Source: Planctomycetota bacterium
GTDB lineage: Bacteria > Planctomycetota > UBA8108 > SXIK01
Reading direction: 5' to 3'
Assembly: GCA_965223845.1 (NCBI GenBank)
Contig: CBDCXR010000004.1
Location: 7,776,001 to 7,840,000, forward strand
DNA: 64,000 nt
How positions within the stretch are numbered: the stretch's first letter is position 1; each line of letters starts with the position of its first letter. The notes below the pieces were generated by a model that saw only the letters and a list, made by a program, of their open reading frames with translations, was not told where the DNA came from and made no database searches. Positions 1 through 64,000 of the stretch are shown one piece after another. Both the position numbers and the translations under genes were made by a program.

Positions 1-265
1 CCTTGAGGGCGCGCGCGCCGACCTCGCCGACGAGTCCCGCGGCGATCTCGAGGTCTCTCCGATCCGCGCGCTCACGACCGGCGTCGTCTTTTCGCTCCGC
101 GGTCCGGCGCGAACCTGCCGATTTCGCGACTCGGTCGGCGGGTGGATTCACGTCACCGCGTTCACGACGCCGGAGGACGCGATCTCCGGCGAGGAGGGAT
201 CGAGTCGCGATGACGAAGAGCTCGAGCGGACGCGACCGCTCAGTGAGGAGCTGATTTCCGTTCAT
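1..265 (-). CDS. partial hypothetical protein (5' end; runs off the window edge)
   Basis: ATG at 265 on the minus strand opens a frame with no stop to the window edge (MNGNQLLTERSRPLELF...DLEIAAGLVGEVGARALK); no family recognised. Confidence 0.3.
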   Translation of the reverse strand, partial: MNGNQLLTERSRPLELFVIATRSLLAGDRVLRRRERGDVNPPADRVAKSAGSRRTAERKDDAGRERADRRDLEIAAGLVGEVGARALK

Positions 266-490
266 CCGTACTGGGGTACCTACCGGCCGATCCTGAAACC
301 AATTGGAGCGAGCTTGCAGGAGGCGGAGTTCGAGTCGACTCTCGGGGCGCACCGCCGCCGAACGGCGTTTTGCTACACGTCGGCGGTCGAGCTCGCTGCG
401 CACTACATCGATCGCGCCCTCGGCTCGACCGGCTGAACCGCGATTCCGGGATCAGATCCTCGGCTGGCGCGGGACACGGAATCGCCGGGC

Positions 491-3349
491 TCAGCACGCA
501 GGATACGCCTCGCAGCCGAGATCCGCCGCCGATCCTTCCGGGTCCGGGTCGGCGCCGCAGGGGAGATGCGGCGGACCGGGATGCGCGGGTGCGTCGCCGT
601 CCGCGAAGAGATACTGGAGCAGCCCCACTGGGTCATCGAGAGCGATCCTCCCGTCGTTGTTGTGATCGGCTGTTTCGCGGCAAGCCGGTACGTCGCCGTC
701 GGCGAACAGCCACAGCAAGACTCGAATCGCGTCCGTGATGGCCAGTCGACCGTCCGCGTCCGCGTCTCCGCGGTGGAAAGAGCCCGGTTCGCACGAATCG
801 AGGATTCCGTTTCGATTGATGTCGACCTCGCGGGCCGGCTCCGTCCGGTTCATGAACTGGTAAAGCGTCGAGCCGAATCCGAGGAAGGCGATGTCGGCCG
901 CGTCGCACAAGAGGCAAATCGGCTGTGCCCCGACGACGAGATCGAGGCGACCGTCGGCGTCGATGTCCCCCGCGGCGATTCCCGCCGGCTCATCCTCCGA
1001 GCCGAACGTGGTCGCGCGTCGCGGAACGAAACGACCTCCGCCATCGTTCGCGTACGCGCGGAGGACCGCGGTGGACGAATCCCACTTGAATTCCGCCGCG
1101 AGAATATCGTCGTCACCGTCGGCGTCGTAGTCGACCGCGAGAAGCGGACCGTAGCTGATCGGAGGCGTACTCCCGAGCACCGCTAATCGCCCGTCCGCGA
1201 TTCCGATGATCGTCGCCGCGGCAGACGCCCGACGCGCGAGGATCTCCGATCCGATTCCGCGGTGGAAATTGCCGACGACCAGCTCGTCGCTCGACGCATC
1301 GAGGTCGATCCGGCCCAGGCCGGCGGAGAAACTTCCCGCTCCATCGCCCGCGAACCAGCGAACAACGCGCCGGTTCGGCGCGAGCACCATGTCGAGTGCG
1401 CCGTCACCGTTCACGTCGGCGAGCACGAGCTCCGAGAAGGGCTCGCGGTGGGAGAACTCCGTCGTCACAAGCTTCTCGCCGTCGCTCAAGTCGACCCGGA
1501 CCGTCGTCGGATCCGCGACGCGCAGAAAGTCGAGATCGCCGTCACCGTCTAGGTCACCGCTCGCGATGAATCGCCCCTCTTCCTCGCCTGTCATCGTGAG
1601 AACGGTTTCGAAGAGTCCGCCTTCATTGAGGACGACCTCGACCACGGAGGGCCCGCGCAGCGAGCGAACGATTACGTCGAGGTCTCGATCGCCGTCGAAG
1701 TCTTCGAGTGTCGCGAGACTGCTCGAAGCCGACACCGTGAGCGAGAACTCGTCCGCGAACTCGAGGCCTTCGCCGTCGCTTCGCCACGTGTGTACACGAC
1801 GCTCCGTTTCCGTGATCACAGCTACGAAATCGTCCCGTCCGTCTCCGTCGAGATCGTCGAAGGCAGCGACCTCCGCGAAGACGAGCTCCCCGCCGACGGC
1901 GAAGCGCGTGGGTGGGCCGAGAGTGGGCGCCACCGCCTGATCGCACGGATCGGGAACTCCGTTCTCGTTGCAGTCATCGAGCGTGCCGTCAGCGATCTCG
2001 CACGCGTCGGGGATGCCACTTGCGTCGCAGTCGACGTCGCACTCGTCCGGTACGCCGTTGCCGTCGCAGTCGAGACTCGTCTCCGCGGCGAGATCGCACT
2101 CGTCGGGGACGCCGTTTTGATTGCAGTCGTTGTCCGCGAGCTCGCATTCGTCCGGGATCCCCGTTCGGTTGCAGTCGGGGCTGAGCGCCTGTCGCCCCCG
2201 GGTGAGCTCGAGGATTTCACCGCCGCCCCGAAACGCGAGCCAGCGCGTTCGTTCACCGGCCGCGACCGGAATCTTCGCGACGCTATCCGCTCCGTCGATC
2301 GGTCGGTGCTCGACCGGAGTCGCGAACGTGCCGTCGCCTCGATTCCAAAACGAAACGAGCGGCCGCCGGCGTCCGCCTGGAACGAGGACGTCGACATCGC
2401 CGTCCTCGTCGGCGTCCCCAGCGACGATGCGTGTGACTCCCGTGGCCGCTGGACTGACAACGCGTTCGAGAAACGTTCCGTCGCCTGAGTTGCGGAGTAC
2501 CGCCACCTGGCTGCCAGTCGACACGGCGAGATCTGGATGACCGTCCCCGTCGAAATCGCTCGCGACGATCTGCGTTGCGGGCCCGGAGAAGTAGTTCACC
2601 GGCTCCGCGAATCGAGTCTCGCCTTCGTTCAGAAGGACGCTCACCGACTGGAACGCGTTTCCCGTCGCGATGTCGAGTTCCTCGTCAGCATTGAGGTCGA
2701 CGACCACGAGGTCGACCGGGCGCGCCCCGATCACGATCGACTCGGACGAAAACTCACCCCCACCTTCGTTGTAGTAGAACACGAGCCGCGAGTCGTCGCT
2801 GGCGACGGCGAAGTCGACCGCTTCGTCGCCGTTAAACTCTCCCGCTGCGATCGCGAGGACGACGGTCTCCGCGAGCACGGTCTCGACCCACTCGCGACGG
2901 CGGACAGAACGAAAGAGAGAGATCCCCTCGCCCGCGGCCACGAGATCGACACGATCGTCGCCGTCGAAATCCGCTACCGCAACGTCACGCGGAGCCGTCT
3001 GAGCGGGGACCCAGCCGATCTCGTACTCGCGCTCGGACGCCCAGGCGAACTGAAGGAGCGCATCGCCGCAGGTCGAGGCGATATCTGGGCGCCCGTCCGC
3101 GTCGAGATCCGCGACGACCAGGCGTCCGAGACACGAGAGCTCGCCGACGACGCGTCCGGAGAATTCGAGGTTCGCCTCGCGGATGTCGCAGTCGTCCGGA
3201 ACGGAATTCTCGTTGCAGTCGAGGCTCACGCCACTCGCGATGTCGCGAACGTCGTCGACGCCATTGTCGTTGCAGTCGAACGCCGACGCGTTTCGCGCGA
3301 GGATTCCGGCGAGGACGACCGCGACGATCGGCCGGAAAAGCGCGTGCAT
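491..3349 (-). CDS. secreted FG-GAP/VCBS repeat protein with Cys-rich DCNxNGxPDEC repeats and C-terminal dockerin-like domain (~952 aa)
   Basis: Start set at MHALFRPIVAVVLAGILARNASA (signal peptide, GGAGG RBS upstream). Many DxDGDGxxD FG-GAP motifs and DCNQNGVPDECD repeats. C-terminal FHRGDADADGRLAITDAIRVLLWLF...ADHNNDGRIALDDPVGLLQYLF. Confidence 0.85.
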   Translation of the reverse strand: MHALFRPIVAVVLAGILARNASAFDCNDNGVDDVRDIASGVSLDCNENSVPDDCDIREANLEFSGRVVGELSCLGRLVVADLDADGRPDIASTCGDALLQFAWASEREYEIGWVPAQTAPRDVAVADFDGDDRVDLVAAGEGISLFRSVRRREWVETVLAETVVLAIAAGEFNGDEAVDFAVASDDSRLVFYYNEGGGEFSSESIVIGARPVDLVVVDLNADEELDIATGNAFQSVSVLLNEGETRFAEPVNYFSGPATQIVASDFDGDGHPDLAVSTGSQVAVLRNSGDGTFLERVVSPAATGVTRIVAGDADEDGDVDVLVPGGRRRPLVSFWNRGDGTFATPVEHRPIDGADSVAKIPVAAGERTRWLAFRGGGEILELTRGRQALSPDCNRTGIPDECELADNDCNQNGVPDECDLAAETSLDCDGNGVPDECDVDCDASGIPDACEIADGTLDDCNENGVPDPCDQAVAPTLGPPTRFAVGGELVFAEVAAFDDLDGDGRDDFVAVITETERRVHTWRSDGEGLEFADEFSLTVSASSSLATLEDFDGDRDLDVIVRSLRGPSVVEVVLNEGGLFETVLTMTGEEEGRFIASGDLDGDGDLDFLRVADPTTVRVDLSDGEKLVTTEFSHREPFSELVLADVNGDGALDMVLAPNRRVVRWFAGDGAGSFSAGLGRIDLDASSDELVVGNFHRGIGSEILARRASAAATIIGIADGRLAVLGSTPPISYGPLLAVDYDADGDDDILAAEFKWDSSTAVLRAYANDGGGRFVPRRATTFGSEDEPAGIAAGDIDADGRLDLVVGAQPICLLCDAADIAFLGFGSTLYQFMNRTEPAREVDINRNGILDSCEPGSFHRGDADADGRLAITDAIRVLLWLFADGDVPACRETADHNNDGRIALDDPVGLLQYLFADGDAPAHPGPPHLPCGADPDPEGSAADLGCEAYPAC

Positions 3350-3507
3350 GGAATCCCTCCCTGACGCTAGTTCCCCTCTATCGTAAAAGGGGCATCGAGA
3401 ACGACAAAGAACCGGCGAATCCGGCGTCTTCAGTCTGCCGGCGCGTCTGCTCGGTCGAACCGGCGAATCGAGAACGAAAATGGGAGCGCGGTCGTCTTCC
3501 TTCGTCG

Positions 3508-3536
3508 TTGACACCCGCCGGTGGGCACCCTACGAT
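3508..3536 (+). promoter_or_regulatory. sigma70-type promoter facing the CIS operon
   Basis: TTGACA (3508-3513), 17-nt spacer, TACGAT (3531-3536). Confidence 0.6.
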
Positions 3537-3637
3537 CCCTCTGCCTTTTTCGAGCATTCCTTCGGTTACGTGCGGTTCCCGTCGCCCACGAACCGGGTGA
3601 CTGCGTCGAGCTGGGCCGCGGCGCGACCGGCGCTGCG

Positions 3638-3668
3638 CGGGTAGAACAGCGGGGCGAGCCGGGTAGAA
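3638..3668 (+). repeat. 9-bp direct repeat CGGGTAGAA x2, 22-bp period, in the CIS leader
   Basis: cgggtagaa at 3638-3646 and 3660-3668. Confidence 0.45.
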
Positions 3669-3944
3669 ACGACGGCGGGGATGCGTCGCGTGCGAGGAAG
3701 GGTCTGACCTCCGCGCGATGCGCAGCCGAATCGCGGGCGCGAGGGCGCACGGGCGTGCGAAGACCGGTGCCGCGGAGCGAGGTTCTGCCTCGTCGACGCG
3801 GCGATGTCGTGACGGTCTCGGCCTCGACTTGGCGTTCAACCGCGACTCACGGTCGGCGCGGACGAGGCGAATCGTCTTTCCGCGAACCCGTCTCGCTCGG
3901 CGACCGCCGAGTCGAGCTCCGTCGTGAAGAGAGGAGAAGCAAAG

Positions 3945-4541
3945 GTGGCCACCCGCGTCCTCTACGAAGTGAGCCGCAGCCTTTGTACGGTGATCGAGAA
4001 CGGCCTGCGGGAGCGCGTCGGGCGGCCCGTTCCGGTTCTGTTTTCTCACCCGCTCGACCCCGCCGAAGACGAGTCTCTGCAAGGCCTCTTCGGAGTTCTC
4101 TACCTGACGAGCGTCGTTCCCGACCCGCACTTTCGTCAGGCGGGATTCGACGCCGCGGCGCCGCGCCCCGCCGGATTCGACGAGCAACTCCGCCGCGCGC
4201 CGCTCTGGGTGCGTGCGCGGTTCGTCTTTCTCCTCGCCGGAGGGGACATCGAAGAGCAGCTCGTCGCGCTCGGCGGCGCGCTGCAGACGCTCTACGATCA
4301 TCCGACCGGACGCCTTTCCGCCGCCGACCTCGAACCCGACTCGGCCCTCCGTCGCTCGGAGGCGGAGAGCGAGGAGTACATCCTCCGGCTTCTCGACCGC
4401 GGCGATGGCTGGTCGGAGCTCGGCCTGCCGGAACACCGCTTGTCGATCAGCTTCGAGGTGACGTGCGCGATCCGCTCGACGCACGTCGAGCTCGTCGCGC
4501 GCACCGAAGAGCGCTCCGTCGACTTCGAGGTCGAGCCGTGA
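3945..4541 (+). CDS. DUF4255 / Pvc16-Afp16-like CIS cap (tail terminator) protein
   Basis: GTG with GAGGAG RBS; pattern LYLTSV..DPHFR...PLWVRARFVFLL...EEQL..LGGALQTLYDHP...RLSISFEV; first gene of the tail cluster. Confidence 0.7.
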   Translation: MATRVLYEVSRSLCTVIENGLRERVGRPVPVLFSHPLDPAEDESLQGLFGVLYLTSVVPDPHFRQAGFDAAAPRPAGFDEQLRRAPLWVRARFVFLLAGGDIEEQLVALGGALQTLYDHPTGRLSAADLEPDSALRRSEAESEEYILRLLDRGDGWSELGLPEHRLSISFEVTCAIRSTHVELVARTEERSVDFEVEP

Positions 4542-6004
4542 TCGCGCTCCGCACGGTATCGCGCCCCGACGACTCCGCCCCGCTCGCCGGTCCGCCGCTC
4601 TCGATCGAGCGTCTTCGTCACAACGCGATGCGAGCGCCGGATGTGATGTGGCGCGGAGTCGGTCTCACGGCCTTCGTCGGCTCGTTCTCGGCCGATGGGA
4701 ATCGACTCGCGGGAGCGAATCGGGCGGAGCCCGTTCTTCTCACCGCTCCCGAAGCGATCGAGCGCGAGTCGTCGAGCGAGAGCGGTTCGCGCGGCTTCGC
4801 GAGCGAAGCACTCGCCGCGTACCTCTCGAGTGGGAGGACGGCGGTCGCGCTCGATGAGAATCGCGAAGCGTTCTCGCGTACGAATGCCGACTACGACGCC
4901 CCGCGCGCATCCGATTGGATCGGCGACGATGCCGGTCCGGGCCGCCGCACGGGCGTGTTTCAGCTCGTCGACCTTCAAGACGTGTCGACGATCGCGCTCG
5001 TCGGGTCCTCGTCGCCCGCGCGTCGCGAGCGCCTCCTTCGGCTCGCGGCCGAGCGGCGCGATAAGTACTTTGTCTTCATCGAGCCGCCGGAGGCCTCGGA
5101 CGGTCGCGCGCCCGAGCTCATCATCGATCGCGCGAACACCGCGACTCTTCGCGTTGCCGGTGGCGCCGGCGAGATCGCGGGGCAATTCCTCGCGCGCGTC
5201 GAGTCGACCGACCTCGATTCCGCCGCAGTCAGCGGCGATGGCGCCGTGCGCCGGTACGCGGAGGAGTCCTTTCTCGTTCGGGGGATCCCTTGGGCGTCCG
5301 TGACGGCGATCCGAGCCTGGCGGAGGATCGAAGGGCTGCGCCGCTCGATCGAGCTCGGCACGCGCTGGGTGGTTCTCGAGCCGCACCACCCGCTCGTCTG
5401 GCGCCGCGTCGAGCGCCAGGTGCGTGCGTTTCTCTTTCGCATGGCGGAGTGCGGCGTCGTCCGGGAGCCGCGGCGCCGCGGCGGATTCGCCGTCGCCTGC
5501 CGTCCCCGCATCGAGGGTTCCGTCGCGGCCGTCGATGTTTCGGTCCGAGTCGAGCTACCGCCGCCCTTCGACATCGATCTCGACGGGATCGCTCCCGTTC
5601 CGACTCGCGCGCCGAAGGCCGCGCCGGACGAGAGTGCGATCGAATCGAATCACCGCGTGGCGTCTCCCGCGGCGGCTCCTCGCGAGGAGAGTGAATCGTC
5701 GAGTGCGAGTGCAGATCTGCCGACCGATCCGAGTCGACGAGATCGTGGAGACGATCCCGGCGGGATCGATCGGCCGGAATTCGAACGCCACGGAGACGAC
5801 CGAACGGATCGCAACTCGCCGAAGGACCAGACCGGCTCGCCGAAGGACCAGACCGGCTCGCCGAAGGACCAGAACGGGGAAGACGGGCCCGCGGAGTCCG
5901 ACACGCCGGATTCCACGCGCCGCGAACCGCGAGATCGTCCGCGCCGGAGTCGATCCCGCAACTCTCAAAAACGAGACCAGAAGACCGGAAAGGAGAAGAG
6001 ATGA
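4538..6004 (+). CDS. divergent contractile tail sheath protein with disordered C-terminal tail (~488 aa)
   Basis: GTGA coupling to the upstream gene. Sheath-like motifs RTGVFQLVDLQDVSTI, YFVFIEPP and RRSIELGTRWVVLEPHHPLVWRRVERQVRAFLFRM...GFAVAC (sheath C-terminal domain). Lies directly before the tube gene. Confidence 0.75.
   Translation: MIALRTVSRPDDSAPLAGPPLSIERLRHNAMRAPDVMWRGVGLTAFVGSFSADGNRLAGANRAEPVLLTAPEAIERESSSESGSRGFASEALAAYLSSGRTAVALDENREAFSRTNADYDAPRASDWIGDDAGPGRRTGVFQLVDLQDVSTIALVGSSSPARRERLLRLAAERRDKYFVFIEPPEASDGRAPELIIDRANTATLRVAGGAGEIAGQFLARVESTDLDSAAVSGDGAVRRYAEESFLVRGIPWASVTAIRAWRRIEGLRRSIELGTRWVVLEPHHPLVWRRVERQVRAFLFRMAECGVVREPRRRGGFAVACRPRIEGSVAAVDVSVRVELPPPFDIDLDGIAPVPTRAPKAAPDESAIESNHRVASPAAAPREESESSSASADLPTDPSRRDRGDDPGGIDRPEFERHGDDRTDRNSPKDQTGSPKDQTGSPKDQNGEDGPAESDTPDSTRREPRDRPRRSRSRNSQKRDQKTGKEKR
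5815..5877 (+). repeat. 21-bp tandem repeat x3 (ctcgccgaaggaccagaccgg) encoding SPKDQ(T/N)G
   Basis: Two exact copies and a third with one mismatch, in frame in the sheath C-terminal tail. Confidence 0.9.
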
Positions 6005-6498
6005 ACCGGAGCGTGCCCTTTGTCGGAAACTTCAACTTCCTCGTCGAGATCGAGGACATCGAAGGCGACGCGACCTCGGTCGTCGGCGGCTTTTCCGAAG
6101 TGAGCGGACTCGTATCCGAATCGGAGATCGTCGAGTTTCAAGTCGGGAATCGGCCGACGACCTACAAGATCCCCGGACGCACCCGCTTCGGAAACGTCGT
6201 TCTCCGAAAGGGCTGCACCGTTTCGACGGATCTCTACGACTGGCGTCGACGAGTCGAGCGCGGCGAGGACGACCGTCGCTCCGGCTCGGTCATCCTCCTC
6301 GACGGCGAGCTCCGCGAGCGCGCGCGCTGGAATTTTTACGACGCGTGGCCCTGCCGCTACGAAGCTCCCGAGCTCAGTGCGACGGATACGGCGATCAGCG
6401 TCGAGACGCTCGAGCTCTGCGTCGAGCGAATCGAACGCGTCGAGCTCCCACGAGAGGAAGTCGATGCGCCGACGGAGGCCGGAGCGGCGCAGAGCTGA
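6001..6498 (+). CDS. T4 gp19-like tail tube protein (Afp1/5-like)
   Basis: FNFLVEI..GGFSEVSGL..E..EFQVG...KIPGRTRFGNVVLRKG...LYDW...RRSGSVILLD...RWNFYDAWP...ETLEL. Confidence 0.93.
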   Translation: MNRSVPFVGNFNFLVEIEDIEGDATSVVGGFSEVSGLVSESEIVEFQVGNRPTTYKIPGRTRFGNVVLRKGCTVSTDLYDWRRRVERGEDDRRSGSVILLDGELRERARWNFYDAWPCRYEAPELSATDTAISVETLELCVERIERVELPREEVDAPTEAGAAQS

Positions 6499-6559
6499 GC
6501 GCGCCGACTCGACGCACGGCAGACGACTCGCCGCTTCCGCGGGAAGGATACAGCGAACC

Positions 6560-6946
6560 ATGGCGCGAACGACCGAGCTCGAACCAGGAACCGGAGCCGC
6601 CGGAGACTATTCCGTCGCATTCGAGCTGAGCGATGGCCTGCGCGACGCGCGCGGTCACCATCGCGCGGGGCGGATGCGACCGGCGCGTGTCGGCGACGAG
6701 CTCCGCGGCCTCCGCGACTTTCGCGTGTATCTCCGTCCCGACGCGTTTCTGCGAGTCATGCTCGCCCGTACGGTCTCCCCGTTCGGCGAGCACGCGCGGC
6801 TCGATGCGGGGATGATCGATCGGCTGAGCGAGCGCGATCGCCGGCAGCTCGAGGCGCTCTACGCCGAGCTGAACGGCTACGACGATCGCGGGGGCGATGG
6901 TGGAGTCACCGACGACGGGTCGCGTGGGGACGGTACCGTGCCATGA
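6560..6946 (+). CDS. CIS tail assembly chaperone-like protein
   Basis: FELSDGLRD..GHHRAGRMRPARVGDEL..LRDFRV...MLARTV...IDRL...DRRQLEALYAELN resembles the conserved small protein that follows the tube in actinobacterial-type eCIS. Confidence 0.65.
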   Translation: MARTTELEPGTGAAGDYSVAFELSDGLRDARGHHRAGRMRPARVGDELRGLRDFRVYLRPDAFLRVMLARTVSPFGEHARLDAGMIDRLSERDRRQLEALYAELNGYDDRGGDGGVTDDGSRGDGTVP

Positions 6947-7353
6947 GAGACCAGCTTCTCCGGAGCGATCGGTTCCATCTCGAGATCGACGGCTACGCGA
7001 CGGCGAGCTTCCTTCGCTGTTCGGGGCTCGGCGCCGAGCGTGAGGTCTTCGTCTACCGAGAGGGCGGCGCGGACATCGCGAGCATTCTCCCGGGATCCGT
7101 ACGGCCTTCGACTCTCGCGTTCGAAGTCGGCCTGACTCGCGGCGGCGAGCTCTTCTCGTGGTTCGAGCGAGGGGATCGCCGCGACGGCGCCGTCGTGCTC
7201 GAGTCGAGCGCGGGGGAGGAGCAGATGCGATGGGAGTTCGAGCGCGGCGTGCCGATTCGATGGCTCGGACCGCAGCTGGACGCGGGTTCGGCGGCGGTCG
7301 CGATCGAACGGATCGAGCTCGCACACGAGGGCCTCCGATGTCGAGTCGGCTGA
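6943..7353 (+). CDS. second gp19-like tail tube protein
   Basis: RFHLEIDG..ASFLRCSGL..E.EVFVYREGG...LPG...LFSWF...RRDGAVVL...MRWEF..GVPIRWLGPQLDA..AVAIERIELAHEGL. Confidence 0.9.
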   Translation: MRDQLLRSDRFHLEIDGYATASFLRCSGLGAEREVFVYREGGADIASILPGSVRPSTLAFEVGLTRGGELFSWFERGDRRDGAVVLESSAGEEQMRWEFERGVPIRWLGPQLDAGSAAVAIERIELAHEGLRCRVG

Positions 7354-8219
7354 TCGTCCGAGCGCGCGAGCGGTACTCGCCCGGAGAGCTCTTCGTGCTC
7401 CGCGTCCCACGGATCGCGGCCGAGGGATTCGTTCGTTCGGTCGCGGATCGATGGGAGCGGGAGGCCGATGTCATGGCGCGTCACCTCGAGGAGGAGCGGC
7501 CGCAGCTCGACTGGTCGCCGCGCGTCGCTCGGGATACGTCGCTCGTCGTCGACGGCCGCGCGAAGACGCGACGCAAGTTCGAGCGCAGCGTGCGCGGCGC
7601 GCGAACGTCGACGACGAGTCCTCGTGGCTGGCGTTCGGGACAAAGCATCCTCGACGAGCCCGATTCCGGACGAGAGCTGAGCGCGCGCGACACCGCGGAG
7701 TCCGAGCGAGGTTTCGAGCTCGCGTCGCCCTCGGCCGCACCCGAGGAACCGGAAGCGGACGGACGGCGTGGATCCCCGCTGGCTTCCGATCTCGCGCCCG
7801 GTCTCGAGCGGATCGGCATTCCGCTGCGCCGTTCGATGGACACGGAGGCGCGCGGCGGGCGGAGATCGAACGACGAGCCCAACCGTCGCGCCGCGGAGAC
7901 GCCGGGAGCGGGCGAACCGGCGGAGCCGGGAGATGCCTCGCGCTCCGCGATGACCGGGCCGACGCGACCCGACCGAGCCGAAGCCGCGCCGAGGCGCGGG
8001 CTGCCCGCGCGCGACGGAGCCGCCGTCCCTCGAGGAGCGGCGATTCCGTCTCCGTTCGCGGACCAGACCTCGGCACGCGATCTCGAGTCGTCTGAAGCGA
8101 CGGGACGATGCTTTCGCCGAGACGATCTCAAGCGACGCGTCGCCGAGGCGACCGACGCGCTCGACGAGCGACTCCGATTCGAGCGCGCGCTCCGAGAGTG
8201 GAAGGAAACCGAGTTTTGA
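7338..8219 (+). CDS. low-complexity CIS-associated protein (possible tape-measure/linker)
   Basis: Overlaps both neighbours; disordered P/A/R/E-rich centre; helical C-terminus DDLKRRVAEATDALDERLRFERALRE. Confidence 0.55.
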   Translation: MSSRLIVRARERYSPGELFVLRVPRIAAEGFVRSVADRWEREADVMARHLEEERPQLDWSPRVARDTSLVVDGRAKTRRKFERSVRGARTSTTSPRGWRSGQSILDEPDSGRELSARDTAESERGFELASPSAAPEEPEADGRRGSPLASDLAPGLERIGIPLRRSMDTEARGGRRSNDEPNRRAAETPGAGEPAEPGDASRSAMTGPTRPDRAEAAPRRGLPARDGAAVPRGAAIPSPFADQTSARDLESSEATGRCFRRDDLKRRVAEATDALDERLRFERALREWKETEF

Positions 8220-8695
8220 TGTTGCCGGGTGAGATGCCGATGGCGCCAAGCGACCCGCAATCGCGTGACCTCGTGCGCGCGACGATCACGCACCTCGATT
8301 CCCTCGAGAGCCTCGCTGTCGACTGGAACCCGGCGAGCTACCGACTCGAGACCGAAAACCGCTTCGCGTTCGCCGCACCGCTCGGTGCGCGGGCGGCGCC
8401 GCAGTACGCGGCGGGCGGGTCGACGCGCTTTTCGACGAGACTCCTCCTCGACGGAACCGGGCGTTCGGGCTCCGATCCTCTCGCCTCGGCGCGGCGTTTG
8501 TCCGCGTGGGCGAAGCCGGACGCGAGCGGGCTACCGGCGCGGCTCCTTTTCGCGTGGGGGAAGTTCCGGTTCCGCGGCTCGATCGAGTCGCTCAACGAAG
8601 AGTGGGTGCTCTTCGATCGCGAAGGTCAGCCGCGCCGTGGCTGGCTCGACCTCGTCCTCGTCGGTGCGACGTCCTCCGCGCCCTCGCACCCTTGA
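8219..8695 (+). CDS. CIS tube initiator (Afp7/Pvc7-like), no LysM domain seen
   Basis: WNPASY...QYAAGG...LLLDGT...PARLLFAWGKFRFRGSIESLNEEWVLFDREGQPRR. Confidence 0.8.
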   Translation: MLPGEMPMAPSDPQSRDLVRATITHLDSLESLAVDWNPASYRLETENRFAFAAPLGARAAPQYAAGGSTRFSTRLLLDGTGRSGSDPLASARRLSAWAKPDASGLPARLLFAWGKFRFRGSIESLNEEWVLFDREGQPRRGWLDLVLVGATSSAPSHP

Positions 8696-8719
8696 TCGGA
8701 ATCGACGGCCGAGAAGACG

Positions 8720-9538
8720 ATGCCTCCCGAAGCATTCTCCGAGTGGACGCTCCCGCCAGGGTTTCGGGTCTCGATCGCGACTCCGGACGACAGCGGCGGC
8801 GTTGCCGCTAGCGGCGGCGATCGAGCCGGCGGAATCGGACGACTCTATTTCTTCTCCGGAGTCGACCGCGTCGATCGTCTCGAGTGTGATCTCGTCGGCC
8901 GAGCGGCGAGTCTCGTGCCCGCGCTGGGAGCGGAGATTCGGCTCCGCGTGCCGGGAGCTTCGCGCGCGTTCGTCGGCAACGTCGATTCGGTCGAGAGCGA
9001 TCGCAGCGCCGACGGCAGCCGGACGCGCGTGGTGGCGCTCGCCGCGCTGGAGTCTCGCCGCCGCGAGTTCGGAACGCGGACGTTCGCCTCGGTGACCGAC
9101 AGCGAGGTCGCGGCGGCCGTCGCCGATGCCCTCGGTCTTGCGGCCGATCTCGAGCCGACGTCCGCCGTGCGCGGCCGGGTCGTCATCGAGGGCGATCCGC
9201 TCGTCTACCTGAAGGAGTCGGCGCGCGCGCTCGGATTTCAGTTCGCGGTGGACGGCGGCACGCTGCGCTTTCGCCGCGAGCTCAGAGGGGCCACCCGACG
9301 CACGGTCGACCGGCGCCGCGATGCGATTCTCTCGGAGTCGTGGTCGGTCTCGCGCCGGGGAGCCGCGCGTGGCAAGATAGCGCTCTTCGGCGACCCGACC
9401 TGGACGCCGCTCACGCGGTTCGCGCTGCGGGGATTCGGCCGCGCGCGAGACGGGGTGGTTCGCGCCGAGCGCGTGCTTCACGTGGTCGCCCGCGCTGGGT
9501 ATCGAACGGAGATCGAATTCCGTGGAGGAAACTCGTGA
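8720..9538 (+). CDS. phage late-control D / gp27-like baseplate hub (N-terminal part of VgrG/Afp8)
   Basis: TRTFASVTDSEVAAAVADALGL...DPLVYLKESARALGFQFAVDGGTLRFR...VLHVV...GYRTEIE; no gp5 OB-fold or beta-helix seen. Confidence 0.75.
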   Translation: MPPEAFSEWTLPPGFRVSIATPDDSGGVAASGGDRAGGIGRLYFFSGVDRVDRLECDLVGRAASLVPALGAEIRLRVPGASRAFVGNVDSVESDRSADGSRTRVVALAALESRRREFGTRTFASVTDSEVAAAVADALGLAADLEPTSAVRGRVVIEGDPLVYLKESARALGFQFAVDGGTLRFRRELRGATRRTVDRRRDAILSESWSVSRRGAARGKIALFGDPTWTPLTRFALRGFGRARDGVVRAERVLHVVARAGYRTEIEFRGGNS

Positions 9539-9756
9539 TCGACGGCTCTCTGGTGCGCGATCGACCGGCGTTCGGCTCGTCGTGCCGTCGAGGGGTTCCC
9601 CGACGCTCGCCGAACCGAGTTGCCTCGCCGCGAACCGATCGGTGGATCGCTCGAGGTCTCTCGTTCGTTCGAACGTCCGGCGTCATCGCCGCACCGGGGT
9701 GGTCGATCGAGCTGTTCGCCTCGCGTACTCACGAATTCGGCCGGAGGCGACCATGA
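9535..9756 (+). CDS. 73-aa orphan ORF between hub and gp25
   Basis: GGAGGA RBS; GTG overlaps the hub stop (GTGA) and its TGA overlaps the gp25 ATG (ATGA); no family recognised. Confidence 0.45.
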   Translation: MIDGSLVRDRPAFGSSCRRGVPRRSPNRVASPRTDRWIARGLSFVRTSGVIAAPGWSIELFASRTHEFGRRRP

Positions 9757-10142
9757 TCCGACCGGTGGGACGCGACCACCTTCTGCAAGACGCGCGCGGA
9801 CGAGACGACGCGGGCGAGAGCGCAGGCTTCGGGGTCGGTGGGCTCGCCGACGAGGAAACCCTCGAGCGCATCCGTCGCATCCTCGCCATCGTTCCTGGGG
9901 AGCGCCGACTCCTCCCCGAATTCGGTTGCCGCGTGCACGCAGTCGATCCGAAGTCTCCCGGAGCACACGATCTCGCCGCCGGCCTCATCGAGGACGCGCT
10001 GGATCGCTGGGCGCCGGAGCTCGGCTGCGGGGCGGTCGAGATCCTCTCCTGGACGGGGGGGCGACTTTGTTTCTCGCTCGTGAGCGCGCGTGGAGCGGGT
10101 CGAGTCGAAATCGTGCATCGCTTTTCCGGAGCCGCCGGTTAG
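9753..10142 (+). CDS. gp25/GpW-like baseplate wedge protein (Afp9-like)
   Basis: GGAGG RBS; IRRILAIVPGERRLLPEFGC...IEDALDRWAPE. Confidence 0.85.
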   Translation: MIRPVGRDHLLQDARGRDDAGESAGFGVGGLADEETLERIRRILAIVPGERRLLPEFGCRVHAVDPKSPGAHDLAAGLIEDALDRWAPELGCGAVEILSWTGGRLCFSLVSARGAGRVEIVHRFSGAAG

Positions 10143-10318
10143 CAGTCCCTTGAAAGAGTTCTTCGAGTCGAGAACCGATTCCTCGGCGGATCGATGGGCC
10201 GCGGCAAACGCAGGCAATCTCCTTAGGGTTCGAGTTTGGGCGCGGTGAAACCGAGCGTGAAGGTCCAGAGTTCTCGGCCGGACGAGTTTTCAGCGGGCTG
10301 GAGGCCCTAGGGGGAGCG

Positions 10319-12775
10319 ATGACCCAAGGTGGATCGCGCCCGAGCGCGGCGGAGACGAATGAGGACGTCGCGCGGGTGTACGAGTCGCTTCGCGAGAAGA
10401 TGCTGCGCCGTGACCCCGATTGGTCGCAGGTCGCTCCGGACGATCCTCGTCACGTGCTTCTCGAGGTGTTCGCCGAGGAGCTCGCGGATCTCGACGGACG
10501 GCTCCGGTCGGCGCGCGAGAGCCTCGTGCCCCGTCTTCTCGAAGCGCTTGGCGGGGAGCCGCGAGATCCGATTCCCGCGTCGACACTCCTTCGGTTCGTT
10601 TCCGCAGAGGACGGATCGGCAAGAGTTCCGGCGGGGACGGTGGCGCTCGCCCGCCGCCGCGACGGCGAGCCGCGCGTCTCGTTCGAGACGACCGGAGGCG
10701 TATGGGTGAGCCGAGCCGAGGTGCGTCGCGTCGTGACGCAGTGCGTCGAGGACGAGCGCGATTGGACGGTGTACCCGTCGGCCGGCTGGGAGCGACCCGA
10801 CGGAGCGTGGCTCGGACATCGGACGCGGCGAGCCCGGTACGTCTACGTTGGCGATGCGGCGCTCGCATGTCTCAGGCTTCCGTCCGCCGAGCTCGTTCTC
10901 GAATGCCCCGTTCGAGTCGAGGACCGCGCCGAGTTCGTCCGTTCGGAATGGGAGGGCAGGACGCCGCGCGGTTGGCGGCGACTCGCGATCGAGTGGGACG
11001 CTCGAGGTGAGGACGGAGGCGACACCCTGCTCGCGCGCATCCGCGGGCCCGCGCCGGATCTCTCGCTCGAGCCGGTCGACGGACTCCGGAGCTACTGGCT
11101 TCGCTGTGCGCTCCCGAGCACGTTTTCCGGCGAGATCGGCGACTGGCGATGGGCGTCGCTTCGCCTCGGTACGGACGCTCCGGAAGGCTCTGCGCTCGCG
11201 CCGACGCTGCGGTTTCCCCGCTCGGTCGCGAAGCTGCTCTCCGAGGACGAAGACGAGACGCGCGATCACTCGCTCAGTCGGGAGAGCGCCGCTCCGGCGA
11301 GCGCCGCGCCTACCCATCAGCCGACCGTGTGCGTCGGGCTCGATCGAGCCGGTGCGGGGAGTCTCGCGTTCGAGTTCGACGCGCCGCTCGGTCCGACCAC
11401 CGCGGGGACGGACTCCTCGTCGCGACCTCAGTTTCAGTGGGAGTACAGCATCGAGGGCGGATTTCGCGTCCTCTCCGTCGACGACACGACGGAAGGTTTC
11501 ACTCAATCGGGGGCGATCACGTGGAACGCGCCTCCCGACTGGGCCGAGGTCGAGCTCTGCGGAGAGCGACTCTTCTGGATTCGCGGTCGGTGGGTCGATG
11601 GCGCTCGACCGTCTCCGGCTCGACTTCTCGCGATCGTTCCGCATGCCGCTCCGGCCGAACAGCGCCGTACGCTTTCGGGGTGCGTCCGTGAAGTGTCGTT
11701 CGACGAACGCGGACGCGGCCGGCTCACGGATGCGGCTGGCGATGGGACTCCGCTTCGTTTCGAGACGTTCGAGCTCTGCGATGATGAGGGCGTGTGGCGA
11801 ACCTTCTCTCGGCGCCCGGACGACGCCACCGAGAACGCTTCCGCGAGCGGATTTCGACTGCGGCGACTCGTGCGCGGCGGTGGGATCGAGATCGAGCTCG
11901 ATCCTCGTTGGCGCGGGCGGAGGCGGCTTCGCTTCGAGACGCTCGCGTACACGCACGGGGAGAGAGGCTCTGTTCCCGCGGAGAGCGTCGTCGTCATCGA
12001 AGACGAGGGCCGCGGCGTCGACCACGTCGTTCAGCCGCGGGCGGCGTCGGGAGGCCGGGACGTCGAGTCGGCGACGGCGTTTCGTCGTCGTCTCGCCTGG
12101 GAGTGGGGCTCGTCCAGCCGCCTCGTCACCCGCGCCGATTTCGAGCGGGCGCTGCGAGCTCTCGAACCTCGGGTCGCGCGCGTCGAGATCTACGTCGATC
12201 CGCGTTGCGGAAGTCGGGTCGACGCGACCGTCGTGCTCGATGGCGAGACCGAGCCGGGAGCCCTCTCGCCCGCGCGTCTCCGCGAGCTCGAGGTCGAGCT
12301 CACGGAACGGACGCCGCTGGGGACGGCGCTCGTTCTGCACGAGCCGGCGTTCGTCGACGTCGATCTCGTCGTCGGTGCGCCGCTCGGCGGGGCGGCCGAG
12401 AGTCGCGCCGTCGCGGCCCGGGTCGCACGCTTCTTCGACCCGCTCACCGGCGGAACCGACGCGAGTGGTCTCCCGACGGGAGGATGGCTCGGCAGCATCG
12501 ATCTCGCCACTCTCGCCGGCGACGGAAGCCTCCCGATCGGGTCGGTGCGGCTCGAAGCGACCGATCGATCGGCGGTGCTCCCGCGGGAGTGGCGGGAGTC
12601 GGCGTTCGCCCGGGCGCCGGTCGCTTTCCCTCGTCTCGTATCGGTGCGCGAAGAATCAGTCGCGAACGCGCGCGGTTTCGCAGATGAGATGAGCGGGGAC
12701 GCATCGCGAAACGCCGCGGCGGATTCGCCTTCCGTGAACAAGCCCGAGGACGACGTCCTCCCCGGAGACGACTGA
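10319..12775 (+). CDS. baseplate J/gp47-like assembly protein (Afp11/12-like)
   Basis: PDWSQVAPDDPRHVLLEVFA...VPAGT...FETT...DDTTEGFTQSG...AASGGRDVES...RLVTRADFE...FFDPLTGG. Confidence 0.9.
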   Translation: MTQGGSRPSAAETNEDVARVYESLREKMLRRDPDWSQVAPDDPRHVLLEVFAEELADLDGRLRSARESLVPRLLEALGGEPRDPIPASTLLRFVSAEDGSARVPAGTVALARRRDGEPRVSFETTGGVWVSRAEVRRVVTQCVEDERDWTVYPSAGWERPDGAWLGHRTRRARYVYVGDAALACLRLPSAELVLECPVRVEDRAEFVRSEWEGRTPRGWRRLAIEWDARGEDGGDTLLARIRGPAPDLSLEPVDGLRSYWLRCALPSTFSGEIGDWRWASLRLGTDAPEGSALAPTLRFPRSVAKLLSEDEDETRDHSLSRESAAPASAAPTHQPTVCVGLDRAGAGSLAFEFDAPLGPTTAGTDSSSRPQFQWEYSIEGGFRVLSVDDTTEGFTQSGAITWNAPPDWAEVELCGERLFWIRGRWVDGARPSPARLLAIVPHAAPAEQRRTLSGCVREVSFDERGRGRLTDAAGDGTPLRFETFELCDDEGVWRTFSRRPDDATENASASGFRLRRLVRGGGIEIELDPRWRGRRRLRFETLAYTHGERGSVPAESVVVIEDEGRGVDHVVQPRAASGGRDVESATAFRRRLAWEWGSSSRLVTRADFERALRALEPRVARVEIYVDPRCGSRVDATVVLDGETEPGALSPARLRELEVELTERTPLGTALVLHEPAFVDVDLVVGAPLGGAAESRAVAARVARFFDPLTGGTDASGLPTGGWLGSIDLATLAGDGSLPIGSVRLEATDRSAVLPREWRESAFARAPVAFPRLVSVREESVANARGFADEMSGDASRNAAADSPSVNKPEDDVLPGDD

Positions 12776-13354
12776 GTGGTCGAGAACGAGTCTGCGTACC
12801 GTCGATCCCTCCGTGCTCGTCTTCCCGCGTTCTACCGCGAGGAGCCGGATCGACTCGAGCCCATCCTCGACACGATCGACCGAGCCCTCGCGGAATCGGA
12901 GCGCGAGATCGCGCGCTCGCTCGCGCCCGGCGACCGCTGGGACCGCGTGGCGGCGGAGGCGATCGGTCGACGAGATCCGCGTTCGGGCGACGGGCTCGCC
13001 GGGACACTCGCCGGCCTTCGAGGGGAAGTTCGGCGTCTCGTTGGAGCGGCGGAGTGCGCGGTGATCGTCGGCTTCGTCGCGGCAGCCGACGGGGCCTTAT
13101 CGGTACGCTTTGTGCGATCGCGACGCGCGGGTGCTATTTTGGTGTTTTCCGAGGACGCGCTGGCCGGGTGGGATCCGGAGCGGCTGCGCGGCTCGGTTCC
13201 GTTAAGCTCGCGGCTCCAGGTCGTCGCCGTGGCGTCCGAAGAAGACTACATCGCTTACCGCCGTGGGGCCGATCGCTACTGTGTTTACGGCGGTTTGAGA
13301 CTTTCGGGGCGAGTTGCCTGGGACTCCGACCGCGCTCGACACCGCGACGACTGA
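12776..13354 (+). CDS. phage tail protein I (P2 gpI)-like baseplate protein
   Basis: Starts right after the baseplate J stop; LRARLPAFYREE..RL...GTLAGL motif. Confidence 0.6.
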   Translation: MVENESAYRRSLRARLPAFYREEPDRLEPILDTIDRALAESEREIARSLAPGDRWDRVAAEAIGRRDPRSGDGLAGTLAGLRGEVRRLVGAAECAVIVGFVAAADGALSVRFVRSRRAGAILVFSEDALAGWDPERLRGSVPLSSRLQVVAVASEEDYIAYRRGADRYCVYGGLRLSGRVAWDSDRARHRDD

Positions 13355-13447
13355 GGCGCGCGAAGACCGCACTGGAGGCCCGGCCAGACCCCGGCGCGAA
13401 ACGCCCCGCCCAAACTCGAGGCCGTTCTGGGATCTAAGATCATCGCC

Positions 13448-14506
13448 ATGTCGACTCCGCACGAAACCATTCCCGTCAGCAGCTCGCTCGTCCGAGCCTC
13501 CGGCGCGAGCGACATCGGGAAGGTGCGGAAGGAGAACCAGGACAGTCTTCTCATCCACGAGCCCGATGATCCGGACATCATCGAGCGTCGCGGCGTGCTC
13601 GTCGTCCTCGCCGACGGCATGGGGGGGCTCTCCGATGGCAAGATCGCGAGCGAGCTCACGGTCGAGACCGTCAAGGACGAGTACTATTCCTATCTCGGGA
13701 ATCCGCGGGCGAGTCTAGAAGCGGCCGTCAAGAAGGCGAACCGCGTCGTCTTCGACAAGTCGAACGAGGGCGGAGAGAACCGGCAGATGGGGTCGACCCT
13801 GACGGCGCTCGTCGCGCTCTCGGGACGCGTCCTCATCGCGCAGATCGGCGACAGCCGCGCCTACCGCTATCGGCGAGGCTCGATCGAGCAGCTCACTCGC
13901 GATCACTCGCTCGTCCGCGAGCTCGTCGATCGCGGTGAGATCGATCTCCATTCGAATCAGTACGCGTTCCATCGCAACATCCTCACGCGCGGACTCGGAT
14001 TGCGTCCCGATCTAGCGGTCGACATCTACGAGCTCCTCGGCGTCGAGCCCGGAGATACCTTCCTCCTCTCGTCGGACGGGCTGCACGAGCTCGTCGAAGT
14101 GGACGAGATGGTTTCGATCATCGAGTCGCGCGGCGAGGATCTCGAGGCCGCCGCGCTCGAGTTCGTCGAGCTCGCGAAGGAGCGCGGCGGGACGGATAAC
14201 ATCACCGTCGCGCTCGTCGCGGTTCCGGACTCGACCGAGTCGGCCGCGGTCGTGCCGGATCCCGACCTCTCCCGGGTTCGCCGATCGAGCTGGATTCTTC
14301 CTGCTTCGATTCTGGGGAGCTTCGTCCTCGGCGTCATTCTCACCTTGACGACGCTCGCGCCCCCCGAGCTCACGCCGGAGGATCGGATGAGCCTTCGGAA
14401 CGAAGCGATCGGGCTTCTCCGCCGAATGCGACCGGGACTCTCCGCCGAGGATCGCGCGCGGATCGAGGAGAGGGTCGAGGAGATCCTCGATCGTCTCGGT
14501 CAGTGA
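13448..14506 (+). CDS. PP2C-family Ser/Thr phosphatase with C-terminal TM helix
   Basis: SDIGKVRKENQD, LADGMGG, MGSTL, IGDSRAY, QLTRDHS, LSSDGL, GGTDNIT; TM ILPASILGSFVLGVILTL. Confidence 0.95.
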   Translation: MSTPHETIPVSSSLVRASGASDIGKVRKENQDSLLIHEPDDPDIIERRGVLVVLADGMGGLSDGKIASELTVETVKDEYYSYLGNPRASLEAAVKKANRVVFDKSNEGGENRQMGSTLTALVALSGRVLIAQIGDSRAYRYRRGSIEQLTRDHSLVRELVDRGEIDLHSNQYAFHRNILTRGLGLRPDLAVDIYELLGVEPGDTFLLSSDGLHELVEVDEMVSIIESRGEDLEAAALEFVELAKERGGTDNITVALVAVPDSTESAAVVPDPDLSRVRRSSWILPASILGSFVLGVILTLTTLAPPELTPEDRMSLRNEAIGLLRRMRPGLSAEDRARIEERVEEILDRLGQ

Positions 14507-14623
14507 GCTCGGACTGAGCGACGCGGCTGACCCGCGTCACCCGGGCTCGCCGATTCGGCGCCTCTGCCATCGGACCGAGGGGTCGTGTGCCGACGCGGCG
14601 GTGCGAGCGGACTCGGTCGGTCC

Positions 14624-16060
14624 TTACGGCACCGCGTGAATGTGGATGAGATTCGTGACTTTGGGGCGATCGAACGGAAACCCTCCGACGATCACGATGC
14701 GATCGCCCGACTCGACGAGTCCTTCTCGGAGCGCGATCTGCTCGGAGTGAAGAACGATGTCGGCGAGCGAGCTCGGATCGCCGCCGTAGCGGGAACATTC
14801 GACGCCCCAGACGACGGAGAGGCGCCGGAGGATTCCCTCGTCGTTCCCGAGGACGTGAATCGGTACCGCGGGGCGACCGCCCGAAACGAGCCGCGCGGAC
14901 GCGCCGCTCTTCGTGTAGACGACGACCGCGCGGGCGTTCGTCGAGGCCGCCGCGAGGGACGCTGCGTCGCCGGTCGCTTCGGCTTCGGAAATCCCCGCCC
15001 TCGGCCGCAAATACGGGCGGTCCGGTCGTTGGCGAACGATCTCCGCCTCGGCCTCGCGTAGAATGCGCGCAGCCATCGCCACCGTCTCGACCGGGTACTT
15101 TCCGACGGCGGTCTCGGCCGAGAGCATGATCGCGTCCGTGCCGTCGAAGACGGCGTTGGCGACGTCGGAAGCCTCCGCCCGCGTCGGATACGGCTGCTGG
15201 ATCATCGACTCGAGCATCTGCGTCGCGGTGATCGTCGGAACTCGACCACGTCGCGCCCGCGCGATCATTCGCTTCTGCTCTACGGGGACCTTCTCCGGCG
15301 AGAGCTCGACGCCGAGGTCGCCGCGCGCAACCATGATGCCGTAGCACTCCTCGAGGATTGGACCGAGGTTCTCCACCGCCTCCGGCGTCTCGATCTTGGC
15401 GAAGACCGGAATATTGACGCCGAGTTCGTCGAGCGCGTCCTTGGTGGTTTCGACGTCGGCTGGGCTGCGAACGAACGAGAGCGCGACGAAGTCGACCGGG
15501 GCCGCGGCGCCGATCTCGAGGTCGCGCAGATCCTTCTCCGTGAGTGACGGCAGACTCGCCGTCGGCGTGTCGGGGAGATTCACACCGCGCCGATCGATCA
15601 CCTTTCCGCCGACGTCGACCCGGCAGCGCCAACCGTCCTCTTCCTTGGCGTCCGCGGTGAGACGGATTCGCCCGTCGTCCATCAGCACCCGGTGTCCCGC
15701 GTCGAGCTCCGCGAGCACGGCGGTCGGGGAGATGAAGAGACGACCGGGCCGGCTTTCGTCATCGCCCCCGGAGATCAGCACCGATTCTCCCTCGGAGAGT
15801 AGGACCGCGCCGTTTCGGCACGTCGTGGTGCGGATCTTGACGCCGCGGAGATCCTGTAGGATTCCGATGTGTCGTCCGAACCCGTTCGAGACCTCACGGA
15901 CGAGCTGGCAGTACTGCCGGTGCTCGTCGGGCGAACCGTGGGAGAAATTCACGCGGAAGACGTCGACTCCCTCGCGCACGAGGGCCTCGACCATCGCGCG
16001 CGAATGACTCGCCGGGCCGAGCGTCGCGACGATTTTCGTTCTTCGGTTCGACTCCGTCAT
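14624..16060 (-). CDS. pyk: pyruvate kinase
   Basis: RRTKIVATLGPAS, FRVNFSHG, AKIET, GIMVARGDLGVE, TATQMLESM, PTRAEASDVANA. Confidence 0.97.
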   Translation of the reverse strand: MTESNRRTKIVATLGPASHSRAMVEALVREGVDVFRVNFSHGSPDEHRQYCQLVREVSNGFGRHIGILQDLRGVKIRTTTCRNGAVLLSEGESVLISGGDDESRPGRLFISPTAVLAELDAGHRVLMDDGRIRLTADAKEEDGWRCRVDVGGKVIDRRGVNLPDTPTASLPSLTEKDLRDLEIGAAAPVDFVALSFVRSPADVETTKDALDELGVNIPVFAKIETPEAVENLGPILEECYGIMVARGDLGVELSPEKVPVEQKRMIARARRGRVPTITATQMLESMIQQPYPTRAEASDVANAVFDGTDAIMLSAETAVGKYPVETVAMAARILREAEAEIVRQRPDRPYLRPRAGISEAEATGDAASLAAASTNARAVVVYTKSGASARLVSGGRPAVPIHVLGNDEGILRRLSVVWGVECSRYGGDPSSLADIVLHSEQIALREGLVESGDRIVIVGGFPFDRPKVTNLIHIHAVP

Positions 16061-16342
16061 GATGCGACGCCTCCGAGGCTCCGCTGGTTTGGGGGGCGAC
16101 GATCGCCGCGGAACGATCGGCGATAGTAGACCCGAGCGACGCGGAGAATTGAACCCGTCGCCGGTGGTGAACTCGGGCGAGCACGATCGACCGAGTCGCT
16201 CTCGGCCTCGGTGGGGGACGAGATCGAAGAAATCGAGTTGGAAATCGAGAGCGATCGCAGTAGGGAGAGTGGGAGGCGCGAGGCGTAGCGCGTACTCGCC
16301 CGCGGTGGCGGTGTTCACGAACATACGAAAGCGAGAGACGAT

Positions 16343-17551
16343 ATGGCATTCGACGCGCAGCGCGCTCGGTTCGCGGCCGAGCTCGAAGCGATCCGCGCAT
16401 CGGGGATGTGGAAGACCGAGCAACTCATCACGTCGGCGCAGGAGCCGCGACTCGAAGTGACGGACGATCTCTCGATTCCGTCCCGTCCGAGTCTCAATCT
16501 CTGCGCGAACAACTATCTCGGGCTCGCGAACCACCCCGAAGTGATCGAGGCTTCCTGCCGCGCGACCCGCGAGCACGGCTTCGGCATGGCGTCCGTGCGC
16601 TTCATCTGCGGGACTCACTCGCTCCACCGGAGCCTTGAGACCGAGCTGAGCGCGTTTCTCGGAACGGATGACACAATTCTCTACAGCTCGTGCTTCGACG
16701 CGAACGCGGGTCTCTTCGAAACTCTGCTCGGCCCCGAGGATGCGATCATCAGCGACGAGCTCAATCACGCGAGCATCATCGACGGCATTCGTCTCACGAA
16801 GGCGCGGCGGCGGATCTTTCGTCACGCCGACATGGATGATCTCCGTGCCGCGCTCGACGAAACGCGGGAAGCGCGCATGCAGCTCGTCGTCACCGACGGC
16901 GTGTTCAGCATGCACGGAGATCTCGCTCCGCTGCCCGAGATTTGTGATCTCACCGACGAGCACGGTGCGCTACTCGTCGTCGACGACAGCCACGCGACGG
17001 GGTTTCTCGGCGCCAACGGACGCGGAACTCCCGAGCACTGGGGAGTTTCCGAGCGGGTCGACATCATCACGAGCACGCTCGGAAAGGCCCTCGGCGGCGC
17101 GTCGGGTGGGTTCTCGAGCGGCCGGGCCGAGATCGTCGAGCTGCTTCGACAGCGATCGCGGCCGTACCTGTTCTCGAACGCCGTTGCGCCGGGAATCCTC
17201 GGCGCGGCGCGGAAAGTCCTCGAGCTCATCGCGGCGGAACCCGAGCGGCGTGAGACGCTGCGCGAGAACACGCGCTACTTTCGCGACGAAATGGCGGTGC
17301 GCGGATTCGAAATCGTCCCGGGCGAGCACCCCATCGTCCCGATCGTCCTCGGTGACGAAGTGCGCACTGTCCAGATGGCGACAGAGCTCAACCGACGCGG
17401 TGTGTTCGTCGTCGGATTCACGTTTCCCGTCGTTCCGAAGGGCTCCGCCCGCATTCGCGTGCAGGTGTCCGCGGCGCATTCGCGCGAGGATCTCTCCGGC
17501 GCGATCGACCAGTTCGAGGAGGTCGGCGTCAAGCTGGGCGTGCTGGCGTGA
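16343..17551 (+). CDS. kbl: glycine C-acetyltransferase (2-amino-3-ketobutyrate CoA ligase)
   Basis: NLCANNYLGLA, GMASVRFICGT, SCFDANAG, TLGKALGGASGG, QRSRPYLFSN. Confidence 0.95.
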   Translation: MAFDAQRARFAAELEAIRASGMWKTEQLITSAQEPRLEVTDDLSIPSRPSLNLCANNYLGLANHPEVIEASCRATREHGFGMASVRFICGTHSLHRSLETELSAFLGTDDTILYSSCFDANAGLFETLLGPEDAIISDELNHASIIDGIRLTKARRRIFRHADMDDLRAALDETREARMQLVVTDGVFSMHGDLAPLPEICDLTDEHGALLVVDDSHATGFLGANGRGTPEHWGVSERVDIITSTLGKALGGASGGFSSGRAEIVELLRQRSRPYLFSNAVAPGILGAARKVLELIAAEPERRETLRENTRYFRDEMAVRGFEIVPGEHPIVPIVLGDEVRTVQMATELNRRGVFVVGFTFPVVPKGSARIRVQVSAAHSREDLSGAIDQFEEVGVKLGVLA

Positions 17552-18296
17552 GGCCGCGCCGCGGCCAGCGGCGGCGGAGAGCGACCGGGTCGTTCGTAAA
17601 CACCGCATCGACACTCCAGCGCGCGAGGCGGCGCTGCGAGGAGGGATCGTCGACCGTCCACGGCGCGACCTGCAGGTCGAGATCGTGCGCCCGGCGGATC
17701 GCGCGCTCCGTCACGATCGAATGCTCGGGATGCCACGCGACGCAGCCGGCGCCGGTCGCCGCCCCGATGGTTCGATCGACCGCGGCCGCGGTCGACTCGC
17801 CCGGGAGTGCGTAAGCGACGAGCGCCGTCCGGATCCCGTAGTCCGCGAACGCCCCGAGAAGATCCGGATCGCTGCAGGAGACCCACACCCGCGGGGCGAG
17901 CTTTGCGCCGGCGACGATCTCGAGAACGCTCGCCGCGAGACGCGCGCCACCGACGGGCTTGAGCTCGAGAATCAGTTCGACGGGATACGGAACGACGCCG
18001 AGCGCTTCGGTGAGGAGGGGCACGCGGGTGCGCGCGAAGCGGGCGCCGAACCAGCTCCCCGCGTCGAGGAGCGCGACGTCGCAGTAGCTCGCCTCCGCGA
18101 CGAGCCCACTTCCGTTTGTGGTCCGATCGAGAGACTCATCGTGAAAGACGATCACCCGACCGTCGGCTGTCGTCTGGAGATCGATTTCGATCGCGTCGGC
18201 TCCGGCGGCGACGGCCGCAGCGAGGGCCGGGACGGTGTTCTCCGGAGCCGCGTTCGAGGCTCCGCGATGGGCGATCACGAGAGGGCATCGGCTCAT
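17529..18296 (-). CDS. glycerophosphodiester phosphodiesterase
   Basis: IAHRGAS..APENT, IEIDL, HDESLDRTT, WTVDD, FTNDP. Confidence 0.92.
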   Translation of the reverse strand: MSRCPLVIAHRGASNAAPENTVPALAAAVAAGADAIEIDLQTTADGRVIVFHDESLDRTTNGSGLVAEASYCDVALLDAGSWFGARFARTRVPLLTEALGVVPYPVELILELKPVGGARLAASVLEIVAGAKLAPRVWVSCSDPDLLGAFADYGIRTALVAYALPGESTAAAVDRTIGAATGAGCVAWHPEHSIVTERAIRRAHDLDLQVAPWTVDDPSSQRRLARWSVDAVFTNDPVALRRRWPRRGLTPARPA

Positions 18297-18633
18297 GATC
18301 GCAAGCCTACCACCCGTCGCGCGCGCCCGCTCGGCTCACGGGTCGAACTTTAACGAGGATTCACAGTCGAGGGAGCGGTGGGAGGGACCGTCGAACCGGG
18401 GACGGAGGTCGCGGCCTACTCACAATTCACGAATCCGTCGCCGGAGCGGCGATCGCGGCGAACGGAGCCGCCACGTAGAGACACTCGAATTCGGCGCGCG
18501 GATGACCTGCCGGAGTAGAATCTCCCGTGAATTTCGCGATAATCCGACGCTTTCGCGGCGCGCGGGGACGGCTGGAACAGCCGTCGCTGCCGCGGCGCGC
18601 GACCGAAGCCCAAGTCTCGAGAGCGATATCTCC

Positions 18634-19950
18634 ATGAGTCCCGTCGCCCCGCGTCTCCTCAAGGGTTTCCGCGACTATCTTCCGGCGAAAATGATTCCGC
18701 GCCAGCGCATGCTGAGCGCGATCGAGGCGACGTTTCAGCGCTTCGGGTTCGCCCCTCTGATGACCCCGGTGCTCGAGCACCTCGACATCCTCGCCGGCAA
18801 GTACGGCGACGAGGGCGAAACTCTCATGTACCGCTTCGCGGACCGCGGTGGACGCGACGTCGGCATGCGCTATGACTTGACCGTCCCGCTCGCGCGGGTC
18901 GTCGCCCAGTACGACCTTCCGCTCCCGTTTCGGCGCTACCAGATCGCGCCGGTCTGGCGCGCCGAGAATCCGCAGCGAGGACGGTACCGCGAGTTCGTCC
19001 AGTGCGACGCCGACATCGTCGGGACGAAGGACATGGTCGCCGATGCCGAACTCGTCGAGCTGGCGTGTGAGCTCCTGGCCGCGCTCGGGGTGGACAATTA
19101 CCGAGTGCGAATCAACAACCGAAAGGTTCTCTCCGGCCTCATGCGCCGGATCGGCGTCGACGACGCGCCCGGCGAAATGGCGATCCTTCGGACGATCGAC
19201 AAGCTCGACAAGATCGGTGCGGACAAAACGCGCGAGCTCCTCGGCTCCGAGAACGGACTCTCGGCGGAGAGCGTCGATGTCGTGTTCGAGTTTCTCGAGA
19301 TCGCGGGAGATCCGCGCGCGATCCTCGCTCGCCTCGCCGAGCTGTTCCCGTCGGGCGAAGACATCGGCGGCGAAGGGCGAGTGGAGCTCGCCCAGGTCTT
19401 CGACATTTTGGAGGGCGTCGGACTCTCCGATCGAGTCGAGATCGACCTCTCGATCGCGCGCGGACTGACCTACTACACCGGAACGATCTACGAAACCTTC
19501 CTCACGAATCTCCCCGGCTACGGCGCCGTGATGGGCGGCGGCCGCTACGACGGACTGATCGGGAAGTTCAAAGGAAAGGAGATTCCGGGAGTCGGAATCA
19601 GCCTCGGAATCGATCGTTTGCTCGAAGCGTTGGTCGAGTTGGGCGTCCTCCGCGAAGAGGGAAGCGTCGCGCGCGTACTCGTCGCGGTGTTCGACGCGGA
19701 CACCGCACCCTACGCGCATCGCGTCGCGCAGGAGATTCGGCGCGCCGGTCACGCCTGCGAGCTCTTCTCCGCGAACGCGAAGTTGAAGAAGCAACTCCGC
19801 CACGCCGACCGGCAGGGGCAGCGCTGGGTCGTGATCGCCGGCAGCGATGAGATCGCGCGCGAAGAGGTCGCGATCAAAGATCTCGAGAGCGGCACGCAGG
19901 AATCCGTTCCGCTCTCGGGGCTCGGTGCATTTTTCGACCGCGCGAATTGA
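18634..19950 (+). CDS. hisS: histidine--tRNA ligase
   Basis: LKGFRDY, RYDLTVPLAR, GRYREFVQCDADI, ARGLTYYTG, GGGRYD; anticodon domain. Confidence 0.97.
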   Translation: MSPVAPRLLKGFRDYLPAKMIPRQRMLSAIEATFQRFGFAPLMTPVLEHLDILAGKYGDEGETLMYRFADRGGRDVGMRYDLTVPLARVVAQYDLPLPFRRYQIAPVWRAENPQRGRYREFVQCDADIVGTKDMVADAELVELACELLAALGVDNYRVRINNRKVLSGLMRRIGVDDAPGEMAILRTIDKLDKIGADKTRELLGSENGLSAESVDVVFEFLEIAGDPRAILARLAELFPSGEDIGGEGRVELAQVFDILEGVGLSDRVEIDLSIARGLTYYTGTIYETFLTNLPGYGAVMGGGRYDGLIGKFKGKEIPGVGISLGIDRLLEALVELGVLREEGSVARVLVAVFDADTAPYAHRVAQEIRRAGHACELFSANAKLKKQLRHADRQGQRWVVIAGSDEIAREEVAIKDLESGTQESVPLSGLGAFFDRAN

Positions 19951-20286
19951 GCGCGATGGGACGAGGTCTCCGGCGCGCTGGGTGGGAGGCAGGACGAATA
20001 CGCGCCGGTGATTCTCGGACCTCCGAGCCGGGCCCGCGGGCGTCGCAGCGATCGCCGACACTCCGGTAAGGTCCGAGCGACGAACCGTTCGCGCCGGGTC
20101 TTCGCCCGAGTGCAACATTCGCTTCAGCACGGAGAACGAGACGCTCGATCTCGGGAATGAGCGGATGACTCCCCGTCGAGTCAGAGACGCTCGCTCACCG
20201 TCGCCGAACGCGGAGGAGATCTCTGGCCGCGATCGCGCGGCTTTCCTCCGCGTCGTACCGGCGCCCGCCGAGATCGGAGCCCAGTC

Positions 20287-21312
20287 ATGCTGAATCGCTC
20301 GACGATTGCCGTCGCCGCGACGTTCGCGCTTGTTCTTTCCGTCGGATGTACGTCTGTTCGCAGCATCAGCTACGGTGATGGCTGGGTGCGAACGAGCAAT
20401 GTTTCGTATCAGTTCGTCGGTCCACCCGTCCTCCGAGACGCGAGCGGCAGCACGTATTCGGTCGAGGTGACGGGGTTCGACGCGCCCGCGGCGATCTCGA
20501 TCGCCCCGTTCGATCGCCACGGCATGCGCGGAGCGAGCACCGGACGCGGGGATGTTCGAGTCGAGATCGAGCTGGGCGAAGTTCGCCAAGAAGAGCCCGG
20601 CGCGATGAAGCTCGGCGCGAAGTGGTACCCGGCGTTCGAAGTCTCCGTGCCCTACGAAGTCGGAGTTCGGCGGGGCGCGGAATCACTCGCTGAACGAAGC
20701 GGTGTCTACACGAACGTGCTGACGTTCAATCAGATGCCCGGCTTCCCGAGTCGCGAAGAAGCCGTGGGCGCACTCGACGCGATCCGTCGGCTCGCCCAAA
20801 AACGCATCGACGAAGAAGAACGAGCGAAAGCCTTCGTGCAGGCGAAGAAGCGAGCGGGCGAAGCAGCGTCGCGTCTTTTTCAGGAGCGGAACATCTCGCT
20901 CGAGGTTCCGGTCGTCCGCTCGGCGGCCGGGCTCGATCTCGAGGGGGTCTACGCCCTCGTCGCGAGTGCTCGGAGCCCGGAGCAAGTTCGCACCGCGCTC
21001 ACGGAGTACGAATCGATCGGCATGGAGCACGCGAAGGCGGACGGAACACCGAACCAGACGGCCAATTACGGGGTCGCGTGCGGAATCGCTGCGTGCAGGC
21101 TTCTCTTGCGAGATCTCGCGGGTGCGTGGAGCGCCTGTGTCCGCGCCTCGGAATTCGAGCCGCGCGGCGAAGAGGCGGACACGATTCGCTCGGTCATCTA
21201 CCGCCAGGAGATGATCACGGGCGTGCGCGTGATCCCCGACGAGGACCGCGCGCGAATCGAAGCCGCCGAGCGGGCGGCGAGCGCGCTCGAGGGGATGTTC
21301 CGAGCGTTTTAG
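20287..21312 (+). CDS. putative lipoprotein with C-terminal TPR-like helices
   Basis: Signal peptide ending LSVGC; clean codon usage; no family recognised. Confidence 0.7.
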   Translation: MLNRSTIAVAATFALVLSVGCTSVRSISYGDGWVRTSNVSYQFVGPPVLRDASGSTYSVEVTGFDAPAAISIAPFDRHGMRGASTGRGDVRVEIELGEVRQEEPGAMKLGAKWYPAFEVSVPYEVGVRRGAESLAERSGVYTNVLTFNQMPGFPSREEAVGALDAIRRLAQKRIDEEERAKAFVQAKKRAGEAASRLFQERNISLEVPVVRSAAGLDLEGVYALVASARSPEQVRTALTEYESIGMEHAKADGTPNQTANYGVACGIAACRLLLRDLAGAWSACVRASEFEPRGEEADTIRSVIYRQEMITGVRVIPDEDRARIEAAERAASALEGMFRAF

Positions 21313-21417
21313 TCTCGCCACCTCGCTCGTCCAACGTCGCTTGGTTCGCGTTCTCGCATCGCCGTGGCTACGCATGAGCGACGGATTCGCGAGCGCCGGT
21401 TTCGATCGGAACACGTT

Positions 21418-21948
21418 CTAAGCGCGAACGACGAACGCGCTGTGTAGCACGCGCGCCGTCAGTCCCCACACTTCTTCGCCGTCGACGAGAAAGCTCGGGA
21501 ACGAGATCCGACCCGCGCTCGATTCGATCCACTTCGTGCGTTCGCGGAAGAGCCCCGGAGTGATCTGCGAGAGCGGGAGGTAGAGAGTCCGCTCGACCTC
21601 GGCCGGCGCCGGCCGGATCTCGACCCCGTCCGCGATCGCGCCGACGAACGGTTTCACGCGGTGGCCGAGCCCCGTTTCATGCCAGCCCAGAACGCGTACG
21701 TCGTTCACGGCGCGGGGAGGGATCCCGACTTCCTCTTCGGTCTCGCGAAGGGCGGTCTCGAGGAGGGTCTCGCCCGGCTCGCGCCGCCCGCCCGGGAACG
21801 AAACCTGACCGGAGTACTGCCGGAGACTCTCCGGCCGCTTCGTGAAGAGGACGCACGGTTCACCGTTCCGCTCGAGGATGGGAACGAGGACCGCGAACTC
21901 GCTCTCCGGCGTCACGAGCGCGCAGCCGCCGTCGACGGAAGTCTCCAT
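21418..21948 (-). CDS. Nudix hydrolase, CoA pyrophosphatase type
   Basis: FTKR...YSGQVSFPGG...ETALRETEEEVG; VWGLTA. Confidence 0.92.
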   Translation of the reverse strand: METSVDGGCALVTPESEFAVLVPILERNGEPCVLFTKRPESLRQYSGQVSFPGGRREPGETLLETALRETEEEVGIPPRAVNDVRVLGWHETGLGHRVKPFVGAIADGVEIRPAPAEVERTLYLPLSQITPGLFRERTKWIESSAGRISFPSFLVDGEEVWGLTARVLHSAFVVRA

Positions 21949-22010
21949 TCGCCCGAGTCGATCGGCGGGCCGCCGGCCGTGATGCTCCAGCTAGCGACCA
22001 TCATCGCGGG

Positions 22011-22352
22011 CTAGATCGAAAAGGACTCGCCGCAACCGCACGTGCCGGTCGCGTTGGGGTTGTTGAAGACGAACCCGCGTCCCATGAGCCCGTCGTGAAA
22101 GTCCACCTCGACTCCTTCGAGGTAGAGGTTGCTCTTCTGGTCGACGACGACCTTCACGCCCTTCAGCTCGTGAATCTTGTCCTCGTCCTTGACGTTCTCA
22201 TCGAATCCCATCTTGTACGTGAAGCCCGAACACCCGCCGCCGACGACCATCAACCGAAGCGCCGCATCGGCGGCGAGATTCTCGCTGGCCACTTCCTTGG
22301 CCATGATCGTTTTCAGCTCTTCGGCCGCTTTGTCGGTGAGTTGAATGGACAC
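22011..22352 (-). CDS. iscA: Fe-S cluster A-type carrier (IscA/HesB family)
   Basis: GGGCSGF and FNNPNATGTCGCGESF. Confidence 0.93.
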   Translation of the reverse strand: MSIQLTDKAAEELKTIMAKEVASENLAADAALRLMVVGGGCSGFTYKMGFDENVKDEDKIHELKGVKVVVDQKSNLYLEGVEVDFHDGLMGRGFVFNNPNATGTCGCGESFSI

Positions 22353-22720
22353 GGGCGAATGGACCTCCTCGAGAGCGTCGGCGTGACCCGGTCGGCGCGA
22401 TCGATCATCGCATCGGGCCGGGAATCGATTCTGACGAGATTATAAGAGGAGTCGCGGCCGATTGCGGGGCTCGTTTCCGGCGTTCCGTGCCTCGAGAGCG
22501 CTCGCGCGGGGGGAGGCGGGGTTTCCGAAGGCGTCGTTGCAACAATCATCGGGCGGACATACGATTTCCGGGACGGAGCGTTGCCTCGAGACTTCCCGTG
22601 GATCAGAGATCGCCAAGGCGCGAGAATCGTCGAGGAGACGCCGGGGAAGGAGGCGCTGCCGGAGGCCAGCGGAATCGGGTCTCGGGCTCAGGGGCGGAGG
22701 CGGCACCGAGAGTGAAGAGG

Positions 22721-24667
22721 ATGACCGAAGAGGCGGCCGCGGAAGACGCGGCGGGTGCACCGGAGGAGGACGACCGCGAGCGCGAACCGCGCGCGCGATC
22801 GAGGGCCGTCGCGCGAGTCCCACGGGGACTCGGGCGAACGGAGCGCGGCGCCGCGGTGACTCTGGCCCTCTTGCTCGCGCTGGTCCTTCTCCTCCAGCAT
22901 CAGCTGCGTGAATCGACCTCGTCACGGCCCGAAGCCCGAGAGGAGCTCGCGACCGCAAACCCCGGTCGAGCTCCGGGCGGCGACTCGCTCAGGTCGGCCC
23001 CGACCCGCGCTGCGCGAAGCGTCCCGGTGGTGTTCGCGGCGCTCTCACCGGCACCCTCACGCGGAGATCTCTTGCGCGGCCGGGTCGTCGACACGTCGGG
23101 GCGACCGCTGGTCGCCGCCGCCGTGGCGCTCGGGCGAAAGCGATCGACGACCGATGACCGCGGACAGTTCGAGATCGATCGCGGGCGGTCGTCGCTCAGC
23201 GTATCGCACCCGGCCGCTTGGCCTTCGACTCTCGAGCGTGCGGCGCTCCGACTCCTCGGCGAAGCCGGGCGTTGGGAATCGAGCACCGCTCCCATCGCGG
23301 CGGATGCGCCGGGCGCCTCGGCGCCGTCGGTTCCCATCACTCTCGTTCGCGCCCTCCGCGTTGCGGGACGGGTTCTCGATGCCGAAGGGCGTCCACTCGA
23401 CGGCGCTCGGGTCGTCTTTTCGAGTGGCCAGCGGCTCTGGGAGCTCGCCGCTGACGAGCGAGGAGAGTTCGCCGGCGGGCCGCTCCCTGTCACGGAGTAC
23501 GAAGTCGTCGCGATCCACCCTCGCGCGATTCCCGCTCGACGTTCTCTGCGGCCACCCCACGAATCGCCCGACGATCTTCGCTTCGTCCTCGACGCCGGCG
23601 TCCCGCTCGAGGTGACCGTGCGCGGAGAGAACGGGGTCGACGTCGTCGCCGGCGCGGAAATCTGGACCCGGGCATCGGCAGCGGTCGGCGAGGAGGCGAA
23701 CTGGGTCCAGCTCGGCTGGACCGACGCGAGCGGCCGGCTCGAGACGGGGCGACCGCGCGGACCGTGTCGCCTCCGCGTCGTCGCGCCCGGATTTCACGCC
23801 ACCACGCGGCCCGTTCTCGGTCGCGGCGTCACGGTCCGACTGGCGTCGGCCCCGTCGCTGGCGGGAACTGCCGTCGACGCGTCGAGCGGCCTCCCGATCG
23901 CGCCGCTCGACGCCGTTCTGGAATGGCGGGGGCCGTGGGGGTTTGCCGCGACCGACGTCGAGCAGAACCTCCGCGTCGAGGCGGACGGGACCTTCGTCGC
24001 GTCGCTCCCACCGCGACCGGGCGTCTACCGCGTGCGCGTCTTCGGACGCGGCGGGCGCGAGGGCCACTCCCGCCCCCTGCGGGTCGACGGCGGCGCCTCG
24101 GTCGACGGCATCCTCGTCTCGGTCGCCCGCGATGCGGAGATCGTCGGACGGGTCTGGGGGCCGTCGGGCGGGGCCCGCGTCGAGCTTCTTTCGCTCCCCG
24201 CACCGGGTACCGAAGCGGATTCTCTCTACGGCGTATCGGTTCCCGCGGCGCATCGCGTCATCGACTCTCGCACGCTCGACGCCGGCGGTGAGTTCGCGTT
24301 TCGCGGAGTTTCGCCGGGACTCTACCGCCTCCACGTGTGGATCGCGGGATTCCGCGAGTACTACTCCGCGGTGCTGACGCCTCCGATCGACCGCAAGGTG
24401 CCCATCGTCCTCGAAGAGGGAGTCGAGCTGCGCGGCGCCGTGCGGGTCGCGGACGGCTCGCCTGCCGCGGGGGTACCGATCATCCTTTTCGATCGCACGC
24501 TGCGCCGCTCGCTGATCTCGTCCGGAGAGGGTCGCTACGCCTTCTCCGATCTTCCGCCCGGGCGCTACTCGCTCGTCGTTGCGCCGCCGGGCGGTCTCTC
24601 ACCGCTTCGACGTGAGGTGACGCTTCCGGCGCGAGGCCGTCTGACGTACAACCTTCACCTCCGCTGA
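22721..24667 (+). CDS. carboxypeptidase-regulatory-like beta-sandwich repeat membrane protein
   Basis: N-terminal TM; repeated GRVVD..GRPL..A.V / TD..GQF / LPPGRY motifs. Confidence 0.8.
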   Translation: MTEEAAAEDAAGAPEEDDREREPRARSRAVARVPRGLGRTERGAAVTLALLLALVLLLQHQLRESTSSRPEAREELATANPGRAPGGDSLRSAPTRAARSVPVVFAALSPAPSRGDLLRGRVVDTSGRPLVAAAVALGRKRSTTDDRGQFEIDRGRSSLSVSHPAAWPSTLERAALRLLGEAGRWESSTAPIAADAPGASAPSVPITLVRALRVAGRVLDAEGRPLDGARVVFSSGQRLWELAADERGEFAGGPLPVTEYEVVAIHPRAIPARRSLRPPHESPDDLRFVLDAGVPLEVTVRGENGVDVVAGAEIWTRASAAVGEEANWVQLGWTDASGRLETGRPRGPCRLRVVAPGFHATTRPVLGRGVTVRLASAPSLAGTAVDASSGLPIAPLDAVLEWRGPWGFAATDVEQNLRVEADGTFVASLPPRPGVYRVRVFGRGGREGHSRPLRVDGGASVDGILVSVARDAEIVGRVWGPSGGARVELLSLPAPGTEADSLYGVSVPAAHRVIDSRTLDAGGEFAFRGVSPGLYRLHVWIAGFREYYSAVLTPPIDRKVPIVLEEGVELRGAVRVADGSPAAGVPIILFDRTLRRSLISSGEGRYAFSDLPPGRYSLVVAPPGGLSPLRREVTLPARGRLTYNLHLR

Positions 24668-24816
24668 CGCCCGCCGCGGTGGGAGACGCTCGGTCACTCA
24701 CTCGCCGCCCCTTCGCCCGGGATTGGGGTAGAATCACGCATCGACCCCGCCCCTTCGCTCGAATCCGATTCGTTTCCGACCGACGATCATCTTCCCAGCA
24801 CACTCCGTCCTTCTCG

Positions 24817-25989
24817 ATGAGCTGCATCTATCTCGACCACAACGCCACGACGCCGGTGGATCCGCGTGTCCTCGAGTCGATGCTGCCGTATTTCTCCCGC
24901 GAGTTCGGCAACGCATCGAGTCGCGGACACGAGTTCGGCTGGCGCGCCAAGGAGGCCGTCGAGGCGGCGCGGGCGCAGGTTGCCCGGTGTCTCGGAGTCT
25001 CGAATCGCGACGTCCTGTTCACTTCGGGCGCGACGGAGGCCGACAACATCGCGATCGTGGGGCTCGTCGAAAAGGCGCGGGCGCAGAACGGCGGGAAGCC
25101 CGTCCACGTGGTGTCGCAGGCAACGGAGCACCCCGCGGTGCTCGATCCTCTGGCGGCCCTCGAAAAGAGGGGCGACAGCGTCACGCTGCTACCGGTCGAT
25201 CGCTCGGGACGAGTCGATCCCGACGCGGTGCGGAACGCGATCCGACCGGAGACCGTGCTCGTCACGATCATGGCCGCGAACAACGAGCTCGGCACGGTCG
25301 AGCCTGTCGCCGAGATCGCGGCTGTCTGTCGCGAGGCAGGCGTGCGATTCCACACCGATGCCGCGCAAGCGGTCGGCAAGATTCCGATCGACGCCCGCGA
25401 GTGGGAGTTCGACCTGCTCTCCCTCTCGGGACACAAGTTCTACGCGCCGAAGGGCGTCGGTGCGCTCGTCGTGTGCTCGCGCTCGCCGCGGATACGGCTC
25501 GATCCCGTCGTCCGAGGCGGCGGGCAAGAGCGCGGGATTCGACCGGGGACGCTCAACGTCCCCGGCATCGTCGGGCTCGGGGAAGCAGCGCGAATCGCCG
25601 CCGAGGATCTCGCCGGAGAGGGGCCGCGGATCGCGCATCAGCGAGATCGTCTCGAAGCGGGGATTCGCGCGGCGCTCGACGGAGTCACCGTGAATGGACC
25701 GTCAAGCGGAGACGCGGTCGAGCGCGTCCCGGGCACGACGAATCTCAGCTTCGACGGCGTCGACGGGAACGCACTTCTCGTCGGACTGAAGGAGATCGCG
25801 GTCAGCTCGGGTTCCGCGTGCGCATCCGGAAACACCGATGTTTCGCACGTTCTCAAGGCGATCGGCGTGTCGCCGGAGCGCGCTCTGGCGAGCGTACGGA
25901 TCTCCGTCGGGAGAGGGACGACCGACGCCGAGATCGAGCACGCGATCGCCCACGTTGAGACGGTTGTCCGGGAACTGCGTAGGAGATAG
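24817..25989 (+). CDS. iscS: cysteine desulfurase
   Basis: IYLDHNATTP, FTSGATEA, HTDAAQ, SGHKFYAPKG, SSGSACAS. Confidence 0.93.
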   Translation: MSCIYLDHNATTPVDPRVLESMLPYFSREFGNASSRGHEFGWRAKEAVEAARAQVARCLGVSNRDVLFTSGATEADNIAIVGLVEKARAQNGGKPVHVVSQATEHPAVLDPLAALEKRGDSVTLLPVDRSGRVDPDAVRNAIRPETVLVTIMAANNELGTVEPVAEIAAVCREAGVRFHTDAAQAVGKIPIDAREWEFDLLSLSGHKFYAPKGVGALVVCSRSPRIRLDPVVRGGGQERGIRPGTLNVPGIVGLGEAARIAAEDLAGEGPRIAHQRDRLEAGIRAALDGVTVNGPSSGDAVERVPGTTNLSFDGVDGNALLVGLKEIAVSSGSACASGNTDVSHVLKAIGVSPERALASVRISVGRGTTDAEIEHAIAHVETVVRELRRR

Positions 25990-26039
25990 ATGATCGTCGA
26001 CGTTTCGTCCCGCGCGCGCACCGTGCTTCGCCCCCGCCC

Positions 26040-26807
26040 ATGACGTCCTCAAAGCCGTCCCGCTCTCGCCGCCGCTCTCGCCGCCGTTTTCGTCGAGTCT
26101 TCCGCCCCGTCCGAAACTTCTGCGTCGTTCACCTCGGCGTGCCGCTCATCAAGCTCTGGATGTGGACGCTGCGCGTGCGCTGGCGCGGAGTCGCTCAGAG
26201 GAGCGGTCGGCGACTCTGGGTACCGCGCCCCGCCGTGTTTGCGGTATGGCATGAGGATCTCGCGCTCGTGACGAGCATCTTCCCCGTAAGCCGAGTGCAA
26301 GCGCTCGTGAGCGAACACTCCGACGGCGAGATGATCGCGCGCATCATGGCGCGCTTCAACATCGAGACCGTCCGCGGCTCGACCACTCGCGGTGGGATCA
26401 AGGCCGTCCTCGAGCTACTTCGTCAGGGAGAGGATCTGGCGATCGCCGTGACACCCGATGGTCCACGCGGACCGAGACGCACGGTGCAGATGGGTGTCCT
26501 CTATCTCGCCTCGAAGACGGGAGCCGCGATCTACCCCGTCGGCGTCTATACGAAGCCTCGGAAGGAGCTCTCCACTTGGGACCGAATGGCGCTTCCACTC
26601 CCGTTCGGCCGCGCCCTGTGCTACGTCGACGAGCCGATCACCGTTCCGCCCGATCTCGACCGGAATGGGCTTCGGGAGTACCGCGATCGGGTCGAGGAGC
26701 TCCTGCGAAAGAGCCGCGAACGAGTCTCCGAGTCGTTCGAGGAGGAGTACGCTTCCGCGCGTCCCTTCGGCCGACTCGAGAATGCCGGAGCCGAAGGGAG
26801 CGGATAG
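26040..26807 (+). CDS. DUF374 lysophospholipid acyltransferase family protein
   Basis: AVWHE, SEHSDGE, VRGSTTRGG, TPDGPRGP, WDRM.LPLPF. Confidence 0.88.
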   Translation: MTSSKPSRSRRRSRRRFRRVFRPVRNFCVVHLGVPLIKLWMWTLRVRWRGVAQRSGRRLWVPRPAVFAVWHEDLALVTSIFPVSRVQALVSEHSDGEMIARIMARFNIETVRGSTTRGGIKAVLELLRQGEDLAIAVTPDGPRGPRRTVQMGVLYLASKTGAAIYPVGVYTKPRKELSTWDRMALPLPFGRALCYVDEPITVPPDLDRNGLREYRDRVEELLRKSRERVSESFEEEYASARPFGRLENAGAEGSG

Positions 26808-26867
26808 ACTCGAGGGCAGGAGTGACCGGTGAGCGTATCGCGGCGGAGGATCTCGAGAGGAATCAAG

Positions 26868-27761
26868 ATGCAGCGGTTTCCCGCCGAACGAGTCGTATTG
26901 ACCGTCGTCCTCGTCGCTTCGGTGTCCGCGTGGGGAAACGACGAGAAGCGGAAGACGGTACCCGTCGTCGCGGAGCCGATCGCCGGGTTCGAGCCTGTCG
27001 CGAAGAACTCGCAGGGATTCGTCGAGTACCGTCACAAGAAGACCGGAATCGTCATGGTGCAGATCCCCGCCGGATCGTTCGTCATGGGGAGCGCGAAGTC
27101 GAAGTTCGCCGATGGCGATGAGCAGCCGCCGCACCGAGTCGAGCTCGACGCCTTTCTGATCGCGAAGCACGAAGTGACGCAGGCGGAGTGGGAGCGTGTC
27201 ATGGGGTCGAACCCCGCGGCGTTCTCCCCGAGCGGGATCGGACAGCGCCGACTGAAGAAGGGTGCCGACACCGCGTCGTTTCCCGTCGAGATGATCACTT
27301 GGGAGGACTGCGAGCGATTCTGCCGCGCGACCGGGCTGTCGTTCCCGACCGAGGCACAGTGGGAGTACGCCTGTCGGGCGGGAACGAAGGGCCACTTCAG
27401 CGGAAACGGCAAGCTCACGCAGATGGGTTGGTGCCGCGCCAACAGTCGACGGACCCAGCCGGTCGGGACGAAGTCGCCGAACGGATTCGGTCTCTACGAC
27501 ATGCACGGCAACGTCGCCGAGTGGTGCGCCGACATCTACGACCGCGACTTCTACAAAAAGCCGGCTTCACGCACGAAGAATCCTCGAGCCGACGAACCCC
27601 CGGCCGGGGGTTTTGTGAGCCGAGTGGTCCGCGGCGGGGGTTGGCTCGACAAACCGGCGAGGCTCCGCTCGTCGGCCCGGAGCGATCTCGTTCCGTCGAA
27701 GCGGAGCGACCACATCGGATTTCGTCCGGTGTTTGTGCGCGCACCGAACGCTGATTCGTAG
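26868..27761 (+). CDS. formylglycine-generating enzyme (SUMF1) domain protein
   Basis: IPAGSFVMGS, HEVTQ, PTEAQWEYACRAG, PNGFGLYDMHGNVAEWC, RGGGW, IGFR. Confidence 0.92.
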   Translation: MQRFPAERVVLTVVLVASVSAWGNDEKRKTVPVVAEPIAGFEPVAKNSQGFVEYRHKKTGIVMVQIPAGSFVMGSAKSKFADGDEQPPHRVELDAFLIAKHEVTQAEWERVMGSNPAAFSPSGIGQRRLKKGADTASFPVEMITWEDCERFCRATGLSFPTEAQWEYACRAGTKGHFSGNGKLTQMGWCRANSRRTQPVGTKSPNGFGLYDMHGNVAEWCADIYDRDFYKKPASRTKNPRADEPPAGGFVSRVVRGGGWLDKPARLRSSARSDLVPSKRSDHIGFRPVFVRAPNADS

Positions 27762-28006
27762 GCCGTCGCCTCGAGCTCGGCCCGGCTGACGGACGCGGGG
27801 ATCGCCGATACCGTGTCTCGATTCGCCTGGGTGGTGATCTGCCGCGGCGTCCCTTCAAAAAAGTCCTCCGCGACGATCCCTACGCCTCCGCTCGGGTCGA
27901 TCCGTGGACGACCTCGCGGCCGCGATCCGCGAGCGCCGACCTTTCGGCGAGTTTTCGACAAAGATTCCCGTCCGGTGCGAGTGTCTCTTGCGATGGACGA
28001 AACACG

Positions 28007-28528
28007 ATGACGGGACTCGATCGGGCGAGCTACCGCGGAGAGCTGAAGCGGATCTACGAATCGAGCCGGAGCGGACTCTTCCGCACTGCGCTCGCGGTGA
28101 CCCGCTGTGCGGCGCTCGCGGAAGACGCCGTGCACGAGGCCTTTCGAAAACTCCTCTCGACCGAGCGGCGGATCGAAGATCTTCGGGTGTACGTCTATCG
28201 CGCAGTCCGGAACGCGGCGGTGGATGTGGCGTCGCGCGACGCGCGCGAGCGCGTCGAGCCGTCGTGGACGGCCGACGAGACCCTCGACGGGGCGGCAGGA
28301 CCGTGGGAGCGCGCCTCGCGGCGCGAAGAATCCACCGCGCTCATCGGGGCGCTCTTCGCGCTGCCCGAGGACGAGCGTTCGGTCGTCGCGCTCCGAGTGT
28401 ACGGCGAGCTGACGTTCCGCGAGATCGCGGTCGCGCTCGACGTGCCCGAGGCGACGGCGTCGAGCCGGTACTACCGGGCGCTCCGGCATCTCAGATCGAA
28501 ACTCAAGGAGCCCTTATGGAAGACGTAG
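28007..28528 (+). CDS. ECF RNA polymerase sigma factor
   Basis: AEDAVHEAF (region 2); LPEDERSVVALR..LTFREIA..LDVPEATASSRYYRA (region 4). Confidence 0.92.
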   Translation: MTGLDRASYRGELKRIYESSRSGLFRTALAVTRCAALAEDAVHEAFRKLLSTERRIEDLRVYVYRAVRNAAVDVASRDARERVEPSWTADETLDGAAGPWERASRREESTALIGALFALPEDERSVVALRVYGELTFREIAVALDVPEATASSRYYRALRHLRSKLKEPLWKT

Positions 28529-28878
28529 AGCGAGCGCTTCGCGAGCTCCCGCTCCGCACACCGAGCCGACGGCTCGATGCGCGGATCGGCGCACTTTTCC
28601 GCGCGGAGGAAACTCCCGCCGAGCCGTCGCGGCCCGTGCGTGTCGGCGGCGGTGTGGCGGCTGCGGCTTGTATCGTCGCGGGTGTCCTCGGATTCGTCGC
28701 CGGGCGCACCTCGGCGCCTCGCGCAGATCTTTCCCTCAGCGAACGAAGCCCGGCGCGCGTTCGGGTCGTCTTCGAGTCATCGCGCGGTCCGAACCCGTTC
28801 GACCTGACGCGGAGCGAGGCCAGCGGGTCGGGTGAATGGCGTTCGCAGGTCCGATTTCCCAAAGGAGAGAGCCGATGA
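28516..28878 (+). CDS. probable transmembrane anti-sigma factor
   Basis: AAGGAG RBS; overlaps the ECF gene; single TM VAAAACIVAGVLGFVAG. Confidence 0.65.
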   Translation: MEDVERALRELPLRTPSRRLDARIGALFRAEETPAEPSRPVRVGGGVAAAACIVAGVLGFVAGRTSAPRADLSLSERSPARVRVVFESSRGPNPFDLTRSEASGSGEWRSQVRFPKGESR

Positions 28879-29756
28879 ACCGGTACCGAACGACCGCAGG
28901 ACTTTTCGGTGCGTGGGCGCTTCTCGCGTCGGCGCCCGCCGTGCTCGCCACAGACTCGGCGCAGGTGTTTCTCTCCGTCGAGGTGTTCCGTGTGCGCGGA
29001 AACGTCAGTGGCACGACGTCGCTCACGGACGACATATGGGCGGGCCTCGACACCCCTAACCGCTCGGCCAAACAAGGAGCGTTCATCTTTTTTACTCGTG
29101 CGAGTCTCGATCTCGGCGGGACGAAGCTCGAAACCGACGAGAAGGGCTGGCGCTGGAACGGGGCGAAGAGACCGCGCAGTAAGACCCCGTTTCCGGGCGT
29201 GGAAACGCTGGCGACGCCGTTTGTCCTCGCGAGCTTCGGCGAGCGATTCGAATTGGAGATCGTCGCGAGTCAGCCGATCGAGTACTTCGCCCGGCGCGGC
29301 GACGGACTCTACGAGCTGAAGTCGGTCGATCGGCGACCGGGCGTCTATCTCTCCGGCGCCGCCGAGCGCGGCCCGAACGGCCGCATCGTGCTGCGCAACC
29401 TGGGTCTCCTCCTCCGCGCCGTTTCGAAGCGGGAGCCGATCGAGGGTGTCTCGCTGAATGTCGGGAAGCCGGTGTTCAGCGAAGAACAGCTGTCGACGAC
29501 GATGAGCCTGCAGCCGGGACGAGCCTACGGGATTCAGTACCTCACGCGGACGGGCGGCGTGCTCTTTCTGCGCGTGGTCACCGAGGTCGTGGATGCCGAC
29601 ACGCGCATACCGATCCCGAGCGACGTCGAGGACCGTCGGGCTTCCGAGAAGGACACCGAAACTCCGACGAAAGTCCCCGATCGAGCTCGCCGCGCGTCGT
29701 CGAATCCAAGCCCGGGGGCCGGCGCGGGAGAGAAGAACTCCGAGCCGCCCCGGTAA
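28875..29756 (+). CDS. secreted hypothetical protein
   Basis: ATGA coupling; signal peptide MNRYRTTAGLFGAWALLASAPAVLA. Confidence 0.7.
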   Translation: MNRYRTTAGLFGAWALLASAPAVLATDSAQVFLSVEVFRVRGNVSGTTSLTDDIWAGLDTPNRSAKQGAFIFFTRASLDLGGTKLETDEKGWRWNGAKRPRSKTPFPGVETLATPFVLASFGERFELEIVASQPIEYFARRGDGLYELKSVDRRPGVYLSGAAERGPNGRIVLRNLGLLLRAVSKREPIEGVSLNVGKPVFSEEQLSTTMSLQPGRAYGIQYLTRTGGVLFLRVVTEVVDADTRIPIPSDVEDRRASEKDTETPTKVPDRARRASSNPSPGAGAGEKNSEPPR

Positions 29757-29783
29757 CTCTCTGGCTCTCGGGCGCCCGGAGGA

Positions 29784-30920
29784 TCACTCCTCTCTACCGA
29801 GGGCGCGCGAGACCGCCGCGAACACCTGCTTCGGCGAAATCAACGTCATGCAGATTCGGTGCTCGCAGCGGCGCAGCGTACAGGGACTGCACGGTGCGGA
29901 GCTCGTAACGACTTCTCCGCGGCGCGGATAGGGCGCAAATACGGCGGGGTCTTTCGGCCCGTAGAGGCCGACCGTGGGCGTGCCGCACATCGCGGCGATC
30001 GGGAGGGCGCCCGTGTCGGCGGCGACGACGAGGTCCGCCGCGCGAAGGAGCGCGGCAAAACGTCGGAGATCGATCAGTTCGCCGAGCACGGTCGGGCGGT
30101 CGATCGATCGGCAAAGTTCTTCTTCACCGGGACCCCACGTGAGAAGTGTCCGCGCGGGCAGCTCGTGGAGCTGATCGATTAGCGCGCGAAAGTGTTCGAC
30201 CGGCCACCGCTTGATCTCGCCGAACCGGCTGACCGGAGGATGGACGACGACGGCGGGACCCGATCCGGGCAGACGCTCGACCACCGACCGCGCCCAGTCC
30301 AAATCCTCCTCGCGGTGCGGGACTTCACCCGTCGGACAGGGGCCGGTGTAGCCGAGCTTGCGGACGAGGCTGAGATTCTTCTCCACGCGACTGATGCGCG
30401 CAGGAGTCCGCTCTCCGGAATGGGTGAGCGGAAGGCCGGTGCCGGCCTCCCGCCGGTCGGCGCGGTGAAATCCCAGGCGATACCTGCCGCCCGACAGCAT
30501 GAGAGCCACGGCGCTGCGCACGTTGCCCTGGAAATCGATGACGAGGTCGTACTCTCTCTCGCGAAGCACGCTCGCGAGGCGAGCGAGCTCGACGGCGATG
30601 CTCGGCCACAACCACGGCCGGCGCCAACGGCGCTTCCACCGCGGTCGCGGCACCGTCTGGATGCGGGCGAGACTCGGATGGTCGGCTAGGAGCGCGGCGC
30701 CCATCGGTTCGACCAGCCAGTCGATCTCGGCCGCCGGGAATCGCTCGCGGAGCGCGCTCAGAGCCGGAAGCGTGTGCGCGACATCTCCGAGCGCGCTCAT
30801 CCGGACGATGAGGACTCGGCGAATCTCGTCGTCGGTAAACTTCAAATCGCTCCGTCGTATCCTTTCTATCCCCGCACGCGGACGGAATCCCCGGCGGCGA
30901 TCCGGAACGCGCGCCGGCAT
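29784..30920 (-). CDS. GT9 LPS heptosyltransferase (start uncertain)
   Basis: VLIVRMSALGDV, YDLVIDFQG, KRWP, DTGALPIAA, LYGP. Confidence 0.9.
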   Translation of the reverse strand: MPARVPDRRRGFRPRAGIERIRRSDLKFTDDEIRRVLIVRMSALGDVAHTLPALSALRERFPAAEIDWLVEPMGAALLADHPSLARIQTVPRPRWKRRWRRPWLWPSIAVELARLASVLREREYDLVIDFQGNVRSAVALMLSGGRYRLGFHRADRREAGTGLPLTHSGERTPARISRVEKNLSLVRKLGYTGPCPTGEVPHREEDLDWARSVVERLPGSGPAVVVHPPVSRFGEIKRWPVEHFRALIDQLHELPARTLLTWGPGEEELCRSIDRPTVLGELIDLRRFAALLRAADLVVAADTGALPIAAMCGTPTVGLYGPKDPAVFAPYPRRGEVVTSSAPCSPCTLRRCEHRICMTLISPKQVFAAVSRALGREE

Positions 30921-31236
30921 TCTCGGAGGGGCGTCTTCGCTTGTCAAAGGTCGAACGCGTGTCTTGGAGGTCGGTCGCGGCGATGCCCGAGCGCGCTGAC
31001 CCGCCTCGGTCTCGGTGGGTTCTCGACGTTCGGGACGCCCGCCATCCGCGAGAGGAATCCGAAGGGCGAAACATTGTCGACTCCCGGTCCGCCGGGAGTG
31101 GCGCGGTGGAATCCGGCGAGACGACCGCGCTATACTCCGGGCGGCAGCGTTCGAGCCGTGAGCGAACCTCGCGGCGTCATCGCGATCCCGCTCCGGCCAG
31201 GAGGCCGATCCTCTGCGTCTCCCCGAAGGCTACTCC

Positions 31237-32178
31237 GTGCGGTACTTCTCCCCGGACGGGGAAGAGCCGACCGAATCGGCGACCGGCGCCCGTCCTTCCG
31301 GAGTGCGCTTTCCCGGCGGGCGCGCTCTCGTCTGTCGGGATGACTCGCTCGAACTCGCGCTGCGTGCCGGTCTTCACGATCCCCGGGCGGTCCTGGCATC
31401 GGACGCGGTCGTCGGTTGGCTCTCGGGCGGCCGCACCCGTCACGCGCGTCTCTCGATCGAGGGCGAGTCCTGGGTGCTCAAGGCGTACCGACGGGGCGGA
31501 GCCATCGGCGTCGTGAATCCCGATCTCTATTGGGGAAACGGACGGTTCGTCCGCGAGCTCGGCGTGGCTGCGTCCGCCCAGCGCGTCGGCATCCCGACGG
31601 CCGAGTTGATCGCGCTCATCACCGAGTCGGTTCCCGGCGGTGCCCTCCGCGCGTGGCTGGTCTCGCGGTACGTCGAGGGTGTGCGGCCGCTCGAAGAGTT
31701 CGTCGGCGATCCCGGCTTCGAACAGCCCGAGGCGATCTCGATGTTCTCGTCCGCGGGCGAGCTCGTCGCGCGGATGCACGCCGCGGGGATCGACCACCCC
31801 GACCTCCACCTGCAGAACATCGTCGGGCGGCTAGGGAACGGTGGGGAATCGCTCACGTATATTCTCGACTGGGATCGCGCCCGAAAACGTGACGCGGGCA
31901 GCTGGAACCCTCACGTCAACCTCCTCCGGCTCTGGCGTTGGGTGCAGAAGGTGGAGCGGCAGGGCCGCCTGAGGTCCGAGAGCCTCGGGAGCGAGGCGAC
32001 GGGAATTGCGACGCGCGCGTTTCTTCGCGGCTACTTCCGCGGTCGGCCGGGCGAGATTCCCCGCGCGCGCTCCTACTTTCGCCGACGGGCCCTCTGTGTG
32101 GAGCTGCGCACGCGGGTTCGCGGTCGACCGGAGCGGGTTGCCCGCGCCCGCCCCCGTGCTATGATCGGCCGACCGTAA
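31237..32178 (+). CDS. Kdo/WaaP-family lipopolysaccharide kinase
   Basis: GGR, VLKAYRRGG, MHAAGIDHPDLHLQNI, ILDWDRA. Confidence 0.85.
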   Translation: MRYFSPDGEEPTESATGARPSGVRFPGGRALVCRDDSLELALRAGLHDPRAVLASDAVVGWLSGGRTRHARLSIEGESWVLKAYRRGGAIGVVNPDLYWGNGRFVRELGVAASAQRVGIPTAELIALITESVPGGALRAWLVSRYVEGVRPLEEFVGDPGFEQPEAISMFSSAGELVARMHAAGIDHPDLHLQNIVGRLGNGGESLTYILDWDRARKRDAGSWNPHVNLLRLWRWVQKVERQGRLRSESLGSEATGIATRAFLRGYFRGRPGEIPRARSYFRRRALCVELRTRVRGRPERVARARPRAMIGRP

Positions 32179-32291
32179 ACTCGAGGCAGGCGCGGTGAAG
32201 GATCCTCCGGCGCTGCGGTTGTCCGGATGGACGGTCGCGGCGCGACCGAATCAACCAATTCCGCGAGGTCAGGAGGACGCGGAGAGGAAAC

Positions 32292-33218
32292 ATGACCGTC
32301 GGCGACACCGTCGCGCGAGCGACAGGCGATGCGCGAAACTCGGAATCGCGGGAGCGCGATGATCGCTCGCTCGTTCGCGTGGGCGGCATCGACTACCTGA
32401 ACTCGCTCCCGCTCACCGCCTATCTGGCCGGGGCGGGCGAGCCGCGATTCGAGCTCGTTAATCTCGTCCCGAGCGCGCTCGCCGATGGCCTGCGGCGTCG
32501 CGAGCTCGATGTCGCGCTCGTACCCGTCGTCGAGTACTTCGCGGACGATCGTTACGAGATCGTTCCCGGAATGTGCATCTCGAGCTACGGCGCGGTGGAC
32601 AGCATCCGACTCTTCGTGCGCAGCTCCGTGCGCGAATGTCGTCGCGTGTTGCTCGATGCGAGCTCGCGTACGTCGGTGCTTCTCACTCAGCTCCTCTTTC
32701 GGCGCGCTTGGACGATGGACGCCGATCCCGAGTTCACCACTCGTCCGTCCGACGAACTGGAAGCGCTCCTCGAGCGCGTCCGTTCGGGCGCGTCGAGGGC
32801 GAACGACGAGGCCGTCGATGCGGTTCTTCTCATCGGCGACGCGGCACTCCGCCAGAGCGCTCCTCCCGGCTGGCAGCAACTCGATCTCGGCAATGAGTGG
32901 ACTCGCTGGACGGGGCTGCCGTTCGTCTACGCATTCTGGGTGTGGCGAGGCGACGTGCCCGCGCCGGCCGGACTCGTCGACAAGCTGCGCGAAGGACGCC
33001 GGATCGGTGAGAGTCGCGTCGACGACATCGCGCGCGAGTGGCGCGGCGTTCGCGGCGTGGACGAACATCGGTGTCGTGAGTACCTTGCGCGGGTGATTCA
33101 GTATGAATTCTCCGTCGCTCAGCGGGAGGGACTCGAAAAGTTCTTCGCGCTCTTGTGTGCGGAGAATCTCATCGCGGGAGATCCGCCGTCGCTGCGCTTC
33201 GTCACCGAGGCGGTCTGA
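32292..33218 (+). CDS. mqnA: chorismate dehydratase (futalosine menaquinone pathway)
   Basis: GIDYLNSLPL, GAVDSI, SSRTSV, LLIGDAAL, DLGNEW..WTGLPFVYAFW. Confidence 0.9.
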   Translation: MTVGDTVARATGDARNSESRERDDRSLVRVGGIDYLNSLPLTAYLAGAGEPRFELVNLVPSALADGLRRRELDVALVPVVEYFADDRYEIVPGMCISSYGAVDSIRLFVRSSVRECRRVLLDASSRTSVLLTQLLFRRAWTMDADPEFTTRPSDELEALLERVRSGASRANDEAVDAVLLIGDAALRQSAPPGWQQLDLGNEWTRWTGLPFVYAFWVWRGDVPAPAGLVDKLREGRRIGESRVDDIAREWRGVRGVDEHRCREYLARVIQYEFSVAQREGLEKFFALLCAENLIAGDPPSLRFVTEAV

Positions 33219-33247
33219 GTCGAGCTTCGAGAGAGCGCCGCGTAGAC

Positions 33248-34081
33248 TTGTCCTACACTCCGTTCAGCGCGTGTATCATCGCCTTCAACGAAGAAGAGAA
33301 CCTGCCGGACGCGCTAGCGAGCGTCGCGTTCGCCGACGAAATCGTCGTCGTTGACTCCCACTCGACCGATTCGACTCGCGAGATCGCGGCGAACTTTCGC
33401 GGTCGAGCGCGCGACGGGCGCGAGGTGGCGCCGAAGGTGATCGAACGCGATTGGCCGGGTCACGTTGAGCAGAAGAACTTCGCGATCGATGCCGCCGCGC
33501 ACGACTGGGTTCTCTGCGTCGATGCCGATGAACGCGTATCGGACGAGCTACGGACGGAGATCGTCGACGTTCTCGCCGGCGACTCGCCGAGCGCGGATGC
33601 CTACAGCATGCCGCGGCGCACGTTCTATCTCGGCCGCTGGATCCGGCGCGGTGGCTGGTACCCGGACCGAAAGGTCCGGCTCTTCCGGCGCAGCCGCGGT
33701 CGGTGGGGGGGGGTGAATCCCCACGACCACGTCTACTCCGAGGGGAAGGAGGTCCAGCTTCGAGGAGACCTTCTTCACTACAGCTACCGCGACATGGCGC
33801 AGCATCTGAGGACGATCAACTTTTTCACCGACATCGCGGCCGACGAGAAGCTGCGACGCGGGGCTCGGTTCGCGGTGCTGCGGATGATCACTCACCCGCC
33901 CGCGAAGTTCTTCAAAATGTACTTTCTCCAGCAGGGGTTTCGCGAAGGAGTCGCTGGCTTCCTCATCGCGGGCCTCGGCGCGTTCTACGTTTTTCTCAAG
34001 TACGCGAAGCTCTGGGAGAAGCGCGAACGCGCCTGGAAGGAACCCGACGTTGCGCATACTGCATCTGGTCTCGAATCATAA
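33248..34081 (+). CDS. GT2 glycosyltransferase (LPS beta-1,4-glucosyltransferase-like)
   Basis: CIIAFNEE, VVDSHSTD, QKNFA, VDADE, WYPD...RLF. Confidence 0.9.
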   Translation: MSYTPFSACIIAFNEEENLPDALASVAFADEIVVVDSHSTDSTREIAANFRGRARDGREVAPKVIERDWPGHVEQKNFAIDAAAHDWVLCVDADERVSDELRTEIVDVLAGDSPSADAYSMPRRTFYLGRWIRRGGWYPDRKVRLFRRSRGRWGGVNPHDHVYSEGKEVQLRGDLLHYSYRDMAQHLRTINFFTDIAADEKLRRGARFAVLRMITHPPAKFFKMYFLQQGFREGVAGFLIAGLGAFYVFLKYAKLWEKRERAWKEPDVAHTASGLES

Positions 34082-35183
34082 ATTGACCGGCCCCGTCGAT
34101 CCGGCGATCCGTCTGGCGAGCGCCCTCCGGGAGATCGGCGTCGAGTCGGAAGTCGCGGTCGGGCGCCCGGAGCTCGGTCCGGGACCGATCGACGATCTCG
34201 TGCGCGAGCGCGGACTCGAGCCGGTGACCGCTCTTCGGCTGCCGAAGCACCGGCGGTTCTTCGCGAATCGGCACGACGTCGGCGTCCTCGTCGAACGACT
34301 CGGCCGCGGGCCAGTCGACGTGCTGCATGCGCATCTCGACAACGCGCATCGGACCGCCGTCCGCGCGGCGCGGCGTCTCCCGGTCGAGCGCCGACCCAGA
34401 ATCGTGCGAACCCTCTACGATGACGCGGTCGGCCCGGCGAGCGGGGAGATCCGTTCGCTCTACGCTGCGACCACCGGCGTGTTCGTCTTCGGCGACCGAG
34501 TACGGGACGGGGTCGCCGAGGAGCTAGGCGTTCCGCGCGAACGAATCCGGCGAATCGAGGGCGCCGTCGTCACGGAGCGCTTTCGTCCGCGGTCCCACGA
34601 CGAGAGCCTGCGCGATCGACTCGAGCTCCCGCAGGACGCCGTCGTCGCCGGGATCGTTGCCCGCATCCAGCCGCACCGCCGTTACGAGCTTCTGTTCGAG
34701 GCCGTGCGCGAGGTGATGGCGGAGCAGCCAAATTTCTACCTGCTCGTTCTCGGCCGGGGCACGCGCGCGCAAGAGATCGCGCACGAATCGGTGCGGGCGC
34801 TCGGCATCGAGGAACGAGTGCGCCTCCCGGGTTACATCGGAGGCGACGACTACCCGCGGGCGCTCGCTTGCTTCGACTTCAAGATCTTCCTCGTTCCGGG
34901 AAGCGACGGCACCTGCCGCGCGGTGCGCGAAGCCATGGCGACGGGCGTGCCCGTGATCGCGTCGCGCCGCGGACTCCTTCCGGAAATGATTCGCGACGGT
35001 GTCGACGGAATCCTCGTGGAGGAAACGACGACCGCCCTGACGAGCGCTCTTCTCCGGCTCGCAGCGGACGCTGAGTATCGCCGCGAGTTGGGCGCGAACG
35101 CCCTCTCGCGCGCGCGGAGCGACTTCTGTCAGACGAGCCAGGCGCGAAGCGTTCTCGACGCCTACCGCGATTGGAGCGCGTAG
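34050..35183 (+). CDS. GT4 glycosyltransferase
   Basis: RILHL, DVLHAH, VARI, REAMATGVPVIAS..G..E...DG..GILV. Confidence 0.9.
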   Translation: MRILHLVSNHKLTGPVDPAIRLASALREIGVESEVAVGRPELGPGPIDDLVRERGLEPVTALRLPKHRRFFANRHDVGVLVERLGRGPVDVLHAHLDNAHRTAVRAARRLPVERRPRIVRTLYDDAVGPASGEIRSLYAATTGVFVFGDRVRDGVAEELGVPRERIRRIEGAVVTERFRPRSHDESLRDRLELPQDAVVAGIVARIQPHRRYELLFEAVREVMAEQPNFYLLVLGRGTRAQEIAHESVRALGIEERVRLPGYIGGDDYPRALACFDFKIFLVPGSDGTCRAVREAMATGVPVIASRRGLLPEMIRDGVDGILVEETTTALTSALLRLAADAEYRRELGANALSRARSDFCQTSQARSVLDAYRDWSA

Positions 35184-35317
35184 GGAACTCCGTCTCTGAG
35201 TTTCCGGACGGCGGCGTCATTCGCTCAACAGTCGGGCGGCGTCGAATCCCGATACCTCGTTGGGGGCTGTTCGGGCGTCGCCTCCGGCGGAGGGTTCGGC
35301 TAAGGAACGAGCGATCT

Positions 35318-35842
35318 ATGAGCATTCTCGGCCACATCGATGATATGCCGCTTGCGGATGTGCTTCAGATGGTGAGCGCCGGGAAGGGGTCGGGAGTCCT
35401 CACGCTCGTCTGCCGCGAGGGAACCGGCCGGATGCTTCTCAATCGCGGCCGGGTCATTTTCGCCGGCTCGGATGTGCGGAAACGACTCGGCGCGCTTCTC
35501 GTCGAGCGCGGTCTCGTGTCGTTTCAAGACCTCAACCTCGCGCTCAAGCAGCAGAAGACCGAGCGCGAAGCGCGACCGGTCGGCACGATTCTCGTCGAGA
35601 ACGGCGTCATCCGCCGAGACCAACTCGAAGCCGTCCTCCGGCCGCACATGATCGCGGTGTTCTCGGATTTCCTTCGCTGGAAGAAGGGGATCTTCTACTT
35701 CGAGAAGAACTGGCTTCTAGCCAGCGAGATGGTGGGGCAGGAGGGGATCAAGGTCGAGTCGATCCTTCTCGAAGCCGCGCGGCTCTCCGACGAGATCGAA
35801 GAGGTCAAGACGACCGACGAGGTCCCCGAGCTCTGGCCCTGA
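35318..35842 (+). CDS. DUF4388 (PatA-N-like) domain protein
   Basis: ILGHIDDMPLADVLQMV..GKGSGVL...RLGALLV..GL...W..G.F.F...ILLEAARLSDE. Confidence 0.85.
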   Translation: MSILGHIDDMPLADVLQMVSAGKGSGVLTLVCREGTGRMLLNRGRVIFAGSDVRKRLGALLVERGLVSFQDLNLALKQQKTEREARPVGTILVENGVIRRDQLEAVLRPHMIAVFSDFLRWKKGIFYFEKNWLLASEMVGQEGIKVESILLEAARLSDEIEEVKTTDEVPELWP

Positions 35843-35985
35843 ACCGGGCCGGAACCTGAGCTCGCGGTCACGACCTCGAATCGAGGGTGCAGCCCCGCCG
35901 CGGCGTCTCGTGCATCGCGGCGAAGGTGCCGGGAACGGGACTCCGGCGACAACGTGTCGTCGAGCTCGAAACTACCACGCGCGGC

Positions 35986-36681
35986 TCACGTCCTCGCGGG
36001 ACGAGCGCGGTAGAGGAAGTGGTAGGCGAAGTTCCGCGGGAGGAGTCGCTTCCACCACTTGAAGCGGTTGTAGGGGAGGATCTCGTCGACGGCGAGGCCG
36101 TTGGCCTCGAGCAGGTCGCGCCACTCGTGAATCGTCGCGAAGCGATCGACGATCTGGTGGTGATTCGGGCCGTAGCCGGTGCGCCAAACGCGCCAGATGC
36201 TTCCCGAATAGTAGCTGTTCGGGAGGAGGATCCAGACCGTGCCATCCGCGCGGCACACTCGAGCGAGCTCGCGCGCGCCGCGTTCGGGGTCGAGAAAGTG
36301 CTCGAGGTTTCCGCTGCAGAGAACGATGTCGAAACTCGCGCTCGCGAACGGGAGCCGCTCTCCCTGGCCGAGTACACGGCGAGCTTCGGGAGCGGCGCGA
36401 CGCACGAACGCGAGAGCGGCGTCGGAGAGATCGAGCGCGACCATCGACCGCAGGTCTCCGCCAGCGGTCGCGAGCATCGCGCGCGCGAGCTCGCCTTGAC
36501 CGCAGCCGGCGTCGAGCACATGCGCATCGGCGCGTCGTCCCGGTTCGAGGTGGGCGAGTGCGCGGCGGGTGAGCCACCGGTAGTAGCGCGGTGAGTCGCC
36601 GAGGGGGGCGCGGACGTAGCGTTCGTTGTACGCGCGGCGCACCGCGGCGAGGGACGGATTCGGCCCGCGGGGGCGCTTCAA
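35986..36681 (-). CDS. class I SAM-dependent methyltransferase
   Basis: VLDAGCGQG, LDLS, LPFASASFD, LEHFLDP. Confidence 0.9.
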   Translation of the reverse strand: MKRPRGPNPSLAAVRRAYNERYVRAPLGDSPRYYRWLTRRALAHLEPGRRADAHVLDAGCGQGELARAMLATAGGDLRSMVALDLSDAALAFVRRAAPEARRVLGQGERLPFASASFDIVLCSGNLEHFLDPERGARELARVCRADGTVWILLPNSYYSGSIWRVWRTGYGPNHHQIVDRFATIHEWRDLLEANGLAVDEILPYNRFKWWKRLLPRNFAYHFLYRARPART

Positions 36682-37697
36682 TCTCGGGGCTCCGCAGCGG
36701 CTCGTTTCGCGTGGTAGCCGTCCCAGCCGCGCACCAGATTCGAACCGACCGCGGCGAGCGCGGCGGCGCCGAGTGGCGCGTCCGCATCGATGCGAATCGC
36801 CTCCTCCACCGTGAATCCCGCGCCGCGCAGCTCGTCGAGCGCGCGTGCAGCGTCTTCATCGGGACCGGAAACGAATCGCTCGATCGTCGAGTACCCGCTT
36901 TGCGCCGCACGCCGGCGAGTCCAGCCGCTCGGCGCCGAGGCGTCGTTCGTCGAGGCGACTCCGAAGCGCCACCGGTCCCCGGTGTCCGGACTTCGCGTAC
37001 GCCACAGCATCGTGCGCGCGAGATCGGCGACGCCGACGAACTCCGCGTCGCGCTCGTGCGCGCCCGCGACCACCCACGTCCCGCCCGGGAGGCTCGTCTG
37101 GCGGACTCCGTCCTCGCTCAGTCGTCCGGTGACCGCTTCTGAGCTGAACACGGGGACGAGCCATTCGTCACGCCAGCCGGCTGCTCGCGCCGCGTCTTCG
37201 TTCCATCGCTCTCCCGAGGCGAGGAAACCGAGGCGATCGACATCGGTGACATCGGTGGCGAGCGCTCCACTGAGAGCGAAGCGCAGGTAGTCCTTCGGTG
37301 CGAGGACGACGCTCGTTCGCTCCGCTGCCCGAGGATCGCTGGCGAACGCCGTCGCGACGTCCGCCGCGACGCTCTCTGCCGGGAGGCAATGGAGCGGGCC
37401 CGACGGCTCGTAGTTCACGTCGAGCGCGATCCAGCCACTCGGCGCGGAAAGGGCGAGCCCCCACAGCTTGCGCGACTTGACCGGCAGCTCGAAGTACGCC
37501 TCCTGAAGCGCGAACGCCCCGGCGCGGACCCACTCCGCCGGCGGGATCTCGACGCGCTGAGGGCGTGCGTCTCCGGCGGCGACCTCACGCGCGTTCACAA
37601 CCGGAACCGACGCGCGGCTCCACTCCGCGAGGTCGCGGCCGAGTGCGACCGCCGTCGCTCGAGTCGCGTCGACGTGGAGACCGAAGAACTGAATCAT
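36678..37697 (-). CDS. shortened, degenerate FGGY (xylulokinase-like) protein
   Basis: PKDYLRFALSGALATDVTD, VTGRL, VVAGA and GAAALAAVG match FGGY kinases; the catalytic motifs are altered. Confidence 0.7.
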   Translation of the reverse strand: MIQFFGLHVDATRATAVALGRDLAEWSRASVPVVNAREVAAGDARPQRVEIPPAEWVRAGAFALQEAYFELPVKSRKLWGLALSAPSGWIALDVNYEPSGPLHCLPAESVAADVATAFASDPRAAERTSVVLAPKDYLRFALSGALATDVTDVDRLGFLASGERWNEDAARAAGWRDEWLVPVFSSEAVTGRLSEDGVRQTSLPGGTWVVAGAHERDAEFVGVADLARTMLWRTRSPDTGDRWRFGVASTNDASAPSGWTRRRAAQSGYSTIERFVSGPDEDAARALDELRGAGFTVEEAIRIDADAPLGAAALAAVGSNLVRGWDGYHAKRAAAEPRD

Positions 37698-37910
37698 GGT
37701 GGAACCGTCTGTCTGAGAACGGATTCGAAGAGGAGGATGACTCCATCCCGGGCGGCGCCTCGGCCGGCCTGCGATTCGCGTCGAAGGGGATTCGCGCCGA
37801 ACGGATCTGAAGCGCGTTCGAAGCCAGCTTGGGATCAGGCCAGCGACGCACGTTCGGGTGCGATTCGCGCTCCGCGATGTCGTCCGAGAGTCTGGTGAGA
37901 GCTACGGAGA

Positions 37911-38897
37911 CTAGAGGAGGTCCCGGACGACGTCGCGCTCTTCCTCGAGTTCGGCGATCGTCGTCGCGAGCTTGTCGCGGCAGTAGCCGTCGAGCTCGAG
38001 TCCCTCGACGATCTCCCAGCGGCCGTTGGATACGCGGACGGGAAACGACGAGATCAGTCCTTCGGGCACGCCGTAGCTGCCGTCCGAGCACACCGCCGCC
38101 GACGTCCAGTCGTCTCCTTCCGTTCCGAGGGCGAACGTCCGAACGTGATCCTTCGCCGCGTTGGCGGCCGACGCCGCGGACGACTTGCCCCGCGCGGCGA
38201 TGATCTCCGCCCCGCGCTTCTGCACTCGCGTCTGGAACTCACCTTCGAGCCAGGCGCGGTCGCCGATCACCTCTTCGGCCGGACGGCCGTCGATTCTAGC
38301 GTGGATGAAGTCCGGAAACTGGGTCGTGCTGTGGTTTCCCCAGATCGTCATCTGCGATACCGATGTCACCGGTCGCCCGGCGCGCCCGGCGAGCTGCGCG
38401 ATCGCGCGGTTGTGATCGAGTCGCGTCATCGCGAACCAGCGGTCCCGCGGCACCGACGGGGCATTGTGCATCGCGATGAGACAATTCGTATTGCACGGAT
38501 TCCCGACCACGAGCACGCGCACGTCGCTCGCCGCAGCCGCGGCGATCGCCTTTCCCTGCGTTGTGAAGATCGGACCGTTCTCGCGAATCAGATCGGCTCG
38601 CTCCATTCCGGGGCCCCGCGGCTTGCTGCCGACGAGGAGCGCCCATTGGGCATCGCCGAACGCCTCCTCCGGTTGGTCGCTCAGCTTGACCTCCGTGAGC
38701 AAGGGGTACGCGCCGTCCTCGAGCTCGAGCGCGACGCCGCGTAGAGCGTCCATCGCCGGCGGGATCTCGAGGAGCTGGAGCGCGACCGGCTGATCGGGGC
38801 CGAGCATCGCGCCGTCGGCGATCGAGAAGAGGAGGTTGTAGGCGATCTGACCGGCGGCGCCGGTGACCGCCACACGGACGGGAGCCTTGGTGGTCAT
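37911..38897 (-). CDS. mdh: malate dehydrogenase
   Basis: [44 protein letters not shown]. Confidence 0.97.
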
Positions 38898-39050
38898 GTC
38901 GAGAAGTCCTCGGGATTCGTTCATTCGAACCGACTCGCGGAGAGCGGGGATGGGCCCGCGCCGCGGAGCCGGGTGTCTCACCAGACGGTGAGCGAAGTGG
39001 GGAGACGCCGTGCGGCGGGAACGACAACGCGTCGCCGCAGCGGGGCCTCG

Positions 39051-39079
39051 ACAGTAGCTGCGCCTCCGGGGTCGGTCAA
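39051..39079 (-). promoter_or_regulatory. sigma70-type promoter for mdh
   Basis: Minus strand TTGACC, 17 nt, TACTGT. Confidence 0.45.
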
Positions 39080-39106
39080 CTGTTCGTTGTCGAGCCGGCG
39101 GACCCC

Positions 39107-39886
39107 TTAGTCGGAGCGGCGGATGAGGTCGTCGTACGCCTTCTTCAGCTCGACGAACTTCGCGTGCGCGACGCGCTGAAACTCCTCGCCGCGGTGGAAC
39201 ACCTTGTCGGGATGGTATTGGCGTGCGAGGCGGTGGAACGCGGCGCGGATCTCCGCATCGGACGCGTCTGAGGCGATGCCGAGAATCTCGTAGGGCGAGG
39301 CTACGTGGCGGGGGCGCGTACGCCGACCCGCGCTGCGATCTCCGGCGCCGTCCTCCCGGTCGCCGGTCGCCGCACCGCTCCGCCGGTCGCTCGTCCGCGC
39401 TCGCTCTGCTCGGTCGTGCTCGGAGTCGCGCGACGCCCGTCCTCCGGCGGCGCCCGGTTCATCGCGGTCCGTCCGTCCCCTCGACGTCGGTGCCGTTCCT
39501 GCCTGAGTCCGCCCCCAAAACCGCCACCACGGCTTCGAGTAGCGGCGGTCGCCGTCGCGCTCGAAGGCGTAGCGCCGTCGATCTTCGTTGTCGCGCAGCC
39601 ACGCGGCCGCCGCCAAGAAGTCCTCTGGGCGCGTGTCGAGCCAGCTCGAAAAGAAGTACTCGACGACCGAGACCTGGAGATTGGGCGAGGCGAACCAGCG
39701 ACCGCGCTTCGTTTTCTCGCAGCGATTCTCTCGCCGACACGTCGGGCAAAGGAGGAGGCGATACGGCCCGCCGTCGCGCGCGCGACGACTGCGCAGGATC
39801 CCGTCCCGCGCGATCTGACCCGCGGCGAACTCTTGGTCGCAGAACCAGCAGCGCGCCGCAGACGGCGCCGGAGAATCGGTCGACAT
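39107..39886 (-). CDS. J-domain co-chaperone with N-terminal Cys4 zinc ribbon
   Basis: CWFC...CPTC; C-terminal PYEILG...[13 protein letters not shown]. Confidence 0.85.
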
Positions 39887-39931
39887 GGATCGATCGGCTC
39901 GCGAGTCGGACCGCCGCCCCGCGGCGGACGC

Positions 39932-41029
39932 TCACGCGATGAGCATCGCGTCGCCGTAGCTGAAGAAGCGGAAGCGCCGCTCGATCGCCCGGGCGTAGGC
40001 GTGGAGCATGCGCTCGCGCCCCGCGAACGCACAGACGAGAACGAAGAGACTGCTCTGGGGGAGATGAAAGTTCGTGATGAGAGCATCGACCATCTCAAAA
40101 CGCATCCCAGGCTTCAAAAAAAGCTCGGTCCCGAAGCGGTACGCGCCCTCCTCGGGCTCGCCGCCGAAGCGAGCCCAGCTCTCGAGAGCTCGCGTCGTCG
40201 TCGTTCCGACGGCGATGACCCGTCGGCCCTCGGCGCGCGCGCGCACGATCGCCTCAGCGGTCGCGATGGGTATCGAGACCCGCTCGCGGTGGAGGGTCGA
40301 TGCCGCCAGCTTCGCGTCGGAGAGCGGCTCGAAGGTTCCGAGACCGACGTGGAGGACGAGGTTGCGCCGCTCGACGCCGCGGGCCGATAGGTCGTCGAGG
40401 AGCTCCGGGGTGAAGTGCAGTCCCGCCGTCGGAGCTGCCGAGGACCCGGACGACCGCGCGTAGATCGTCTGGTAGCGTTCAGCGTCGAGTGCCCGCCGGG
40501 CATCCTCCGCCGCGCGCTCGATATACGGCGGGAGCGGTACTTCGCCCGCGTGTTCGCACAGCCGAAACACCGCCGCCGCATCGAGAGCCGAACCGGAAGC
40601 GTCGCGGAACTCGACGTCGACCCGTCGTTCGCGCCGATCGAGCGGATGCGCCGTCGCCTCCGCTCGATCGATGGCGAGGACACTCCCGGCGGCGAAGGCT
40701 TTCGCGGGTCGGCCGAGCGCCGTCCACGTCGTCCCATCCGATGCGGGCTCGAGGAGGAGCAGCTCTCCGCGCCCGCCGCTTTCCCGCCGGAATCGGAGGC
40801 GGGCGGGAAAGACTCTCGTCTCGTTGAAGACGAGGAGGTCGCCGGGCCGGAGTCGCTCCGCGAGTGATCCGAAGCGGTCCGCTTCGACGGCAGGTTCCCC
40901 GCGGCGCGGTACCACGAGGAGACGCGAGTCTCCGCGTTCGGCCGGCGGCTCTTGGGCGATGAGCTCGGGAGGGAGAGCGAAATCGTATTCGGTGAGCGAA
41001 GTCTTCGGCGCGGGACGCGGCGAGTTCAT
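39932..41029 (-). CDS. queA: S-adenosylmethionine:tRNA ribosyltransferase-isomerase
   Basis: YDFALPPELIAQEP, PLPPYI, YQTIYA, AAPTAGLHF, AVGTT, TNFHLP, FSYGDAM. Confidence 0.97.
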   Translation of the reverse strand: MNSPRPAPKTSLTEYDFALPPELIAQEPPAERGDSRLLVVPRRGEPAVEADRFGSLAERLRPGDLLVFNETRVFPARLRFRRESGGRGELLLLEPASDGTTWTALGRPAKAFAAGSVLAIDRAEATAHPLDRRERRVDVEFRDASGSALDAAAVFRLCEHAGEVPLPPYIERAAEDARRALDAERYQTIYARSSGSSAAPTAGLHFTPELLDDLSARGVERRNLVLHVGLGTFEPLSDAKLAASTLHRERVSIPIATAEAIVRARAEGRRVIAVGTTTTRALESWARFGGEPEEGAYRFGTELFLKPGMRFEMVDALITNFHLPQSSLFVLVCAFAGRERMLHAYARAIERRFRFFSYGDAMLIA

Positions 41030-42618
41030 CCTCTCGCGCCTCCGCGAGCGTCGGTGTCCTCCGCGCCGGTGCCGGGAAGCGGATCCGGCAGCGTTTCGAT
41101 CTCGAGTCGGGGCAGCCAGGCCGCGACCGCCGCGAACCACGGGCCGGGAGAGTCGAGCGAGGACGAGAAGACGGGAATTCGGCGCGCATCGGGCCGCGGA
41201 TCGGCCAGGGTGGCGTCGAGGGGGCGCCAGCGATCGACGTGCACCTCCGTCCAGAGGTGTCCGTGGAATGCATCCTCGTGCGCGACGAGGCCGGCGACGA
41301 CGCGCGAGGGGATTCCGATCGCGCGACAGAGCGCCGCGAGGAGAAGTGCGTGCTCGGTGCAATCGCCGGCGCGGTTCACGAACGCTTCCTTCGCTGAGCC
41401 GAACGCGAGCGCGCTCGGATCGAGATCGAGATACCCCCGGACCCATTCCGCGAGTCGGAGCGCGCGTTTCCAATCCGAGGCCAGTTCCGCCGTCAGTGCG
41501 GTGGCGCGGCGAACGATCGCGGGATCGTTCGCTTCGAGATGCGCGGTCGGCGAGAGGTAGGCGATCGATTCCGCGTCCGACAGTCGGCGCGATTCGGCGG
41601 TGTTCGCGTCGGCGACCACGCGAATCCGTACCACGCGATCGCGGAGTTCGTGTTCCGGGACGGGGCGGAGCACCGTGACGCAGGCCGCATCGAAGAGCCC
41701 CTTCGCGTCCGGGAGCATCCCGCGGGGAAGGCGGACGCGGTATTCCGCGCGGTCGCGCGATCGCGGGACACCTCCGACGGGTTTCACGACGGCGATTTCG
41801 ATCGGCGGCGGGGGCGATCGCGCGGCCTGGAGAGCGGCGCGCCGCGTCGACGTGTTCGAATCGAGCTGGCCGCCGAGGAGTGCGACCCTCGAGGCGATGG
41901 GGCGAAACCCGCGGTCGACACTTCGCTCGACGGTTACGCCCGCAGTGGTGACGCGAAGGCGGAATCCCTGCTCGTCGACCGCGATGATCTCGACCAGCTC
42001 GGTCACCGCGATTCCGCTCCCGGGACGGAGGACGGTGATCGAGACAGAATCGCCGGCGTTCCTGAGCGCATCCGTGAGGACGCGGCGCGCCCCGATGGGA
42101 CCGAGCGTCGCGGGAGGAAGGATCGATTCGCTCCGGCGATCTTGCGGGAGTGTGCGTTCAACCCGAATGCCGTCGCCGGCCCGGTAGCCGGAGATCTCCT
42201 CCGTGCGTCCATTCGCGACTCGCCGTGATGAGAACGCCGCGATCTCCCCGTTCGCGTCTTCGTCGGTCGTCGTCGCAGTGACCAGCGTGAGTGCTCGCCC
42301 GTCGCGGCGCCACGCGAGTCGCTGCGTAAACTCGCTGCGGTAGCCTCCACCCGCTCGCCGGTTTGCGCGGAAGCGGGAGTAGCCGATCGTTCGCGCCGAG
42401 GCTTCCGCAGAGGCGCGGTAGGAAAGAATCCGCCACTCGTCGATCTCGGCCGAACGTCGCCGGTTCGATGGCGAGGCGGGGTTCGGGTCGAGCTTCGCCT
42501 CCGGAGGGGACACCGATGACGCACAGCTTCCGCTCACCGTCACGGCGACCACAGCGCTCACCGTCCGCAAGCTTCGGCGAAGAGCGCCCTCGCGATTCAG
42601 CGGCGATGGCGCTTCCAT
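41026..42618 (-). CDS. transglutaminase-like domain (lipo)protein
   Basis: GDCTEHA..LAALCRAIGIPSR, HLWTEV, WRPLDAT (Cys-His-Asp triad); N-terminal hydrophobic segment ending VSGSC. Confidence 0.85.
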   Translation of the reverse strand: MEAPSPLNREGALRRSLRTVSAVVAVTVSGSCASSVSPPEAKLDPNPASPSNRRRSAEIDEWRILSYRASAEASARTIGYSRFRANRRAGGGYRSEFTQRLAWRRDGRALTLVTATTTDEDANGEIAAFSSRRVANGRTEEISGYRAGDGIRVERTLPQDRRSESILPPATLGPIGARRVLTDALRNAGDSVSITVLRPGSGIAVTELVEIIAVDEQGFRLRVTTAGVTVERSVDRGFRPIASRVALLGGQLDSNTSTRRAALQAARSPPPPIEIAVVKPVGGVPRSRDRAEYRVRLPRGMLPDAKGLFDAACVTVLRPVPEHELRDRVVRIRVVADANTAESRRLSDAESIAYLSPTAHLEANDPAIVRRATALTAELASDWKRALRLAEWVRGYLDLDPSALAFGSAKEAFVNRAGDCTEHALLLAALCRAIGIPSRVVAGLVAHEDAFHGHLWTEVHVDRWRPLDATLADPRPDARRIPVFSSSLDSPGPWFAAVAAWLPRLEIETLPDPLPGTGAEDTDARGGARG

Positions 42619-42631
42619 TTCGGGCCCTCGT

Positions 42632-43552
42632 TCAGCACGGGTGTGGCTGGACGAGGCGGCCATCGATCGTCACGCTCCGGAGCCCCACGTGTACACAGAA
42701 GAGTCTCACCGCGAAGATGAGGTCGCTGCGGGTGAGCTCCTTCCGATCGATCGCGAGCTCTACGCAGCCGTTCTCGTCCACGTAGAACTCGAAGCCCGGC
42801 TCGCCGGCGACGACCTCCGGGGCGGTCCTTCGCAGGCGGTGCGCTCGATCGTTCTCGACGTGGTAGTAGAACGGATCGACTGCACTCAGTGCGCCTTCGC
42901 CTGACCATCGGCGCGCGAGGTGCGGAAGCTCACGGCGGAAGAATTCGCGGGTGAAGACCGACATCGGAACGAATGGAAGTTCGTCGGAACCGTCGGTGCG
43001 ACGCGAGACGAGACCGACGTCGATCCACTGACGCAGCGGCGCGGGCGGAAGAACGCTCGGCGCGAAGTGACGCCGCGGATCGCTCACGGCGCGGAGGCGG
43101 AGGGGGGCGCTCAGTCGGAGCGCCTCGGCGAGATGGCGTCTCGGCGAGATGGCGCGACCCTCGGCGAGGCGGTCGGAGAGACTGCGGAGATACTCGCGGG
43201 CCTGCGGTGAGAGCTCGGAGTCCCCGGGCAGCACGGAGAGGAAGGTTGCCACGAGCCGCGCCGAAGCGGCGGTTTCGCCAGAGCCGGAGACTCGCAGCGA
43301 TACCGGGAGAGCGCGGTCGGCGAGCTCCGAGACTCCGCGGAGCCAGTGGATGAGCGACCCGCGCGAGCGGTGTGCGCTCAGATACTCGTCGATCGACCGC
43401 GCGACCGCGCGGAGACCCACGGCGCCGCGGTCGTCGGCGTCCCGCCGGTTCGTCCGGGGACTCTCCTCGCCCATGTGACGTCTCCTCTTCTTCGGTCCTC
43501 TTCCGCGGACTTCCTTCTCTGGGTCCTCGTCGTCGGCCCGTTTCGACGTCAC
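42632..43552 (-). CDS. hypothetical protein (start uncertain)
   Basis: Long ORF, same strand as and abutting the downstream gene, with a globular-looking C-terminus; no family recognised. Confidence 0.6.
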   Translation of the reverse strand: MTSKRADDEDPEKEVRGRGPKKRRRHMGEESPRTNRRDADDRGAVGLRAVARSIDEYLSAHRSRGSLIHWLRGVSELADRALPVSLRVSGSGETAASARLVATFLSVLPGDSELSPQAREYLRSLSDRLAEGRAISPRRHLAEALRLSAPLRLRAVSDPRRHFAPSVLPPAPLRQWIDVGLVSRRTDGSDELPFVPMSVFTREFFRRELPHLARRWSGEGALSAVDPFYYHVENDRAHRLRRTAPEVVAGEPGFEFYVDENGCVELAIDRKELTRSDLIFAVRLFCVHVGLRSVTIDGRLVQPHPC

Positions 43553-43865
43553 CGTCTCGCTCGGTCGCGGCGCGCGCAGCCGGCGGCTCGCGCGATCGCG
43601 CTACGTATGGCGGACCCCAACCCTGGTCGCGTCACATTGTAGGAGGGGGCGAGAGTCGACCCACGGAAAAAAAGTGGCCGCGACGAAGTGTCCCGCGCGC
43701 CTCAGAAGCGTGGATTCACACGCTAGCGCGTGCGAGCGCGAAATCGCTTGAGTTCGGTTCGGACGGGGAATATCGTCGGGCGGTTTCTCGCGCGCCGGCG
43801 CTGGACTCGCGGCCGCGACGGGCGGAGACGATACGCCGCCGCGGGGCCCGGAGAACGATCTTCAG

Positions 43866-45143
43866 ATGCTCGATCCCAAACGCATTCGTCAGGATCCCGA
43901 TGCGATCAAGGCGGGCGCACGAAAAAAACGCATCGACGCCGACGGGCTCGTCGATCAGTTTCTCGGGCTCGACGACGAACGGCGAGCGATCGTCCGCGAA
44001 CGCGACGAGCTGAAGGCGGAGCAGAATCGCGTCGGGAAGGAAATCGCGAAGCTCTCGGGTCCCGAGAAGGCAGAGCGCGGACGCGAAATGAAAGAGATCT
44101 CCGCTCGGCGGAAGACACTCGACTCGCGTCTCGCGGAGATCGAGACGGGCCTCCACGACGTTCTGCTTCAGATTCCGAATGTTCCCGACGCGGACGTTCC
44201 GGAGGGTGCTGACGAGGCGGAGAACGTCGAGCTGCGTACGGTCGGCGAGCCGCCGGCGTTCGACTTCGAACCAAAGGACCACCTCACGCTCGGAGAAGAG
44301 CTCGACCTCATCGACATGACGCGCGCCGCGAAGCTCTCGGGCTCGCGCATGTACATCCTCAAGAACGATGCGGCGCTCCTCGAGCTCGCGGTGCTTCAGT
44401 TCACGCTCGACTCGCTCGTCAAGAAGGGCTTCTCTCCGATGATCGTGCCGACTCTCGTTCGGCCGGAAGCGCTCATCGGTACGGCGTACTTTCCCGGGGG
44501 CGAGGACCAAGCGTACAAGTGCGCGCAGGACGATCTCTACCTGATCGGCACTTCGGAAGTGCCGGTCACGTCCTACCACTCGGGCGAGATCCTCGAAGAG
44601 GACGCTCTCCCACGGCTCTATGCCGGGTACTCGACGTGCTACCGCCGGGAAGCCGGAGCGGCCGGACGCGACACGAAGGGGCTCTATCGGATTCACCAGT
44701 TCAGCAAGGTCGAGCAGGTGGTCGTCTGCCGGAACGACGAGGAGGAGTCGCGCCGCTTCCACGAGTTCATCCTCACGAACGCCGAGGAAGTGCTCCAGGC
44801 GCTCGAGCTCCCGTACCGCGTCGTCAACGTCTGCGGCGGTGACCTCGGCGTGCCGCAGATTCAGAAGTACGACATCGAGACGTGGATGCCCTCGCGCGGC
44901 GGATACGGCGAAACCCACAGCGCCTCTCGGTTCTACGACTACCAGGCGCGCCGGCTGAGTCTCCGCTATCGCGGCGCCGACGGCAAACTCCGCTTCTGTC
45001 ACACGCTCAACAACACCGCGATCGCGAGCCCGCGCGTCCTGATCGCCTTGCTCGAAAACCACCAGCTCGCGGACGGGACGGTGCGCATCCCAGAGGTGCT
45101 CCGTCCGTACTTCGGAGGGCGGGAGCGCATCGTTCCGAGGTGA
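43866..45143 (+). CDS. serS: serine--tRNA ligase
   Basis: MLDPKRIR, LIGTSEVP, CYRREAG, RIHQFSKVE, HTLNNTA. Confidence 0.97.
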   Translation: MLDPKRIRQDPDAIKAGARKKRIDADGLVDQFLGLDDERRAIVRERDELKAEQNRVGKEIAKLSGPEKAERGREMKEISARRKTLDSRLAEIETGLHDVLLQIPNVPDADVPEGADEAENVELRTVGEPPAFDFEPKDHLTLGEELDLIDMTRAAKLSGSRMYILKNDAALLELAVLQFTLDSLVKKGFSPMIVPTLVRPEALIGTAYFPGGEDQAYKCAQDDLYLIGTSEVPVTSYHSGEILEEDALPRLYAGYSTCYRREAGAAGRDTKGLYRIHQFSKVEQVVVCRNDEEESRRFHEFILTNAEEVLQALELPYRVVNVCGGDLGVPQIQKYDIETWMPSRGGYGETHSASRFYDYQARRLSLRYRGADGKLRFCHTLNNTAIASPRVLIALLENHQLADGTVRIPEVLRPYFGGRERIVPR

Positions 45144-45346
45144 TCCGCGACGGCGAAATCCAGCCCGTCATGACGCGCCGCCGCGCGGCTCGTCCGCGGG
45201 CGCCGCAAAGCCCCCGTCCGGGTGGAAAAGCGGGGGGACGCATACCATAATGGCGCACTTGTGTCGCTGCCGCCCCCGTCGCAAGAGTACGCGAGCGCTC
45301 GTTCGCCGCGGTTGTCGATAGTTCCGCTCAGTGAAAGGAGTTCCCT

Positions 45347-46513
45347 GTGGTCCTGCCGGTGGCAAAGATCGCGCTCGAAGACGGCACCGTCCTCACGGGA
45401 CGGTCGATCGGCGCGGACGGCGAGTCCGTCGGCGAGGTCGTCTTCAACACCTCGCTGACCGGTTACCAAGAGATCTTCACCGACCCGTCGTACAACGGGC
45501 AGACCGTAGTGATGACGAATCCGCTCATCGGGAACTACGGAATCAATCCCGACGACGAGGAGTCGTTTCGCCCGTTCGTCCGCGGGGTGGTCGTCAAGGA
45601 ACTGAGTCGACGGCCGTCGAACTTCCGTTCCCACGGCTCGCTCTCGGGCTACCTGCAGAAATTCGGGATCGTCGGCATTTCCGGCGTCGACACGCGAGCG
45701 ATCACCCGCCGCGTTCGCGTGTCGGGGTCGCTGCGCGGAATCATCGTGACCGGAGACGCCGCCGCTCGTTCGGACTCCGAGCTCGTCGATCGCGCGAAGG
45801 CCTGGTCAGGGCTCGACGGCGCCGACATGGTCGCTGATGTGACGTGCGGGCGCATCGAAGAGTGGACGCGCGGATTCAGCTCGCCGTTTTCGAACTGTTT
45901 CCGCTCGAATCGTGCCGACGCGGGGATGGGGAGCGGGCTCAAGGTGGCCGCGTTCGACTTCGGGATCAAACACAACATACTCCGGATCCTTTACGACATG
46001 GGATTCGAGATCCATGTCTTTCCCGCGAGTGCGACCGCGGACGAAGTGCGCGCGATCCAGCCCGACGGTCTCTTCCTCTCGAACGGACCCGGTGATCCCC
46101 TCGGTCTCCCGTACGCCATCGACACCGTTCGCTCGCTCGTTGGAGAGCTGCCGACCTTCGGCATCTGCCTCGGGCACCAGCTCACCGCGCTCGCGCTCGG
46201 CGCGTCGTCGTACAAGCTCAAGTTCGGGCATCACGGCGGGAACCATCCCGTCAAGAATCTCGTGACCGGCAAGGTCGAGATCTCGGTGCAGAATCACTGC
46301 TACGCCATCGACGAGAACACTCTCCCGGCGGGCGTCGAGCCGTACTTCGTGAATCTCAACGACCAGTCGCTCGAGGGGCTCAAGCACGCCGAGCTCCCGC
46401 TCTTTACGGTGCAGTTTCATCCCGAGGCGGCGCCCGGTCCCAACGACTATACGTTTCTGTTCGATCAATTCGCCGCTATGGTCCGCAGTCGCCAGCCGCT
46501 CGAGGCGTGCTGA
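45347..46513 (+). CDS. carA: carbamoyl-phosphate synthase small subunit
   Basis: GEVVFNTSLTGYQE, LSNGPGDP, GICLGHQ, QFHPEA. Confidence 0.97.
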   Translation: MVLPVAKIALEDGTVLTGRSIGADGESVGEVVFNTSLTGYQEIFTDPSYNGQTVVMTNPLIGNYGINPDDEESFRPFVRGVVVKELSRRPSNFRSHGSLSGYLQKFGIVGISGVDTRAITRRVRVSGSLRGIIVTGDAAARSDSELVDRAKAWSGLDGADMVADVTCGRIEEWTRGFSSPFSNCFRSNRADAGMGSGLKVAAFDFGIKHNILRILYDMGFEIHVFPASATADEVRAIQPDGLFLSNGPGDPLGLPYAIDTVRSLVGELPTFGICLGHQLTALALGASSYKLKFGHHGGNHPVKNLVTGKVEISVQNHCYAIDENTLPAGVEPYFVNLNDQSLEGLKHAELPLFTVQFHPEAAPGPNDYTFLFDQFAAMVRSRQPLEAC

Positions 46514-46603
46514 AACGGGCGGAGACCCGGCGCGGCGACCGCGTTTCGCGGTGAGGAACGCGCGCGGGCAGCCGCGGATCGTGTGGCAGAAGGATGCTTC
46601 GTG

Positions 46604-47914
46604 ATGGCCGATGTCGCCCGGCACTACTGCGTGGTCGGAATCCAGTGGGGGGACGAGGGGAAAGGGAAGATCGTCGACGCGCTGATGGGCGAGTTCGACG
46701 TCGTCGTCCGCTACCAAGGCGGAGCGAACGCGGGGCACACGGTCAAAATCGGGGACGCCGAGTACGTTTTTCATCTGATCCCGTCGGGAATCCTGCAGGA
46801 CGGGAAGATCTGTGCGATCGGGAACGGCGTCGTCGTCGATCCCCGCGCGTTGATCGAGGAACTCGACGGGCTCATCGCGAGCGGATTCGACCGCGAGAGC
46901 AGTCTCTGGGTGAGCGAGCGAGCGCACGTCGTGCTGCCGTACCATCGCGCGCTCGACGCCGCGCGCGAGTCGGCATCGCGGAACGGGAAGATCGGAACGA
47001 CCCTGCGCGGAATCGGACCCTGCTACACGGACAAAGCTTCACGGCAGGGGCTGCGGATGCTCGACCTCGTCGATCCCGATCGATTGCGTCCGCTTCTCCG
47101 CGCTCGGATCGAGGAAAAGAACGTCGAGCTCGTCAAACTCTACGGCGCGGATCCCATCCCGGTCGAATCGAGCATCGAAGACTACGTCGAGTACGGCGAG
47201 CGACTGCGGCCGCTCGTGCGCGATCTGACGGCGGCGCTCTGGGAGCGGGACCGGCGCGGCGAGCGAATCCTCTTCGAGGGGGCGCAGGGTCTCTTGCTCG
47301 ATCTCGACCTCGGAACGTATCCCTACGTGACGTCGTCGAACACGTCGTTCCTCGGGCTCGGCCCGGGCTCCGGCTTTTCTCCGCGACGCGTGGAGACCGT
47401 GCTCGGGATCGTCAAGGCGTACTGCACGCGCGTCGGCGAAGGCCCGTTCCCGACGGAAGACGACGGCGAGGGCGGGGATCGCCTCCGCCGGACCGGCGGC
47501 GAGTTCGGAGCGACCACGGGACGACCGCGTCGCTGTGGCTGGCTCGATATCCCGGCCGTGAACTACGCGATAGAGGTCGGTGACGTCGACGCGCTCGTCG
47601 TGACGAAGCTCGATGTGCTCGATGCGCTCGAAGAGATCCCGGTCGCGGTTGCGTATGAACGCGACGGCGAGCGGTTCGACCGATTTCCGACGGACGTGGC
47701 CGGCGTGACGCCGGTCTACGAGACCCTTCCGGGATGGTGCGCGTCGACTGAAGGATGTCGCCATCCCCGCGACCTTCCGCCGCGCGCGAAAGACTATCTG
47801 CAGTTTCTTGCCGACCGCACCGGACGACCCGTCGCGATGGCTTCGGTGGGGCAAGAGCGGAACGCGCTGCTTCGATTCGACCCGTGGCTCGCGCCGCGAG
47901 TGATGTCCCGATGA
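46604..47914 (+). CDS. purA: adenylosuccinate synthetase
   Basis: QWGDEGKGK, GGANAGHT, FEGAQG, EFGATTGRPRRCGW. Confidence 0.97.
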   Translation: MADVARHYCVVGIQWGDEGKGKIVDALMGEFDVVVRYQGGANAGHTVKIGDAEYVFHLIPSGILQDGKICAIGNGVVVDPRALIEELDGLIASGFDRESSLWVSERAHVVLPYHRALDAARESASRNGKIGTTLRGIGPCYTDKASRQGLRMLDLVDPDRLRPLLRARIEEKNVELVKLYGADPIPVESSIEDYVEYGERLRPLVRDLTAALWERDRRGERILFEGAQGLLLDLDLGTYPYVTSSNTSFLGLGPGSGFSPRRVETVLGIVKAYCTRVGEGPFPTEDDGEGGDRLRRTGGEFGATTGRPRRCGWLDIPAVNYAIEVGDVDALVVTKLDVLDALEEIPVAVAYERDGERFDRFPTDVAGVTPVYETLPGWCASTEGCRHPRDLPPRAKDYLQFLADRTGRPVAMASVGQERNALLRFDPWLAPRVMSR

Positions 47915-48708
47915 TCGACCGATCGGATGATCGCCACGGCGACGCGGAACCGTCGCGAGTGCTCGACGGTGTCGCGCCGAACGATCTTCCGCGTCACGTC
48001 GCCCTCATTATGGACGGCAACGGCCGCTGGGCGCGTCGCCGTGGACTCCTGCGCGTCGTCGGCCACGAGAGCGGCGCCGAGTCGCTCCGTCGCATCACGC
48101 GTCGCAGTCGCGCGCTCGGCATCAGCGAGCTGACGTTCTATGCGCTGTCGACGGAGAACTACACCCGGCGGCCGCGCGCGGAGGTCGAGTTTCTCATGGG
48201 GCTCCTCCGCCGCTATCTCATCGACGAGCGCGACGAGCTCATGACGAACGATATTCGTCTCCGCTCGATCGGCTCCGTCGAGGATCTCCCGGATTCCGTC
48301 GTCGCCGAACTTCGCACGACGGAGAAGCTCACCGCCGAGAATCGCTCGATGCGCCTTCGGCTCGCACTCAACTACGGCGGCCGACAAGAGATCATCGCGG
48401 CTGTGAATTCCTGGCTGCGCTCGCGAGATGCTGGTTCCCGCATCGGATTCGACGAGGACGCTCTCCGCGCGAACTTTTACGATCCGGAGATGTCGGACCC
48501 CGATCTCTTGATTCGGACGGCCGGAGAGTACCGGCTCTCGAACTTTCTTCTCTGGCAATGCTCCTACAGCGAGCTGTGGGTGACTGAGACCCTGTGGCCG
48601 GACTTCGGCGTCGAAGAGTTCGACGCGGCGCTGCGGGATTTCGCCCGTCGCGAACGCAAGTACGGAGCCGTCGGAAACGAGCCCGAGCGCGGCTCGGCTC
48701 GGCGGTGA
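47911..48708 (+). CDS. uppS: undecaprenyl diphosphate synthase
   Basis: HVALIMDGNGRW, STEN, NYGGR, RTAGEYRLSNFLLWQ. Confidence 0.96.
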   Translation: MIDRSDDRHGDAEPSRVLDGVAPNDLPRHVALIMDGNGRWARRRGLLRVVGHESGAESLRRITRRSRALGISELTFYALSTENYTRRPRAEVEFLMGLLRRYLIDERDELMTNDIRLRSIGSVEDLPDSVVAELRTTEKLTAENRSMRLRLALNYGGRQEIIAAVNSWLRSRDAGSRIGFDEDALRANFYDPEMSDPDLLIRTAGEYRLSNFLLWQCSYSELWVTETLWPDFGVEEFDAALRDFARRERKYGAVGNEPERGSARR

Positions 48709-48806
48709 GGCTACGGCGACGGATCGAAAGCTCGTCGGCGGGAGGTTGAGCCCATCTTGTCCGCGAGAGAATCGAACTCGAGCTCAGAGCTCAGAAAGTC
48801 GAACCG

Positions 48807-49634
48807 GTGAAGATTCGCATCCTCCTCGGCGCGGTGATGATCGCCGTCATCGTTCTCCTCTTCTGGCTCGATCACCACTTCGATTCGCGCGCGTTCGTGG
48901 GCAGCGTCGTTTGTCTCGTCGGCGTCGCGGGATGGTGGGAATTCTCGCGCATGAGTGGGGTCGCTGCGAACGGGGGGCGCGCACTGTCCGCGGTGGGCTT
49001 TGTCGCGACCGCGTGGTTTCTCGCGTTCGCGTGGCTCGACTCCGCGCGCACGGACCTTCCGGCGGCGCTCTCCGTCCTCGGCTTCGCCGCTCTCGTCTTC
49101 GGGGCGTTCGTATCGGTGCTCTTTCGGGGCGACTTTCGCACGAGCCTTCACGCGGTGCTCGCGACCATCGCCGGCGCACTTCTCTTCGGCTTCCTCTTCT
49201 CCCACGTTCTGAGAATCTATTTCCTCCCGCGCGGTTTATTGCTCGGCGTGGTGTTTCTTTTCGGAGCGAAGGGGAATGACATCATCGCTTATTTTTCGGG
49301 CCGCGCGTTCGGCCGGCGCCGTTTTCTCAAAGTGAGTCCGGGGAAGACTTTGGAAGGTTGCTCCGGCGCTGTCGTGTTCAGTGTGGTGTGGTTCGTGGCG
49401 GCGGGTCAGCTCTGGCCGGAACTCTTTTTTCGTTGGCCGCAATCGATTGTCTTGGGGATAATTTTTTCGGTGGCAACGCAAGTGGGTGACCTCGCTGAAT
49501 CGCTGCTGAAACGCGCCTACGAAGTGAAGGATTCAGCGGCTTTGCTGCCGGAGTTCGGCGGAGTGCTGGACTTGATCGACAGCACGCTCTTCAGTGGGTT
49601 TCTCTTCTGGTTCGTGTTCGCCCTCACGCAGTGA
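48807..49634 (+). CDS. cdsA: phosphatidate cytidylyltransferase
   Basis: Multi-TM; DIIAYF.GR, SPGKTLEG, GDLAES..KR...KDS...GGVLD..DS. Confidence 0.95.
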   Translation: MKIRILLGAVMIAVIVLLFWLDHHFDSRAFVGSVVCLVGVAGWWEFSRMSGVAANGGRALSAVGFVATAWFLAFAWLDSARTDLPAALSVLGFAALVFGAFVSVLFRGDFRTSLHAVLATIAGALLFGFLFSHVLRIYFLPRGLLLGVVFLFGAKGNDIIAYFSGRAFGRRRFLKVSPGKTLEGCSGAVVFSVVWFVAAGQLWPELFFRWPQSIVLGIIFSVATQVGDLAESLLKRAYEVKDSAALLPEFGGVLDLIDSTLFSGFLFWFVFALTQ

Positions 49635-49955
49635 CGACGATTTCATCGCTTTCGACCGCGAGACGAGCTCGATCGCAGCCGAGGGAGCAGGCTTTGCCGC
49701 GCCCTCGCGAAGCGCGACGTTCCCGTGAGCCGATCGAGGGGCGCCGAGGAGAGAACTCCATGCAGCCGCTAAGGAGCTTCGGTTGAGGAGCATGTCGCTC
49801 GCGAATCGGCGGCGCACCGCGTCTCGAGCCGCGCGGGTCGGTCATCCCCGGTCGCGCCGCGACCGGGGCCGGACGCCCGGGATCGCGTGCCGACCGGTAA
49901 CGGTGCCCGGCGCGCTGGCGCGTGCTCCCGTTCTTTTCCCGTGGATCGATTGTCT

Positions 49956-50951
49956 ATGGAGATGACCATCGAAGTCGCCTCCCCCGAGGAGGCGATGATT
50001 CTTTTCGGTCTCGGCGACCGCAATCTCAAGCTGCTCCGTCACGCGCTCAACGTGGAGCTGACGGCACGGGATCGAACGGTCAAGCTTTCCGGCGATTCGG
50101 AGCCCGTGGAGCAGGCGGCGTCGATGCTCAACGACATGATCGAGCTCCATCGCCACGGTACGGCGATGGCGCCCGACTACCTCGAACGGCAGCTCGAAGC
50201 GCTCCAGTCGGGCGGGGACGACACGGCGCTCGCCGAAGGTTCGATGGGACTCTCGACCGACGGTCGATCCGATCGACGGGTCTCGGAGATCTACGCCGGC
50301 TTCGTCGTCTCCTCTGCGCGCTCCGCCGGCCAGGAGGCGTATCTCGCCTCGATCCTCGACAACGACATCGTCTTTTGCATCGGGCCGGCCGGCACGGGAA
50401 AGACGTTTCTCGCGGTACGTGCGGCGGTGCAACTACTGCGGACCGGCGACATTCGGCGCATTATCTTGTGCCGCCCCGCGGTCGAAGCGGGCGAGAAGCT
50501 CGGTTTTCTTCCGGGCGACCAGCAAGCGAAGATCAATCCGTATTTGCGGCCGCTCCACGACGCACTCAACGACATCCTTGATTACGACCAGGTGAAGCGC
50601 TACATGGAGCGGGGGATCATCGAGATCATCCCTCTCGCGTACATGCGCGGGCGTACGCTCAACGACGCGTTTATCATCCTCGATGAGGGACAAAACTCGA
50701 CCGCGGCTCAAATGAAGATGTTCCTCACGCGGATGGGAATGAACTCGAAGATCGTCGTCAACGGAGACGTGACGCAGGTGGACCTTCCGAGCGGTCAGGT
50801 CTCCGGACTCGTCCACTCGCAACGTCTGCTGCGAAAGGTCGAGGGCATCGGTTGGTCGACGATGCAGAAAGTCGACATCGTTCGGCATCCGCTCGTTCGT
50901 CGGATCGTCGACGCCTACGAGGCGGCCGAAGAGTCGCCGCCGAGCCGGTGA
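49956..50951 (+). CDS. PhoH family ATPase
   Basis: GPAGTGKT, RPAVEAGEKLGFLPGD, AYMRGRTL, DEGQN, VRHPLV. Confidence 0.95.
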   Translation: MEMTIEVASPEEAMILFGLGDRNLKLLRHALNVELTARDRTVKLSGDSEPVEQAASMLNDMIELHRHGTAMAPDYLERQLEALQSGGDDTALAEGSMGLSTDGRSDRRVSEIYAGFVVSSARSAGQEAYLASILDNDIVFCIGPAGTGKTFLAVRAAVQLLRTGDIRRIILCRPAVEAGEKLGFLPGDQQAKINPYLRPLHDALNDILDYDQVKRYMERGIIEIIPLAYMRGRTLNDAFIILDEGQNSTAAQMKMFLTRMGMNSKIVVNGDVTQVDLPSGQVSGLVHSQRLLRKVEGIGWSTMQKVDIVRHPLVRRIVDAYEAAEESPPSR

Positions 50952-51059
50952 GTATGCCGCGAGCAGATATGATTGCTTTCTCTTCTGAGCTGGTGCGTCC
51001 CGCCGACGCGGTCGAGTTCGTCTCGATCGCGGATCCGAAACCTACACGGACGGCCCACT

Positions 51060-52793
51060 ATGGGTAGAAAACGCCGATTGGAGCAGTATCTCGCGCGGCG
51101 CCGTCAGAATCAGGACGCCGCGCTCGAGGAAGGTACGCGAATCTCGAATCGGCTCTTTCGTCTCGGGGTGGGCTCCGTCCTCGTCCTGATCATGGTTCTC
51201 CTCGCGAGCTCGCCCTACGAGAGAACACCTACGTTCATGATCGGTGCGGCGATTCTGATCGTCCTCGCGGCCGCCCTCAGCGCCGCTTGCCTCAATCGCG
51301 TACAGCATCAGCTGTTCGAGCGCCCGTCGACGTTCAACCAGTTCGTCGTGCTGTTGCTCCTCCTTCTCGGCGCGCATCGTTTCATCGCGGCGATGGGTTG
51401 GTCACCGTTTCTCACGCCTCTCCCTCTCTTCGCGATGATTTTCGCGATGCTCTTCTCGCAGGGGACGGCGATTCTCCTCGGTCTCGTGCTCGCGACGTTC
51501 CTCGCGGTCTTCGGCCCCTGGGAGCTGAGCGGGGCGGCGCGGTCGCTCCCGCTCCTCTTCGGTCTGGGGCTCGGTTCCACGACGGCGGTGCTCGGAATGC
51601 GGCGCATCCGAAGGCAGACGCGACCCGTCATCGTCGGAGCATACGCTGGACTGACGCAAGCGGCGGTGCTTCTCGCCTTCACTCTCATGGGCGCGTCGGG
51701 CGAGCTCCGCGACGTCGACTTCACCGCCCTTACGGAGGAGCAGGCTCAGGTCCTCTGGCGAGAGCCCGCGTGGGCGTTCGCCGGCGGACTCTTTTCGGGC
51801 GCCATCCTCACCTGTCTTCTTCCCGCGGTCGAGCGGATGCTCGGACTCCTCACCGATCGCCGACTCCTCGACCTAGCCGACCCGAGCAATGATCTTCTCC
51901 GCGTTCTCTCCGAGCAGGCCCCCGGCACTTACCAACACACGCTCGGAGTGTCGACGCTCGCCAGTTCGGCGGCCGGTGCGATCGGGGCGGATTCACTCTT
52001 AGCCCGCGTCGGAGCCTACTACCACGACATCGGGAAGATCAAGACGCCGCACTACTTCGTCGAGAACATGGGCGAAGACAAGTCGATCCACGAGCGCCTG
52101 CGCCCATCGATCTCGAAGATGATCATCATCTCGCACGTCAAGGAGGGCATCCTTCTCGCCAAGGACGAGGGCTTGCCGCAGAAGATCATCGACATGATCC
52201 CGATGCATCACGGGACGACCGTCGTCGAATACTTCTTCCACAAGGCGAAGCGGACGACGGATCCGAATCTCGCCGGCGAGCCCGGCGACGTGGAGTACCG
52301 CTATCCCGGTCCAAAGCCGCGGTTCAAGGAAGCGGGAATCCTGATGCTCGCCGATTCCGTCGAGGCGCGAGCGAAGGTCGAGTCGCATCCCAATCCGAAT
52401 CGATTTCGAGTCATGGTGCACGAGGAGATTCAGAAGCGACTCCTCGACGGACAGCTCGACGAGAGCGATCTGACGCTGAACGACCTCCGCGTCGTCGAGG
52501 ACAGCTTCGTCCGTCAGCTCACGACGATGTATCACGGACGGATCAAGTATCCCGGGCCCGAGCGCGAAGCCCGCAGCCCGAAGCGGTCGCGGACGCCCGA
52601 CGAACCCGGAGCGGGCGGGGACAAGCCGGCTCCGGATGCGGAACCGCGCGCGAATGGGGCGGACGAGCCGCCCAAACGTCGTCGGGATCGCAAAGCGAAG
52701 GATGCGAACGACGCGCCGGAGGAGGGTGACGAGGGCGAACGCGGCGCGGCGACCGGCCGTCCGCGCGAAAAGAGTGAGGTCCGCAGCTTGTGA
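51060..52793 (+). CDS. 7TM-HD phosphohydrolase (PgpH-like)
   Basis: Multi-TM; APGTYQH, YYHDIGK, HHGT, YPGPKP, MLADSVEA, HGRIKYP. Confidence 0.9.
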   Translation: MGRKRRLEQYLARRRQNQDAALEEGTRISNRLFRLGVGSVLVLIMVLLASSPYERTPTFMIGAAILIVLAAALSAACLNRVQHQLFERPSTFNQFVVLLLLLLGAHRFIAAMGWSPFLTPLPLFAMIFAMLFSQGTAILLGLVLATFLAVFGPWELSGAARSLPLLFGLGLGSTTAVLGMRRIRRQTRPVIVGAYAGLTQAAVLLAFTLMGASGELRDVDFTALTEEQAQVLWREPAWAFAGGLFSGAILTCLLPAVERMLGLLTDRRLLDLADPSNDLLRVLSEQAPGTYQHTLGVSTLASSAAGAIGADSLLARVGAYYHDIGKIKTPHYFVENMGEDKSIHERLRPSISKMIIISHVKEGILLAKDEGLPQKIIDMIPMHHGTTVVEYFFHKAKRTTDPNLAGEPGDVEYRYPGPKPRFKEAGILMLADSVEARAKVESHPNPNRFRVMVHEEIQKRLLDGQLDESDLTLNDLRVVEDSFVRQLTTMYHGRIKYPGPEREARSPKRSRTPDEPGAGGDKPAPDAEPRANGADEPPKRRRDRKAKDANDAPEEGDEGERGAATGRPREKSEVRSL

Positions 52794-53287
52794 TGGCGCC
52801 GGATTCCAATCTTCGGACGAGGCGCCCGACCGGCGGAGCCACGATCCGCGTGCTGCTCACCCGCCGGGAGAGATCCGTCGATGCACCTTGGGTGCCCATT
52901 CGGCGCGTTCTGAAGCGCGTCCTCGCCGACCACCAGCAGAGCGGAGCGCTCAGCGTGGTGTTCGTCGGCGATCGTGAGATCGCCGAAATTCACGAGGAGT
53001 TTCTCGGGGACGATCGTCCGACCGACGTGATCTCGTTTCCCTATCCCGCGGAGGATCACCCAGAGGGAGAGGAGACAGTGATCGGCGAGGTGGTACTCTC
53101 GGTGGAGACGGCGCGGCGCGAAGCGGCGCGGCGCGGGATTCCGGTGCCGCGCGAAGTCGCTCTCTACGCGATCCACGGCGCGCTTCATATCGTCGGTTTC
53201 GACGATCGTGACGCGGCCGGACGACGGGAGATGCGGCGATTGGAGCGACGGTACTTGGGCGTCTATCGCGAGTGCGGGGGTGAATGA
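52793..53287 (+). CDS. ybeY: rRNA maturation endoribonuclease
   Basis: PTDVISF, IGEVVLS, HGALHIVGFDD; phoH-HD-ybeY gene order. Confidence 0.9.
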   Translation: MAPDSNLRTRRPTGGATIRVLLTRRERSVDAPWVPIRRVLKRVLADHQQSGALSVVFVGDREIAEIHEEFLGDDRPTDVISFPYPAEDHPEGEETVIGEVVLSVETARREAARRGIPVPREVALYAIHGALHIVGFDDRDAAGRREMRRLERRYLGVYRECGGE

Positions 53288-53363
53288 TGCGCGGGGGTTC
53301 CACGGTGATCTCGCTGCCTCGACCCGGGTCGACGCGCGGCGCGCTCGCTGACGGTCGGTTTCC

Positions 53364-54137
53364 ATGAGCGAGTCGAACAACATCGCGTTCATCTCCGATG
53401 TGCACGGCAATCTCGAGGCTCTGACGGCGGTCCTCGAGCATATCGACGCGTCCGCGGGCCCAGCGCCGACGATCTACTGTCTCGGTGACGTGGTCGGTTA
53501 CGGTCCGGATCCGGCGGAGTGCGTTGATCTCGTCCGCGAGCGCTGCTCCGTGACTCTTTTGGGCAATCACGACGAGGCGCTTTTCAAAGGAGCCCTCGGG
53601 TTCAACGGAGTCGCGCGCGCGGCGATCGATTGGACGCGCAAGATGCTGCGGCCGTCGCTCTTTCGCTCGCAGAATCGGGAGCGCTGGCGGTTCCTCGAGA
53701 AGCTTCCCCTCACGCACGAGCTCGGCGACTGGCTCCTCGTGCACGGCTCGCCGCGGGATCCTACTTCGGAATACATCCTCCCGCGCGACGCCCACTGGCC
53801 GGGAGCGGCGAAGTTCGACGAGCTCTTTGCCCTCGTTCCGTCGCTCTGCTTCGTCGGCCACACGCACATCCCCGGGATTTTCACCCGGGAGCCGAGCTTC
53901 ACTTCCGCGCGAGACATCGAGGGCGAGTTTCGGTTCGCGGACGAGGAGTGGATCATCAACGTGGGTTCGGTGGGGCAGCCGCGCGACGGGGATCCGCGCG
54001 CGTGCTACCTGAGCTACCGCGACGGCGCGTTTCAGTTTCATCGCGTCGAGTACGACATCGAAGCGACGCGGGCGAAGATCCGGGAGCTGCCGCTCCTCGA
54101 TGACCGTCTGGGCGATCGGCTGCTCGAGGGTACCTAG
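53364..54137 (+). CDS. calcineurin-like metallophosphoesterase
   Basis: SDVHGN, LGDVVGYG, GNHD, HGSP, GHTH, NVGSVGQPRD. Confidence 0.93.
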   Translation: MSESNNIAFISDVHGNLEALTAVLEHIDASAGPAPTIYCLGDVVGYGPDPAECVDLVRERCSVTLLGNHDEALFKGALGFNGVARAAIDWTRKMLRPSLFRSQNRERWRFLEKLPLTHELGDWLLVHGSPRDPTSEYILPRDAHWPGAAKFDELFALVPSLCFVGHTHIPGIFTREPSFTSARDIEGEFRFADEEWIINVGSVGQPRDGDPRACYLSYRDGAFQFHRVEYDIEATRAKIRELPLLDDRLGDRLLEGT

Positions 54138-54362
54138 TTCTCTGTCCGAGGGTTCTGCGTCCTTGGGCTCGGCTCGGACGAGGTCACCCGGCGCCATGGT
54201 TCGTGGGCGGCCGGACCCTCTCGCGCTGACGAAACGGCGTATCGATCGCTCGGGCGCGCCTCGGCTTCGACGCGGAATCAGCCCGCCGGAGCGTCGTTGC
54301 AACTCTCACCGGTGCACCTCCTTACGTCGATGGTCGGCGCGAGGTGGGCGGTTCCATTTTGC

Positions 54363-54391
54363 TTGTCGATCGACAGGCGAATCTGTACAGT
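54363..54391 (+). promoter_or_regulatory. possible sigma70 promoter for the EF-G paralog operon
   Basis: TTGTCG, 17 nt, TACAGT. Confidence 0.35.
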
Positions 54392-54601
54392 CTACGCATC
54401 CGTCGAAGCGATTCCCGACCGCGCCTTCGGATGCCGGTCACGGCGGCCGCGACGAGCGCCCGAGACCTCGACGCTCCCCGCCCCGGACGGACGTGCGTGC
54501 GATACGTGCACTCGCGCGCAGCGTCCCGCTGCGATGAGGTTCGACGGATGGAGCCCCGCCCGGTCGGGTGGGGCCGCTCCCCGTTTGGAGGACAACCGAG
54601 C

Positions 54602-56626
54602 ATGGCAGCGAGAACACCGCAGACGACGCGGAACGTCGCGTTCTGTGGACATGGAACGTGTGGAAAAACGACGCTGATCGAGGGTCTCCTCGCGAAGGCG
54701 AAGGCGATCTCTCGACCGGGCTCGGTCGCTGACAAATCGACGGTGTGCGACTTCGACGACCTCGAGAAGGAGAAGGGCTACAGCATCGATCTCGCGACGG
54801 CGCACCTCGATCACGGCGGGGCGACGGTCAATATCATCGATACTCCGGGATACCGCGACTACGTCGGTCAAGTGTACTCCGCCGTGCGCGCGATCGAGTG
54901 CATGATCGTCGTCGTCGACTCCGACGACGGCGTCCGGCCGAACACGCGCAAGGTGTGGGAGATCGCCGATCAGGCGGGAGTTCCGCGCATCGTCGTGATC
55001 AATCGCTGCGATCGCGAGCATGCGAAGGACGACGAAGTCGTCGCGGAGCTCCGTGAGCAACTGAGCCCGGCTTGCCATCCGATTCAGAAGCCCGACGCGA
55101 TCGGCCCCTCGTTCTCGTCCGTATCGAGCCTCGTCGGTGGGGAAGGCGGCGAAGATCTTCAGGACGCGATCGCCGAAGCGGACGACGATCTGATGGAGCG
55201 CTACCTCGGCGGCGAGGACGTGAGCGCCGAGGAGTGGCAGAGCGGACTCGTCGCCGCCGTGAAGAGCTGCAGCGTGTTTCCCGTGCTCTACGCGGCCGGC
55301 GAGAAAGACATCGGAACTGCGGAGCTTCTCGATGCGATCGTCGAGCTCGTCCCGAATGCGAGTGAGAGCCTCGGGAGAACGTGCTCGAAGCCAGCGGATG
55401 GTGACGCCGAGCCGGAGCAGGTCCCCGTCGCTACCGACGTCGATTCGCCGCTCTGTGGATTCGTCTTTCGCGTGGCGAGTGATCCCTACGTCGGGAAGCT
55501 GTCCTACGTGCGCATTTTTTCCGGTTCCCTCGCTGCGAACGGAACGTTCTACAATCCGAATTCGCGCAAGATGGAGAAGGCGGGCAAGTTCGTTCGGCTC
55601 CAGGGTAAGGAGCAGGAGGCCGTCGAGTCTGCGGTCGCGGGCGACGTGATCGCGCTCGTCAAGGTCGAAGGCTTGAAGGCGTTCGATACGATCACCGCGG
55701 GCGAGCCACTCGCGCTCGCAGCGCCGAAGCTGCCGATGCCGATGTACCGCCGCGCGGTGGGACCAAAGTCGAAGGCCGACGAAAAGAAGTTTGCCGAAGC
55801 GATCGCCAAGTGCATCGACGAAGATGTCATGTTCGCCGGCGACCGTGACAAGCGGACGCACGAGCTGGTCGTTTCAGGCGTGAGTCAGCTCCACCTCTCG
55901 GTGCTCTGGGATCGACTCAAGGGGCGCTACGGCGTCGAGGTCACCACGACGGAGCCGAAGACTCCGTACCTCGAGACGATCACTGTGAATGCCTCCGGGA
56001 GCTATCGTCACAAGAAGCAATCGGGCGGCGCCGGTGAGTTCGCCGAAGTGCACCTTCGACTCGAGCCGCTCGAGCGCGGCTCCGGGCACGAGTTCGTCAA
56101 CTCCGTGTTCGGCGGTGCGATCGCCGCGACCTACGTTCAGTCGGCCGAAAAGGGCATCCGGGCCGCGCTCGAGTCCGGAGTGATCGCGGGTTACCCGGTC
56201 GTCGACGTCAAGGTCGACATCTACGACGGCAAGGAGCACCCCGTCGACTCGAAGGACATCGCGTTCCAGAAGGCGGGTCGCGAGGCGTTCAAGGTCGCGT
56301 TCCAGGAGTGTAAGCCCGTGCTTCTCGAGCCGATCGTGAACCTCGAGGTGACCTTTCCGGTCGAGAACATGGGTGACATCCAGGGCGATCTCAACCGCCG
56401 CCGCGGCCGCGTCGTCGGGATGGACGCGGTCGGAAGCTTCCAGACGCTCAAGGCGCAGGCGCCCCTCGCTGAGATCTCCGACTACGCGACGACGCTCGGC
56501 TCGATGACGGCGGGACAGGGAACGTTCGACATCGAGCTGTCCCACTACGAGGTCGTCCCGTCGAACCTGCAGCAGAAGATCTGCGAGCAGGCGAAGGCGG
56601 AACTCGAGAAGGACCAGGTCGCGTAA
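54602..56626 (+). CDS. elongation factor G paralog (EF-G2 type)
   Basis: GHGTCGKTT, IIDTPGY, INRCD, YLETI, KKQSGG.G.FA, H.VDS, LLEPI. Confidence 0.92.
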   Translation: MAARTPQTTRNVAFCGHGTCGKTTLIEGLLAKAKAISRPGSVADKSTVCDFDDLEKEKGYSIDLATAHLDHGGATVNIIDTPGYRDYVGQVYSAVRAIECMIVVVDSDDGVRPNTRKVWEIADQAGVPRIVVINRCDREHAKDDEVVAELREQLSPACHPIQKPDAIGPSFSSVSSLVGGEGGEDLQDAIAEADDDLMERYLGGEDVSAEEWQSGLVAAVKSCSVFPVLYAAGEKDIGTAELLDAIVELVPNASESLGRTCSKPADGDAEPEQVPVATDVDSPLCGFVFRVASDPYVGKLSYVRIFSGSLAANGTFYNPNSRKMEKAGKFVRLQGKEQEAVESAVAGDVIALVKVEGLKAFDTITAGEPLALAAPKLPMPMYRRAVGPKSKADEKKFAEAIAKCIDEDVMFAGDRDKRTHELVVSGVSQLHLSVLWDRLKGRYGVEVTTTEPKTPYLETITVNASGSYRHKKQSGGAGEFAEVHLRLEPLERGSGHEFVNSVFGGAIAATYVQSAEKGIRAALESGVIAGYPVVDVKVDIYDGKEHPVDSKDIAFQKAGREAFKVAFQECKPVLLEPIVNLEVTFPVENMGDIQGDLNRRRGRVVGMDAVGSFQTLKAQAPLAEISDYATTLGSMTAGQGTFDIELSHYEVVPSNLQQKICEQAKAELEKDQVA

Positions 56627-56635
56627 GGCGGGCGG

Positions 56636-57565
56636 GTGCGGCGTCGAGTGCTTCGGGCGAGCGGGCTCTTCGCAGGGGGCTTACTCGCGATCGTTGTTGC
56701 ATCGCCGCGTTCTGCCATCGCCCAGGAGGGCGGCATCGAGGTGTTCGCGGCGGAAACGCTCTTTAGCGAAGGCTGGAGGGTTTCCGCGAGCTGGATCACC
56801 AAGCGACGCGACCGCTTGTTTCACGGCGACAGCAGGACGAGCGATCCTCAGCATCGCTCTCTCGAAGAGCATCGCGCCGTGCTCGGAGTCGACTACGGTC
56901 TCCTCCCCGAGCTCACTCTTTCGCTTCTCGTTCCGAGCGTCTACCGGGAAGCCCGGGTCGGTTCGCGACGCCTCGAATCGTTCGGCCTCGGCGACGTCGC
57001 TGCGCTCGGAAAGTTCCGTCTCTTCAAGGTCGATGGACGGCGCCGGTCGTTCAATCTTTCGCTCGTCGGCGGACTCGAGCTCCCGACCGGGGAGACGCGC
57101 GAGCGAGACGATGGCGGGCGACTCGATCCCACGCTACAGCCGGGCTCGGGCTCGTGGGATCCATTCGCAGCGCTCACCGCGACCGGCGACCTCGATCTTT
57201 GGCGATTCGACGCGCACGCGTTTTACAAGCTGAATACCGAGGGCGCGCAGGACTTTCGCGAGGGCGACTTTTTTTCCTTCGAGGTCGACGCCGCGTATCG
57301 CTTTTTCTACACGGAGTATCCCGGCCCGACGGCGAGCGCGCGCGTCGGACTTCAGTGGCGGCAGACGGGACGTTCGAAACAGGACGGGAGAACGCGTGAA
57401 GACTCGGGGTCGCACCAGCTATTCCTCCGGCCGGGGCTTTCGTACCATCCGATTCCGGCGCTCGACGTCTCCGTTTCGGTGGACATTCCGCTCTATCAAT
57501 ATTTCCACGGGCGTCAGCTCGCGCTAGACTACCGGTGGTTCGCGGCGATCGGGCTTCGCTTCTGA
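56636..57565 (+). CDS. outer-membrane beta-barrel 'transporter' (Phenol_MetA_deg/SphA-like)
   Basis: Signal peptide; GLGDV, GLELPTG, LQPGSGSWD; amphipathic strands; C-terminal Phe (AAIGLRF). Confidence 0.8.
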   Translation: MRRRVLRASGLFAGGLLAIVVASPRSAIAQEGGIEVFAAETLFSEGWRVSASWITKRRDRLFHGDSRTSDPQHRSLEEHRAVLGVDYGLLPELTLSLLVPSVYREARVGSRRLESFGLGDVAALGKFRLFKVDGRRRSFNLSLVGGLELPTGETRERDDGGRLDPTLQPGSGSWDPFAALTATGDLDLWRFDAHAFYKLNTEGAQDFREGDFFSFEVDAAYRFFYTEYPGPTASARVGLQWRQTGRSKQDGRTREDSGSHQLFLRPGLSYHPIPALDVSVSVDIPLYQYFHGRQLALDYRWFAAIGLRF

Positions 57566-57624
57566 TCGGAGCGACGACGGCGCCCCCTGACCGCGGAAAC
57601 TCACTTGTGGATCGAACTCCCCGA

Positions 57625-58200
57625 ATGAAGAACACTCATCGCGCGCTCCTCGCAACTTCGGCGCTCCTCTTCGCCGTGAGCTGCGAGTTGCCCGGACCGG
57701 CGCCGGGCGGCAAGTCGTTCGCGACGCTCACGCTCCTCGTCGACAGCTGAATCTGAAACGACAAGGCCTTCGGTCTCGAGAAGGCCCTCCGGCGCCGGGT
57801 CGGCGCCGATCGCATCGAGCTCGACGCGCGCGACGGAATCGCCCGGGCCCACATCGATCGTCCGCGCAAGATCGATCTCGCCGCCGCGGAGCGAGCGGCC
57901 TACGGAGCGGGATATACGCTGAAGCGGCTCGACATCGAGGCGGATGGGCGCGTCGAGACCGTCCGCTGCGCGGAGTGCGTCCGCGACGTGTCGGTGTTCA
58001 AGCTTTCGACGGGGCAAACGTTCGAGCTGGGCGACGCGCCGAACGGAGCAACGAGCGCGAGCGGCGAACAGCGACTGCGGATCCGGATCGAGGCGGGGAA
58101 GACGTTCCCGCCGGCGCATCCGGTGTTCTCGCCGGTGGCGGCGCCGAGCACTCCGAAAGTCACTGAGTCGTCGCCGTCGGAAGCCCGCGACGAAAGCTGA
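57625..58200 (+). CDS. candidate selenoprotein: lipoprotein with HMA-like domain, U-I-U motif (TGA at 57748 and 57754) and downstream CxxC; 191 aa with readthrough
   Basis: One continuous frame: MKNTHRALLATSALLFAVSC...LTLLVDS*I*NDKAFGLEKALRRRVGADRIELDARDGIARAH...AAERAAYGAGYT...CAEC...; no in-frame ATG/GTG/TTG between 57757 and 57987; SECIS-like hairpin right after the TGAs. Confidence 0.7.
57765..57786 (+). promoter_or_regulatory. bacterial SECIS-like hairpin
   Basis: GGCCTTC-GGTCTCGA-GAAGGCC: 7-bp stem with an apical loop starting GGUCU; loop starts 21 and 15 nt after the two TGAs. Confidence 0.6.
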
Positions 58201-58230
58201 AGCTACTTGCGGTCTTCTCGGAACTCCGGT

Positions 58231-59886
58231 TTATCGTTCGCGCGCGTGTCGAATTCGCGCAGCGATGCACGCGGCTACGAGGCCGACGACCGTTGCGGCT
58301 CCGAAGAAACCTGAGTAGCAACCGGCGATGGTCGCGCTCCGGGTCGCGTCGGTGGCCCAAGGATCGAGCGCTTGGTTGAGCGCGAGGAACGGAAACGCCG
58401 CCACCAGCTGCGCGGGGCTAGAGGGGGGGAGACCGACCGTCGAATCGACGAGCAGTGGGAGGACGATGTTCCACGCTGCCAGGACACCGAACGCCAAAAC
58501 GAGCGCGTTCACGCTGCGTCGACAGACGACTGAAATGAGTACACCGGTGGCACCGCAAAGAACGTAGGTGACGGCAGTGATGACGATCGCAGCGGGAACT
58601 GCCGCGCGGGGCGCCTCATCGTCGAGGAGGGCGAACGGGAGAATTACGACGAGCGGTCCGACGAGACACGCTCCGGAGTAGAGGCTCGAGTAGAACTTCC
58701 CGATGACGATGCGAGGCATCGTGATGAGCGAGCTCCGGAGAAAGTCGATGTTTCCCTGCTCGATCTCTCGCGTGAAGCTCGTCGACGCCACTGCCGTGAC
58801 AAAGAGGAGAGTGAAGAAGAGGTTGAGGTTGAAGAGGGGGTAGAGACAAGACACGCCCCCATCTGCAGCCACCAGGGCGATGAGGAGGTAGAGCATGAAG
58901 ATAGACCCGAACGCGATCACGCGGTACTGAACGCGTGAGAAGAACTCGCTGCGAAGCTCCTTCTGAAAGATGGGATTCTCGAACCCGGGAAGCGATTTTC
59001 CCAGCCGCATCAAGACACGCGTGAGCCAGGTTCGGGCGAGCTTGCGAGGTTGCTCGATGAGACCCTGAGTAACCGTCATCGGCGCGTCGCTTGTCTCAGC
59101 GTCGTAGGGGCGTCGAGTTCGTCGCAGGAGGTACCCGAGATGGGGGACCGCCACGATGGTGCTCGCGATTGAGTAGATCACGAACGCGGTCCGCAGCGAA
59201 CCGAACGGTTGGAAGGGGCCCTGGTACCCTGCGATCACGATCGGGCCGTACGGGGTGAGGGACATGATCAGCGTCCCGTCGGCCGCTCGGCCGATCGACG
59301 CCATGAGGGCGAGAACGAGCGATAGTCCGCCGTTCCAAAAGAGAAGCCATGCGATCGAGCGGATCACCGCTCCGGCCGTCGTCTTCGCGCGAAGGGAAAC
59401 AGTGAGGCAGACGAGCGTCGAAACAGTGACGGCGATGAACGTCGTTGCGTAGGTGATGATGACCACCTGCGTGTCGAGGCCGCCGAGCAGGTAGAGGAGA
59501 CAGATGACGGGGGCGCACGCGACGATGAGAATGACCGTGTAGCCGATCGACGAGAGGAACTTGGAGAAGACGATGGAGGAGGGGCGGAGCAGCGTCGAGT
59601 AGACGAGGTCGAAGGTGTTGTTCTCGCGTTCACTCGTAAACGCGAGCGCGGAAAACGCCGGGACGATCACGAGCGCCGCCGTGAGCTGAGCAACGGCGCA
59701 GAACAGGAAGAGCTCGGCGTTTCTCACCGAATCAGCATGTGCGTTTCCGTGGAAGGTCGGCCAATTCATGAGCGGGACCGCCGCGGCACCGGCCACTCCG
59801 GCCAGGAGAAGCCAGATCGCGCGGCGCGTACGGAGATGGCCGATGAGCTCGCGGCGGAGGAGGGGAAACTCGAACAAGAGGTTCAC
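58231..59886 (-). CDS. ABC transporter permease (two ABC-2-like membrane domains)
   Basis: PLLRREL, FTSERENNTFDLV...SKF, ENPIFQKELR, FTREIEQG.IDFL...GKF. Confidence 0.88.
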   Translation of the reverse strand: MNLLFEFPLLRRELIGHLRTRRAIWLLLAGVAGAAAVPLMNWPTFHGNAHADSVRNAELFLFCAVAQLTAALVIVPAFSALAFTSERENNTFDLVYSTLLRPSSIVFSKFLSSIGYTVILIVACAPVICLLYLLGGLDTQVVIITYATTFIAVTVSTLVCLTVSLRAKTTAGAVIRSIAWLLFWNGGLSLVLALMASIGRAADGTLIMSLTPYGPIVIAGYQGPFQPFGSLRTAFVIYSIASTIVAVPHLGYLLRRTRRPYDAETSDAPMTVTQGLIEQPRKLARTWLTRVLMRLGKSLPGFENPIFQKELRSEFFSRVQYRVIAFGSIFMLYLLIALVAADGGVSCLYPLFNLNLFFTLLFVTAVASTSFTREIEQGNIDFLRSSLITMPRIVIGKFYSSLYSGACLVGPLVVILPFALLDDEAPRAAVPAAIVITAVTYVLCGATGVLISVVCRRSVNALVLAFGVLAAWNIVLPLLVDSTVGLPPSSPAQLVAAFPFLALNQALDPWATDATRSATIAGCYSGFFGAATVVGLVAACIAARIRHARER

Positions 59887-59923
59887 GGTCGTCCCTTAGC
59901 TCCAGCCTCTGGGCGATTCGGGC

Positions 59924-60934
59924 TCAAGCGATTTTTCCTTCAGTGAGTTTCATGAACGCCGCCTCGAGGTCGACGACGTCTTCCGCGAACTCGATGAACG
60001 CGATCCCCGCGCCGACGAGAGCACTCGGAATGGCGCTGATCTCGGCATCGGAAGCCGTAATTTCAATTCGGAGAACGGCACCGTCCGAGCGGACGGCCGA
60101 CACTCCCGCGAGCGGCTCTAGAAGCTCGATCGCTCGCTTCTCGTCGTCGCGCTCGAGGAGCTTCAGCGAGAACTCTCGGTGGCGGCGGAGACTGCGGAGG
60201 ATCTCGTCGACATTCCCCGCGGCGACGAGTTGTCCCTGCTCGAGGATGCCGACCGAGTCGCAGATCGCCGAGAGCTCGACGAGGATGTGACTCGAGACGA
60301 GGATCGTCTTTCCCATCGTCTTCAACTCGCGGAGGAGCTCGCGGAACTCGATCCGCGCCCGGGGGTCGAGCCCCGACGCGGGCTCGTCCAGAATGAGCAC
60401 CGCCGGATCGTGGAGGAGGGTCTTCGCGAGGCACGCACGCTGCTTCATCCCCTTCGAGAACCCGCTGACCAGATCGCGGCGCTTCGAGCCGAGGTCGGTC
60501 AGTGCCAGGACATCCTCGATCATCGCCCGCCGCCGCTTGCGCGCGAGCCGGTAGGCCGCGGCAAAGAACTCGAGGTACTCGTCGAGCGTCATATTGTCGT
60601 ACACCCCAAACGAGTCGGGCATGTAGCCGACGAACTCCTTGACGCGCTGCGGGTTCTTCTCTACGTCTACGCCGAGAATCTCGGCGCGTCCTTTCGAAGG
60701 CTTGAGGAGTCCCGCGAGGATGCGGATCGTGGTCGTCTTGCCGGCGCCGTTCGGGCCGATGTAGCCGAAGATCTTTCCGCACTCGATTTCGAGGTCGAGC
60801 GAGTCGAGGGCCGGCTTGTCGCCGTACATCTTGGACAGACCCTTCGTGTAGACCGCCGCCGAAGGCGCGCCTTCTGGCTTGGGCGTCGTCGGCGGTTCGA
60901 CGGGGGACGCGGCGGCGTCGATGGGCTCAGTCAT
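59924..60934 (-). CDS. ABC transporter ATP-binding protein
   Basis: GPNGAGKTT, FSKGMKQR, LILDEPASGLDP, SSH. Confidence 0.96.
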   Translation of the reverse strand: MTEPIDAAASPVEPPTTPKPEGAPSAAVYTKGLSKMYGDKPALDSLDLEIECGKIFGYIGPNGAGKTTTIRILAGLLKPSKGRAEILGVDVEKNPQRVKEFVGYMPDSFGVYDNMTLDEYLEFFAAAYRLARKRRRAMIEDVLALTDLGSKRRDLVSGFSKGMKQRACLAKTLLHDPAVLILDEPASGLDPRARIEFRELLRELKTMGKTILVSSHILVELSAICDSVGILEQGQLVAAGNVDEILRSLRRHREFSLKLLERDDEKRAIELLEPLAGVSAVRSDGAVLRIEITASDAEISAIPSALVGAGIAFIEFAEDVVDLEAAFMKLTEGKIA

Positions 60935-63174
60935 CTATTCCCAAGCTCGGAGAACTGTGACGGCAGCTCGAAAACAACAAACGAGATTGCGCGGTGCGTC
61001 TCGAACCGCTCCGTCGGTGAAAAGAGCCCCCGAGTCGTCACTGCGATGATGTATCGCGGCGAGAATCCGGCTAATGTCGACGCCGATTTAGCTCGACGGC
61101 GGTGTCGCCACGAGTTCGGGTCATCCGAACGACCTGGATCGAGCGCGAGTCCGAGCGCGTCAAGTACGACGGTCAATTCGTCGGGTTCCGGAAGCCAATC
61201 CGGTTCTCGCGCGTCCGTCGGATGGCTGGCCTTGCGTGCCAGGGCGCGGATTTTCGCTGCGAGTCCGGACGAGCGAAACGGGTCGGTCGAGAACCAAACT
61301 CGATCCCAGAGGGACGTCGCACGATCCTCGAGGCCGAAGTCCGCCTCCTCGTCCGCGCGGAGAGGCTCCTTGCGGAGGACGAATCCGGACGGAGCTTGCG
61401 AAACGAGCAGAATCTCGTCCTTCCCCTCATTCTTCAATCGAAGCGAAGGCCCGTTCGCGCCCCGTTCGTAGGACCACGAAAGATCAGTGAGATCAGTGCG
61501 ATGGTCGATTCGGAACGAGCGCCGGGCGTTCGTGGAGATTCGAAACGGGGCGAGCCACATACGCCCTGACGCGTCGAGCCGAATCGGTGTGTCCGGATGC
61601 TGGACTTCCATGTGCGACCGCAGGTCGCTCACTCCGGTAAGCGGATGGATCCGCGGCGGGAGTCCACCGTCAGCGGCGGCGAATTCCCGCCCGGCGAGAT
61701 CGATCACTCGCGGCTTAGGTGAGAACACCGATACGAACGAAGTGGCGTCACACGTTTTGCCGTCGGCGTGCGCCACCGCGATGGTGAGTTCACTCAGTTC
61801 TGGTTGCTCGACTGCGCTCAGTGCACCGAACTGATAAATCGCGATCGTTCCGACCGCCGCGGCCGCGATGATCGCCACGAACGCCAGCTCCCGCCGCCGG
61901 CGAAAGATCCACGCCGGGACGACGATCCCGATCGCCAGATAGAGGGCGAGGGCCGTCACCACGACCTCGCCCCTGGGAACGCGGAAGCTCGCCATCGAGT
62001 AGAGCTGAGGCACGACGACGTTTTCGACGAGTCCCAATCCGTACTCCCGATCCCCCGCGAAGGTCAGCGCCCGGGCGAGCGAAGGCTGAAGCTCTGAGTA
62101 GAGACCGGGCAGAGCGCTTTCCTGCGGGAACGAGTCTCCGAGCGGAGTGAACGAGCAGGTCTGCACGACGCCCGCGCCCCGACGATAGCGGAGCGAGAGC
62201 TCCGAGTGTCGCAGCAGATCGCGAAAATTGTCCACTGCGGCGGGACCGTCGGGGGCGATCGTATGGTACGCACCGGCAATCGATTTGCGCTCCGGATCGC
62301 CTGGTTCCGGCGGAGGCTCCGCCGCGGCGTCCCGCCGGAGTAAGCGGGCGACGACGTCCGGAACGTCGGCGCGGCGACCTTCGAGGCTGACACCGAGAAG
62401 GTCTCGAGTTTCCGGTGGAAGCCCCGAAGCCCACTCCGGCCCCGGAAACGCGACGAGCGTTCCGCCGCGCTCCACCCAGGTGCGAACCGCGTTGATCGCT
62501 TTTGGCTCCGTGTCGGCGAACGAGACTCCCCAGAGAACGATGAGCTGAAATGGCGCGAGCGCGTCCGCGAGACCGCTCAAGGCCTCGGGACGGACCGACT
62601 CGACGGTGAATGTCGGCCTCGGCCCCGAGTTTATCGCCGCGGGATCGTAGGGCGCGAGTCGACGGAGTAGCGCCTCCCCGAGCGGTTGAAATCTCGGGAC
62701 GTTTGAGTTCCCGAGAACGAGGATGCGTACGCGGACCTCTCGCGTGCTCACGTAGGGGGCATAGACCGTCCTTCGGTATCCGCTCTGCTCGAATCGGACG
62801 CGGAGCCTTCCGCCGCTTCGGAGGCCTCGAGCCGACATGTACGGGAGCGCGAGTTGCTTTGTCGCGCCGGAAGAGACATCGAGCTTGCAGCGGTAGCGGA
62901 CGGCGGATGGCTCACCCGCGACACCTTCGTCTCGGATCTCGACCGTACCGAAGAACGGCGCGCCGGTGTTCTTGACCCGGAGGGCGAGCGCGACGTAGCC
63001 CGCTTCCGGTGGTCGACGCATGAGCTCGACCTTCACCCGGACGTTTTCGGGGAGAAACTCCGGCGTGGATTCATCCCGCCCGCAGGAGGCGATCGAGGTC
63101 AGACTCACCACCGAGGCAGCCGCGAGTCCCAGTAGTCTGCCCAGTGATCGATCGAGCACGATCCCGCTCACCAC
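60931..63174 (-). CDS. ABC-associated membrane protein with GATase-like domain
   Basis: Signal ending IASC; AVRTWVERGGTLV GATase-like motif; two internal TMs; overlaps the ATPase gene. Confidence 0.75.
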   Translation of the reverse strand: MVSGIVLDRSLGRLLGLAAASVVSLTSIASCGRDESTPEFLPENVRVKVELMRRPPEAGYVALALRVKNTGAPFFGTVEIRDEGVAGEPSAVRYRCKLDVSSGATKQLALPYMSARGLRSGGRLRVRFEQSGYRRTVYAPYVSTREVRVRILVLGNSNVPRFQPLGEALLRRLAPYDPAAINSGPRPTFTVESVRPEALSGLADALAPFQLIVLWGVSFADTEPKAINAVRTWVERGGTLVAFPGPEWASGLPPETRDLLGVSLEGRRADVPDVVARLLRRDAAAEPPPEPGDPERKSIAGAYHTIAPDGPAAVDNFRDLLRHSELSLRYRRGAGVVQTCSFTPLGDSFPQESALPGLYSELQPSLARALTFAGDREYGLGLVENVVVPQLYSMASFRVPRGEVVVTALALYLAIGIVVPAWIFRRRRELAFVAIIAAAAVGTIAIYQFGALSAVEQPELSELTIAVAHADGKTCDATSFVSVFSPKPRVIDLAGREFAAADGGLPPRIHPLTGVSDLRSHMEVQHPDTPIRLDASGRMWLAPFRISTNARRSFRIDHRTDLTDLSWSYERGANGPSLRLKNEGKDEILLVSQAPSGFVLRKEPLRADEEADFGLEDRATSLWDRVWFSTDPFRSSGLAAKIRALARKASHPTDAREPDWLPEPDELTVVLDALGLALDPGRSDDPNSWRHRRRAKSASTLAGFSPRYIIAVTTRGLFSPTERFETHRAISFVVFELPSQFSELGNR

Positions 63175-63308
63175 AAATCACCTTGGCCGGAGACGAAGCT
63201 CTCCGCGACGCCCTCCCGCAACGATTCCGGCATTCTACCGCCGGCGACGCGCGCCCGCCGGTGGATTGTCTCTGTGAGCTCGCCTTCCGACGGGCGCCGC
63301 CCGATCCG

Positions 63309-63590
63309 TCAGATGATCTCCAGGTCCACGTCGACCACCCGGATGAGATTCTCCGACTCGAGAAAGTCCTCGATCTTCTCGAGCACGGAGTTGACGAAGC
63401 GTCCGTCGTTCGCCACTGTCGCGATTCCGATCTCGCCCATCTGCCACGAGTCGTTCGAGCCGATCTCCGCGACCGACACGTTGAAGGTGTTCATGAGTCG
63501 GTCCTTGAGCGAGCGCAGCACGCGCCGCTTCTCTTTGAGGTTCTGCGCGTCGAGAACCATGAACGAAACGCGCAGGGTGCCGATTCTCAC
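63309..63590 (-). CDS. DUF503 (YlxP-like) protein
   Basis: IGTL...NLKEKRRVLRSLKDRL..FNVSVAE....D.WQ...IG. Confidence 0.88.
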   Translation of the reverse strand: MRIGTLRVSFMVLDAQNLKEKRRVLRSLKDRLMNTFNVSVAEIGSNDSWQMGEIGIATVANDGRFVNSVLEKIEDFLESENLIRVVDVDLEII

Positions 63591-63937
63591 TCGCTCTCTC
63601 CTTCGCGAAGCCCTTCGAGCCCGAGGTCGTTCGCTTTCTTTTCGATGACGTCGACGGGAATGTCGATCGTCGCAGCCATCGCCGCGACGTCTCCCGCTGC
63701 GCGCGCGAGTTCCGTCTCGAGATACGCGCGCAGCTCGGTGCGCAGCTTCGTCGGGCTGATTCCGAGGAGCCGCGCCGCTGGCCGGAGCTTCCAATCCGCT
63801 GCACGCAGACCTTCGACGATCGCGCGGGCACCGAGCTCGAGCTGCACGCGGTAAAACGGAGTGTCCTTCTTTGCGCGACCCGTTTCGTTGCTCGTCGACT
63901 CGATCAGCTCGCGAAATGCCGTCCGATCGATGCTCAC
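63587..63937 (-). CDS. small protein with tandem Fis-like HTH motifs
   Basis: LRAADWKLRPAARLLGISPTKL and LARAAGDVAAMAATIDIP..IEKK..DLGL. Confidence 0.6.
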   Translation of the reverse strand: MSIDRTAFRELIESTSNETGRAKKDTPFYRVQLELGARAIVEGLRAADWKLRPAARLLGISPTKLRTELRAYLETELARAAGDVAAMAATIDIPVDVIEKKANDLGLEGLREGESE

Positions 63938-64000
63938 GAGACCGCGAGCGCTACGCGCCGCGTCGGCGGGCGAAGCGGCGCGGCGAAGCGATTCTCCCTT

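What the first reader, a model, noticed from the sequence alone, without database searches (positions are those of the whole stretch)
3945..13354. Minimal, highly diverged contractile injection system lacking spike tip, PAAR, fibre and ATPase
Seen: twelve same-strand ORFs, mostly overlapping or abutting: DUF4255, sheath, tube, chaperone, tube, low-complexity protein, tube initiator, hub, orphan, gp25, baseplate J and P2-I. There are no capsid, terminase or integrase genes. Established: DUF4255 with gp19 tubes and baseplate defines eCIS (Afp, PVC, MAC, Streptomyces CIS), which normally also encode a gp5 spike, PAAR, an AAA+ ATPase (Afp15) and often fibres or toxins. None of those is recognisable here, and the initiator has no LysM. 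Yet the frames are intact and coupled. Inference: either a stripped-down or repurposed (possibly intracellular) nanomachine in a planctomycete-like host, or a system completed in trans by genes elsewhere.
Basis: partly seen in the sequence, partly recalled or inferred. Interest (0 to 1): 0.78.

Follow-up and report, generated by a model that had tools for sequence, protein, structure and literature searches.

The report
Spike-less minimal contractile injection system, Planctomycetota
This is a real, intact phage-tail-like injection machine conserved across one uncultured order of Planctomycetota; it has a blunt hub with no piercing spike, no loading ATPase and no fibres, and is linked to phospho-signalling genes, so it probably works differently from known injection systems.

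Summary
Window 3945-13354 carries 11 co-directional, mostly overlapping genes: cap (Pvc16_N), one small sheath, two gp19 tubes, a CIS_tube initiator without LysM, a 272-aa hub, gp25, Baseplate_J and three genes with no family match.

The hub is a gp27-like module that ends where the spike domains of Afp8, Pvc8 and VgrG begin.

The locus is syntenic and intact in 20 of 20 same-order genomes searched. dN/dS is 0.07-0.34, so it is not a relic.

A second, canonical CIS locus with a full VgrG lies elsewhere in this genome. However, 12 of 20 relatives that keep the minimal locus have no Phage_base_V match in the whole genome. Completion in trans is therefore not the general answer. No AAA gene lies in 0 of 17 lineage loci, against 35 of 63 canonical eCIS loci.

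New here:
- An FHA plus long coiled-coil gene and a small unknown gene always precede the cap. They lie just outside the window, and an inserted FG-GAP gene separates them from the cap in this genome.
- A membrane-anchored PP2C phosphatase often follows the locus.
- The tape-measure-like gene and its neighbour are missing together in some lineages.

Verdict: a new variant of a known kind, probably a cell-internal, phosphorylation-gated device.

The parts
1..436 (+). 3' part of 'sup', a small conserved protein of unknown family. The whole gene is G000:C4:7775816-7776436 (L024:11816-12436, 206 aa). The FHA + coiled-coil gene lies just upstream, outside the window, at G000:C4:7773858-7775666.
   Evidence: Orthologues lie between the FHA-coiled-coil gene and the cap in all 8 related loci examined. 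No Pfam or NCBIfam match. AF2 model pLDDT 76.5. No Foldseek match. Best VIA-wide match is Nqo15/frataxin-like at Z 8.3, which is weak.
3945..4541 (+). Tube/sheath terminator cap (Afp16/Pvc16-like)
   Evidence: Pfam Pvc16_N, 33.1 bits, cut-off 27. Orthologues in 8 of 8 loci.
4538..6004 (+). Single small contractile sheath. The core is about 340 aa, followed by a genome-specific low-complexity tail of about 130 aa.
   Evidence: No Pfam hit. Profile A2 hits solved phage/CIS sheaths: 9ezm E 3e-13, 8bl4, 8bky, pyocin, Afp2. 29% identity to the locus 2 sheath, which carries Phage_sheath_1/1C. The tail is absent from relatives.
6001..6498 (+). Main tube protein (tube1, Afp1-like)
   Evidence: Pfam Phage_T4_gp19, 121 bits. 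Profile hits AlgoCIS, tCIS, PVC and Afp tubes. 52-72% identity to orthologues.
6560..6946 (+). g04, a small protein also found in canonical eCIS loci. Its role is unknown; tape-measure chaperone or plug is inferred.
   Evidence: No Pfam, NCBIfam or PDB match. tblastn hits in 24 of 63 canonical eCIS loci. Absent together with g06 in L017, L018, L019 and L022.
6943..7353 (+). Second tube paralogue (tube2, Afp5-like)
   Evidence: Pfam Phage_T4_gp19, 82.5 bits.
7338..8219 (+). g06, a low-complexity protein rich in R, A and E. A tape-measure role is inferred from position only.
   Evidence: No family match. Only the N-terminal 50 aa or so are conserved, and only within the family. Composition. Missing in 4 of 8 related loci, where tube2 abuts the initiator.
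8219..8695 (+). Tube initiator (Afp7-like) without LysM
   Evidence: Pfam CIS_tube, 50.6 bits; no LysM hit.
8720..9538 (+). Baseplate hub: a gp27-like module only, with no OB-fold or beta-helix spike
   Evidence: Profile A1 aligns to residues 25-161 and 283-347 of AlgoCIS 7aef_q, and to Pvc8 and Afp8. AF2 pLDDT 86.7. Foldseek E 1e-15 to 1e-11 to the eCIS spike-hub chains and to hub-only Mu gp44 and the pyocin hub, TMq about 0.7. About 65 database representatives of 245-338 aa match as a single full-length stretch.
9753..10142 (+). gp25-like wedge protein. The alternative in-frame GTG start at 9522 overlaps the hub stop.
   Evidence: Pfam GPW_gp25, 26.3 bits against a cut-off of 27.2. tblastn to the locus 2 gp25, E 1e-4. 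Frame inspection.
10319..12775 (+). Baseplate J / gp6-like wedge protein (Afp11-like)
   Evidence: Pfam Baseplate_J, 35 bits. TIGR02243 partial match. Orthologues in 20 of 20 same-order genomes.
12776..13354 (+). g11, a conserved protein of 177-203 aa after J. A gp7/P2-I-like wedge partner is inferred from position only.
   Evidence: Conserved after J in 7 loci. No Tail_P2_I signal by Pfam, PDB profile or hhalign.
13448..14506 (+). PP2C Ser/Thr phosphatase with one C-terminal transmembrane segment
   Evidence: Pfam PP2C_2 52 bits and PP2C 42 bits. Adjacent on the same strand in 5 of 9 loci, counting the window. A hydrophobic segment lies at about residues 273-318 in 5 of 5.

Best explanation
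The locus encodes a functional contractile tail-like machine. It is inherited vertically and is specific to one uncultured order of Planctomycetota. It is built from nine recognisable structural parts: a cap, one small sheath, two tube paralogues, a tube initiator, a blunt gp27-only hub, and the gp25, J and g11 wedge proteins. A tape-measure-like gene and its small neighbour are optional.

The lineage has lost the gp5/OB spike, PAAR, the Afp15-type ATPase and the fibres of canonical eCIS. It has gained a constant partnership with an FHA plus long coiled-coil protein, a small alpha/beta protein ('sup') and, often, a membrane-anchored PP2C phosphatase.

Most likely mode of action (inferred): the machine assembles and fires inside the producing cell. 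The FHA protein reads a phospho-threonine mark written by one of the many Ser/Thr kinases, and the PP2C erases it. This would gate or tether the baseplate, much as the Fha/PppA pathway gates some T6SS. Contraction would expel a blunt tube rather than a sharpened needle.

Shown: gene identities, loss of the spike domain, conservation, purifying selection, and the linkage to FHA, sup and PP2C.
Inferred: intracellular action, phospho-gating, and any target.
For: Identity of parts:
- Pfam matches for cap, tubes, initiator, J and gp25.
- Sheath profile against solved sheaths, E 3e-13.
- Hub profile and fold against AlgoCIS, tCIS, CIS-Sc, PVC and Afp hubs. The hub covers only their N-terminal 350 residues or so.

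Conservation:
- J orthologues in 20 of 20 same-order genomes, against 1 weak match in 20 genomes from other orders of the class.
- In a 401-genome phylum sample, full-length matches occur only in the 8 same-order genomes.
- Same gene order with intact frames in 8 of 8 fetched loci.
- MoaE/MoaD are conserved upstream.
- The 18 tube1 sequences form one clade, SH-aLRT 97.
- dN/dS is 0.07-0.34 at dS 0.12-0.29 for all 10 genes compared between L017 and L019.

Losses:
- Hub, gp25 and J overlap or abut in 6 of 8 related loci, which leaves no room for a spike or PAAR gene.
- A VgrG probe hits 0 of 17 lineage loci against 46 of 63 canonical loci.
- An AAA ORF is present in 0 of 17 against 35 of 63.
- A canonical eCIS ATPase matches this genome only over the AAA core.
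- Phage_base_V is absent from 12 of 20 same-order genomes, including 10 of 10 in genus g5. PAAR is absent from 17 of 20.

Accessory genes:
- The FHA-coiled-coil gene precedes the cap in 8 of 8 fetched loci and hits 12 of 17 lineage loci against 0 of 63 canonical loci.
- sup is present in all 9 loci.
- PP2C with a transmembrane segment is adjacent in 5 of 9.
- There are 89 Pkinase matches in the genome.
Against: - There is no direct evidence that particles form, that they stay inside the cell, or that FHA and PP2C act on them. The linkage is synteny only.
- PP2C is not adjacent in genus g5, and no kinase lies in the window.
- In this genome an inserted FG-GAP gene on the opposite strand separates FHA/sup from the cap, so co-transcription is broken here.
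- A spike too diverged for Pfam could be encoded elsewhere. sup, g04 and g11 have no assigned role, and one of them could close the hub.
- This genome does hold a canonical VgrG in locus 2.
- Most genomes are MAGs of 55-96% completeness, so absences are 'not found'.
- No RNA run was listed, so nothing is known about expression.
Confidence: 0.5

Rival explanations
1. A released, extracellular tailocin/eCIS-like particle that works with a blunt or differently plugged hub. In this reading FHA and PP2C regulate only production, or are unrelated neighbours, and the particle binds targets through the large J protein.
For: All structural genes are of eCIS type: Pvc16_N, gp19 tubes, CIS_tube, Baseplate_J. 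The tubes nest inside the eCIS tube radiation. No structural protein has a transmembrane segment that would anchor it. Per passages of PMC6899500, known eCIS subtypes already lack or have very divergent Afp12, 13 and 14, and subtype IIb lacks PAAR.
Against: No fibre or other receptor-binding gene, no lysis genes, and no ATPase or cargo gene in 17 lineage loci. The FHA-coiled-coil and sup genes are constant and same-strand in front of the cap. I know of no extracellular CIS without a spike; that statement is recalled, not searched exhaustively.
Confidence: 0.25
2. An ordinary eCIS whose missing spike, PAAR and ATPase are supplied in trans from other loci, such as the second CIS locus of this genome.
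For: This genome has a canonical locus with a 616-aa VgrG (GPD + Phage_base_V), gp25, J, P2_I and a patatin-like gene. 8 of 20 same-order genomes have a Phage_base_V match somewhere.
Against: 12 of 20 same-order genomes keep the minimal locus but have no Phage_base_V match. This includes 10 of 10 in genus g5, five of which are 90-95% complete. 17 of 20 have no PAAR match. Locus 2 itself has no AAA gene within about 60 kb. The two loci are distant lineages: tube identity is 30-36%, and they sit in separate places in the tube tree. The locus 2 VgrG carries its own gp27 module, so it would compete with the short hub rather than complete it.
Confidence: 0.12
3. A decaying or domesticated remnant of a phage tail or eCIS that no longer forms a contractile machine.
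For: Many canonical parts are missing. Several genes are so diverged that Pfam misses them (sheath, hub, g11). The tape-measure-like gene is lost in some lineages.
Against: Frames are intact in all 8 loci, and there are no internal stops in the J matches of 20 genomes. dN/dS is 0.07-0.34. Gene order is conserved across three families. The hub model is confident and complete for a gp27 module.
Confidence: 0.04

Closest known systems
Extracellular contractile injection systems (Afp, PVC, AlgoCIS) as defined by Chen et al. 2019 (PMC6899500; passages seen)
   Same: Pvc16_N cap, gp19-type tube paralogues, CIS_tube initiator, gp27-like hub, gp25 and Baseplate_J. Gene order runs cap, sheath, tube and so on to the baseplate. 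The best sequence and fold matches of the tube and hub are AlgoCIS, tCIS, PVC, Afp and CIS-Sc chains.
   Different: No gp5/OB-beta-helix part of Afp8, no Afp10 PAAR, no Afp15 ATPase, no Afp13 fibre and no LysM in the initiator. One sheath gene instead of two or three. FHA-coiled-coil, sup and PP2C genes are attached instead.
Cytoplasmic CIS of Streptomyces (CIS-Sc; PDB 9gtr, 8bl4) and thylakoid-anchored tCIS of Anabaena (PDB 7b5h)
   Same: eCIS-type parts that act inside the producing cell (recalled from the literature; Casu et al. 2023 is cited in PMC11937823). The hub model matches 9gtr_q and 7b5h_AJ at E 1e-13 to 1e-14.
   Different: Their hub chains are 585-641 residues and include the spike, against 272 here. 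No membrane-anchoring structural protein was found here. The FHA/PP2C linkage is not described for them in the searches I ran.
Threonine-phosphorylation control of type VI secretion (Fha, PppA, PpkA)
   Same: An FHA-domain protein and a PP2C phosphatase are encoded with a contractile sheath-tube machine. The T6SS pathway itself is recalled; T6SS reviews were listed but not read.
   Different: No T6SS membrane complex, TssB/C-type sheath or ClpV was identified. The FHA protein here carries a 500-900-aa coiled coil. No kinase is encoded in the locus.
Hub-only baseplate proteins of Mu-like and P2-like phages and R-pyocin (Mu gp44 1wru, MuSo2 3cdd, pyocin R2 hub 6u5h)
   Same: A gp27-like hub with no fused spike, about 300-330 residues, TMq 0.64-0.68.
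   Different: Those systems encode a separate gpV/gp45 spike (recalled). No such gene is in any of the 17 lineage loci or in 12 of 20 whole genomes.

Membership tests
eCIS superfamily (eight subunit types found in more than 85% of loci; Chen et al. 2019) | Afp1/5 gp19-type tube proteins | tested here: met
   Two Phage_T4_gp19 matches, 121 and 82.5 bits.
eCIS superfamily | Afp2/3/4 sheath | tested here: met
   Profile hit to solved sheaths, E 3e-13, including Afp2, Afp3 and pyocin at weaker E. No Pfam hit for the single sequence.
eCIS superfamily | Afp7 tube initiator | tested here: met
   CIS_tube, 50.6 bits; the LysM part is absent.
eCIS superfamily | Afp8 VgrG-like protein with gp27 and gp5 parts, fused or as two ORFs | tested here: not met
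   Only the gp27 part is present. There is no Phage_base_V in the locus, and the only one in this genome is in locus 2. A VgrG probe hits 0 of 17 lineage loci.
eCIS superfamily | Afp9 gp25-like wedge | tested here: inconclusive
   GPW_gp25, 26.3 bits against a cut-off of 27.2. tblastn to the locus 2 gp25, E 1e-4. Probably met.
eCIS superfamily | Afp11 Baseplate J | tested here: met
   Baseplate_J, 35 bits, cut-off 21.1.
eCIS superfamily | Afp15 AAA+ ATPase in or near the locus | tested here: not met
   No AAA match within 10 kb. 0 of 17 lineage loci against 35 of 63 canonical loci. A canonical eCIS ATPase matches this genome only over the AAA core.
eCIS superfamily | Afp16 terminator cap (DUF4255/Pvc16_N) | tested here: met
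   Pvc16_N, 33.1 bits.
Type VI secretion system | TssB/C sheath, TssJLM membrane complex and ClpV | not tested
   No family search for Tss proteins was run. The sheath matches phage-type sheaths. FHA and PP2C are accessory features, not defining ones.
Prophage tail or R-type tailocin | Tail fibres, a tape measure, a separate gpV spike, and neighbouring phage or lysis genes | tested here: not met
   The flanks are housekeeping genes. There is no spike. The tape-measure-like gene is missing in 4 of 8 loci. The cap and initiator are eCIS-specific families.
Tail_P2_I / gp7-like wedge protein (for g11) | Sequence match to Tail_P2_I | tested here: inconclusive
   No match by Pfam for 7 members at E up to 1, by PDB profile, or by hhalign to the locus 2 P2_I protein.

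The most novel reading that the evidence does not exclude
This would be a third way of using a contractile tail: neither a released needle nor a T6SS. It would be a spike-less, ATPase-less and sometimes ruler-less sheath-tube device kept by a whole planctomycete order. A phospho-threonine switch (FHA coiled-coil tether plus membrane PP2C) would arm it inside the cell. It would do something other than puncture a foreign membrane, such as programmed lysis, remodelling of internal membranes, or ejection of tube-borne cargo.
Probability: 0.3. Interest if true: 0.85.

Novelty: new variant of a known kind. Interest (0 to 1): 0.66.

Why it matters
Every contractile injection system described so far that I know of (recalled) carries a sharpened spike, and eCIS are partly defined by an Afp15 ATPase. 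A lineage that has dropped both, and in some members the tape measure too, yet stays under purifying selection across an order, gives the smallest natural parts list for a contractile tail.

It also links eCIS-type hardware to FHA/PP2C signalling, which until now has been a T6SS feature. That makes two questions testable: what a spike-less CIS does, and how firing is controlled. It also offers a compact chassis of 9 to 11 genes for structural work.

My literature searches found nothing on a Planctomycetota CIS or on an FHA/PP2C-linked eCIS. A 2025 metagenome survey of CIS does not mention the phylum in its main text. Supplementary tables of that survey and of dbeCIS could not be read and may list such loci.

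Tried and rejected
- The search for related loci with the J protein alone found no relative. With hub alignments A3 and A1 it returned an error because no stretch was conserved enough. The tube alignment A4 worked.
- The search for homologous proteins with the hub profile returned only 2 proteins because of its word filter. The exhaustive HMM search replaced it.
- sup as a substitute spike: the model has one long helix, a 5-6-strand sheet and a C-terminal helix. It has no Foldseek match at E up to 0.001. The VIA-wide best match is Nqo15/frataxin-like at Z 8.3, within the range the tool calls common for unmatched models. It is not an OB fold or a beta-helix, so it is not called a spike. Its role stays open.
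- The ESM Atlas gave nothing usable for sup (best 0.85) or g11.
- g04 and g11 profiles gave no PDB match. NCBIfam added only a partial TIGR02243 match for J.
- No RNA holder was listed among the sequencing runs (4 holders, one study).
- Complex prediction was not used. No pair had a prior strong enough to justify the single job.
- A phage origin was rejected: no capsid, terminase or integrase in the flanks, and the chromosomal position is conserved.
- A dedicated kinase was looked for: there are 89 Pkinase matches in the genome and none in the window.
Full report
**What is in the window**

The region is 69% G+C, so raw ORF lists are noisy. I fixed gene boundaries by frame inspection, ribosome-binding context and orthologues. 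On the + strand lie:

| Gene | Coordinates | Evidence |
|---|---|---|
| cap | 3945-4541 | Pvc16_N, 33.1 bits |
| sheath | 4538-6004 | no Pfam hit |
| tube1 | 6001-6498 | gp19, 121 bits |
| g04 | 6560-6946 | no hit |
| tube2 | 6943-7353 | gp19, 82.5 bits |
| g06 | 7338-8219 | low complexity, no hit |
| initiator | 8219-8695 | CIS_tube, 50.6 bits, no LysM |
| hub | 8720-9538 | no Pfam hit |
| gp25 | 9753-10142 | 26.3 bits against a cut-off of 27.2 |
| J | 10319-12775 | Baseplate_J, 35 bits |
| g11 | 12776-13354 | no hit |

Most junctions overlap by 1-16 nt or abut.

A 9-sequence sheath profile matches solved phage and CIS sheaths at E 3e-13. The sheath is also 29% identical to the sheath of a second locus that carries the Pfam sheath domains.

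The flanks are housekeeping genes: an FG-GAP protein, pyruvate kinase, GDPD and HisRS. A PP2C phosphatase follows directly at 13448-14506.

**The hub**

A profile of nine orthologues aligns to residues 25-161 and 283-347 of the AlgoCIS spike-hub chain 7aef_q. It also aligns to Pvc8 (9qgm_8A), Afp8 (6rbk_C), a VgrG and tCIS All3320.

The AlphaFold model is confident (pLDDT 86.7, pTM 0.83). Foldseek ranks the eCIS spike-hub chains first: 7aef_q, 7b5h_AJ, 9gtr_q, 6j0m_A, 9qgm_8A and 6rbk_C, at E 1e-15 to 1e-11. TMq is about 0.7 but TMt only 0.33-0.39, because those chains are 504-641 residues long. Hub-only proteins such as Mu gp44, MuSo2 43 kDa and the pyocin R2 hub match with TMt 0.57-0.59. The protein is therefore a gp27-like hub that stops where the OB fold and beta-helix of Afp8 or VgrG begin.

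An exhaustive HMM search of 1.84 billion representatives found 61 proteins at E up to 1e-30. It also found a block of about 65 that match as one full-length stretch and are 245-338 residues long (fragments aside). Below E of about 1e-22 the hits become two-stretch matches to proteins of 340-760 residues. The short hub is thus a family of its own.

**Conservation**

The J protein has orthologues in 20 of 20 genomes of the same order (families f1 3/3, f2 14/14, f3 3/3). Among 20 genomes from other orders of the class there is one weak N-terminal match.

In an even sample of 401 genomes of the phylum, full-length matches (E up to 1e-46) occur only in the 8 same-order genomes sampled. Fifteen genomes of other families give weak matches to a different J of about 1040 aa: N-terminal in all fifteen, plus a weaker C-terminal match in one.

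Eight loci that I fetched have the same gene order with intact frames. MoaE and MoaD are conserved upstream, which points to vertical inheritance at a fixed chromosomal site.

Pattern scanning with a tube1 alignment returned 17 Planctomycetota or unlabelled MAG loci at 54-73% identity. Eight of them are the loci already fetched. After these there is a drop to 47% or less in Actinomycetota, Chloroflexota, Acidobacteriota, Pseudomonadota and others.

In a tube tree the 18 lineage sequences form one clade (SH-aLRT 97). With weaker support (89) they are sister to five Chloroflexota loci. Three of those have an AAA hit (L064, L094, L103), and two have a VgrG-like ORF of 570-615 aa (L061, L064). The tree has few columns, and its sampling is biased by the search patterns.

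dN/dS between two congeneric loci (L017, L019) is 0.07-0.34 at dS 0.12-0.29 for all ten genes compared. This is not a decaying relic.

**What is missing, and whether it is supplied in trans**

In this genome the only Phage_base_V domain is in a second CIS locus at G000:C4:2.087-2.103 Mb. That locus encodes:
- a patatin-like protein,
- a Pvc16-like cap,
- a sheath with both Pfam domains,
- one tube,
- a CIS_tube initiator,
- a 616-aa VgrG (GPD + Phage_base_V),
- gp25,
- J,
- a Tail_P2_I protein,
- a PKD/PASTA protein.

PAAR, DUF4280 and Tox-PAAR-like gave no match in this genome. The DUF4280 search rang in none of the control genomes, so it is uninformative.

Across the order, though, 12 of 20 genomes that keep the minimal locus have no Phage_base_V match anywhere. 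This includes all 10 of genus g5, with completeness 55-95% and five at 90% or more. 17 of 20 have no PAAR match.

In 6 of 8 related loci hub, gp25 and J overlap or abut, which leaves no room for a hidden spike or PAAR gene. A probe with the locus 2 VgrG hits 0 of 17 lineage loci against 46 of 63 canonical loci.

For the ATPase:
- None of the 46 AAA matches in this genome lies within 10 kb of either locus.
- An AAA ORF lies in 0 of 17 lineage loci against 35 of 63 canonical loci. The lineage loci vary from 5.7 to 20 kb, so some flanks are short.
- A 732-aa AAA protein from a canonical Anaerolineae locus matches this genome only over its AAA core, residues 468-717.

In all eight related loci the cap is preceded on the same strand by two genes. 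The first encodes an FHA domain followed by a 500-900-aa coiled coil (Pfam FHA, 60.7 bits, for this genome's copy). The second is a small gene I call 'sup', 145-206 aa.

In this genome they lie at G000:C4:7773858-7775666 and 7775816-7776436. The window therefore begins inside sup. A 3-kb FG-GAP gene on the opposite strand (window 491-3514) has been inserted between sup and the cap.

The FHA gene is detected in 12 of 17 lineage loci and in 0 of 63 canonical loci.

sup has no family match. Its model (pLDDT 76.5) is a helix-sheet-helix sandwich with only a weak frataxin/Nqo15-like resemblance. It is not spike-like.

The PP2C gene follows the locus in 5 of 9 loci and always carries one hydrophobic segment near residues 273-318. 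The genome has 89 Pkinase matches, none of them in the window.

g04 and g06 are present together in this genome, G001, G003, G005 and G012. They are absent together in G008, G009, G010 and G011, where tube2 abuts the initiator. g04 also has tblastn matches in 24 of 63 canonical loci, so it is a general eCIS gene of unknown role.

A g11-like gene follows J in 7 loci. It shows no Tail_P2_I signal.

**Interpretation**

The parts list suffices in principle for a sheath-tube-baseplate machine that nucleates on a trimeric gp27-like hub. Compared with the eight subunit types that Chen et al. 2019 found in more than 85% of eCIS loci (PMC6899500, passages), two are not met: the gp5 half of Afp8, and Afp15. 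That paper reports subtypes with gp27 and gp5 split into two ORFs, subtypes without recognisable Afp12, 13 or 14, and one without PAAR. The passages I read do not report loss of the spike and the ATPase together.

The constant FHA-coiled-coil partner and the frequent membrane-anchored PP2C recall the threonine-phosphorylation control of some T6SS (recalled). Together with the lack of fibres, cargo, loading ATPase and lysis genes, they make a cell-internal, signal-gated device the most likely reading. I put this at 0.5. A released blunt particle is at 0.25, completion in trans at 0.12 and a relic at 0.04. None of the functional steps is shown.

**Literature**

Five full-text searches found nothing on a Planctomycetota CIS or on an eCIS linked to FHA or PP2C:
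- contractile injection system + Planctomycetota;
- contractile injection + FHA + cytoplasmic + sheath;
- contractile injection + Planctomycetes;
- eCIS + PP2C;
- contractile injection systems / new lineage / spike / metagenome.

PMC11937823 (passages) concerns Myxococcota eCIS. PMC12210884 (passages) surveys CIS in metagenomes and does not mention the phylum in its main text. Supplements were closed and may list such loci.

**Verdict**

This is a new variant of a known kind: an order-wide, spike-less and ATPase-less minimal CIS coupled to FHA and PP2C genes.

Noticed in passing
L004 (G000:C4:2086001-2105500), minus strand, about 1744-17149: A second, more canonical CIS locus in the same genome. 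It encodes a 760-aa patatin-like protein, a Pvc16-like cap with a CarboxypepD_reg domain, a sheath, one tube, a 521-aa protein with no hit, a CIS_tube initiator, a 616-aa VgrG, a 113-aa protein with no hit (a possible PAAR substitute), gp25, an 887-aa J, a Tail_P2_I protein and a PKD/PASTA protein. It has no AAA gene within about 60 kb.
   Followed up: partly
window 491-3514 (-): A 1007-aa FG-GAP repeat gene on the opposite strand lies between sup and the cap in this genome only, which splits the otherwise contiguous FHA-sup-cap arrangement. FG-GAP genes with a similar C-terminal region also lie beside the far end of the locus in L017 and L018.
   Followed up: partly
window about 5600-6004 (+): The sheath ends in a tail of about 130 aa rich in R, D, S and P, with three SPKDQ(T/N)G repeats. 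The tail is absent from the eight orthologues. A disordered extension at a sheath C-terminus is unusual, because that end normally takes part in strand exchange (recalled).
   Followed up: no
window 9539-9752 and 10143-10318: Two spacers of about 215 and 176 nt (hub to gp25, gp25 to J) exist here. A spacer of about 200 nt between hub and gp25 also exists in G003. Other relatives overlap at both junctions. The first spacer is in frame with gp25 from a GTG at 9522.
   Followed up: partly
G061, G093, G117, G230, G245, G275, G303, G317, G331 (family f27) and others: Other Planctomycetota families carry a J-like protein of about 1030-1095 aa. It matches residues 19-265 of this J (in G180 also residues 546-751), at E 1e-11 to 1e-17. 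This is presumably a different CIS lineage in the phylum.
   Followed up: no
G000 contig C1 (15,005 bases): This contig is 48% G+C against 63-68% for the other three contigs. It may be a contaminant or a mobile element in the assembly.
   Followed up: no
L017, L018, L019, L022: The FHA coiled-coil protein varies from about 600 to 1000 aa between loci, and it persists where the tape-measure-like gene is lost. Whether a long coiled coil could act as a length ruler or tether is an open idea.
   Followed up: no

Follow-up and report, generated by a model that had tools for sequence, protein, structure and literature searches.

Can a bacterium in which UGA is an ordinary stop codon also read two UGAs, one codon apart, as selenocysteine (Sec), and if so, what would the resulting protein do? 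The question is raised by two open reading frame pieces (57535 to 57750 and 57988 to 58200) in the window, the 64,000-nt stretch of Planctomycetota DNA analyzed here. A previous sequence-only reading had placed the two pieces in one frame, and this is borne out, as only two TGAs lie between them. We consider it highly probable that this in-frame UGA pair marks a real selenoprotein, and the best overall explanation, which we hold to be probable, is that of a di-Sec HMA-like lipoprotein forming a metal-handling cassette with an outer-membrane barrel.

A reading frame with two internal UGA codons

The features of the interrupted frame are as follows.

57625 to 58200, plus strand: probable selenoprotein gene, 191 codons and a stop, with two UGAs read through
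57625 to 57684, plus strand: predicted lipoprotein-type signal peptide, with the lipobox Cys20 at its end (TGC, 57682 to 57684)
57748 to 57750, plus strand: UGA predicted to be read as Sec42; TGA in 29 of 29 distinct aligned members
57754 to 57756, plus strand: UGA predicted to be read as Sec44; aligned with the first Cys of the C-P-F-C relatives

From its ATG at 57625 to its terminal TGA at 58198 to 58200, the plus strand presents a single frame in which the TGAs of codons 42 and 44 are the sole interruptions (U-I-U, where U is Sec). The read-through product has 191 residues and the N terminus MKNTHRALLATSALLFAVSC, and it contains the segment LTLLVDS-U-I-U-NDKAFGLEKAL, followed downstream by C115-A-E-C118 (codons at 57967 to 57969 and 57976 to 57978). 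The view that TGA also serves as an ordinary stop here holds, since the upstream gene stops at TGA (57563 to 57565), as does the U-I-U gene itself. Likewise, no alternative start was found: in-frame ATG, GTG, and TTG are absent from 57757 to 57987, and the first such codon is the GTG at 57988 (codon 122), so that a separate start after the TGAs would lose the whole HMA core described below. With regard to assembly errors, the region from 57500 to 58250 is covered without a single difference by per-run contigs of four runs, which come from two samples of one study and are possibly the source of the assembly itself. A scan of the locus found no promoter-like site and one terminator-like site, which lies on the minus strand and is matched in number by those in shuffled sequences.

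All 14 aligned members retain the lipobox Cys20, with G, S, or A just in front of it and, by inspection, a hydrophobic stretch before that. These features agree with the proposed lipoprotein signal, and the predicted product is thus a putative lipoprotein of approximately 170 mature residues. The codons upstream of the UGAs also behave as coding sequence, as indicated by this invariant Cys together with the pairwise differences over the 12 codons ahead of the first UGA, which are 0.457 at the first codon position, 0.328 at the second, and 0.638 at the third.

Both TGAs are retained in 14 of 14 U-I-U homologues recovered in a search of relatives (38 to 50% identical), with conserved protein sequence flanking them on either side. 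A pattern scan that accepted TGA, TGC, or TGT at both positions returned 49 matches, of which 30 are true members from 30 further genomes, every one with TGA-ATH-TGA; the remaining 19 are chance matches whose frames contain stops, and a Cys form at the U-I-U positions was not seen among the 49. The recurrence of the TGA pair at an equal position in 30 further genomes is more than would be expected by chance. Similarly, 22 genomes of a 401-genome sample of the phylum match the family, and all 19 matches spanning residues 42 to 44 (18 of 18 with the source genome set aside) have in-frame TGA, with no Cys at the Sec positions; three phylum-sample matches begin past these residues and are U-P-x-U types or leave the site uncovered. 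TAA or TAG was never found at codons 42 and 44 of the 29 distinct aligned members, and the U-x-U-N-D loop is invariant. Hence, the homologue search proposed on the basis of sequence alone gave a consistent answer, in that site-spanning U-I-U homologues keep TGA at both positions, and the arrangement persists at 27 to 50% identity across many families of Planctomycetota. Homologues that carry Cys in place of Sec do exist but are rare and distant (the C-P-F-C relatives and P0112), and three have neither Cys nor Sec at the site (P0017, which reads G-I-S, P0111, and P0132).

A predicted HMA-like fold with a putatively remodelled ligand loop

Two domains can be delineated in the read-through protein.

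57718 to 57924, plus strand: HMA-like beta-alpha-beta-beta-alpha-beta domain, residues about 32 to 100, from AlphaFold2, Foldseek, and a weak MerP match
57925 to 58140, plus strand: C-terminal beta-rich domain, residues about 101 to 172, with model strands at lower pLDDT

The HMA fold that had been suspected is recovered in the AlphaFold2 model, which has a strand at residues 33 to 39, a loop at 40 to 44, and a helix at 45 to 59, followed by strand, strand, helix, and strand, with pLDDT above 90 over residues about 31 to 110. It places U-I-U in the metal loop, and its first strand is encoded upstream of the TGAs. The best Foldseek matches are CopZ, CopP, ZntA, and CCS, with target-normalised TM scores of 0.75 to 0.82 (CopZ 6ff2, 0.82 with an rmsd of 1.9 over 66 columns; CopP 1yg0, 0.75), none of them at an E value of 0.001 or below (best E = 2.5e-3). 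At the sequence level, the best family match is MerP (TIGR02052), and it is weak (E = 0.069 over residues 33 to 97; score, 13.7 bits; cut-off, 92.55), and a Pfam search of the read-through protein returned nothing at E values up to 10, including HMA (PF00403). The only hit of a profile search against solved structures was an archaeal histone (E = 0.14), which we judged to be a chance match.

The window protein thus shares with the HMA binders (MerP, CopZ, CopP, Atx1, and the N-terminal domains of P-type ATPases, PF00403) a common fold and the strand 1-helix 1 loop, in which those proteins hold their ligands and this one has U-I-U; like MerP, it is predicted to be extracytoplasmic. It differs in lacking the C-x-x-C motif, having U-x-U with Lys at the place of the second Cys where theirs is [GM]-x-C-x-x-C, and in possessing a putative lipid anchor and, after the HMA domain, an additional beta domain, and it falls below every family cut-off.

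Its architecture is matched by a family of periplasmic proteins of about 170 to 190 aa with a C-P-F-C motif (P0136, P0139, P0142, P0143, P0146, P0150, and P0151), which combine an HMA domain with the same C-terminal beta domain (hhalign E = 1.4e-19 over 157 columns). Unlike the U-I-U family, these relatives have Cys at canonical spacing, an ordinary rather than a lipoprotein-type signal peptide, and no hairpins after the site. The same alignment (probability 99.2) confirms the register proposed earlier, in which U44 corresponds to the first Cys and K47 to the second and U42 lies two residues before the first, where the C-P-F-C relatives have L or M. The homologue P0112 (C-N-C-K-D-C) has Cys at both the U42 and U44 positions, and further variants read U-T-U-N-D-U (L168), U-P-x-U (L171 and L172), and U-P-I-U (L024). 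Across the family, the metal-site loop is filled with one, two, or three Sec residues (U, U-x-U, U-x-x-U, and U-x-U-x-x-U), and this series of registers offers a natural set for asking what selenium gains over sulfur in metal coordination. The C115-A-E-C118 motif, also singled out from the sequence, is indeed present in the window protein but is not a family-wide feature, as it is missing in eight of eight g5-type rows of alignment A1.

Two NCBIfam families also describe HMA-type selenoproteins with two Sec residues as presumed metal ligands, namely, NF041115, a "metal-binding (seleno)protein," and NF045683, a MerT/CopZ fusion-like selenoprotein. Both keep U-x-x-U spacing, whereas the window protein has U-x-U, and the NF041115 profile is a single domain of 74 positions, in contrast to the HMA and C-terminal beta domains found here. 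NF041115 matches neither the window protein nor L010 or L015, and it gives 22.5 bits to the U-P-I-U protein of L024, below the cut-off of 95. HMA-type UxxU selenoproteins are accordingly already known, and the U-x-U form is a new variant.

A probable outer-membrane barrel partner and the predicted function

Directly upstream of the U-I-U gene lies a probable partner.

56636 to 57565, plus strand: partner gene for an outer-membrane beta-barrel-type protein, 309 aa, with a signal peptide, ending in GLRF, stop TGA

Of 30 member loci, 29 have a barrel gene immediately 5' of the lipoprotein gene and in the same orientation, as do all 15 loci of relatives. hmmscan of the window's own copy detected no Pfam family; its 127 homologues at E values up to 0.001, named as Planctomycetota proteins, are mostly PF13557, as are most of those at 38 to 59% identity. 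PF13557 makes up 93% of the closest Atlas cluster (score 0.99), and the barrel of L127 reaches 47.7 bits against a PF13557 threshold of 22. An EF-G-like gene, an ABC-2 permease, an ABC ATPase, and a 747-aa protein were also considered as parts of the system and set aside because their adjacency is not conserved in other loci.

The C-P-F-C relatives show the same pairing, with an adjacent PF13557 barrel in 66 to 68 of 80 loci. An NHL-repeat lipoprotein accompanies them in 48 of the 80 loci, and their neighbors include MerR-like (22), MerT/HMA (17), MerA-like (12), and MerB (5) genes. In contrast to MerP, the U-I-U genes pair obligately with a barrel and have no surrounding mer operon: the regions flanking 31 U-I-U loci contain neither mer nor NHL genes, and in the source genome MerT is absent and no MerA rises above the cut-off. 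Outer-membrane barrels are also paired with metal-binding partners in NosA/NosL and in PcoB and its periplasmic partners. The arrangement here follows a similar logic, with the gene for a small outer-membrane channel beside that of a predicted extracytoplasmic soft-metal binder, and the barrel is probably of the PF13557 type; the likeness is one of logic.

The barrel pairing of the Cys-type relatives, some of them among mer genes, suggests soft-metal capture, and a metal role for the U-I-U protein is likewise suggested by its fold, its ligand positions, and these relatives. Given a real selenoprotein, we favor U-x-U as a metal ligand, with some reservation. Under this proposal, two selenols would be placed in the strand 1-helix 1 loop, at a site remodelled from C-x-x-C to U-x-U, with U44 taking the place of the first Cys and U42 becoming a new ligand two residues earlier. 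At the periplasmic side of the channel, the two-gene cassette might then capture a thiophilic metal or metalloid or hand it over, with Hg, Cu(I), Ag, Cd, or As as candidates, possibly in physical contact with the barrel. Such a role would link PF13557 barrels, whose function is unassigned, to metal handling, and the C-P-F-C loci suggest that mer operons include an outer-membrane module not previously described.

A different role for a genuine di-Sec protein would be that of a redox center, in which U-x-U acts as a selenol/diselenide on a substrate passing the barrel. The review PMC13188914 presents most known bacterial selenoproteins as redox enzymes, and PMC1976440 reported a UxU motif in a rhodanese-type sulfurtransferase; the lack of adjoining metal-resistance genes in all 31 U-I-U loci points in the same direction. 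However, the predicted fold is that of HMA rather than thioredoxin, and the Sec residues fall where C-P-F-C relatives have their metal ligands; these relatives score above the Pfam threshold for HMA (28.5 bits in L127, with 24.8 required) and adjoin MerT, MerA-like, and MerB genes. The three-ligand variants (C-N-C-K-D-C and U-T-U-N-D-U) also resemble coordination sites. We therefore regard a redox center as rather unlikely.

The metal-ligand proposal can be extended to a far more specific picture, which we offer as a long shot: the barrel and the U-x-U lipoprotein could constitute a selenium-dependent device by which aquatic Planctomycetota trap mercury species at their outer membrane. Its ancestor would be an outer-membrane module of mer operons that has so far escaped description and that comprised the HMA-beta protein, the NHL lipoprotein, and the PF13557 barrel. 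MerB cleaves the Hg-C bond using two Cys residues and an Asp; by the same token, two selenolates and a nearby carboxylate might perform this cleavage on extracytoplasmic methylmercury or, alternatively, the selenolates might seed inert HgSe. This picture would carry the side claim that tandem hairpins allow two to three UGAs within 6 to 15 nt to be decoded as Sec.

Proposed decoding of the UGA pair and annotation of the family

Two RNA hairpins follow the UGAs.

57765 to 57786, plus strand: hairpin 1, a candidate SECIS, GGCCUUC pairing with GAAGGCC, loop GGUCUCGA, from the MFE fold
57791 to 57807, plus strand: hairpin 2, with a GGCGCC/GGCGCC core and a 5-nt loop

Hairpin 1 begins 14 nt past the first UGA and 8 nt past the second, and its loop opens with an invariant GG. 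Bacterial SECIS elements are stem-loops shortly 3' of the UGA with a G in the apical loop, and hairpin 1 has both properties. The optimal spacing between UGA and hairpin in Escherichia coli is 11 nt, a value that the spacings observed here bracket rather than match, and two UGAs 6 nt apart under one hairpin are unusual. Rfam returned only chance-level matches and no SECIS family.

Across 29 sequences, 94.1% of the cells of hairpin 1 are paired, with compensatory changes in two pairs, although part of this conservation may be protein driven, as the hairpin overlaps strongly conserved codons (K-A-F-G-L-E-K-A). For hairpin 2, which has a counterpart in the distant U-P-I-U relative of L024, the figure is 99.4%, with compensatory changes in two pairs (GC to AU). 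Jointly, 96.6% of cells are paired and four pairs show compensatory changes, compared with 37 to 53% pairing in slid controls. The covariation score was reached by none of 500 shuffles, and the 57 nt that follow the site have a mean fold z-score of -3.51 in 29 Sec forms versus -0.34 in 71 Cys-type relatives, which are without the two hairpins; both statistics overstate the case because related genomes are not independent.

The machinery that Sec insertion would call for, which it had been suggested to look for, is complete: selA, selB, selC, and selD are all present in the genome, each above its cut-off (SelA, 453 bits; SelB, 320 bits; tRNA-Sec, 68 bits; SelD, 308 bits). Of 61 relatives, 58 have SelA, among them all carriers of the U-I-U gene, and for this reason its presence does not discriminate carriers from noncarriers. 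We envisage that hairpin 1 recruits SelB carrying Sec-tRNA(Sec) such that both UGAs are decoded as Sec, and that hairpin 2, directly after it, may assist decoding. Two close UGAs with two conserved hairpins would make a compact test case for how SelB serves neighboring Sec codons.

The conserved downstream structure could equally stimulate readthrough without Sec, with a near-cognate tRNA (Trp, Cys, Arg, or Gly) decoding the UGAs. We consider this very unlikely, given the complete Sec machinery and the presence of SelA in every carrier, the occurrence of Cys at both positions in homologues, the fact that TGA is the only stop ever found there, and the lack of the hairpins in the Cys-type relatives. 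That the TGAs are true stops, leaving a 41-residue lipopeptide and a separately started protein, a pseudogene, or an assembly error, is hardly credible, for even though gene callers agree on it and the database representatives mostly begin after the site, a separate start would remove the HMA core, the first strand of the fold is encoded upstream of the TGAs, the arrangement survives at low identity across the phylum, and contigs from four runs (possibly the source of the assembly) agree in full.

Taken as a selenoprotein, the U-I-U gene belongs to a widespread family whose members are systematically misannotated as shortened hypothetical proteins lacking both the signal peptide and the active site. 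A profile search retrieved 293 clusters at E values up to 0.001, and 136 of the best 150 representatives are truncated calls; neither Pfam nor NCBIfam has a model for the family, in keeping with the suspicion that it had gone unannotated. The truncation of database entries also explains why a word-indexed search for homologues close in length to the read-through protein returned no match. In the literature on selenoproteins, MerP, and PF13557, we found no description of the U-I-U family; the 2026 review PMC13188914, a table of which includes NF041115, contains none of the terms HMA, MerP, lipoprotein, Planctomycet, and UxU. A table in PMC2398784 lists a selenoprotein row "Mercuric transport protein MerP" with two sequences and no Cys homologues, and these selenoproteins may belong to the U-I-U family.

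Frame, UGA codons, and their conservation

The gene under study very probably encodes a genuine selenoprotein, with selenocysteine (Sec; U) at codons 42 and 44 in a U-I-U motif. Its frame is laid out as follows:

57625, + strand: start ATG, opening the frame that ends at the TGA at 58198-58200
57748-57750, + strand: UGA1, in-frame TGA at codon 42
57754-57756, + strand: UGA2, in-frame TGA at codon 44

As an earlier, sequence-only reading had described, these two TGAs are the sole interruptions of the frame from 57625 to 58200, and the ORF-caller pieces 57535-57750 and 57988-58200 lie in the same frame as the ATG at 57625. That reading saw no alternative start between the pieces, and codon-by-codon reading of the window sequence bears this out, with no in-frame ATG, GTG, or TTG from 57757 to 57987; hence, the core of the heavy-metal-associated (HMA) domain is not producible from a separate ordinary start. 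Its view that there is no global code change also stands, since TGA terminates both the upstream gene (57563-57565) and the selenoprotein gene itself. It had further proposed checking the genome for selA, selB, selC, and selD, and all four are present, with SelA, tRNA-Sec, SelB, and SelD each scoring above the family cutoff. Of 61 relatives, 58 have SelA, a distribution that is consistent with the Sec reading and does not separate carriers from noncarriers.

A six-frame search of 60 relatives recovered 14 homologs (38 to 50% identity), each with two in-frame TGAs; all 14 translations show a signal peptide followed by a lipobox Cys, about 20 residues, a strand, and the motif U-I-U-N-D-x-A-F-G. 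A DNA motif scan of one genome per species across 185,579 species, with TGA, TGC, or TGT permitted at both positions, gave 49 matches, 30 of which are real members. The sequence-only reading had left the U-x-U site to be judged by such homologs: TGA stands at both places in 30/30, and no Cys form (TGC/TGT) was found in the scan. The remaining 19 matches were rejected as nonmembers, their frames being full of stops. Named members are nearly all Planctomycetota MAGs, with one labeled Glaciecola and several carrying no label. Even sampling across the phylum (401 genomes) yielded 22 matches, including the window's own genome; in-frame TGA is present in all 19 that span residues 42 to 44, and the other three begin downstream of the site. 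In the 12 codons 5' of UGA1, variation at codon positions 1, 2, and 3 is 0.457, 0.328, and 0.638, respectively; because the third position varies most, this stretch is coding and in the selenoprotein frame.

Fold, relatives, and ligand positions

The AlphaFold2 model (14-row alignment; mean pLDDT of 78.7, above 90 at residues ~31 to 110) has a strand (33-39) encoded upstream of the UGAs, a loop (40-44; D-S-U-I-U), a helix (45-59), two strands, a helix (85-94), and a long strand, after which a β-rich C-terminal domain is modeled with lower confidence. The HMA-like fold previously proposed is upheld by this order and by Foldseek, where the best match is CopZ (6ff2; target-normalized TM score of 0.82, rmsd of 1.9 Å) and the other top matches are also HMA proteins (CopP, ZntA, CopA, and CCS), with all E-values at 2.5e-3 or weaker. 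Pfam returned no family for the protein at an E-value of ≤10, and NCBIfam returned only MerP, at 13.7 bits versus a cutoff of 92.55. The C-terminal domain has a C115-A-E-C118 motif (57967-57978) that is found in close relatives; as it is missing from a whole genus of carriers, it would be an optional second site or disulfide.

The family is widespread but miscalled, with one to three Sec residues in the metal loop and a fixed outer-membrane partner. A profile search of 1.84 billion protein representatives retrieved 293 clusters at an E-value of ≤0.001. Among the best 150 of these, 136 are calls of about 61 to 178 residues starting downstream of the UGA pair; the entries checked bear either no name or "hypothetical protein." Only 11 of these 150 cover the site. 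Seven, the C-P-F-C family, share the C-terminal domain and read G-[LM]-S-C-P-F-C-A-[YF]-G-L-E-K-K-L at the site, and P0112 has C-N-C-K-D-C. Three full-length homologs have neither Cys nor Sec at the site (P0017, with G-I-S, P0111, and P0132); judging from their protein sequences, these could be derivatives that bind no metal or could reflect another reading. Alignment of the U-I-U and C-P-F-C families with hhalign (probability of 99.2, E-value of 1.4e-19, 157 columns) places U44 at the first Cys of CxxC, K47 at the second, and U42 at an L/M two residues earlier, the very register assigned by the sequence-only reading.

Other Sec registers occur within the phylum. Three loci (L169, L170, and L173) have U-T-U. 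Locus L168 (L168:1-600, G334:C182), whose contig begins within the gene so that the N terminus is missing, has three in-frame TGAs in the loop (U-T-U-N-D-U), the third at the second Cys place of the canonical motif, and locus L167 (G335:C79:3800-4800) has a single one at the U44 place (R-G-G-U-G-S). A sister type with U-P-[IV]-U (L024:1267-1860, - strand; L171; L172) has canonical CxxC spacing (GGVT-U-P-I-U-AGSLK) and is a lipoprotein encoded directly 3' of a PF13557-like barrel gene. Because Sec or Cys fills positions 42, 44, and 47 in varied combinations, these behave as ligand positions.

Sec in an HMA site is not in itself new. Listed HMA-type selenoproteins include NF041115 (PMC13188914), a "metal-binding (seleno)protein" with UxxU, and NF045683 in NCBIfam, and a table of the GOS survey has a "MerP" selenoprotein row (PMC2398784); a rhodanese-type protein is reported to carry UxU (PMC1976440). 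Unlike NF041115 with its UxxU, the window's protein has U-x-U, and it matches neither that model nor any other NCBIfam selenoprotein model; the U-P-I-U protein of L024 reaches 22.5 bits versus the NF041115 cutoff of 95. We found no description of this family in the literature searched, which covers the GOS "MerP" row at the level of its table entry.

Tandem hairpins after the UGA codons

The 60 nt 3' of the UGAs fold as two hairpins:

57765-57786, + strand: hairpin 1, starting 14 nt downstream of UGA1 (8 nt downstream of UGA2), with a loop that opens with an invariant GG
57791-57807, + strand: hairpin 2, directly 3' of hairpin 1

Across 29 distinct sequences, 96.6% of cells are paired (only 37 to 53% in a control with the 3' partners shifted by 1 to 3 columns), and the fold z score of the 57 nt after the site averages -3.51 in Sec forms (86% below -2; n = 29) versus -0.34 in the Cys-type relatives used as a control (8% below -2; n = 71), figures that overstate the case because related sequences are not independent. 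Four pairs, two per helix, show compensatory changes in these 29 sequences, and the covariation score was reached by 0/500 shuffles, a figure likewise inflated by relatedness; hairpin 1 also overlaps conserved codons. In two members with D-Q in place of E-K, our reading is that a hairpin is kept by alternative pairing. The U-P-[IV]-U sister type likewise has two hairpins after its site, in tandem 3' of the UGAs in its distant member L024. The optimal UGA-to-hairpin spacing in Escherichia coli is 11 nt; for two UGAs 6 nt apart, one hairpin lying 8 and 14 nt downstream brackets this value, and the second conserved hairpin then follows. Such a tandem-hairpin signal is unusual.

Gene neighborhood and predicted function

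Directly upstream of the selenoprotein gene lies its putative barrel partner:

56636-57565, + strand: gene for a 309-aa protein with a signal peptide and a terminal Phe

Most homologs of this protein carry PF13557, an outer-membrane barrel family; our own scan found no Pfam family in the window's copy. A barrel homolog immediately precedes the gene, in the same orientation, in 29/30 member loci, the thirtieth being cut at a contig end, and in 15/15 loci of relatives, the U-P-I-U type included. No other conserved neighbors of the pair were found.

The selenoprotein is predicted to be a lipid-anchored HMA-type protein, with the metal loop remodeled from C-x-x-C to U-x-U and the PF13557 barrel as its partner. 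Given a real selenoprotein, its fold and ligand register, together with the gene company of the Cys-type relatives, make soft-metal capture or hand-over at the barrel channel the best-supported function, and a reasonably probable one. By established coordination chemistry, a pair of selenolates would favor linear Hg(II), Cu(I), or Ag(I), and variants with three ligands would fit trigonal sites, As(III) included. The observation behind the sequence-only reading is real, and its interpretation was largely right.

In 80 metagenome loci that encode C-P-F-C proteins (mer genes by tblastn at an E-value of ≤1e-5), a barrel adjoins in 66 to 68 and an NHL-repeat lipoprotein in 48; MerR-like (22), MerT/HMA (17), MerA-like (12), and MerB (5) matches also occur, of which the MerR-like, HMA, and reductase ones may include non-mer paralogs. 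Pfam confirmed MerR, MerT plus HMA, a pyridine-nucleotide disulfide reductase, HMA, NHL, and PF13557 at L127 and MerB at L131. Mer-type or NHL genes flank 0/31 U-I-U loci, and in the window's own genome, MerT is absent and no MerA scores above the cutoff.

The C-P-F-C protein, NHL-repeat lipoprotein, and barrel occur together within mer-type clusters (MerR, MerT plus HMA, MerA-like reductase, MerB) on several metagenome contigs (L127:1630-7385; also L131, L144, L152, L153, and L159); we know of no description of such an outer-membrane/periplasmic add-on of mer operons. In the window, a gene directly upstream of the barrel gene (54344-56626, + strand) encodes a 760-aa EF-G-like GTPase paralog with a weak SelB-family match (57 bits) and elsewhere is not conserved beside the cassette. 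Three genes convergent to the selenoprotein gene (58231-63174, - strand) are likewise not conserved with the cassette. They encode an ABC-2 permease weakly matching GldF, an ATPase of the ABC type, and a protein of 747 aa weakly matching DUF4350, a trio resembling a gliding-type ABC transporter.
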